Source: Catajapyx aquilonaris (taxonomy: Eukaryota). Taken from it: a stretch of DNA of 34,510 bases. The position numbers and the translations under genes are program-made. Where the stretch lies: the NCBI GenBank assembly GCA_000934665.2, contig KZ539068.1, positions 1 through 34,510 on the forward strand, read 5' to 3'. This document shows positions 1-34,510 of the stretch, one piece after another. The notes under the pieces were generated by a model, which was not told the DNA's origin, did no database searches, and saw nothing but the letters and a program-made list of their open reading frames with translations. Numbering within the stretch: the stretch's first letter is position 1; every line of letters begins with the position of its first letter.

Positions 1-318
1 TTATTTTCAAATTTTCCCGCCATTTTGGAAAATCGGCCGCCATCTTGGATCTAAGGGTTAAAAAAGATGGCGCTACGGGGGAAATCGGTCCTTGGTGCGT
101 AGACAATATTCCTACAAAGTGGCTTGCCGTTATAGTAATTTGCCGCTTTTTTACAGAATTTTTTACGTTTTTTGAAAACCGGCCGCCATCTTGGGTCCTA
201 AGGGACGAAAAAGATGGCGCCACGGGCAAAATCGCTTATTTTGGTCTTAACTACAATCCTGCAAAGCGGCTTGCTTTTATCACGATTTGCCGCTTTTTTT
301 GGCGTACCTCCTGCACTA
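1..318. mobile_element. End of a probable non-autonomous DNA transposon with an internal ~146-bp duplication
   Basis: The block cggccgccatcttgg.tc.aaggg...aaaaagatggcgc occurs at ~34-73 and ~180-220, each followed by a gcttgc...atttgccgctttttt block. It ends ...ctgcacta, a TAG-type terminus on the minus strand. The left end is outside the window. Confidence 0.45.
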
Positions 319-434
319 TGTGTATTATTTTGGCTATAACAGACCTCAGTTATAGGCTTATAGCTACAGCTACATATAGTGGACTAGACTGATTTTCGTG
401 GTCCCTTGAAGTCAGTTACATCCAGAGTTATTAC

Positions 435-467
435 CTGCATCCGAGAGCATCTCCTGGTTGGAACCAG
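435..467 (-). CDS. Microexon type B, (A)GSNQEMLSDA, of the BED-finger gene
   Basis: tttccatttcag|CTGGTTCC...GATGCAG|gtaataa; 33 nt, phase 1-1. Confidence 0.6.
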
Positions 468-592
468 CTGAAATGGAAATATTATATATTAAAAGTTGCA
501 CAGAATTCATTTGAAATGTTCTAGCCCAATGGGTTGGAACATAAATTTTGGTTCTGAGATGTGATCAATGTCTCGTATAATCCTGTTATTAC

Positions 593-625
593 CTGCATCA
601 GAGAGCCTCTCCTTCTCAGAGCCTG
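593..625 (-). CDS. Microexon type A, (A)GSEKERLSDA
   Basis: tttccatttcag|CAGGCTCT...GATGCAG|gtaataa; 33 nt, phase 1-1. Confidence 0.6.
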
Positions 626-749
626 CTGAAATGGAAATATAATATATTAAAAGTTGCACAGAACTCACTTGAATTTTATTGAAACTAGACATAGTGGACT
701 AGACTGATTTTCGTGGTCCCTTGAAGTCAGTTACATCCAGAGTTATTAC

Positions 750-782
750 CTGCATCCGAGAGCCTCTCCTTCTCAGAGCCTG
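750..782 (-). CDS. Microexon, A/B hybrid, (A)GSEKERLSDA
   Basis: Same splice signals. Type A 5' part with a type B 3' end (TCG codon) and a type B downstream intron. Confidence 0.55.
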
Positions 783-801
783 CTGAAATGGAAATATAAT
801 A

Positions 802-1479
802 CAGGGTGATTACAAATGAATAGTATAATTACAAATGCATATAGCTTCGTACCTATCAACCGCACATGAACGTGTTATACACCAAATGAAAGAGGAGGTT
901 TTGAAGTTTATTTCATACCTTATAAATGTTCTATATGACTTCCCTTGGTCAGTCGAGAAACGTCGATCCGATAGTGCAATTCCTCCCATACTCGTGCCAG
1001 CATGTCCGTTGTCACTGACTCAACCGCAGCAACAATGCGATGTTTGAGTTCATCCAGGGTTGTTGGCATCGGTGGCTCGTACACAGCATCCTTAACGTAC
1101 CCCCAAAGGAAGAAGTCGCATGGCGTCAAATCCGGCGGCCTTGGGGGCCAGCAGTAAAGCGACAAGTCTTGCAGGTCACTGCGACCTATCCAATGACGAA
1201 GGAGCACATTGTTCAGAAACTGGCGAACATCTGAATGCCAGTGCACTGTTACTGCGGTTGAGTCAGTGACAACGGACATGCTGGCACGAGTATGGGAGGA
1301 ATTGCACTATCGGATCGACGTTTCTCGAGTGACCAAGGGAAATCATATAGAACATTTATAAGGCATGAAAAAAACTTTAAAACCTCCTCTTTCATTTGGT
1401 GTATAACACGTTCATGTACGGTTGATAGGTACGGAGCTATATGCATTTGTAATTATACTATTCATTTGTAATAACCCTG
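802..1479 (-). mobile_element. Tc1/mariner (rosa/LTIR-like) foldback MITE with 233-bp TIRs and a transposase C-terminal remnant
   Basis: TA|CAGGGTG...ACCCTG|TA; 802-1034 is an inverted copy of 1247-1479. ORF 920-1279 has WPPRPPDLTPCDFFLWGYVK. The empty site (aTAtattaaaag) is visible in sister repeat units. Confidence 0.92.
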
Positions 1480-1586
1480 TATATTAAAAGTTGCACAGAA
1501 CTCACTTGAATTTTATTGAAACTAGACATAGTGGACTAGACTGATTTTCGTGGTCCCTTGAAGTCAGTTACATCCAGAGTTATTAC

Positions 1587-1619
1587 CTGCATCCGAGAGC
1601 ATCTCCTGGTTGGAACCAG
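1587..1619 (-). CDS. Microexon type B, (A)GSNQEMLSDA
   Basis: Identical to 435-467, with AG/GT flanks. Confidence 0.6.
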
Positions 1620-1744
1620 CTGAAATGGAAATATTATATATTAAAAGTTGCACAGAATTCATTTGAAATGTTCTAGCCCAATGGGTTGGAACATAAATTT
1701 TGGTTCTGAGATGTGATCAATGTCTCGTATAATCCTGTTATTAC

Positions 1745-1777
1745 CTGCATCAGAGAGCCTCTCCTTCTCAGAGCCTG
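1745..1777 (-). CDS. Microexon type A, xGSEKERLSDA
   Basis: Identical to 593-625, with AG/GT flanks. Confidence 0.6.
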
Positions 1778-1922
1778 CTGAAATGGAAATATAATATATT
1801 AAAAGTTGCACAGAACTCACTTGAATTTTATTGAAACTAGACATCAAATTGTCAACTGAAAGGTTCTGTTAGACACAGGCAAAAATCTGCAAAATTAAAC
1901 TACTAGCGTGATCTTTAATATA

Positions 1923-2721
1923 CAGGGTGATTCACATAAAACTGACACATTTCGTTCTCAATTAATTTTAACAAGAATGGTGTATTTATTTATTTATTGT
2001 ACCTCAAATGTAGAGTAACTTGGGAGAATACGAAACTCTAGAGTCTAGAGGAAATGTTGAAAATGGCATCCCTCTTGCTCTAAGCACAGCACAACACGTT
2101 GCGTCTTTCCATGTTGCTTGCCGTTCGTTGGAGTGGATTGCTGTTGTCAAGACCAATGATGTCTTGTGTAATGTTTTGCTTCAAATCGTCCAACGTTCGG
2201 GGGCGTGTGACATAAACTCTGGCTTTTAAGAAACCCCATAGAAAGAAGTCCGGGCTTGTCAAATCTGTAGATCTCGGTGGCCACAGATTCTTGGAAATTA
2301 TCCGGCCATCAAAGATGACAAAGAAACATTCAATGAGTTCCATGGATTTGTTTGATGTATGGCATGTGGCACCGTCTTGTTGAAAATATCCTTTACCCAG
2401 CTCTACGTCATCCAGTTGCTCAACAAACTCCATGAAAATGCGTCGGTACTCTTCAGTGTTAACAGTCTGGTTGGAAAAAGTTGGTCCCATTATTCTCTGT
2501 GTGGAGATTGCGCACCAAACCCCGACTTTCACTGGGTGCATTGGTGTTTCATGAATGATGTGTGGATTTTGGACGGCCCAATAGCGTGTGTTCTGTGCGT
2601 TGACAAGGAATCCTAACTGCATAGGATCCCACTTAATTCGAAACTAAAAAGGGGTCATTATGTGCATGTCCATCCAAAGAAATAAAGAAAGAAATGTGTC
2701 AGTTTTATATGAATCACCCTG
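1923..2721 (-). mobile_element. Internally deleted Tc1/mariner element (DD41D spacing as read, rosa/maT-like)
   Basis: ~31-bp TIRs cagggtgattca.ataaaactgacacatttc with TA flanks. ORF 2080-2622 has KVGVWCAIS, FQQDGATCH and WPPRSTDLTSPDFFLWG, with 41 residues between the second and third Asp. Confidence 0.92.
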
Positions 2722-2877
2722 TAAATAAGATAAATGCACTGTATAAATCTAATGAATTTATAATCATTGCCAGCTTCTGACATTTTGACATCCTTTGCTG
2801 TTGTTGTGTCGCCATTATGAGTTGGAAATTTACATGACATTTCAGTGAAGCATCTCATGTTCACCAATATCATTTAC

Positions 2878-2988
2878 TGTTCTTTGCCGTTGTCAATTCA
2901 TCCAAGCAATCAAAATCGGTTTCATCACTACTTGAGGACATGCCATCATTGATAACCTCTTCAATGCTCATGTCACTGGCATGTCCAT
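2878..2988 (-). CDS. Acidic internal exon of the BED-finger gene (DGHASDMSIEEVINDGMSSSSDETDFDCLDELTTAKN)
   Basis: Acceptor cttcattcag|AT completes the phase-1 G from exon 6363-6315 (GAT). Candidate phase-1 donor A|gtaaat at 2877; read-through would stop at 2870-2872. Confidence 0.55.
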
Positions 2989-3122
2989 CTGAATGAAGTG
3001 TAATTTTTATAACACATTACAAAATTTTTATGAAGAATTATACTACAGCAGTTCTGAATTTGTCAATAACAATATTTAAATATTATTGTTGTGTAATTTC
3101 ACTTGGGGGGGTTGCCAGTTAA

Positions 3123-3210
<88 letters not shown>
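3123..3210. repeat. (ATT)n microsatellite, probably the (TAA)n tail of the minus-strand LINE to its right
   Basis: About 29 perfect units abutting the LINE 3' UTR. Confidence 0.95.
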
Positions 3211-3212
<2 letters not shown>

Positions 3213-3860
3213 TTACCCCTTTGCTTTAGGTACAGTACATACCTATTTCTGGGGGGGAGTTGCCCCTATTCGGGTTACAATTTTTTAGTGACACATTATG
3301 AGGACACTGGTCTAGACAACTTACAAGTTACATGCTGATTCACTTAATCTTATTATTATATATATATAATGATTTTATAAAGTCTTTTTTAGTAGAAAGG
3401 GAAGAGGGGAGAAAGACAGAAATAATTGTAATTTTGAAACATAAAAAATAAAGTAATCGACCTCTGGAGTGGACCGGCCCATTGATCAGGAGATCCGGTA
3501 TTTTGATTTCATCTCAATGTCGCAAAAGATCAAATTTTTGTGGAGCGTCAGAAAGAAACAGTGAAGGGAGTAAATGTTCATTTTTGTAAGATCGCCAAAA
3601 ATTTTATGTATTAAATCCGGTGGGACCAATGGAATTTCTGCTAAGTGCTTTCGTCGTGCCCCCAACATGAAGCTACATTCGTAAAGTAAGTGATGTAGGG
3701 AAGTAGGATTTTGAATCGAACATAAGGAACAATAATCGTCGTCATTAAAATTGATCCTACTTGACCTTATTCCAAAACCCTCTGATTTGTTTCTCAGGTT
3801 GATTGCTAGTCTTGTCATTTCAATTGGTAAGTTAAACTGTAGATATGTGTCGCCCTTCAG
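3211..3860 (-). mobile_element. 3' end of a non-LTR retrotransposon (ORF2 C-terminal CCHC motif plus 3' UTR)
   Basis: CSLCSIQNPTSLHHLLYEC, homologous to the C-termini at 5790-6083 and 8303-8830; followed by a (TAA)n tail. Confidence 0.8.
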
Positions 3861-3942
3861 GCGAGCGCTACACATAAACGGAACAATTTGTGGGGATTGA
3901 TTGCTGACAACCACTTAGCAAACAGCCATAAGGCTCAATCAA

Positions 3943-4097
3943 GCGCAAGTACATTTGTAAGTTCCTAGTTGAAAACAGTGTCATTATTTAAGAGTTAATG
4001 TTCTTTGTTATATAAGTGTAAATGTATTTAGAGGAAGTCTTCCCAAAGGGTAACCCAACCCACGGGAACAAATAAATCAATAAATCAATCAATCAAT
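3943..4097 (+). mobile_element. Short retroposed 3' fragment with (AATC)n tail
   Basis: 16-bp direct repeat cataaggctcaatcaa at 3927-3942 and 4098-4113; AATAAA followed by (aatc)n. Confidence 0.75.
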
Positions 4098-4604
4098 CAT
4101 AAGGCTCAATCAAAGTCAAGACGCGGCCCTGTGGTGTAAAATTAGAGTAAACAATGCGGGAGGGCTGTCGTCAGCTATAGGCGCGTGGCCGTATTTGGTC
4201 AAAGAGGAAGTATGATCTGCGTAAACCGAGAGGACCGTTTAGCAATTCTGACACTTTGAGGCCAAGCGTCTGGATAAAAGGGCTCACCCCTGAGTCGAGA
4301 GGAGCAGATCCCGAGGGAGGAGCAGAGAGGGGAAGAAGGCCCCACCTGTCCCACCATTTGCCCAGAAGGAAGGCCCATCAGAAGGAGGAGTCTTCGGGGG
4401 GCAACTCTCCGGCCGTCCCCAACAAGGACCGTCATGGCCGTCACGCTCATCTAACTACTCAGGTCAGAGTTGCTAATCGGTTTATTTAGCTGCAATTCAT
4501 GTTAACTAGTACCTAAGAGGTACACTTGTTTCTTGACTTCTCTGTGTAACCCGAGAGACGTAAAAGAACCTAACTTGTGGCCGGGGTCGTGGTGACCCCT
4601 GACC

Positions 4605-5097
4605 CCAGGTTGACATATGAAGCAGGAACGAGTCCGTTATAGTAGTCCTTGTAGTACGAATATCTTGAGGATTTCTCATATGTAAGGAAATCCAATTGTA
4701 TAGAGTGGTCTATTATGGTTTGTATTAGAGTCCTTGCATTAACACTTTCGGGATCGATAAGCCAGCAATCCACGTCAGCACCCATGTCACAGAATAGTTT
4801 CTTTAAGTTTCCCATCCAGGGAATTTGGCTTGAGAAGGGAGATTTTAAGTAAGATAAGGCTTGGTGTGACGGTAGACTTGGGTCCTGACAGGATATTTTA
4901 GCAATCAGCGCTACCACTTGCTTCGCAATATTTATAAACAGATGGCGTCTGCCCGTTTCGAGCCTCATGAAGTAGGTGGCTGTGTTTCTTGGGAGTGAAA
5001 AAATTTCCTGATAAAAAAAGATTGAACCTTTTCAACCTCCTGCAGATAAGCTAGTGACCAGATCGGAGTGGCGTATAATGCGGCTGAAGCGACTTGC
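4605..5097 (-). mobile_element. LINE ORF2 post-RT fragment, frameshifted
   Basis: ALYATPIWS..EVEKVQ..SLPRNTATYFMRLETG; same family type as the neighbouring LINEs. Confidence 0.8.
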
Positions 5098-6256
5098 CAG
5101 TTAAATTGGACCAAGGATTACACGTACTTGGGTGACCCCTTTACATCATCAGGGAAATTTCTAACAGCAAGTAAGCATTTCAAATCTAAAGCAATTGCAG
5201 CGATTAACAGCATGTGGTCAGTGTTTTTGAGGCTCAAGGTGAGGGACATTTGCACTGCTACTAGGTTTTTTAACGCGCAAATTGTACCTATCCTTTTGTA
5301 TGGTTCCCAAATCTGGGGGCCTTCCCAGACCAAAGTAATAGATCAAGTTCAGAATTATTTTATTAAATTTTTTTTATGTTTGCCGCGGAACACTGCACAC
5401 TATTTTTCACACCTGGAGACGGGAGTTGCTCCCCTCTCTCTTGGCTACTTTAAGCTCCTTTGCAAGTTTGTGATTAAAATTCGAAGGATGCCGGAGGACA
5501 GATTGCCAAAAATTGCTTATCACGCTGCCTTGCGGGATGCTACTGGGCCAAGTCGCTATGCGAACTGGGTGATTTGGGTGCAAGATCTGCTGACACAAGT
5601 GGGAATTACGGATTGGGATTCCTTGGAAATATCTCTTTCTAGCGTGGTTCAAAAGTTTTCCGATCTCTTATTGGCTAAGAGTGAGCAAGCCCTATCTGTT
5701 TCGATGCGGTATGCTCATTATCGAGATCTACGCCCCTCCATCACCCCCGCTTATTATGTGTCTTACCTTTTGCCGATCAAAATCACCCTATGTTAGCGAA
5801 CCTACGTCATCAATCACCGAGTTTGTTTTTGTTGGCCTGTCGACTCCAATTCGACTATGTGGAGGCTTGTACGTGGTGTAACGTTACGGAACCTTTTTCC
5901 CCTTATCATATAATTTATGTCTGCCCTTTCTTTCGTACCCCCAGATATTTGTTCCTTCATAACCTGCCATCTTATCCACCCGACCGCTTTCATTTACTTT
6001 TGGAAGACTTGCCGAAGGATCTGGCCTTTAATCTCAGTAATTTCTTGGATAATGTCATTAGGAGGATCGAATTGTGTGACTAGGAAGTCTTATTAGTGGG
6101 CACTGGTCAGTGAAAGTTATTGTTCTATTTTATTTTATTTTCATTTTTCATGGTATATGTCTGCTCAAAGTTACATTTGTTGTCATTGTGTCCCCCTAAA
6201 AGGGCGCTTGCCCTCAAATGGGGTAATAAAATAATAATAAATAATAAATAATAAAT
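5098..6256 (+). mobile_element. 5'-truncated LINE (RTE-X-like; clade uncertain) with 3' UTR and (AATAATA)n tail
   Basis: YTYLG, PILLYGSQIWG, LPRNTAHYF..LETG, RLPK; CTWC..H..C in a shifted frame; AATAAA-rich tail. Confidence 0.88.
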
Positions 6257-6314
6257 ATTATTGTTGTTTATGGTCCCTAATAAGGTTGTATAACATAAAA
6301 GGTTTCATATTCAC

Positions 6315-6363
6315 CTGTAAGGCTGAGGTATGGATTCTGCTGCCCATCTGCATTCCTCGGTTG
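6315..6363 (-). CDS. Small internal exon of the BED-finger gene (QPRNADGQQNPYLSLT)
   Basis: actatttcag|CAA...ACAG|gtgaat; 49 nt, phase 0-1, compatible with both flanking exons. Confidence 0.55.
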
Positions 6364-7119
6364 CTGAAATAGTAATTTGAAACATTAATATACTGTATAT
6401 TCCATCCTTTAAAGGTGGTATTAAATAATATAAACCCTGATTTACAAATATTGGAAAATATTATTACTTGTGCTTTGGAGGCATCCATCTTGGTGTGAGA
6501 ATCAAAAACCAGCCAACTATATACATGTAGTGTGAAATTGAGATATTTGAGAAAAACCTGTCATTTTGCATTTGTTCGTAGACAATAAATATTGTTTGTT
6601 GCAGTTGCCAGATTTTGATTCCGACACAACATGTTTGCCGCTTTTTTGATGCGAAAAGTCAATGGTGCATGCAATTATTGCACTATTATTTCACGTATTT
6701 CACTACACTGGCTACGGAACATCTCCCGGGCTGTACCAACCTCAGTGAGCATTGCTCACTGAGGTTGGTGCAGGAATTCTTTCCATCAAACTCCTGCTTG
6801 TATCATGTCAAAACATTTGTGCTCAGTCTAATTTTTATACAGGATATTCAAAGATCAGAATCACTTGCAAATATTGTAAATGAAAATCATCATCAGTAAT
6901 TATTTCCACACTCACAAAAACATCATGTTTTGCGGTTTTGGCAGTATTCTAAAAATATGCAGAAAAAGTCCTGCATTTGAGGTAGGCCCTACCATAATTT
7001 TTTAAATGCATGGTGCAATTACAGAATTTAAGTTGCATACTAAACTTCAGGAATTCTGCAGGAAATATTTTTTAGATGCCATCAGTGACAACTTCCCCAA
7101 TGCCACCAATAGGCCTAAC

Positions 7120-7302
7120 CTCCACAAGTAATGCTGGGTGGCGGACGCGGAGGTGGGCTTTCAAGTTTGATATCGTGGTGCGGCAGGCCACGGCCTTCTT
7201 GCAAGTGTCACATGTTGCCACACCTTCCACCTCTGTCTTGGTGAAGTACTTCCACAGTGGGCTTGGCCTGCGCTTTGAAGGTGCTGGTCCGTTGTTGTCC
7301 AT
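7120..7302 (-). CDS. BED zinc-finger domain, first coding exon
   Basis: SPLWKYF..ATCDTCKK..TTISNLKAHLRVRH is a BED C2H2 signature. Strong acceptor ttttgttttcttgaag| before 7313, accATGg start, donor GAG|gttagg. Confidence 0.85.
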
Positions 7303-7535
7303 GGTTGTTGTACCTTCAAGAAAACAAAACAAAAACAAACAAAGAAATCAGACAAAATAATTATGACTTAGAAATTCAGTCTCACAGTGTACAAAATAAA
7401 GAACTTATTTTTCAAGAATACCTCTACTGCAGAAATTTAACACAATAACTGATGACACCTGTCATTTTGCAAGACAACTGTTCCTTTTTCAGCAGATTTT
7501 TCTTAAACAATGTTAACTCCCAGCATAATCATACA

Positions 7536-9202
7536 TAATCTATATGAAGACCTCGGGGGAAGAACGATCAAGGTCCACTTTTTGTCAAAAAAGCGTTAAT
7601 GTACATAGTATTTCAGAAGATAGTTTCACTACCCTAGTTTCGGCCCCCAACACTTTGGAAATTAGATCATTATCGTATGCTGACGACATTATATTGCTTG
7701 CGGAGATCCCGTTGTACTTGCAAAGAAATATTCAAGTCCTAGAACTATACCTCGAAAAAAAACTGCTTAAACATTAACTTAAAAAAGACCAAGGCAATGT
7801 GTTTCAAAAGGGCTGGTAGGCGTCCGGAAACTACCATCTTCTGGGATCACACACCTATCCTATGGGCGAAGTCGTACACATACTTGGGTGTCCCATTCAG
7901 CACGAGCGGTAATTTATCTTCAACCAGCCAATTTTTCAAAGCAAGGGCAACGATTGCCATAAACAGCCTTTGGCCCACACTTATGAACTTGAAATTGCGC
8001 GATATCCAAATGGCGCTTAGGCTGCTTCAGGCACAGGTACTTCTATATGGTGCTCAGATTTGGGGGCCGGCCAGAGCTTCATCGTCGATCAAGTCCAAAA
8101 AAATTTCATAAAGAAATTCCTAAGCCTGCCTAGGAACACAGCAAATTATTTCCTGCACATGGAGACAGGAGTGCCACCCTTGTCGTTAAGGTCGTTTGGG
8201 CAATTAAGGTGATTTATAGTTAGAACTAGAGAACTCCCCGACTCCAGACTGATAAAAATAGCTTTTGCATCGGCAAAACACACTGCTGAATCGTTCCCCA
8301 ATGTGAGCATGTGGGCAGTGCAGGCGCGAGCTTTGCTGGCCCTGGGTGGGGTAGAAGACTTGGACTCGGAGGGTTTAGCCTCAATGGCTTCCCTGGACGC
8401 ATACGCAGACTATCTTAATGCAAGGAGCCTTCAAGCCTTAGAGAAATCCATGAGATATGTATTCTATCGAGAAATCTCAGTCTTCCCGAATGTCGCGACT
8501 TTTCTTGCGTTATCAACACCGATCAAAATCACAAGGTTAGTAGCAAACTTATGGCATTGCTCCCAAAGGGTTCCCATTCAGGGTGGATCCATCATGTTCG
8601 AGGTAGAGTCGAATTGCACGTGGTGCAACAGAGAGGAACCGGACACCCTGTACCACCTTCTATATTTGTGTCCTATCTTTGCTACACCAAGGATCGAGTT
8701 TCTCTACGACATCCCCAAATTCCCCGTGAACAAACTGCATCATTTGTTTGCCGAACTTCAAGCAACCAAATGTTTTCAATTGTACAACTTTTTCAACAAG
8801 GTTGCTAAAATGAGAGATCTCTGCGGTTGAACAAGGCAGCTATTTTTTTTTACTTCAAATATTGGTCCGACCTGTGGAACTTATGTTTGCCGGAGCTCCC
8901 TGTTCTTGCTCCGCAAGGTGTGCTTATATATATTTTGTAAAAACCAGGAGGTGCTGTGTCCCCCCAAAAGGGCCATGCCCTGCTTATGGAGTATGAAATA
9001 AAAATAAAAATAAAAAAAAAAATATGGTAGTTTGGTCGTGGTTGCGGAGTAATGATCATTAGGTCACTATGGAAGGCCCCAAAAGTGGGATTTACAATGT
9101 AATTCTATGGGCCTTCGAAATTTAAAATTGGAATATCTCAGTTTCACGCACCTGAGGTGGACCTTGATCGTTCTTCCCCTGAGGTCTTCATATGGTAGAC
9201 TA
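7536..9202. mobile_element. Non-autonomous DNA transposon (TAG..CTA-type ends, Academ-like) split by a LINE
   Basis: 37-bp inverted repeat atatgaagacctc.ggggaagaacgatcaaggtccac at 7542-7578 and 9157-9193; no clean TSD. Confidence 0.65.
7655..9022 (+). mobile_element. 5'-truncated, frameshifted LINE, relative of 5098-6256
   Basis: RT SYADDIILLA, YTYLGVPF, LLYGAQIWG, CTWC..H..C, then a poly(A)-like tail. Confidence 0.9.
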
Positions 9203-9596
9203 TCTTATTATATACGTAGTACATAATTATGTTTTCAATCATGAAGAAACAAATATTTGACAATAACTTTTCTCCATAAAATATGTGATTAATGAACCCT
9301 GAAAATATAATTATGGTTTTATCTTTGGATATACTGGTACTGGACATGATATACTACTAATAATTTTAAGGATTCTGTCAGTTTTTACTAAAACATAACT
9401 GCAAACTTTCTGGGAATGAATAAAATAAGAGGAGTGTTTGTGGTGGCACAGGCATCAAATGTTGCACAAATGTGGTGGTTATTATGGAACAACACTGGTC
9501 CATTAACACTGAGGCATTATTCTTGCTGCCTTGTTGCAAGTTTATTAATATCTAACTCAATGTCAAGGCAGCCTTGTTAGATTAATGCCCTACAGT

Positions 9597-9894
9597 CAGC
9601 GGTTCTCAAACTGTGTTCCGCGGAACCCTAGGGTTCCGTGACACCAGCGTAGGGGTTCCGCAAAAGATTTGGAAAATATAAAAAATAAAATTTTGTACCT
9701 AAAAAACAATTGCATCATTGCCTTGAAAAAAAATAATTTCACATAACCTTGCCCTACCATTTAACAACAAAAATACTTACAGGTATTCCTAGCATAAATT
9801 ATGAATTAAGATAAGTGCGTGTTCCGGGTTCCACGAAAGAATTATGAGGTAAATAGGGTTCCACGGCCCAAAAAGTTTGAGAACCGCAAGGCTG
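9597..9894. mobile_element. hAT (Buster/Charlie-type) MITE
   Basis: TIR CAGCGGTTCTCAAACT / AGTTTGAGAACCGC, subterminal gggttcc repeats, imperfect ccctaca target duplication. Confidence 0.8.
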
Positions 9895-9912
9895 CCCTAC
9901 ACAATAACTTAC

Positions 9913-10114
9913 CAATGACAGAGAGACAGTATAACCGGTACTGATGCTGCGCAACACCTCCCTCCTCTGGGTATGTGCTGGAGGCGTCACAGAGCTGGCC
10001 CAAGGTATAGCGCCTTCACGACTTCCTGTGTCCTTGCGCCAGCTCCAGCGGGCCACCGTCCCCAACCTGTCCACCGTCCCCAACCTGTCCACCGTCCCCA
10101 ACCTGCTGGCCACA
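9913..10114 (-). other. Probable non-coding 5' UTR exon of the BED-finger gene
   Basis: ctcttttttcag| acceptor and TTG|gtaagt donor; no ATG on the minus strand; contains an 18-bp x3 repeat. Confidence 0.5.
10053..10105. repeat. 18-bp tandem repeat x3 (ccaccgtccccaacctgt)
   Basis: Direct reading. Confidence 0.95.
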
Positions 10115-10382
10115 CTGAAAAAAGAGGGGCCGCAGCAAGTGCATGCAGCTTGAGCCGACTCGATCCTGCACAATCCCACAGAAATCGGAGTATCAATATA
10201 ATATAATATTATTATACTGGGTGTCTTTGTCTCTGTGGCACAACCCTGCACGAGCACATGGCTAGTGTTCCAGCCAACATTGTTGCCAGCTTACACAGCA
10301 TCCAGACTAGTTCCTCGCCTCCATCACGATCTAAGGCATATGTTGGCAGCGTAACGTTCCACAGCGGCAAAATTAGACGTAC

Positions 10383-10665
10383 GGACAAGAAGTCCTGTTG
10401 TTCCGGCCTAGGGTAGATGGATACAGTTGGGGCTATGTTGTGGGTTGAACCGCGGGTTGAACAATTGAATTTGATAACTTTTGAAATTCCGTCCGAAAGC
10501 CACAAGATCGCACGACATCTCTCGGCCCATTCCTCCATTCTAGAGTTGAACCAAAGATGGCGAATGGCGAGTGACGGAGAAAGAGGACACTAGCTACACG
10601 GACTTCTTTGTGCACATGCTAGCACATTTTGGAAGCGTGGTGGAAACATCACGGGTCATGATGCC
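10383..10665. promoter_or_regulatory. Probable bidirectional promoter / first-exon region
   Basis: CpG-containing unique DNA between divergent genes. YY1/Pho-type AAGATGGCG at 10554-10562; candidate minus-strand donor CC|gtacgt at 10382. Confidence 0.45.
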
Positions 10666-11061
10666 ATGGCGAAGCTGCTGGTGTATGGCGTTGTGCTGTC
10701 GGCCGTGGTGGTGGTGGTGATTTCGGGGCCGATTTCTGATGTTGCCCTGTGCACATCAAATCCTGTCTGCAAGGATGAGCCTAAGCCTCAGTGCGGGATA
10801 TCGACGGACAAATCGCCGTGCGGATCGGCACTCAGGAGGGGATGCAGACAGCTTGTTCGCGGGGAGGATTGCGAGGCTGCCTGTGAACTGCATGATTTTA
10901 GGCATGAAGTGTTGGCCAATGGCACACTCTTGGTCTGGATCCCATATGGATGTGTGCAGGCCCATGTCTATCTCAAATGGAGAAATGATACCAGTAAAGG
11001 ATACAACATCGAGACCACAAAATCGTATCAGAAGTGTCACAATGAGCACATATGCTGTGAG
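10666..11061 (+). CDS. IL-17-receptor-like (SEFIR) protein, exon 1: signal peptide and Cys-rich ectodomain
   Basis: gccATGg start, hydrophobic N-terminus LLVYGVVLSAVVVVVISG, N-glycosylation sequons NGT and NDT, donor GAG|gtgagc phase 0. Confidence 0.85.
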
Positions 11062-11299
11062 GTGAGCATTTGTAGGGTGTGTACCAGGTTGCATTCCTTG
11101 CTACATGTTTTGGTAAATGTGCAGATAAACTGACCAATATATGTAGCAAATCTATGCATTTTACTAGAACAAACCCTTATGTGACACTCACAACACTGTA
11201 TTAGGAGTACCAGGACCATTTTCATGGAGAAAAACCAACTGAAGTGGTACTTGGAAGTTGTTGAGTGTTTGTTGCTCTGAGGCAATCTCTGAATAGCAC

Positions 11300-12540
11300 C
11301 AGGGGCAGATCCGGGGGGGGGGGGGGGGGNNNNNNNNNNNNNNNNNNNNNNNNNNNNGGGGGGGTTCGTCCGCAAGGCCCGAGAGGGCAAAGTAATAAAA
11401 TAATAATAATGAAATTAATGGTGGGATAAAGGTCCCGCGGCGCTTATGGAGGTTGACATGTTAAATGTCATGCCTAATAACTCTGTAATTACTGAACAGA
11501 ATGACATGAAATTTTGACACAACACGACACGACAACAACCCTTGTCACGGCTATGTTGAGCGAAACCTGTTTTAGGGATTCAGTTAATTATGAAAACCAC
11601 AAAACTGAGAGGAATTTGAAGGCATGTGAGGAAATAATGTCCTGTGAAGAATAAGGACCAACTGAATCCCTAAAACAGGTTTCGCTCAACATTGCCGTGA
11701 CAAGGGTTGTTGTGTCGTGTTGTGTCAAAAATTTCATGTCATTCTGTTCAGTAATTACGGAGTTATTAGGCCCGACATTTAACATGTCAACCTCCATAAG
11801 CGCCGGGACCTTTATCCCACCCTTAATAGAATATTTTTTTATATAAGACAGATGAAGTGTGAAAAAACAGGGTTCCACGTTTAAATTCTACTGGGCGCAG
11901 CGTCGCGGAATTTTCTCGCAACTGTAGCCAAGGATTCAGACATCAACCAAGTATGATTAGTTCACTGTAGGTGTAGGAACATGGCAGACAAGACGACAAA
12001 GTGACCCACCAAGCTTGTATATCATGATCATGGTCTACATATGAAAGCCATCTGCGGTTTTTGTGTGTGGCTAGAACACGTGGTTGACAGCGCCAGGGTT
12101 TTTCCCCGCCCGTTGGCACAAACATTTTGCTTGCTTGTACCGGAAAAGTTTACAATTCCAATAATAATCGGGGAAGCCATATAATAATTAAATATGATTT
12201 GCTGCAGAGCAGTGTCTTTTGCGTGACCTGGGAGTCTCGGACCTGGTTCTGGCCAAATCCGTCCACAAACAAAGAATAGGCCTAAATCAGTGGCGTATGC
12301 AGGGGGGCCGAGCCCCCACCCGAAATGTTTGAAATAGCATTAGAAATTACTAATTTGTGAGTTTTTGGAAAAAGTGCTACCAATTTCATCAATACACACC
12401 CATTCAAATCTCCCATATTCACCCAAGCCCGTGTGACCTTAAACCCATTTATTTTTTTCCTGCGGGGGGCTTGCTCCCCGCCCTCTGCTTACAAGCCTGC
12501 TCTCCCCCTCTGCTCTGCTTACCCCCCCNGTCTGCCCCTG
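11300..12540. mobile_element. Composite non-autonomous hAT-like element; contains the assembly gap
   Basis: CAGGGGCAGA..poly-G and poly-C..TCTGCCCCTG ends; perfect 8-bp TSD aatagcac at 11292-11299 and 12541-12548. Confidence 0.75.
11419..11822. mobile_element. TTAA-flanked foldback MITE (Kolobok-like ends)
   Basis: ~165-bp inverted arms (11420-11585 and 11659-11822); TTAA on both sides. Confidence 0.8.
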
Positions 12541-13323
12541 AATAGCACTGGTAGCTGGTGGTGGAAATGGATCAACAGTATCATGCAATTCCCATGACAT
12601 TATTATGTATAGTTATTTAAGATTATCTAAAGTACTGGTATGGAGTGTCATTGTATTGACAGATTACTCTCATCTTGCATCACTATCAATCCGTGGCCTC
12701 CAAGTAAGGGGTGCCTGCATGATACAGTCCAAAACAGTGTCTTCTGAAACAGATTTTAATACCACTTCTGGCTTATTTTTTCTCCCTGAATATGGTTCTG
12801 GTTTGCACAACTGATGTTAGCAAAACTTGTGATGTATTACCCTGCACTCTGCAGCATGCTTGTATAAAATGAGATGTGTACCCTAGTCCCAGAGGAGCAA
12901 GTCTGATGTTATAAAGTGGGGTAACTTGAATGATTTCTTATTCCTTGTAAAAATGAGTAGATACTTGAATTTTAATCATTATTTAAAGACGACAAATGCA
13001 GTCCATGCTGTGGAGTGATAAAACTAATATGCAGGGTGTCAAATTGAAATGATATTATTGATTATCAAATTTTTGGTATCAGCTGGATATTTCCGCATGG
13101 TCTTTTTTTCGGCCACTGGCCGTTTTCGGGGTTTGAGCCTAACATATACACTCCAACTGGTTGCTTTATTTTGCAAGGGTATAGGTGCTCATTTAATCAA
13201 TTCAGTGCATTCTAGCTGCCTTTTGCCATTTTTTCCCAATTCAAGGTATATCTTAATAGGCCTACATGTCATGTTTCATTATTCTACTGCTAAGTTGTCA
13301 GTAATGAATTTATTTGTTACTAG

Positions 13324-13493
13324 GAGACTGCATTAGTCTTCGACTATATGTTCAATGGGACATATAAGTATGATGTCGAAGCAACAGATGACTGCATAAG
13401 TGGCCTGCGGGTGAAGAAAGGGGATGGCTTTCCAGTATCATCTGAGTATCAGCGGCAGCTGTTCGAACCGAAATTAGGAATTCAGACAGAACT
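13324..13493 (+). CDS. IL-17R-like exon 2 (ETALVFDYMFNGTYKYDVE...)
   Basis: ttgttactag| acceptor, |gtatgt donor; 170 nt open in phase 0-2. Confidence 0.8.
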
Positions 13494-13782
13494 GTATGTT
13501 TGTTTGCTCCCTTTTCATGTGCAATGAATTACAGAAGCAACTTGCTATCCTTATCAAAACAGAAATTACAGGTTTTTGGCTGCAGCCAATGATAGTAGAT
13601 GCAAATTATTATGTCCTTACATGAAGCAATATGATGCTTGGGTATTTGCTGTGGCAATGCCATATTTCTGCAATGTAGTCAAGTGGCTATGAATTGCCGT
13701 TGATTTCTCAAATGTGGTTGGCAGGTTAAAGTTAGTACACCATGTTGTGTGTCTGTACAGTACAAGCCTGAATATCTTACAG

Positions 13783-13909
13783 GACCAGGATTTCAATAAT
13801 CATAACACATTTGGAGTGGAAGGGGAAACCCAAGGACACCTTCTCGGTGGATCTATGCCGGACCAGTTCCAGTGATTGTTGTACCCAGTGCCATCCAGAG
13901 TGTCTCCTG
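13783..13909 (+). CDS. IL-17R-like exon 3 (TRISIIITHLEWKGKPKDTFSVDLC...)
   Basis: atcttacag| acceptor, CTG|gtaagt donor; 127 nt, phase 2-0. Confidence 0.78.
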
Positions 13910-13967
13910 GTAAGTTTGCATTCTGCCTTGATTATTATGTGATTAATTCACTTGTTTTTGGTGTCAG

Positions 13968-14115
13968 AATGAAGACAAGTGTCAATTTACCTTCCAAAAC
14001 GTGGAGCCTGGTGAATATAATGTGAAGTTGGCTATTACTGGAGATCCCTGCATTAAGGGTGAATTTTTGAGGGAAGGCCAGATTTGCTTCTTGACTAAAA
14101 AGACAACCATTTCAC
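13968..14115 (+). CDS. IL-17R-like exon 4 (CQFTFQNVEPGEYNVKL, FnIII-like)
   Basis: 58-nt upstream intron, ttggtgtcag| acceptor, C|gtaagt donor; 148 nt, phase 0-1. Confidence 0.82.
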
Positions 14116-14216
14116 GTAAGTGCTTCTCCTCACAAGGTAACTATTGGAAAAATAGCATGTGTGTCAAATTACACTGTACTCCAGATTATTATTATCTGGG
14201 TGCAGATTATATATCG

Positions 14217-14415
14217 GTTAGGATCAAACCCCGAAAACGGCCACTGGGTGAAAAAAAAAAGTCCATACTGCAGAATGCTCCATGTCAAACCGTCCATTCT
14301 GCAGAATGCTCCTTGTCCAACCATCAATTCTGCGGAATGGATGGTTTGGCATAGAGCATTCTGCAGTATTGACGTTTTTTTCACCCAATGGCTGTTTTCG
14401 GGGTTTGAGCCTAAC
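14217..14415. mobile_element. ~200-bp palindromic MITE
   Basis: gttagg.tcaaaccccgaaaac inverted arms of ~70 bp; a solo copy of the right end lies at ~13115-13143. Confidence 0.8.
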
Positions 14416-14783
14416 ATATCCATGTTGCAGACTATTCATGCATCGCCAAAAAAATGTTAGAAATCAAAGTCAAAAAGAATATCAATGTCTCACAAACTAA
14501 AAATTTATCTGATTTTTTTCCAGAAGACAAACCAGGAATCTATGGTAATTTTTATTATTTAATGAAACCTTATATAATGTAGCAGGATGTACTATGACCA
14601 GCAAAAAGATTGGCATACCTTCTTTTGTTTTTCTGTGTTTATGTGTTGGTTATCCTGGCGCTGCCAGGTAACCGTGGTTGTTTATTTTGCGAAATTTCGG
14701 AATCCACAACACCTTGATCACCGGTCACGGTTGCGGTCCCATGGCCGCACGGTCCGGGTCTCCGGAGGCGGGCGGGGCGGGGG

Positions 14784-15687
14784 CAACAACAGTAGAGTAT
14801 AAGAGAACGGACCACTAGACGGGGAAACTGTGACCGACCTGGACCGACCGGTTTAGTTCGGATAGGAGCTGCCGCGGCGCTGGCGTCGCATAAAACAAAG
14901 GACGGGGCAGGGCCGCAGGGGGGGAGTAGTGACGTCATTACCGTAGTTACCTTGCTCAATACGGTAATTTTTATTTATAAATGGGGGGTTTCTTGTTCCT
15001 TTTATATTAATAGATCCCAACAATTTATTCATAAAAACAACACCAGGTTTTCCATTTTCCTTTCATCCATATCGATAAAATGACAAATATGACAAAATGA
15101 CAGCTGTTGGCATTTCTTCTTGGTATTGCAGCCCGGTACAACGCAAGACATTCCTTTGATGCCTAAACCGCTACAAAAGCAACGGCGTCTGCATATAGAA
15201 AGATAGACTGATGATTCGGCACCGTGGATTCAGTAAAAGCACCGACCGGTAGCCGACCGATGTGACCGGAATCTTGCCGGAAATCGGAATAGTTCTTAAA
15301 AGCTCCGGTCCGTCGACCTTTAGCGTACCGGTTGCAGTTCGAACAATGTTCGAATGGTTCAAACATGTTCCTGGAATCTTGGTTCAAATATGGTTCGCGT
15401 CCCGCCAGTCCTTGGGCCAGTCCAAGCACTGGTTATGATTGGTATCGTAGTAATAAAAACCACACCCAGTTTGAAGTATACATTAACAACAGGTAAACAT
15501 TATACACATTAATATTTTCAAACATTTTAATTTTAATTTTATTATGTCGACGACAGCGCTGCGTCCGCTCCCATCGGAAGCTCTATTGCTCTATGCTCCT
15601 TCCCGGGCCACTTCAAGGGCCCCGGCAAAAGTTGTCAATAGGGAATTCACATTGAGTGGGCTGTTCTCTTATACTCTACTGTTGTTG
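14784..15687 (-). mobile_element. P-element-superfamily MITE with a THAP N-terminal relic
   Basis: Perfect 25-bp TIR CAACAACAGTAGAGTATAAGAGAAC; 7-bp TSD gcggggg, with the empty site in the opposite arm; MSCVVPGCNTKKK..LSF on the minus strand from 15151. Confidence 0.75.
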
Positions 15688-16180
15688 GCGGGGGTGGGAG
15701 GTGCGTTGCGTTGTCTGGTGAGGGTGAAACGGTGTTTATTTGGGGGTGATGGGGGGAAGTGAAAGGCGGATGAGGCAGTGGCCACGACCCGGGCAACACT
15801 CCCCCGAGGCGTCGAGGCAAAACTATATAAATAATGCACTTTTTCCAACTTTTCAGGGGGGAAAAATATTTTCGTTTGATCTGCTGCCATCCCGGTTCAA
15901 GTGACCCTACCAACCACCAAAATATACGTTCCTATAATGAATTTTTTCTCCTCTTTCTAGTACACTACGCCAATTGTCTCGAATTGCAACAGGAAACGTG
16001 TTGGGCAGTGGTTTTTTTTGTGTTTGTCCGGTCGGGAACACGTACGAATCGTACGATCATCGCGGCTTGAAATATTATTATACCGAATGTCGGCATAGAA
16101 AAAATATAGCGTGAAACAGCGAGGGGGAAATACTGTCGGAGTGTCGGGTGCGCAAGGAGGGAGCACATACGCAAAAACCA

Positions 16181-16530
16181 GGGAGACGGAGTGGCGCCGT
16201 GGTAACGCGTGCGCCCACGGAAGTTAAGGTCCCGGGTTCAATCCCCACCCGGGGTCCCACCTTCTTTCGTGCAGAGTGAGACCGTCTCTGGCTTCGTTTC
16301 GGGTGGCGATCCTTGCACATAAGCCACCCGGGGGAGTTCACAAAACGGCAAATACAACGTCTGTGCACACGCACTTTGCACATCCCCTCCTACCTACCCT
16401 TGGAACACACTAAGTACTATCACACAGTACACCAGTTCCACCCAAATGGTGGTAATTCCACCCCCCTAATGGAAATTAACTCCCAACGGGGTACAATAAA
16501 AAAAATAAAAAATAATAATAAAAAAAAAAA
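16181..16530 (+). mobile_element. tRNA-derived SINE
   Basis: A box TGGCGCCGTGG, B box GGTTCAATCC (16235), A-rich tail, 18-bp TSD gca.atacgcaaaaacca. Confidence 0.9.
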
Positions 16531-17167
16531 GCATATACGCAAAAACCAATGTCTAGTATTTAAAAACACACACACACACACTAGCGACTAGCCTATCACC
16601 AGATATGTGCACGGCTTTCGCTAACATGGCATCACACGTGCTTCATATATTGCAAAACCCAAAAAAAAGTGCTTCATGTGGACATCCATCGGGCAACAAG
16701 GTATCGTCCACGTCTGACCAAATGGATAATATAGTAATAGCAAGAGCTCTTGGTAATAGTTAGGGAGAAGTGATCCCCACTGATTACAAATCCTTAATTA
16801 ACTCATACGTCACTTGCTTTATCTAAGCAAACAACCCATGGTTACCCTTTGAAATTTCCATTGGCAGTATCTTGACCAGTGCTCCAATTTCTCCTTTTTG
16901 GTCGTTCGCGATAGATAGCGGTGTCGCAAGTCTTACTTACACCGCTTACACCCGTTCAGTCGCTGAGCGAGAAATGAACTAGCCTACTGAATTTGCCAAT
17001 TTTCACATTTGCATGTAGTGCTATCAGAACTTTAAAATTCTGCCCAACTTCAGGCGGACGCGATTATATAACTGCGATAGGCACGTAGAACATTACAGAA
17101 TATGCTCCATTTAATTTACGAAGCCAAACAAGCACTTTCATTGTATTTTTCTGGTGCAATCTACAAC

Positions 17168-17504
17168 GCGGGCCCCGATTTCTCCGACGGGACCTTTCCC
17201 TTTGGGGCTCGACGGAGGCCTGGGTGACCAGGCGGAAGTCGAGAGGCCTGTCGGACGGGATTGGGGCGAGCTCCGGACCTTACGGGTTCGGGACTCGATC
17301 GTGGGACGGGCGGCTCCTCTGGGTGTCGTCCCGATGGTCAAGTCTCGACCCTATGACGGCTTGGGTTCGATTCGGAAGCGAACGGGTGGTCCGCCCCTGG
17401 CGGACCACGATGAAAGGGACTTAGAGTGATGATATAGGCCCTATGTGGGGCCCGTAGTTTAAGGACCTACATGGTCTGGAATAACCCCGTTAATATCTGA
17501 CTAA
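17168..17504 (+). mobile_element. 337-bp GC-rich, highly structured retroposed insert of unknown type
   Basis: Perfect 15-bp direct repeat ggtgcaatctacaac at 17153-17167 and 17505-17519; many hairpins with G-U pairs on the plus strand. Confidence 0.7.
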
Positions 17505-18053
17505 GGTGCAATCTACAACCGTATTAGTGTTAGTCCCATGCCTGAATAACTTCTTCAGGACGATTTCCCAATATGCCTTTGTGCAAGGGGTGGTATTTTC
17601 AGAAACCTGGTCTATTATAGTCAGGAGATGATTGGAGTGAATTAATAAGTGCGGAATTCCGTTGGCGGGGGCGAGGGCCTGGTGACGTCATCATCAGAAT
17701 TTTCAATAATTTATATCTCTAGATTGGCTGCAGCTAGAGAGGAACTGTTTTCGACACAAACCGGGACAAACGAAGCACTAACGAACGGCGCCTCCAAAAT
17801 AATTGCGAAATTCAGTTGGTGGGGGGGCTGGCCCAAAAATTTGAAAAATTAATATAATGCCCCCTCCTTGCGCACCCGACACCCCGACAGTATTTCCCCC
17901 TCGCTGTTTCACACTATTTTTATTCTAAGCCGACATTCGGTATAATAATATTTCAAGCCGCGATGATCGTACGATTCGTACGTGTTCCCAACCGGACAAG
18001 CACAAAAAAAACAACTGCCCAACACGTTTCCTGTTGCAATTCGAGACAATTGG

Positions 18054-18324
18054 TTGGTTTAGTTGGTTTATTCGGAAGAAGCCAAAGCAACTATGGCTAT
18101 CTGGCTGTAAGAAGAAGCAAAGGTGGGACAGATGGAGAGAGAAACGAAGAGGAAAAAGAAGAGAGGAAAGACTGGCATCTCTCTTAGTCTGTCTCCTATC
18201 CCAAAGACCTGTCCGGCTTGGGTGGCCCTACCAGTAGACGAAGCTACCGCCGGCATAGCTCTTGGGATCACGGGAGAAACGCAAACCCCACCACCACGAT
18301 AAGGTGGAGATACCATCGGGGGGT
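18054..18324 (-). mobile_element. 271-bp SINE-like insert with an RTE/BovB/Expander-type 5' leader
   Basis: 11-bp TSD gagacaattgg, single-copy in the other TIR arm. Leader motifs ccaccttatcgtggtgg, gagctatgccg, gtagggccacccaag.cggacaggtc, agactaa; AATAAA plus a short repeat tail. Confidence 0.8.
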
Positions 18325-19285
18325 GAGACAATTGGCATAGAGTACTAGAAAGAGGAGAAAAAATTCATTATAGGAACACATATTTTGGTGGTTGGTAGGG
18401 TCACTTGAACCGGGATGGCAGCAGATCAAACGAAAATATTTTTTCCCCCTGAAAAGTTGGAAAAAGTGCATTATTTATATAGTTTTGCCTCGACGCCTCG
18501 GGGGAGTGTTGCCCGGGTCGTGGCCACTGCCTCATCCGCCTTTCACTTCCCCCCATCACCCCCAAATAAACACCGTTTCACCCTCACCAGACAACGTAAC
18601 GCACCTCCCACCCCCGCCCCGCCCGCCTCCCGAGACCCGGACCGTGCGGCCATGGGACCGCGACCGTGACCGGTGATCACGGTGTTGTGGATTCCGAAAT
18701 ATCGCAAAATAAACAACCATGGTTACCTGGCAGCGCCAGGATAGCCAACACATAAACACAGAAAAACAAAAGAAGGTATGCCAATCTTTTTGCTGGTCAT
18801 AGTACAGTGTCAGCAGTATATAAAAAAAACCTCTGAATAGCTCATTTTAGAGTTAAGGACCATTTTCGAATTATCTGTGTTTTCCACTTAGGCTATATGG
18901 GCACACCTGGCATTCATTAGCACAGATAATTGGGAATACAGTGTACATGTAAACATTTAGGGGACCTCCCCCATGTAAGGCTTGAAGCCTACCAGGGTTA
19001 AATAAACTAAACTACATGAATTTTCTGAAGTTCCCAGTTTGAACTGAAAGGAATAATCATTGAAAGTACATGGTGTTTAACCTCTTTAAAATACTGACCT
19101 TTATGCAGCTTTCTACACATATAATTTATATTGCATTACCCTTACTCTGCAATCTACAGCTTGCTGGTATAAAATGAGGTCAACCAAGGGGGAACTGGCC
19201 AGCTGGTATAAGGCGTGGTAATTTTCATGTGATTTTCTCCTTGCCTTAAAAATTTCTGGTATTCCCAATAAAATAAATGGAAATA

Positions 19286-20080
19286 CAGGTCAAATCTCGT
19301 TTAGCGAATACCAATACAATGAAATCTCAATAGAACGCAAAAAAATTTTAACTTTGGTTGGCCAGTCGTAAAAGCAATATATTTGTAATCTCGTTATTAC
19401 GAAATGCGTTACTATGAAATTTTCAGTACAACAAATACTACAGGTGGTTCCCCGGCTAGTATTGAACCTGATATAACGAAATATGCACTAGTGCAATGCT
19501 CCGCCACACATGCTCCAGGACTAGCAATAAGCGAGTGCACCGTAAACGTCAAGCAAACCATTGACATAATCGCTGAAGCTTGGTCGTGCGTAACACCGTC
19601 CACAATCATGAAATGTTGGAGTAAAAGTTGCATCATAGGGTCAGCAGTGGGGAGGTTCGGGGAGCGACCAGGATGCCAAAGACTCAGATGACCCTGATGA
19701 CCTGTCTGTGTGGAGGTCCGTTGCTGAAAGCACCGGCATGCCGGATGAAGTTACCTTCCACGATTTTGTAGGTGCAGATGACGATCTACAATGGGGCTCA
19801 AATTGTTTTGGCCACTTTATCCTGGTCTTGAAGCAACCCTTCACACACACACACATACTTCCTCACCGTGGGGCCTGTGAGAAGGGTTGCTTCAAGACCA
19901 GGATAAAGTGGCCAAAACAATGTGAGCCCCATAGTACAAGTGTGCCAGGAGTTGACAGATTCGGACATACTTGGGGGGGAAATAAAAATAACTGATCTCG
20001 ATGTAACAAAATTTCCTTATTACAAAAAGTTAAAACATTTGCTCGGTCCCGCCGGTTTCGTTGTAATGGGATTTTACCTG
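19286..20080 (+). mobile_element. Deleted Tigger/pogo element
   Basis: TA-flanked CAGGT.AAATC.C.TT...CGAA TIRs; IAEAWSCVTPSTIMKCW and VTFHDFVGADDDL remnants. Confidence 0.82.
19789..19934. mobile_element. 146-bp palindromic MITE nested in the Tigger element
   Basis: ~58-bp arms with TA duplication; removing it restores DDDLQVCQELTDSDIL. Confidence 0.85.
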
Positions 20081-21628
20081 TATTATCAAAATAATGTTAA
20101 AACTATTTTATGGGGATACCAATTCGAGGTTTAAGGATTAAATCCATGGCACCAGTAAACATTTTCTTTTTATTCTGGTGTGGTTCACTGACCGGCACAT
20201 TATGGTATATTCATATTGTATACTCGCTTGTCAGTAGGCCTACATTATGAGGACCACTAAAACCAAGACAGTTGCAGTATGTGTTTTTCAACAAATCTTT
20301 CCTGCTGGCTTAGGGACATCAATGATAGTTTTTCTCTAGCTGGGCTGCCCCTGTGTTAATTCAAAGGGCAGGAGAGGTTGAAAACTGCACTGCCAATGTA
20401 CCATAGCACTCCTGCCACCATGTTGACTGCTTAGTCCTCGGACAATGAGTGGAGGGGAGGGAGCATTTTATTGTAAAATTTGGCAAGGTATTTTCAGAAG
20501 CTATTCTTGACTGGTGATGCTGATGGGGGAAGAGTATGTAAAACTCTGGCATGTTCTCCTTCATTTTGTGACTCAGAAACATTGCGACCTTTTCGCAGGT
20601 AAAATAGTGATAAAACCCCCTCTACATTGGCAGATTCCCCTTATACTAGCATGCCGCTATAGCCACCAGATGTGTGCTGTCTGAAATCTGGTCAACCCTG
20701 TTTTTACTGGTATGCTGCACATTGCAGGGTAATATGGTATTAATAGGACCAGAACAATGGTGTGATAGGACATACTGTATGCACCTAATGATGTAATTAT
20801 CAGGGGTTATGTTGAGTGTTATGTACAGGGTGTTGTTCATCATGTCATCTTAGAAATATATATCCGTGCAAATCCTGTGTACATTCCGGAGTTGGCTATT
20901 TGGTTGAAATGTGAGGTGGCTTCCATGTGTGGTGCATGGAATTTGAGTAACCATTCCTGCAGGATTGCCAACTTGGGGCTGGTACGCTCAGGTCAAAAAT
21001 TCAATTACTGCTGATGCCACTTTTTATCTCTGGGTGTGGCCATATGTTGCCTCCAATCCCAGCCTGTTTCCCTATTCACTCCTAGGGGGCTACAGGATTG
21101 GTGATGATATCAAAAAATCGTAATTGACTGCATATTTTATGCTCATGTTAATACTAAATCTGAACACATTTTAAATCAGGGATTTTTTTTCTGATTTTTG
21201 GAGCCCAACTTGTCAAATGATGTAACCCTTCCTATAGGATTTAAAACAGGGTGTTGGGGTTGGCAGTGACAGATTTCAAAATTTTGACCTTCACAAAAGT
21301 TTTAAAATGCATTTCTTGACATTTTTCACCCAACTAGAGTAGAAATTTTGTACCCAGTTTTCCTTGTGTGAGTTGTGAGAAATGACTATTTCGCTGGGTC
21401 AAATGAGTGCTGCTTAAAAAATTGGTGTTCTCATCGACTCTTGATGCCAAGTGTTTCAATGGGCCCTTCCCACTTGGAAATTCATTGTTATTCAGATCTT
21501 GGGAAGATATTTCAGTTTGGCCTAATATTATCAGCTAATACCAGTACCTTTGATAACTATTGAAAGTAACTACCCCAAAGTAACTGCTTAAAAATAAATC
21601 ACAGTGCCAAAAAATTGCTACTACTTAC

Positions 21629-22379
21629 TTTCTTACTAGTAGGTCAAGCCACAAGTGGCATATTCCTTGGCCCAAATCAAGCCAAAAAAATAGGGGAGAG
21701 CAATATCGAGGGACCAACCTGTTACGAGGTTGACGACCTGAAACATTGGCCTACCCTTAGACACAGGTGGCAACACACACGACACCTCTTCGTAGGGAGA
21801 TCTCCTGGCAGATAGACTTGAGCGCCTTACAGGGGCTGCCTAGGGAGCAGGATATAAGTGTGATAATCACTTCTGAAAAAGAATTGAAGCCCACACCTGG
21901 AAAACGTTGTGTCTAACAAAATGTGATATATGAGAAAAATATGAAAAATGTCCCTATCTGCAACAGGGAACTGTAAATTTATTATCCGAATTAGTTTGAA
22001 CAAAGGATTACCAAGTTCCACAGGTGGCCGTCGAGGACACCAGCTGATGGAGCTTTGATGATACAATGTTTTACCATGGAAAACACAACTTTGACAATTT
22101 GTTTGTTACAACGTTTTCCAGCTGTGGGCTTCAATTGATCTTGCAAAATCAAACCAGTCATGATTATCTCACTCATATCCTGCTCCCTAGGCAACCCCTG
22201 TAAGGCTCACGAGACCACCTGACAGGAGATCTCCCTACAAAGAGGCGTCATGTGTGTTGCCACCTGTGTCTAGGGGTAGGCCAATGTTTCAAGTAGTCTA
22301 CCTCGTTACAGGTTGGTCCCTCTGCATTTCTCACCCCTACATTTCAGACTTGGTTTGGGCTTGACCTACTAGTAAGAAA
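21629..22379. mobile_element. Old foldback MITE with ~240-bp diverged arms
   Basis: 21629-21869 is the inverse of ~22160-22379. Confidence 0.8.
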
Positions 22380-22591
22380 CACCCTGCATAACAGACATTT
22401 CAATGGAAACACCCTCCATAACAGAAACAGGACAAGCATTATTTAAACATCTTTTGCCTTGGTTCCACAAATGAATTTCAATATTTAATGCATTTGTGTT
22501 ATTTCAGTAACGCTGCATTCATTCGCACTTGTTCCTGTTTCTGCTATTGCAGGTAGTGCCTTCATTCCTACTGGGGTATATTACATGAACC

Positions 22592-22797
22592 TTTATTTAT
22601 TATTACCTGTTTACATTGCACTGATAATAATTGGGGAAAGGGAAAGGCTCCCAAGGGAGGGATCCCCTGCATAGTTTTCAGACCTGCTGAAAATTCAGAC
22701 CTTTTCTCTTGGCTCTGGGGGTGGAGGGGAGGGGGGATTTGAGCCCTGGACCTCTCAATTGGCTGGCCAGTGGCGTAACCACTACACCACTATGGAG
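22592..22797 (-). mobile_element. Degenerate tRNA-derived SINE
   Basis: Minus strand: A box TGGTGTAGTGG, B-box-like GGCTCAAATCC, aataataaataaa tail. Confidence 0.65.
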
Positions 22798-23002
22798 CAC
22801 ATTATTTTGTTTCTGCTATTGTCTGTGGCAGAGGTATTTCATAGTTGGATATTGGGGTAAGGTGGAAATGGGGAAGGTTACCTTTTGACACATTGTGACA
22901 GCCCTGGGCTAACTCATACCAAGAAAACACGTGTTCCTTGAGCACTAGTTTATTCGACCTTCCAAGTACTGACATAAGTGAGTACCGACTGTCCCCTTAT
23001 GG

Positions 23003-23529
23003 CAGGGCTATTCAACTGGCATACCACGGTCCGAATCCGGATGATGCAATTTTGTCCGGACTGCGACAATATACAGGACAGTTTGAAATAGCATGATAAA
23101 TTACTAATTAATGATTTTTTAAAAGAAGTGCTACCAATTTCATCAATACACACCCATTCAAATCTCCCACATTCACCTAAGCTCATGTGACCTTGAACCC
23201 CCCAAAAACTTTGCCTGCGGCGGGCTCTTTCCCTGCCCATTACGGCTTGTTCACCTTGTTCTTACGAAATGGGCCCCCCTCCAAAATTCTTCTGCCTACG
23301 CGCCTGTACAGGACATCATAAAGGGCGAAAATGTCTTAATATGCCCTGTCTTGATATGCCCTTCTACCCTTGCTGTCATGTTTCTATTTTTGAATATGAA
23401 CCCTGTGGTACCATATAAAATCTATATATTTTTACCCAGGGGGGGTGGGGGGGTGGGGGGGGAGGGAACCTTCAATGGCCTAGGAAAGGTAAATAATGGA
23501 CCTTGTCCTAAACTAGTTGAATAGCCCTG
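23003..23529. mobile_element. hAT (Buster-type) MITE
   Basis: 15-bp TIR CAGGGCTATTCAACT; perfect 8-bp TSD ccttatgg; internal segment shared with 12348-12446. Confidence 0.88.
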
Positions 23530-24330
23530 CCTTATGGCTTTACAACCCAGACCTCTTTGAATGCCAGACCCAACCCACATACATGCCTGGTCAGGGTCAG
23601 ACCCTGACAACATGTTTCACAATAGAATCAAACTAATGCCGAGTTATTGATTGCTGCACCACTCATTGAGTCCACATGTTACAAAACTCACTTGCCTCAG
23701 GGAGAAAAATTAATTCCTGTTGCAAACTCAAGAGTAAAGAAATAATAACTGGGTACAATTTTGGACTCTTGATGGATCCAAAATATTACGAAATACATTT
23801 TCATTAATTTAGGATACCGGTAGGCTTCTTTTTGTGTTTCCCTTTGGGGAGGGGGAAGGGGAAGGGTCAGCAAAAAAACATGCTGGTATGTTTTTACTGA
23901 CTTGTAAGCAACAAAAGTGCATTCCAAATGCCCTCCATGGGGTGACCTACAAGGGTGTGACAGTTTGGGTTGCATCTGATCAGCAATTCTTTTGTTACTT
24001 GCTCCATAGTCAATAGTTTTTGAGACACGATGGGATAATATTCGTCTTCCGTTAATTTTTTCTTCTATTTTTCCCGGCTAAAAATCTTTCCAAGTTATAC
24101 CATGTCTGCCTGGTGGTGCCTTCTGATCCTATGTATATCTTGTGACTGGGAAAATTCCAGGAACCACAAGAGCGTTTGACTTAGGCTAGATGCACTTTTT
24201 CCCACGCATCCGAGAATTCTGGATGCTTGTAACACACCTTGTGTTGCTTTTTTGTGATGTTACTTGAACTTTGGCAGTTATGTAGTCTGTGTAGTTTGGA
24301 GTTTTGACATGTTTGACACCCTTATTTTAG

Positions 24331-24847
24331 GAAACTACCCACAAACAGAACAACAGCCAGGAAGCACCAACTCTGTGTGGTATTGGATATTGATAGCACT
24401 GGTGCCGCTTGGGTTTGGTGCCATTTGGGTTGGCGCCTACATTAGACGGCGCTTCATCTGTTGGGGTGTTCAGGACCTGAGAGGACCTGAGACCAAGAAG
24501 TGTGTGTCACCAAAGATAGTTGTCCTTCTCTACCAAAGAGATTGTGATGAATTTCATGTTGCAATTGGGCAACTCAAGGCATGCTTGCAGGGATGTAGCC
24601 TTGAAGTGTGTGATTACTTGGAATCCTGTGATAAGCACTTGGATGAACACTTGGTTGGCCATATATCAAGTTTGCTAACCAATGAACACCACCAAGTGAT
24701 TCTGGTGGCATCCAAATTGGCTGCTCTTGCTGCATGGAATGGGAACATTTCATATGTCAAACCTCATAGACATGATCGTCTGTTCTCATATGCATTCAAG
24801 CGCCTGAGTGAGATAGCCCTAGTATATCAGCGAGTTTTTGTGGTCAG
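24331..24847 (+). CDS. IL-17R-like exon 5: TM helix and most of the SEFIR-like domain
   Basis: cttattttag| acceptor phase 1; TM WYWILIALVPLGFGAIWVGAYI then RRR; VVLLYQRDCDEFH, VILVAS, PHRHDRLF, YQRVFVV; AG|gtatgg donor. Confidence 0.88.
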
Positions 24848-24873
24848 GTATGGATGAGAATTTACACGAAATA

Positions 24874-25569
24874 CAGGGTGTCCACAAATGATGGGGCCAA
24901 AGTAAAAAAATTCTAGAAAATGCGACATACAAGGTACAACTCCCGTACATATCTCATAGCAAAGAGGAAGGTTGAAAGTTTTTTTTTTTGACATATCTCA
25001 CCACATGAAATGATTAGTGCCTTGCCATCTAGAAGTTAAAAATAGTGTCAGCGGAGGAAAAGGCTTGGTGCGTGCTGCAGAGGTTAATGCCACAGCTGCA
25101 AGAAGAAGCCTCGGATTTCATCTTCCAACAAGATGGAGCGCCTCTGCATTTCCATCTCCACGTCCGCAACTACCTGAATCGGCTACTGCCTCAAAGGTGG
25201 ATCGGGGCATTCCACTGACAGTGATGCAGTTTTCTGGACTTGGCCACCCCGTTCACCAGAATTGACGCTGTGTGATTTTTTTTTGTGGGGGTACATTAAG
25301 AATACAGTGTTTGTGCCACCCCTCCCGAGATCTTCGGCCGAACTGAAGCACCGCATCACTGTCGTGGCTTCCATAACGCTGACATGCTACAATGCACCGA
25401 TTTCCTGTTAAACGCCTGCCGTGTCACGTGGTGCTCATATCGAGGGTTTGTCTATGTAAAAAAACTTTCAACCTTCCTTTTTGCTATGAGATATGTACGG
25501 GTGTTGTACCTTGTACGTCGCATTTTCTAGAATTTTTTTACTTTGGCCCCATCATTTTTGGTCACCCTG
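24874..25569 (+). mobile_element. Tc1/mariner (rosa/LTIR-like) deleted element filling intron 5
   Basis: TA-flanked CAGGGTG ends, ~115-bp TIRs, FQQDGAP and WPPRSPELTLCDFFLWGYIK remnants. Confidence 0.9.
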
Positions 25570-25612
25570 TACTTGTAATGTTGAGTAAATTTATGGAATA
25601 TTTTTATTGCAG

Positions 25613-25826
25613 CTTTGATGGGTATGAGGATGACAGCATAGCAAGATCTCTTACCACTTATCGTCGCTTTATCCTCCCACAAAAGATTGATGAATTGCTT
25701 TCTACCTTGAAGGGAGGAGAACACACTTCATGTGGCACAAATGAATACGATGATCTTCAGGCTGCGATAAATAAGTTGAAGGGAGTTTGCAAAGAGGATG
25801 GGAATCACCACGTGGCCATTGTGTAG
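25613..25826 (+). CDS. IL-17R-like exon 6: SEFIR C-terminus and stop
   Basis: tttttattgcag|C phase 2; FDGYEDD..RRFILPQKIDELLSTL resembles the SEFIR end motif; TAG stop. Confidence 0.85.
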
Positions 25827-26352
25827 ATCTCAGCACTTGTTAAAATGCAATTATTTTTATAAAGTTACAGAATCTCATATTATCATAGCCCCTAGTTATT
25901 GTACTATACAAGTGACAGCTCAGAAACAAGAAAGTCTTGCAGCATGATTCAGTGTCGCCCACTCAATGTCTTCTAGAACAGATTCAGGATCAAGTTCTCT
26001 GTTGCATGATACATTTTGGTCATGGCTTTACCTAATAATTTCACATGGTGAAACTCAGATCTTTGCATACATTTGTACTGTACAATGCAAGTTGCCTTTG
26101 CATAATTTGAAACTTGAGGGTTTTGGTATTGCACTTCTGTACCTCTTCACTTTGAAATGGCCATGAAGCTCACTAAAATATTATTATGCAAGGATTCATG
26201 TTATTTTCTCTGGAAATAAGGTAAATTAATGTCATAAATTGAAAATGCTTAATGGCCAGTGGAAAATGAGGAAAACCATAATATTAATAATATATGGAGT
26301 GTTCCAATACCAATGTGAGCTACATATTAAAACTTGAAATGTAATGGCCATC

Positions 26353-26759
26353 GAGAATGCACTTCTGGAACCACCCACTTTTCACATTTGGAACAATGGG
26401 AACTGGAGACCTCAGGTTACCAGCTGGCATAAAGTGACATTTTTGTAATATATTAAAACACTTGCATGTGGGAGTCCAGCATCAATTTAAATTTGGGAAG
26501 CACAAGCACCTGAGTAGTATTTTCACTGCCAGTGGAATGCTTTTGAGGGATATTGTTTGCTTCACGAGGCATCCATGACCCCCTTGAAAAGAGTGAGAGA
26601 AGAGGAAGGTGGCTGTTGTTCAGAGATGCACTCACGCAACAAAAGGAGTAATGAGTGTCGGTCCTTGGTCAAGAGTATTTTACTGTTTGGAAATGGGGAG
26701 AGGATGGGATAGGGACTAAGCTTCTGGTGAAAAGTGGGAGGTTCCAGATGTGCATTCTC
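26353..26759. mobile_element. Old MITE with ~33-bp inverted repeats
   Basis: gagaatgcac..ctggaacc.cccacttttcac at 26353-26385, inverse at 26727-26759. Confidence 0.55.
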
Positions 26760-27401
26760 ATAGTATCGACATCACCTGTATTATATATAGAAAGTTCTCT
26801 TTCTCACATCCTTTGGCAAGAAATCACTCCACAAAATTGCATTACTATCATTAACAGTGTTACCATAAGCTGGGGTGACCATGTGACTAGTGGGATAACA
26901 GTGACTTTTGTATTTTGCATATTCCAGCCACCCAGCTGGTGAGATGATATTAGTTGGGGAATTGTTGGTGTTTACCCGGAAGGCTTCTGAATGACCATAC
27001 TAATAGCCCCCCTTTACTGTACATTCTTTGGCATGATAAAATCATTGGCTGCACTAATGTATGTAGCACATTGGATTGAGGTCTAAATAGACCATGACAT
27101 CATTTTTATTTATTTATAAATAACACAATTTTATGTTGTACTTGGTTTACGACAATTGAGTGACTGAGCTGCATTGTGGTAGACAATATTGAGCGCCCAC
27201 TCCCACTCTTTTAATATGTTAGATCCTCACGTTTGTCAACAATCTAAGTCTACGTATATCGTTCGGATTGTTTGATTTGTCTGCTCTTTTTTATTTTTTA
27301 TTTTTTTTTCGTGTGGAATGGGCAATATGTGATCTGTCTATCTAGCTGCTGTTGTGTGTTCTGGAGCGAATGTATATCAAAACAAAACTCGTGTTTAAAT
27401 A

Positions 27402-27628
27402 CAGGGTGTTCCAAGTATATCAGGGCTTTAGTTATAGGAAATTTCACTTGAATCTGTATTTTTTTTGTTGCTCTCCTAACCAAGTTCTCTATTCTATAGC
27501 AACTGCTACATTCGACCACCTGGGAGTATTGAGGCATCTGGATAGGGGCACAACGAGCTCCACAAAAATTACTACTTCAAGTGATATTAATGATAACTTA
27601 AAATTACCCACAAACTTGGAATGCCCTG
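27402..27628. mobile_element. Small mariner-type MITE
   Basis: TA|CAGGGTGTTCCAAGT ... ACTTGGAATGCCCTG|TA. Confidence 0.7.
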
Positions 27629-28037
27629 TATAATTACTATGTGGATCTGAGAGTATAGCTGGAAAGAGGCAATCTGGATAATTATGTGGTATCACAAGAT
27701 ACCTCGGTGACCAGCAGAGGGCAATGTGTGAATAAAATGTGAAATACAGTAGGATTTGCAGTTCGCAGATCATCATTTGTCATATTTTTTAATGCCTCAC
27801 TATACTGAAGAATAAAATTATTTAAAAAAAATATACTGCATGATGTTACACCGTGTTACAAAATTCAAAATAATTAGGATCTGGAAGCGCGGGGCCTGGC
27901 AGTAATCAGCAGTGCTACGGTGGTACCGAGAGAGAATCAAGGCTGCCTCGCTTTTCTGTTTAAAACCTTATTCAAGAGACACCGATCATTGGGAAATATA
28001 CTTATTTGGTTTCGGGGTCTCATATAACAGAAGCCTG

Positions 28038-28386
28038 GGGAGGTGTGGTGGCCGTGATGGTAACGTCACGGCTTGCTGAGTGAAAGGCCCCGCGTTCAAT
28101 CCCCGCCTGGGGAACTTTCCTTTCACCTGCGTCAGGAGGGTCTCTGACCTGCACCAAGGAGGTGTCTGGCAACCTAACCTGCTGGGGAACAGCACATGAC
28201 CCATTAGCTACGACATTGCACCTTGCACCCATGTTCCCTCCCCAAAAATCCCTATCCTTTCCCATTGTCCCTGTTTCCTTGCACCGGTGATTGAAGCGAA
28301 AATATATCAGAAAACTGATGGTGGTATGCCACCCCCCTATAGCTCCCATAAGGGACATCACGAGGTAAAATAAAAATAAAATAAAA
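28038..28386 (+). mobile_element. tRNA-derived SINE, second family
   Basis: A box TGGCCGTGATGG, B box GTTCAATCC, (TAAAA)n tail, 16-bp TSD atataac.gaagcctg. Confidence 0.88.
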
Positions 28387-29216
28387 ATATAACGGAAGCC
28401 TGTTAGGTAAAAAAAAAATATTCCAACCGAAGCCGAAAAATAGTAATTAGCTTTATTTAAATTAGCATTTTTGTACATACTTATATTAGATTACTTACAT
28501 AAACTAGATATGCACCGCACATAACCATATCTGGCATATACGCATAAGCAACAAACAGTAACAGTAATTGGGTGTTTTGATGAGCTAAAAGCAGATTTTA
28601 ATTGGTCGGGAAAATTTTAAGATAATAGCATTATCACCTGCATTTCCAACCCATTTGGTATTACAAGAGACTACAATAACATGCGCCATAATCAAACGGG
28701 CCACAGCTCAGGTTATCTTTCTGGTAGAAAAAAAAAGAGTCTCCCATCAGGCTTCGCGAGGCTGTGCATGCACTGAAATGTCATGTGACTGTCTCCGGGC
28801 ATATCACCTCCCACTGGTTATAAAAGTAGGCATGTCACAGGCTCACTCGCCCTAGTTCACTTGTGCTGGTGCTGGTGATGGTGCGGCTGGTTTTCCGGGC
28901 TACTGTGCGGATGACTTCATCATATGAAGTCAGTGGTAAGTTAATTGTGTGCTTGTGATAGTCTTCTGGGACACTACACGTTCCTCATTATCATTACAGA
29001 TGCTGCCTGGATAGTGCCAACCCATACCAAGCCCGGCCCCCATCGGATCTCAAGTTGACCTCTACAGTAAGGTAGTGGGACACATGCAGAGAAAGGCTCT
29101 ATTCGGACCAAACAGGTCCAACAGATACACAACTAGCTCCTATTCAACCTGAGATTATGGCGCACACATTGTTGTAACTCCATAATGTCAGCAAGGTCGA
29201 CACTGCCATTCACAAG

Positions 29217-29429
29217 GTGCTGGCTATCATGACAAAGGTCGGGACACGTAGGCCACGCTACCATAACGAGGTAGTGAATTTGCACCATCTAGTGTCTGCA
29301 CCAGTCAAGCCCATAGACCCATTAAAAATCAGAGATATCAGGGGCTGCTTCAAATATTTTGAACCAGTACATAAGGATTGTTTGAATGCCCTGTTCAAAG
29401 AGAATCAGCGCCTTTCTGGTAAACAGTAA
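29217..29429 (+). mobile_element. Possible Sola-like transposase C-terminal remnant
   Basis: PVKPIDPLKIRDIRGCFKYFEPVHKDCLNAL resembles the PI...K..D....L.YI...H..FY..L end motif, recalled from memory; no TIRs found. Confidence 0.35.
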
Positions 29430-30545
29430 AGACTGTAATATCATCTTCAATGTAACCTGTATCATTCACTATTATAATTAATTTATTATATTAAGGACCT
29501 CAGTTTCTTTCAGGTTTTTTGGGCTGCCGCGATTAAATTTTGCCCAAGTGAGTTACGACAATACAACAGGGAACCCTCGAATTGGCATATCTGGTTGGTC
29601 AATGACTTTGAAAGCAATCCTGGTTACATCCCAAGAACTGACTACATTGTCCTGAAAAATTCAGGAGTCAAAAGGAAGGGTAAGCTGCTACAACCATTGC
29701 CATGCCGATGAGATGTGGTGATCTGATTGTAGTGTTAATCTCAAGGTAATAAGCACCTGGCGTAGGTGACGAAGCTAAAGAATATATTGTATTATTGCAT
29801 CAGAATGACAACTTTCATGCCTGAGCAAACGATGCGGCAATATGATGCCAGTAATATTCTGGAAGAGGCTCAGAAGCATGTAGGACAACTCGAGACTCGG
29901 CCACGACATTTACCGACAGTGACCAACACTCGCTATCTGGCATGACTTTTCCTGGTGGAATGTGGGCAGGCACTTGGTCTCATCCGACAGCTGCTGTGCC
30001 TGTGCATATGCTGCAAGATGACACCTACCTGTCCTATATAAAGTACTGGAAGGATAGCCATTTGTGCTCATGTCCGTCACATGGCCTGGAAACTGTAGCG
30101 AGAAACATACTTTCTGACTGACCCTTGTCGTTCGATGCCTATAATTATTGCTCTGAATTACCAAGTTTTGTTAGAAATCTCATGTAAATATTATGCAATA
30201 AATATTTATCGAACATGCTGAGATCTTGCCTCACCCTGTACGCATCTGTGGACTTGCCCGGTTCACCGGCAATTAAATAAGCTTGTTTATAAGGCAGCGT
30301 GGGCAGAATTCTTAAACTGATTAACGGACTGGCCGTGCCATGAAACATAGTTGGATACACGGAACAAAATATCTAAACCAAGGGGTTATTAACCACTCGA
30401 CTGTGTCAAGTGTACACTGGAGTACCAAAATTCAAGGTGTACCAAGGAGTACCAAGGTAAGGAACCTAAGGAGTACCAGGGAGTACCACTGCTGGTGTAC
30501 GCCTGAATACCCCTTGATCTAAACTTTAGATTTTTCTAGTGTCTT

Positions 30546-31530
30546 TCAAGCTTTAGATTCTAACCTACACACCTTGTCTTTAACAGTCTCCTTAACATTC
30601 CACCTTTGCAAAATCTCCTCATTCCTAATCCTGTCCAACTTAGTAACCCCACAAACAGCCCAGAGATAATGCATCTCTGTAGCCAACACCCTACTCTTAT
30701 GCCTATCTGACCAAACCCACGCTTCACTACCATACATAAGTGAAGGAACAATAATAAGTGAAGGAACAATAACGTGAGAATAGACAGACAACCTGCAGGC
30801 AGAGGATAAGTCCTTATTTCTAGAAAACTTACTTGTGGCACCTATCACTTTCAACCCAGAACTAACTCGCCTGTCAATCTCCCCATCCATTCTACCATTA
30901 CTCTCAAGGACACTACCCAGGTATACAAACTGGTTGACCTGCTCAACCAGTCTTCCTCGTACCTGCAACAGACAAGGAGAAACCTGCCGTCCTCTCTCAA
31001 ATACCAATACCTTAGTCTTATCTACAGTAATCCTCATACCCCTCTTTTCACAAACATTATCTAACTTGCATAGGATCAACTGTAAATCAGCCTCACTCTC
31101 CGCAAGAAGGGCAGAATCATCTGCATACAGCAAGTGACTAACTAACTCATCACCAAACTGCACTCCTACACCTTCAACCATAGCTTCCATTACACATGCA
31201 TCTAACAATAAGTACAAGGAGACATGACACAACCCTGCTTAACCCCAACACATGTTAAACCAGTCAGAGAAACCCCCACTAAGTTCTAACACAAGCTCTA
31301 CTCTCTTCATACAATGACTTCACAGCCTCCACAAACCTTCCCTACTCACTGTGTCATAGGCTTTCTCTAAGTCTACAAAGGCAACCAAAACCTTCTTGTT
31401 TACAGCTAAATACTTTTCTATCACGAGTCTCACACAGAATATCTGATCTGCGCAACTCTTACCCGACATAAACCCACTTTGAATATTCAGTATTCTCTGA
31501 CTTGCGACCCTCTTAACTCTTTCTATCAAG
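30546..31530 (-). mobile_element. RTE (BovB-like) LINE reverse-transcriptase fragment, degenerate
   Basis: QSGF..GKSCADQIF, FVDLEKAYDTV, GVKQGCVMSP, LLYADD, FVYLGS, YGSEAW, VTKLDRIRNEEI; internal stop, deletion and frameshift. Confidence 0.93.
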
Positions 31531-31688
31531 AGATGAAATACGAATATTATTATCATAAACATTGGGCTCATTCACACCAGCTCTTGTTCACAGTTAATTT
31601 ATTATTACAAATTTTTCTGCGTCATGCAGAGACTGGTGAGAGCAAGATAGCTCTGCAGCTGGTCCTCCTTCGGTCCCCTGGTGGTACG

Positions 31689-31838
31689 TCAACGACGCCG
31701 ACGGGTTTGACGCCTGGCGCCAATGGGTTTCTTGCAGCCGTATTTGTCTTTTTGGGCTGGCGTCATTGTCCGCCATATGGCTCCGGCGATTTTCCCATAC
31801 ACAGGGATGCGTTCTTCTGGGAAGTTCGACACTAGACC
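31689..31838 (-). CDS. Small basic HMG-box (protamine-like) protein, exon 3
   Basis: gaatatccag|GGT; GLVSNFPEERIPVYGKIAGAIWRTMTPAQKDKYGCKKPIGARRQTRRRR*; AATAAA at 31598-31603. Confidence 0.78.
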   Translation of the reverse strand, partial: GLVSNFPEERIPVYGKIAGAIWRTMTPAQKDKYGCKKPIGARRQTRRRR

Positions 31839-31908
31839 CTGGATATTCAATAATTAAACACAATTAATATACAAACGGAATTTGTACGCTGCGTTTCCCG
31901 TGCCTTAC

Positions 31909-31988
31909 CGGATATATATTCACGTAGAAAGTGATGTACTTGCTGGGCCGTCGGGTTCGGGCCAAAGGAGACTCCAGCTTCGCCTTAC
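31909..31988 (-). CDS. HMG-box protamine-like protein, exon 2
   Basis: tatattcaag|GT...CCG|gtaagg; KAKLESPLARTRRPSKYITFYVNIYP; flanking introns of 74 and 70 nt. Confidence 0.72.
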
Positions 31989-32062
31989 CTTGAATATAGT
32001 ACCATGTGACATGTCAAGACACTGACAAAAAAAAAATTGGCAATGAAAAGTGTATTACTCAC

Positions 32063-32066
32063 CCAT
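32063..32066 (-). CDS. HMG-box protamine-like protein, coding end of exon 1 (ATG G)
   Basis: ATGG|gtgagt phase-1 donor matches exon 2; Inr-like TCAGTC at 32140-32135. Confidence 0.65.
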
Positions 32067-33123
32067 ACTTGACTAGACTAAGGTTTGGAACGTTTTACTG
32101 GTGAAGTCCGGGTGAAGTAGTGTAAAATGTAAATGACTGATCGAGAGTGTTTACCTGCGTTGTTGCTAGGCTACGGGTGAAACTAGCGTAGCTGCTAACT
32201 AGGAGCTATCATGAAATAAAGCAGTCCGGCTACTGTAGCTCCAAATATTATATTTACAAGTAGTCCTATAGCTGCTATATTGTTGCTAGTAATAAATGAT
32301 AATTTTAGCAATAATGCAGTGGAAATCAGGAAAAAAGAAGACAGCACACCTACTTCATGACCGGTTCATGACTAACCAGACACCCTATTCTATTTTGAGG
32401 CATGATTTATACAGTATAGGTATGGTTGCACCACTCGATTCCGGCTGTATTAGCTACACGATTCAATATAGTGTATTTGAGGGGTGCTCTTCCATAACGA
32501 GGTAAGTGCCAAAAATGACATTTTACAGGGTAAGGTTTTTTTTCCATTTTGTGAGGAAACTTGTGTACCTTGAGGACAACAATTTTTATTTAAAAAACCA
32601 TACAACAATACTAACCAAAATAACACTTCAAATTGTGCTTGTATTAAAACGTATAGTAGGAAAAAATTTGCGAAAAAAGGAAAAGTTCCAAAACGAGGTA
32701 AATGCCACATTGGGTTGCAACGAGAATCAGTATGTTAACTTAAGATGAAAAACTAAAGGAGGGTTGCAAGATGAAAGAGAGTTGAAAAAAGCGTGAAAGA
32801 GCTTCTCTTTGTGTCTTATTGTAGCAAGTGAGTGGCATTTACATGACACCTGTAATGGTTTAATTATTATATTAGTTGCTATATAACCATGACATACAAA
32901 ATTGCTGTTCATGCATTGCTGTTGTGGAATCATGCGAGCTGCAGACCTCTTATTTACATTTTGTCAATATTTTATAAAAGTGTGGAGGATGATACTAATT
33001 ATGTAACAGAGGAATAAAACGTTTATCTATCTGGTCATCCTTGCCAACGCTGGTTGTCTGGCAACCCTGGGCCTCTTTCGACCACGGGCCTGTTTTCTTC
33101 CAGTTCGGTTTGTTCTGAGCTCC

Positions 33124-33167
33124 GCAAGAAGGAGGCTGGAAAAGATCTTTTCCAGCCTCCTTCTTGC
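33124..33167. repeat. Perfect 44-bp palindrome
   Basis: gcaagaaggaggctggaaaaga/tcttttccagcctccttcttgc with no spacer. Confidence 0.95.
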
Positions 33168-33648
33168 CGACCTTTGTCTTGAAGAAAAAGAAGCCACTAG
33201 ACTCTGAGCCATGGCCGCTGAAGGAGTGGGATACGACCCTGGACACCACTTGAGGCAGGAGCAGGACAGGGTGGTCAGTGCAACACTTTTTTTGTTCAAT
33301 TATTCCACCATTTTGGAATACAGAACACTATACAAATGAGCAATTAATTGTTCTGAAAATTTTCAGCATAATTATTGTGATGGCCATGAAACGTCAATTA
33401 AAAGCCTGCGGTATCATTCCAAAATTTATATGGCTACGTGAACAGAATTTGAAAAAAAATATTAATTAATTAATTAATAGAACTAATTATTTAAATTTGG
33501 GGCAGGATTTTGATGCTGTCCACCGTCAACAACCGATAACCGTGGTGACCAATTGTTATAATGGTTTATTATTGTTGCAGGTTGAGAATTCTTTAACCTG
33601 AATTCCAAAAATCATACCGTTTTTTGATGCGCCACAAATTAAGGTATA

Positions 33649-33769
33649 TAGTCTGGTGACCCGGGGTAGCTTGCCCCCTGGGGTAACTGATGGTTGTTTA
33701 CTGCTATCCTTTTACATATGTTGCCATGGTGATTGCCCCCGGGATAGCTTACCCCGGGTCATCAGACTA
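33649..33769. mobile_element. ~120-bp MITE
   Basis: tagtctg.tgacccggggta / taccccgggtca.cagacta inverted ends. Confidence 0.65.
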
Positions 33770-34362
33770 GGGGCCTAAATGAATATATTGTTTGTAAATT
33801 TTTTTTAAATGATAAGAGCCTGGCGAGTATCATTACCTGAATCTATATACATACCATAATACAGGTTGAGGTAATAATCGCTATTAAGATATGTGTATGG
33901 ATATCATGCTCGATCATTTATCCCACCTCAAAGCCATCACATTTAGGGCCGGTTTCACTGAGCTCGGCATATGATAAAACCAGGTTCCTCCTCCTTCCCC
34001 CGTAGCTGTACAATGGATCTTTCTTCGCCGTTGTGGACTGGGACGTCAGGACAAAGTCCCTGACCACTGGAAGTTCATAAGGTGGGTGAAGCAGTTCTTG
34101 GACACAGCTTCCAGCTGGGGCCATAAAGCACTGGACACAGCGAACCCCTCAATGGAGCTTGGAATGGCCTATCACTGAGGACTTCGAAGTAGCGCATTGC
34201 ATACCCCTTGTACCCATTGAGGGGTCCTATGGATTCAATAGCAATAGAAGTTCCATGGGACAAGATGACATACTGATACGTACTCATGGGCTACTTGTCA
34301 CAATTTTGTTAAATTGCAGCATTTCAAATGTGTAACCTTCACCAGTTTGTAACTTTCCCAAT

Positions 34363-34364
34363 AT

Positions 34365-34407
<43 letters not shown>

Positions 34408-34510
34408 CAAGGTGGTCGGCAACCCCTTTGCAGCGCCGCTACCAGGCAACAGAGGGCGGGCACTTCCCTATGTATTTCTTATGGTACGGCTCTGGCTACT
34501 TCCTGAGCTC
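34363..34510 (-). mobile_element. (TAAA)n tail and 3' end of a retroposon running off the window
   Basis: (ATTT)~11 at 34363-34406 abutting GC-richer sequence. Confidence 0.55.

Follow-up and report, generated by a model that had tools for sequence, protein, structure and literature searches.

A young, low-copy tandem array of microexon-like 33-mers in Catajapyx aquilonaris, probably non-coding

Layout of the tandem array and its 33-nt cores

The stretch of DNA analysed here, referred to below as the window, comprises 34,510 nt of Catajapyx aquilonaris (GenBank assembly GCA_000934665.2, contig KZ539068.1, positions 1 to 34,510, read on the forward strand). Near the start of the window lies a tandem array (374..1844), delimited by self-alignment and by Tandem Repeats Finder, which reported a period of 158. 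The array spans 1471 nt; when an inserted element and its target duplication are subtracted, 791 nt remain, equal to 5.02 units of ~157.5 nt, and the left and right edges share one unit phase (…acat|agtgg…). When the + strand was scanned with the regular expression TTATTAC-N33-CTGAAATGGAAA, exactly five matches were found, each of which reads on the minus strand as tttccatttcag|33 nt|gtaataa. On the minus strand, the 33-mers follow one another as A1 (1745..1777, with the acceptor-like tttccatttcag at 1778-1789 and the donor-like gtaataa at 1738-1744), B1 (1587..1619), A' (750..782), A2 (593..625, identical to A1), and B2 (435..467, identical to B1); the donor-like side of B2 abuts a dispersed-repeat copy at or below position 428. 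Start-to-start spacings were 158, 157, 837, and 158 nt, the third representing 157 nt plus a 680-nt insertion. Split-codon translation yielded AGSEKERLSDA from the three A-type copies and AGSNQEMLSDA from the two B-type copies. Both peptides, as well as five ~158-bp units with 33 nt ahead of gtaataa in the order A-B-A'-A-B, had been proposed in a preliminary description of this DNA, with which our scan and translation agree in all five copies.

The sequences bordering the 33-mers resemble splice signals. On the acceptor-like side, the 14 nt upstream of a YAG contain 10 pyrimidines in the B copies and 11 in the A copies, and a branch-like TTAAT motif is located ~22 nt upstream. The donor-like side reads CAG|GTAATA, and the core length is a multiple of three. 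By motif match, a short, symmetric, stop-free core between cag| and |gtaataa was present in 5 of 5 copies. Stops are absent from the 33-mer not only in the phase-1 frame named in the preliminary description (hereafter the named frame) but also in minus frame 0 and in every + strand frame.

Identity comparisons revealed that the higher-order unit of the array is a 316-nt A+B dimer (429..744). Positions 429-692 and 1581-1844 were 100% identical over 264 nt, as were 643-744 and 1480-1581 over 102 nt, and a separate alignment of the dimer copies gave 99% identity over 300 nt. Because the copies are 99-100% identical, the recurrence of the AG/GT pairs reflects inheritance and not conservation, and the five pairs amount to one observation plus the comparison of A with B. 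Homology between A- and B-type units is confined to an 89-nt module (427..515, and also 585-673), in which the 33-mer is flanked by 8 nt towards the donor and by 48 nt towards the acceptor. The outer ~70 nt of the two spacer types gave no alignment, and homology between these spacers was rejected (P=0.90). Also rejected were the left flank (300-373) as a decayed unit (local alignment, P=0.11) and homology of spacer 1 to the right flank (P=0.44).

The type-2 spacer consists of the right end of the array (…gaaactagacat) joined to its left end (agtggactag…); it is the joint of the duplication, and part of it (55 nt) is dispersed repeat. The dispersed-repeat copy, recognised through DNA contigs, occupies 326..428. 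Its last 55 nt (374-428) are part of the duplicated unit, with further copies at 685-743 and 1522-1580, and positions 386-428 were common to 7-12 other contigs per run, each of which diverged on both sides. With an integer number of units arranged head-to-tail and a joint formed by the right end plus the left end, the locus has the anatomy of a simple tandem duplication. The array is a low-copy, very recent duplication of the 316-nt dimer. Growth by tandem duplication, as proposed earlier, is supported by these findings, but the unit of growth was the dimer and not one exon at a time. No second copy of the array was found within the 34.5-kb window.

The central copy, A', is A-like up to base 25, carries a B-like G at base 26, and has a B-type spacer behind it. 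Judged from this sequence pattern, A' is an A/B recombinant produced by unequal crossover, not a separately mutated copy. As a recombination product, its TCT/TCG change counts as no extra independent substitution.

The array is interrupted by a 678-bp foldback element (802..1479), which is bounded by TA target duplications at 800-801 and 1480-1481. Its arms, 240 nt in length, are 96% complementary, and its ends read CAGGGTG…CACCCTG. The element is situated 19 nt upstream (on the minus strand) of the A' acceptor-like site, where it separates the branch-like motif from that acceptor. Contigs of the foldback element had depths of 700-8800, which indicates that it belongs to a high-copy family. 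Its arms contain an ORF that is apparently left over from a Tc1-like transposase. Over 52 aa, this ORF shares 48% identity with that of a neighbouring Tc1-like element (1923-2721, identified by its Atlas score), and the latter ORF scored 0.94 in Atlas to Tc1-like transposase clusters. On the basis of this Atlas lead, the TA duplication, and a known motif, we take the foldback element to be of the Tc1/mariner type. It resembles a Tc1/mariner MITE in its TA duplication, its matching ends, and the transposase-frame remnant in its arms. Unlike typed Tc1/mariner elements, it has an ORF that Pfam and PDB searches did not recognise; for both the foldback and the neighbouring transposase ORFs, there was no Pfam match at E<=10 and no PDB sequence match. 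Transposon remnants flank the array on both sides, and pieces of non-LTR reverse transcriptase are found further on. The window also contains a SEFIR-like ORF.

Copy number and variant units in DNA contigs

A search of sequencing runs for this DNA listed four DNA contig runs, all from a single sample and with word shares of 0.40-0.54, plus one run of unknown kind (X5) and no run recorded as RNA. Copy number was assessed in contigs from four runs; X5 gave no cover on the array and does not enter the evidence. With contig depth taken as a rough proxy and not as a copy number, the exact contig spanning 486-630 had a depth of 33.9 (X1) or 55.2 (X2), compared with 18.6 (2014-2201, X1) and 30.4 (1815-1948, X2) for exact single-locus contigs. 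The exact unit was thus at about twice the single-locus depth, corresponding to about two copies, as in the window, and it is therefore no high-copy satellite. That the array of five units is not a true satellite had been claimed before, and the claim stands, though variant units and flanking repeat families do exist.

A variant-unit contig that runs from 1758 back to 1613 (146 nt back) had a depth of 94-120, as opposed to ~18-36 for exact single-locus contigs. The differences listed for this contig, namely 4 substitutions and two small insertions, were all located in the spacer; none of those listed was in the donor- or acceptor-side parts. The return by 146 nt may mean either a core shortened in frame to 21 nt or 12 letters left unaligned. 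A second variant joint, 514>1830, had a depth of 151. In addition, a contig in which 1856-1922 was joined to 2734-3000 had a depth of 76-117 and, over 267 nt, carried 20 differing letters and 2 gaps. Its junction of 1922 with 2734 is an empty site for the Tc1-like element and, given that the contig differs from the window, the right flank must also be part of a small family. The locus thus has the appearance of belonging to a low-copy family. Mobile or segmentally duplicated elements might make up such a family, but genes of a small family are just as conceivable. Scans of metagenomes gave 0 matches both to a 38-nt acceptor-side pattern and to 25 nt taken from the dispersed repeat.

Divergence and coding potential of the 33-mers

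The A and B 33-mers differ at 8 bases, and information about the cores is carried only by this comparison. In the named frame, 4 of the changed codons are synonymous and 3, holding 4 base changes, are non-synonymous; the synonymous changes are at bases 2, 5, 8, and 26 of the 33-mer, all of them third positions. In + strand frame 2, there are 3 synonymous and 3 non-synonymous codons. To the preliminary description, four synonymous differences suggested a frame under selection. These differences are real in the named frame, but the TCT/TCG difference seen in A' came from recombination and adds no independent change. When 8 random substitutions were placed on the A sequence in 20,000 rounds, with at least 4 synonymous codons and no stop as the criterion, such a bias arose with a probability of 0.019 when only the named frame was considered, of 0.045 when any minus frame could count, and of 0.10 when all six frames were admitted. 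The third-position pattern thus holds for the frame that had been singled out and is not significant once all frames are allowed.

The distribution of differences along the module runs against that earlier suggestion. Across the 89 nt, A and B differ at 11 positions (~12% divergence), 8 of which lie in the 33-mer. The 33-mer is hence more diverged (8/33, 24%) than its flanks (3/56, 5%; Fisher P=0.016). At synonymous sites of the putative exon, 4 changes were counted in roughly 8 sites, about ten times more than in the flanks (3/56), and the 33-mer therefore does not fit simple purifying selection. Divergence of an exon above that of its flanks is predicted neither by simple purifying selection nor by simple neutral decay. 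Under either model, gene conversion of a short patch by a more distantly related member of the family would account for the divergence of the 33-mer.

To gauge how often similar patterns arise by chance, both strands of the 34.5-kb window were scanned for a YAG after at least 11 (strict) or at least 10 (relaxed) pyrimidines in 14 nt without AG, followed by G|GTAA, where the core between the two had to measure 15-63 nt, be divisible by three, and have at least one open frame. Outside the array, 2 comparable pseudo-exons were found under the strict and 4 under the relaxed criteria; two matches sit in a reverse-transcriptase remnant. Block shuffles gave 0.76 and 1.03 (strict, two series) and 2.6 (relaxed). 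These values correspond to a chance rate of ~0.4-1.8% per 158-nt unit. A splice-like pair is uncommon by chance, but the pattern was chosen after it had been seen.

Read-through frames on the minus strand were taken from the ORF list. They comprise a 69-aa stop-to-stop frame across A1 with an internal ATG (1659..1868), its 63-aa twin (507-698), and a 50-aa B-type frame (412-564). For the 69-aa frame, 14 word-sharing candidates were retrieved among longer proteins, none at E<=10; among 1.84 billion representatives, 0 relatives were found at E<=0.001; and Pfam returned noise only (E=0.15-0.2). A PDB sequence search with three ORFs produced no match. The two protein libraries seem to cover this organism poorly. 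A clear BED-finger exon (7120-7302, minus strand; Pfam E=9.2e-11) likewise had no relatives in the word-indexed protein library, and for this reason the blank protein searches are weak evidence.

The BED-finger exon lies 5.3 kb upstream of the array, has an ATG in good context and ends in phase 0 at a GAG|gt donor. An acidic 48-aa ORF (2870-3016, minus strand, from the ORF list), for which no protein relatives were found, would end in phase 2 if a donor-like CAG|gtaaat, noticed by eye, were used. Chaining the array to either of them was rejected, as these phases are unfit for phase-1 microexons. No start exon, signal peptide, or phase-compatible neighbouring exon was found within the window. 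Downstream exons, if any, would lie beyond the window start.

Interpretation and comparison with known systems

Taken together, these data are best explained, with a probability of about 0.55, by an array that is a very young, low-copy, non-coding tandem duplication. From the observed anatomy, copy identities, recombinant, insertion, and low copy number, we infer the following order of events. An older local duplication would have produced the 89-nt modules A and B, 158 nt apart, beside a truncated copy of the dispersed repeat. A recent head-to-tail duplication of the 316-nt stretch, including 55 nt of that repeat, would then have produced the second type of spacer; A' presumably arose from an unequal crossover within the 33-mer; and the Tc1/mariner-type foldback element would have been inserted at a TA thereafter. 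The acceptor- and donor-like motifs would have arisen once, by chance or as a relic, and been copied five times, and they are probably not maintained by splicing. Several observations favour this non-coding reading. Within the module, divergence is highest in the 33-mer, the reverse of what is seen in a conserved exon between freely evolving introns; the synonymous bias lost significance when any of six frames was admitted; and a 678-bp insertion so close to the A' acceptor was tolerated. There are also points against it, namely the good acceptor-like site, the CAG|GTAATA, the length divisible by three, and the low chance rate of such pairs, together with the 4 of 7 changed codons that are synonymous (P=0.019), the uneven divergence (P=0.016), and the fact that the differences listed for the variant contig were all in spacer sequence.

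These same points are what a coding interpretation would build on. The 33-mers could belong to a minus-strand gene as real cassette microexons of phase 1-1, coding for an 11-aa repeat that is acidic and probably disordered; recent duplication would have raised their number from two to five, and the repeat could be made longer or shorter by splicing. We consider this unlikely, although no other single alternative is better placed. Acceptor- and donor-like motifs surround a stop-free 33-mer in every copy, at a frequency that chance would give in only ~0.4-1.8% of units; the synonymous bias is nominally present, with P=0.019 if only the named frame counts and P=0.045 if any minus frame may; and the flanks adjoining the 33-mer are better kept than both the 33-mer and the rest of the spacer. 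The upstream BED-finger exon, with its ATG and GT donor, makes minus-strand transcription through the array conceivable. Moreover, the A exon is purine-rich (GAGAAGGAGAGG), and purine-rich tracts act as splicing enhancers. Set against this are the failure of the 69-aa frame to find protein relatives in two very large libraries, the window's lack of a first exon, signal peptide, or phase-1 neighbour, and a synonymous divergence of the exon far above that of the flanks (3/56). The expansions of the array are too recent for selection to have acted on them, one of the spacer types that would serve as introns is a duplication joint made partly of dispersed repeat, and the foldback element has come to lie between the branch-like motif and the acceptor of A'. 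An extension of this model, in which the array is part of a lineage-specific gene or, considering the variant units, a small gene family that would be lengthening its acidic 11-aa repeat by single exons, with exons that would diverge faster than the flanks bearing their splice signals, is in our estimation equally doubtful.

Somewhat less probable still is that the locus is one copy of some larger multi-copy element, whether a non-autonomous transposon or a segmental duplication that was dispersed recently, and that the array is the tandem repeat in its interior or near one of its ends. This proposal overlaps with the preferred explanation, both being non-coding. It would account for variant units in tandem at a contig depth of 94-120 and for the depth of 151 at joint 514>1830, for the right-flank contig (1856-1922/2734-3000) that occurs at a depth of 76-117 without the Tc1-like insertion, and for a left edge placed in a dispersed repeat that is present in 7-12 other contigs per run. 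Nevertheless, no bounding terminal repeats or target duplications were identified, the 34.5-kb window holds no second copy, and the exact unit (486-630) is at only about twice the single-locus depth, itself a rough proxy; a multi-copy gene family, moreover, would look alike.

It is very improbable that the functional unit is a small unspliced ORF of 61 aa, starting from the ATG within 1659-1868 on the minus strand and duplicated at 507-698. In each of the two A-type units the frame does stay open, over 63-69 codons, and holds an ATG, but the two copies are identical duplicates, so that the open frame counts as a single observation, and the neighbouring foldback element contains ORFs of much the same length; there was, furthermore, no relative among 1.84 billion representatives (E<=0.001), among longer proteins, or in Pfam (best E=0.15). 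Least probable of all is an array of structured non-coding RNAs or of tRNA-derived SINEs, for which no supporting point was found: Rfam gave 0 matches over the whole window, 0 tRNA genes were detected in it, and the 316-nt dimer folded with unremarkable energy on either strand (z=+1.24 and -0.27).

Gene structures with tandem series of very small symmetric exons are well documented. According to one source (PMC5825161), ~80% of the coding region of schistosome micro-exon genes (MEGs) lies in symmetric exons of 6-36 bp, and some members, such as MEG-26, carry an internal duplication that gives a repeated pattern of exon lengths and a repeated protein motif. Another (PMC10526429) describes MEG exons of 6-81 bp, introns down to ~100 bp, and retrotransposon sequences at the boundaries of MEG genes. 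At the motif level only, the array resembles schistosome MEGs in its short symmetric cores whose length is a multiple of three. Further parallels are the internal duplication, the short spacers, and the transposon sequences close by. MEGs, however, are defined by transcripts and by secreted proteins with an N-terminal signal peptide, whereas no signal-peptide exon was found in the window, and the 69-aa frame of the array had no protein relatives in two very large libraries. In addition, MEGs consist of a series of different microexons, and the array of near-identical copies of two types. A study cited in PMC10526429 reportedly concerns tandemly repeated 81-base exons.

Exons that encode repeats in a phase-symmetric fashion, such as the titin PEVK exons and the 54-bp exons of collagen, offer a second comparison. 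The array would share with phase-symmetric exons of disordered repeats the 1-1 phase and a charged peptide of low complexity (A, G, S, E, K, D), such as one would expect in disordered modules that can bear the duplication or skipping of exons. Those exons belong to annotated, expressed genes, whereas the putative exons of the array are very recent copies read from DNA. Phase symmetry and disorder promote the modularity of exons (PMC3632108). The array is also similar to a minisatellite or low-copy tandem duplication, with which it has in common an integer number of head-to-tail units, identical dimers, a recombinant, an end-to-end joint, and a transposon that arrived later. It differs from a plain minisatellite in the acceptor/donor-like pair around a 33-nt open segment and in its mild third-position bias.

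If the 33-mers are not spliced, which is the more likely case, the locus serves as a caution, in that a tandem repeat can multiply one chance acceptor/donor pair into a seemingly convincing "exon array" and that a third-position bias drawn from 8 differences would be no evidence of selection. If they are spliced, the array would offer a rare snapshot of a repeat protein growing by exon duplication, in which two exons have become five before any substitutions could accumulate, although one copy is already a recombinant of unequal crossover and one intron already houses a transposon. It would also constitute a natural system in which to study how microexons are defined, and it would represent a MEG-like system of protein variation caught in the act of expanding, possibly outside the flatworms.

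Transposable elements and repeats in and around the array

Within the five-unit array lies a 678-bp foldback element (802-1479), with TA at 800-801 and 1480-1481. Its two 240-nt arms are 96% complementary; within them, at 920-1306 on the minus strand, a Tc1-like transposase frame survives as a remnant. Because contig depth (a rough proxy rather than a copy number) was 700-8800 over this element, compared with about 18-36 in single-locus contigs, its family was judged to be high-copy. At the left edge of the window, a 147-bp tandem repeat (23-299; 1.9 copies, 78% matches) contains the inverted motifs GCCGCCATCTTGG and AAGATGGCGC. Contig depth over this repeat was 426-1751, indicating that it belongs to a high-copy family; past 298, the sequence differs in other copies.

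To the right of the array, an internally deleted Tc1/mariner-type element (1923-2721) is flanked by TA at 1921-1922 and 2722-2723, and has inverted ends of 51 nt. It retains a 187-aa transposase remnant, which received an Atlas score of 0.94 (a lead to Tc1-like transposase clusters) and had no match in Pfam or PDB searches. A related empty site was present in DNA contigs (joint 1922>2734). Non-LTR retrotransposon remnants were located at 5050-6083 (+), 7529-8830 (+) and 30546-31571 (-), the last with RVT_1 matches at 30546-31238 and 31320-31571. Two of the symmetric exon look-alikes outside the array, one from the strict scan (32021-31989) and one from the relaxed scan (31522-31463), lie inside or adjoin such remnants. 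A non-LTR-like frame (3486-3914) is followed, in the minus-strand direction, by a perfect (ATT)29 microsatellite (3123-3210), which may be the 3' tail of the element.

Candidate coding frames

An acidic 48-aa frame containing SDMSIEEVINDGMSSSSDETDFDCLDE (2870-3016, minus strand), with a donor-like CAG|gtaaat close to its end, is part of the right-flank family, whose depth is 4-5 times single-locus; a search for relatives of the frame found none. The minus-strand segment 7120-7302 is probably a first coding exon; it has an ATG in good context, a phase-0 GAG|gt donor and a BED zinc finger (Pfam E=9.2e-11). Zero relatives of this exon were found in a word-indexed protein library. Assembly gaps occur at 11330-11357 (a run of 28 N) and 12529 (a single N).

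On the plus strand, a 199-aa open frame (24258-24857, also 10594-11133) had no match in Pfam and PDB searches; language-model features alone gave a lead, scored 0.86, to SEFIR (IL-17-receptor-type) domains. A frame upstream of it opens, as judged by eye, with a hydrophobic, signal-peptide-like stretch, and the two frames may constitute one receptor-like gene.

Follow-up and report, generated by a model that had tools for sequence, protein, structure and literature searches.

IL-17 receptors occur in crustaceans and chelicerates as well as across many orders of insects, according to the available part of PMC11087794. The receptors listed there include IL-17R1/2 of Penaeus vannamei and IL-17R1/2 of Lygus hesperus, and the further hosts listed are Limulus, Ixodes, Daphnia, Apolygus, Harpegnathos, Zootermopsis and Cimex. 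The same part of that paper gives CFSH and PTTH as the cystine-knot ligands of the arthropod receptors, describes many IL-17Rs as having double-FN3 and SEFIR domains that are “degenerated” and hard to find even for domain models, and states that the Act1/CIKS adaptor was not found in arthropods despite a sensitive search (PMC11087794). Two crustacean CFSH receptors, Sp-SEFIR of Scylla paramamosain (652 aa) and Lvit-IL-17R of Lysmata vittata (625 aa), are each described with a signal peptide, a transmembrane (TM) segment and a SEFIR domain in the sections available (PMC10418988, PMC10604874).

The window (the whole 34,510-nt stretch of DNA that was analyzed) holds a gene whose predicted product can be set beside these receptors. 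It is a real, spliced gene of six exons that encodes a single-pass membrane protein. The reading that we favor, at a probability of about 0.58, is that of a diverged IL-17R-like receptor: a type I protein with the IL-17R layout, whose cytoplasmic tail most probably represents a SEFIR domain (STIR superfamily) that has diverged strongly. The arthropod IL-17Rs are likewise type I single-pass proteins, and an arthropod window would make them the relatives to expect; this likeness is drawn from description rather than from sequence comparison, and the receptors for which CFSH and PTTH binding was demonstrated are those published ones (PMC11087794, in the part available). Three short words of the predicted protein had no occurrence in the PNAS supplement PDF. 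The overall architecture is also held in common with vertebrate IL-17RA-RE and IL-17RD (SEF).

Splicing of the six exons in silico (396+170+127+148+517+214 nt) yielded an open frame of 523 aa followed by TAG, and every internal exon boundary was of the AG|..|GT type. Lengths, phases and product were thus all as the initial annotation had proposed. As a check on the choice of exons 2 and 3, candidate AG/GT-flanked intervals (18 of 170 nt and 14 of 127 nt) were tested; three ordered 170/127-nt pairs kept the frame open, and the pair chosen earlier was the one found spliced in transcript contigs. Two out-of-frame ATGs lie near the start of exon 1, at 10658 and 10661. The sole AATAAA/ATTAAA in the 574 nt scanned past the stop codon was at 26326.

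Table 1. Exons and associated features of the receptor-like gene, in window coordinates.
Feature	Position	Strand	Remarks
Exon 1, coding part	10666..11061	+	aa 1-132; ATG in GCCATGG context; signal-like N-terminus and first Cys-rich part of the ectodomain
Exon 2	13324..13493	+	aa 133-189, ectodomain; AG/GT boundaries
Exon 3	13783..13909	+	aa 189-231, ectodomain; 5 Cys clustered at aa 214-229
Exon 4	13968..14115	+	aa 232-281, membrane-proximal ectodomain
Intron 4	14116..24330	+	10,215 nt, repeat-rich
Exon 5	24331..24847	+	aa 281-453; last 14 ectodomain residues, TM helix, RRR, start of tail
Exon 6, coding part	25613..25826	+	aa 453-523 and TAG; rest of tail domain, C-terminus
3' untranslated region	25827..25960, at least	+	0-mismatch contig extends to 25960

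Transcript support came from a single sequencing run found for the locus (X1), whose library kind is not on record. Four of the five predicted introns (exon 1-2, 2-3, 3-4 and 5-6) were removed in X1 contigs that had 0 mismatches to the window and GT..AG joints, which makes the gene model more than a product of chance. The joints were located at 11059>13322 (exon 1 being covered from 10755 to 11059), 13493>13783, 13908>13967 and 24844>25610; the contig carrying the last of these covered exon 5 from 24569 to 24844 and ran on to 25960. The fifth joint, from exon 4 (14115) to 24331, was not among the X1 joints, and no X1 contig lay on 24331-24568, which is a gap in coverage and not evidence. The splice-junction check that had been proposed for this gene therefore came out positive at four introns and left the exon 4-5 joint unseen.

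That joint bears on an alternative in which separate transcripts carry exons 1-4 and exons 5-6, the first encoding a secreted Cys-rich protein and the second a short membrane protein, and the 523-aa receptor is an artefact of modeling. Besides the unseen joint, this account has in its favor an intron that would span 10.2 kb of repeat-rich DNA (including a large inverted repeat with arms at ~14588-16165 and ~17858-18806, pairs I1-I3, 95-98% complementary) and an in-frame ATG just upstream of the exon-5 acceptor, in the same open frame (ORF 24258-24857). It is countered by the phases, since the phase-1 end of exon 4 matches the phase-1 start of exon 5, which lies behind a good polypyrimidine-AG acceptor, and by the ectodomain, which has no membrane anchor without exon 5 and meets no stop until 14354. 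Moreover, arithmetic on the contig table places the departure of a 773-nt X1 contig from the genome ~150 nt past 13967, with ~20 letters unplaced. By this depth arithmetic, the departure point would coincide with the predicted donor, suggesting that the donor at 14115 is used and that the contig leaves exon 4 for a downstream exon and not for the intron. We consider two separate transcripts quite improbable.

The topology of the predicted protein was judged by hydropathy rather than by a dedicated signal-peptide predictor, and it is that of a type I single-pass protein with an N-terminal signal. Only two hydrophobic spans were present: aa 1-31, the signal-like N-terminus with the look of a cleavable signal, and aa 296-318 (24375-24443), the single TM span, which is directly followed by RRR (stop-transfer). 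The latter span was modeled as a helix with block pLDDT of 73-80. It was the only confident part of a first fold (overall pLDDT 43.5) that rendered the tail all-helical and was discarded save for this helix. The ectodomain (~265 aa) contains 20 Cys as well as 3 N-x-S/T sequons. On the cytoplasmic side, a putative alpha/beta domain begins ~23 residues past the membrane, at 24513; exon 5 encodes its first ~112 residues. A signal-like N-terminus, the Cys-rich ectodomain and the single TM helix of the initial annotation were hence all recovered, and this architecture, with its ~200-aa tail, fits IL-17R/SEF. Like the present protein, Sp-SEFIR and Lvit-IL-17R have a signal peptide and a cytoplasmic domain that begins soon past the membrane, and their build is similar, with an extracellular part of ~295-310 aa and a 23-aa TM segment (PMC10418988, PMC10604874, sections available). 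Their tails are longer, however (288-294 aa vs 205 aa, one of theirs with low-complexity regions), and their SEFIR domains were recognized by SMART, whereas no domain model fires on the present tail.

The ectodomain gave few further leads. The FnIII-like strands that had been described there amounted to three sub-threshold beta-sandwich Pfam matches on the exon-4 piece (Y_Y_Y, fn3_3 and NOMO_6th, E 0.17-0.23). When the products of the four ectodomain exons were scanned as separate pieces of 42-132 aa, no IL17R_fnIII_D1/D2, IL17_R_N, IL17R_D_N or fn3 match was obtained at E<=1. The exon 1 product had no usable match in the ESM Atlas.

The tail was searched in several ways. Pfam returned no SEFIR, TIR or IL-17R family for any of the six separate exon products (E<=1), and neither SEFIR (PF08357) nor TIR (PF01582/PF13676) appeared at E<=10 when the two products that share the domain across an intron, those of exons 5 and 6, were scanned separately; PADLOC likewise gave no SEFIR or TIR family on these pieces (E<=10). 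Against PDB chains, phmmer yielded nothing but 4 noise matches, to CREBBP. A phmmer search of the exon-5 product against 1.84 billion representative proteins produced one match (P0001), which was rejected as spurious: it is an internally repeated protein in which one 38-residue stretch was matched five times. In a word-indexed search for longer proteins, 0 of 473 candidates reached E<=10. A metagenome scan left two of 18 pattern stretches after tblastn (L001 and L002), both 40-residue matches at 39% identity; L001 lies on a phage-like contig with genes on the opposite strand and was dismissed as chance.

A further comparison employed a profile of bacterial SEFIR proteins, assembled from 25 domains (alignment A1) that constitute all PF08357 matches from three phyla (6/401, 13/401 and 5/401 genomes with matches). 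This profile recovered Act1 (E 9e-19) and IL-17RA (E 5.9e-4, 22.8 bits) among PDB chains, and TIR chains as well, but its score for the spliced tail as a whole was -1.8 bits, a value equaled or bettered by 544 of 2000 shuffles. The tail is accordingly further from bacterial SEFIR domains than human IL-17RA is. The probability assigned by hhalign to the pairing of tail and profile was 0.39%. An extended SEFIR profile gathered 595 proteins; among the 120 listed, all named ones were bacterial, with no metazoan SEFIR among them. Bacterial SEFIR proteins (PDB 5y8e; alignment A1) resemble the tail by eye alone, in a short hydrophobic strand, a helix and a second strand ending in an acidic residue; they differ in being cytosolic proteins rather than receptors and have no statistical similarity to it. 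A likeness by eye of the tail to the SEFIR domains of vertebrate IL-17RA and Act1 was not counted as evidence. Solved SEFIR chains include 4nux_A (IL-17RA) and those of 9ot1 (IL-17RB/RA with Act1). As the blank searches demonstrate, the tail is without detectable sequence relatives, and the signaling domain is too diverged for any alignment method to recognize.

Language-model features gave a different picture. For the exon-5 product, the ten best family-bearing matches in the ESM Atlas were all SEFIR clusters, the top one at a score of 0.87 with 187 of 256 features in common (recognition 3068). In calibration, 170 shared features were reached by 9 in 10 same-family matches vs 1-2 in 10 chance matches; at 0.87, the score falls short of the 0.9 line set for the tool and marks the match as a lead only. 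Several of these matches were IL-17R clusters also bearing IL17R_fnIII or IL17_R_N, including clusters of the IL-17RB type (IL17R_fnIII_D1/D2 plus SEFIR).

STIR domains belong to a fold class of alternating strand/helix order. Since two exons share the tail and the searches detected no relatives of it, a second fold was confined to 121 of its 205 residues and made without an alignment. Its order was strand-helix-strand-helix-strand-helix-helix-strand at a low-confidence pLDDT of 48.9; the cytoplasmic alpha/beta domain of the initial annotation is consistent with this alternation, as seen in the low-confidence model. Foldseek and VIA matched this partial model just to generic three-layer alpha/beta folds, and the matches listed included neither a SEFIR nor a TIR chain, a result of little weight given the low confidence of the model.

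These results bear on a reading of the gene as a lineage-restricted type I membrane protein with some other doubly wound fold (flavodoxin- or Rossmann-like) in its tail, unrelated to IL-17 signaling and like the receptors in architecture alone. The blank outcome of every sequence and profile search and the Atlas score below 0.9 speak for it. Against it stand the ten Atlas matches, all SEFIR with 187 features in common, and the IL-17R layout, in which a Cys-rich type I protein carries the domain directly behind its TM helix; the generic fold matches, coming from a partial low-confidence model, lend it little. We regard it as possible but unlikely. A further reading, in which the tail is an unsampled, very fast-evolving STIR branch or a new membrane-proximal alpha/beta signaling module on a lineage-restricted receptor for which the 1.84 billion proteins yielded no relative, is likewise unlikely.

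A TIR-domain receptor, related to IL-1R or Toll and signaling via MyD88-type adaptors, was weighed on the same data. SEFIR and TIR form one superfamily and do not differ in strand/helix order, TIR chains are picked up by the bacterial SEFIR profile too, so that the two are hard to separate at such divergence, and the pattern of the second fold suits both. However, the Pfam and PADLOC scans of the tail pieces gave no TIR family, no TIR cluster was among the ten best Atlas families of the exon-5 product, and no LRR or Ig family was found at E<=1 on any of the four ectodomain exon products, scanned separately as 42-132 aa pieces from which a diverged domain could escape. Such a receptor appears very improbable. 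The SEFIR assignment of the initial annotation, based on motif recognition, thus gains from the Atlas features and the fitting architecture, draws no support from Pfam, PADLOC, phmmer or the profile, and is not proven.

Were the gene an IL-17R-like receptor, an IL-17-class cystine-knot ligand, secreted and represented in arthropods by CFSH and PTTH among others, would bind the ectodomain and draw receptor chains together, and the tail would signal by homotypic STIR-domain contacts. The window has 76 open frames, and none of them matched an IL-17 family. The wider proposal that this gene implies an unrecognized ligand is dated, as arthropod IL-17Rs and their ligands CFSH and PTTH are published, and an unrecognized SEFIR adaptor is not implied, since Act1/CIKS was not found in arthropods (PMC11087794, in the part available). 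Speculatively, if the genome is that of an arthropod, the downstream partner is probably not Act1/CIKS and may instead be another receptor chain or a TIR-pathway adaptor. The latter idea was prompted by IL-17R-MyD88 contacts that have reportedly been observed in amphioxus and zebrafish.

A search with a reverse-transcriptase fragment matched 7 of 1343 candidates (best 41% identity); its named matches were to a fish and a plant only, are uninformative on taxon and lend no support to the arthropod-type genome of the initial annotation. Rfam gave 0 matches in the window.

Published work already covers arthropod IL-17Rs, the classes of ligand that they bind and the missing Act1 (PMC11087794, PMC10418988, PMC10604874, in the sections available), and in that respect no new question is opened. 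The practical value lies in a transcript-supported gene model for a locus that automatic annotation would probably call “uncharacterized”. Should the tail instead prove to be an unsampled STIR branch or a new module, this receptor might supply the partner that a neurohormone-type cystine-knot ligand of its lineage lacks so far, and it would signal without Act1. If the tail is a SEFIR domain, as we favor, one very diverged receptor would be added to the invertebrate IL-17R repertoire; such diverged receptors are routinely missed by domain models, and those of arthropods have recently been tied to sex-differentiation and molting hormones (CFSH, PTTH) rather than to immunity.

The six exons proposed in the initial annotation were all present at their predicted lengths (Table). 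All internal boundaries of the model had the arrangement AG-exon-GT, the acceptors were pyrimidine-rich, and the joined exons formed an open stretch of 523 codons followed by TAG (exon phases 0, 2, 0, 1, 2). As alternatives for exons 2 and 3, every AG/GT-flanked interval of 170 nt (n = 18) and 127 nt (n = 14) between exons 1 and 4 was enumerated. The open frame was kept by three ordered pairs, and thus the frame alone leaves these two exons unfixed.

Table. Exons of the receptor-like gene and transposon-related frames in the window
Feature	Position	Strand	Basis or remark
Exon 1	10666-11061	+	GT at the internal boundary; length as initially annotated
Exon 2	13324-13493	+	AG/GT boundaries; length as initially annotated
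Exon 3	13783-13909	+	AG/GT boundaries; length as initially annotated
Exon 4	13968-14115	+	AG/GT boundaries; length as initially annotated
Exon 5	24331-24847	+	AG/GT boundaries; length as initially annotated
Exon 6	25613-25826	+	Length as initially annotated
BED zinc finger remnant	7075-7347	-	Pfam, E 9e-11
Reverse-transcriptase fragment, RVT_1	30549-31238	-	Pfam, E 6e-7
Weak zf-RVT remnant	8213-8827	+	Pfam
248-aa frame, no family	5050-5793	+	Resembles the frame at 8213-8827

Splicing was assessed with the contigs of X1, a public sequencing run (library kind not on record) that covers part of the locus. When aligned to 10400-26400, these contigs had no mismatches and featured GT..AG joints at 11059>13322, 13493>13783, 13908>13967 and 24844>25610. 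The joints coincide exactly with introns 1, 2, 3 and 5, confirming the model there; four of the five introns were therefore seen to be removed, intron 4 being the exception. Spliced RNA is the likelier source of the contigs, a processed DNA copy the less likely one; in both cases the splice sites of these four introns were used. For intron 4, a 773-nt X1 contig has 170 letters remaining past exon 3. At a contig depth of 4.1, the value of 2.12 in the bin 13604-14137 equates to 126+150 aligned letters rather than 126+170. The predicted donor (14115/14116) is therefore where the contig departs from the genome, and ca. 20 letters are unplaced. This arithmetic on depth figures provides one indirect point for use of the exon 4 donor. 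Judged from the sequence, a join of exon 4 to exon 5 would fit the phase (1 on both sides) and the good acceptor at 24331. That exons 1-4 and exons 5-6 belong to separate transcripts is compatible with the unseen removal of intron 4 and is considered improbable. The gene is real, as is its architecture.

Several features were noted near the 5' end of the gene. Two out-of-frame ATGs (10658-10663, 8 and 5 nt 5' of the predicted start) open a 21-codon frame that overlaps this start and ends at 10720. The X1 contig begins at 10755, inside exon 1, with the 5' end of the transcript outside it. A perfect 18-nt tandem repeat (10053-10105, 2.9 copies) precedes the start codon by ca. 560 nt. Intron 1 contains a run of 28 Ns (11330-11357) and a single N (12529), which are assembly gaps or masked bases; its length may therefore be inexact.

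The remainder of the window is transposon debris, with remnants on both flanks of the gene (the 5050-8827 side and 30549-31238). Pfam matches at E<=0.01 were obtained for four of the 76 open frames of at least 85 aa: zf-BED, RVT_1, a weak zf-RVT and "tify", the last of which was judged to be due to chance. No IL-17-like ligand was present among these 76 frames, and neither Rfam matches nor other cellular genes were found in the window. A protein search with a transposon-derived sequence returned no names that bear on the arthropod-type genome initially suggested. In intron 4, a large inverted repeat (14588-16165 and 17858-18806) comprises three collinear blocks whose arms of 196-294 nt show 95-98% complementarity; it represents a foldback-type element or else one repeat present twice, with the copies oppositely oriented. 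The summed X1 contig depth at 15740-16273 was 752, versus 2-8 for the exons, which indicates a high-copy or highly expressed repeat. Intron 5 harbors a 117-nt inverted-repeat pair (95%; 24869-24985 and 25458-25574, 472 nt apart) that looks like a degenerate terminal-inverted-repeat element. The short open frames that it encloses had no transposase family in Pfam; presumably, they are similar to the C-terminal region of transposases of the mariner type. A 120-nt direct repeat of 89% identity (12327-12446 in intron 1 and 23081-23200 in intron 4) belongs to a family of dispersed repeats; both copies showed raised X1 depth.

Hydropathy analysis marked no hydrophobic spans other than aa 1-31 and aa 296-318, the second of which is followed by RRR; 20 cysteines and three N-x-S/T sequons lie between them. 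In the first AlphaFold run, the exon-5 product was modeled confidently only in the transmembrane helix (block pLDDT 73-80). The product is therefore a type I single-pass membrane protein with a disulfide-rich ectodomain, and the cysteine-rich ectodomain and single transmembrane helix initially described were borne out. The sole hint of the FnIII-like strands also described was in the exon-4 piece, which had three sub-threshold beta-sandwich matches in Pfam (E 0.17-0.23).

The 205-aa cytoplasmic tail had been assigned to the SEFIR family by motif recognition, and all alignment-based searches for this assignment were blank. Pfam detected no SEFIR, TIR or IL-17R family in the six exon products scanned singly (E<=1) or in pieces of the tail (E<=10), and PADLOC, whose models cover SEFIR and TIR domains of bacteria, was likewise negative. 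Four phmmer matches to PDB chains were all noise; the word-indexed protein search returned 0 of 473 candidates. A single phmmer match among 1.84 billion representatives, to a repeat protein, was judged spurious. Two matches from a metagenome scan were attributed to chance. A profile was built from 25 bacterial SEFIR domains taken from PF08357 matches (in 6/401, 13/401 and 5/401 genomes of three phyla). Against it, the whole tail, spliced by coordinates, scored -1.8 bits, with 544 of 2000 shuffles equal or better, and hhalign gave a probability of 0.39% over 18 columns. As a positive control, a search of PDB chains with this profile retrieved Act1 (9ot1_E, E 9e-19) and IL-17RA (4nux_A, E 5.9e-4). 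Thus the tail, if a SEFIR domain, is farther from the bacterial consensus than is human IL-17RA. The profile is bacterial in make-up; when it was extended by a further search, every named row among the 120 matches listed was bacterial as well, with no metazoan SEFIR sequence among them.

A feature search of the exon-5 product in the ESM Atlas, which uses a protein language model, pointed to SEFIR (recognition 3068). The first match was a SEFIR cluster (0.87, under the tool's 0.9 line; 187/256 features in common), and SEFIR was present in all ten of the best family-bearing matches, several being IL-17R clusters that additionally bear FN3 or N-terminal domains of IL-17R. On the calibration supplied with the tool, such a result amounts to a good lead but falls short of proof. 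When 121 residues of the tail were modeled in a second AlphaFold run that omitted the transmembrane helix, confidence was low (pLDDT 48.9, pTM 0.35); the secondary structure was ordered as strand, helix, strand, helix, strand, helix, helix, strand. STIR domains belong to the doubly wound alpha/beta class, and the order in this model would place the tail in the same class. A TIR domain would share this fold class and is very improbable, no TIR family having been detected by Pfam or PADLOC in the tail pieces at E<=10. An unrelated alpha/beta domain would accord with the blank alignments and leave the Atlas matches to SEFIR aside; we regard it as unlikely. The reading that we favor, at a probability of about 0.58, is a diverged receptor of IL-17R-like type whose tail is of the SEFIR class.

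The view that such receptors are little characterised in insects is dated: PMC11087794 reports IL-17Rs in many insect orders, crustaceans and chelicerates, with Diptera and Lepidoptera excepted. The same paper describes binding of shrimp CFSH and lygus-bug PTTH to their respective IL-17Rs, and states that a sensitive method, too, did not find CIKS/Act1 in arthropods; the initial suggestion of an unrecognised ligand and SEFIR adaptor is therefore also superseded. It further notes that FN3 and SEFIR are too degenerate for domain models in many IL-17Rs. According to PMC10418988 and PMC10604874, the crab and shrimp CFSH receptors (652 and 625 aa) have the same layout as the 523-aa protein. The latter would be a new and unusually diverged addition to an already described receptor kind. 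If the genome is that of an arthropod, its ligand would be expected to come from the CFSH, PTTH or IL-17 class, and Act1 would not be expected.
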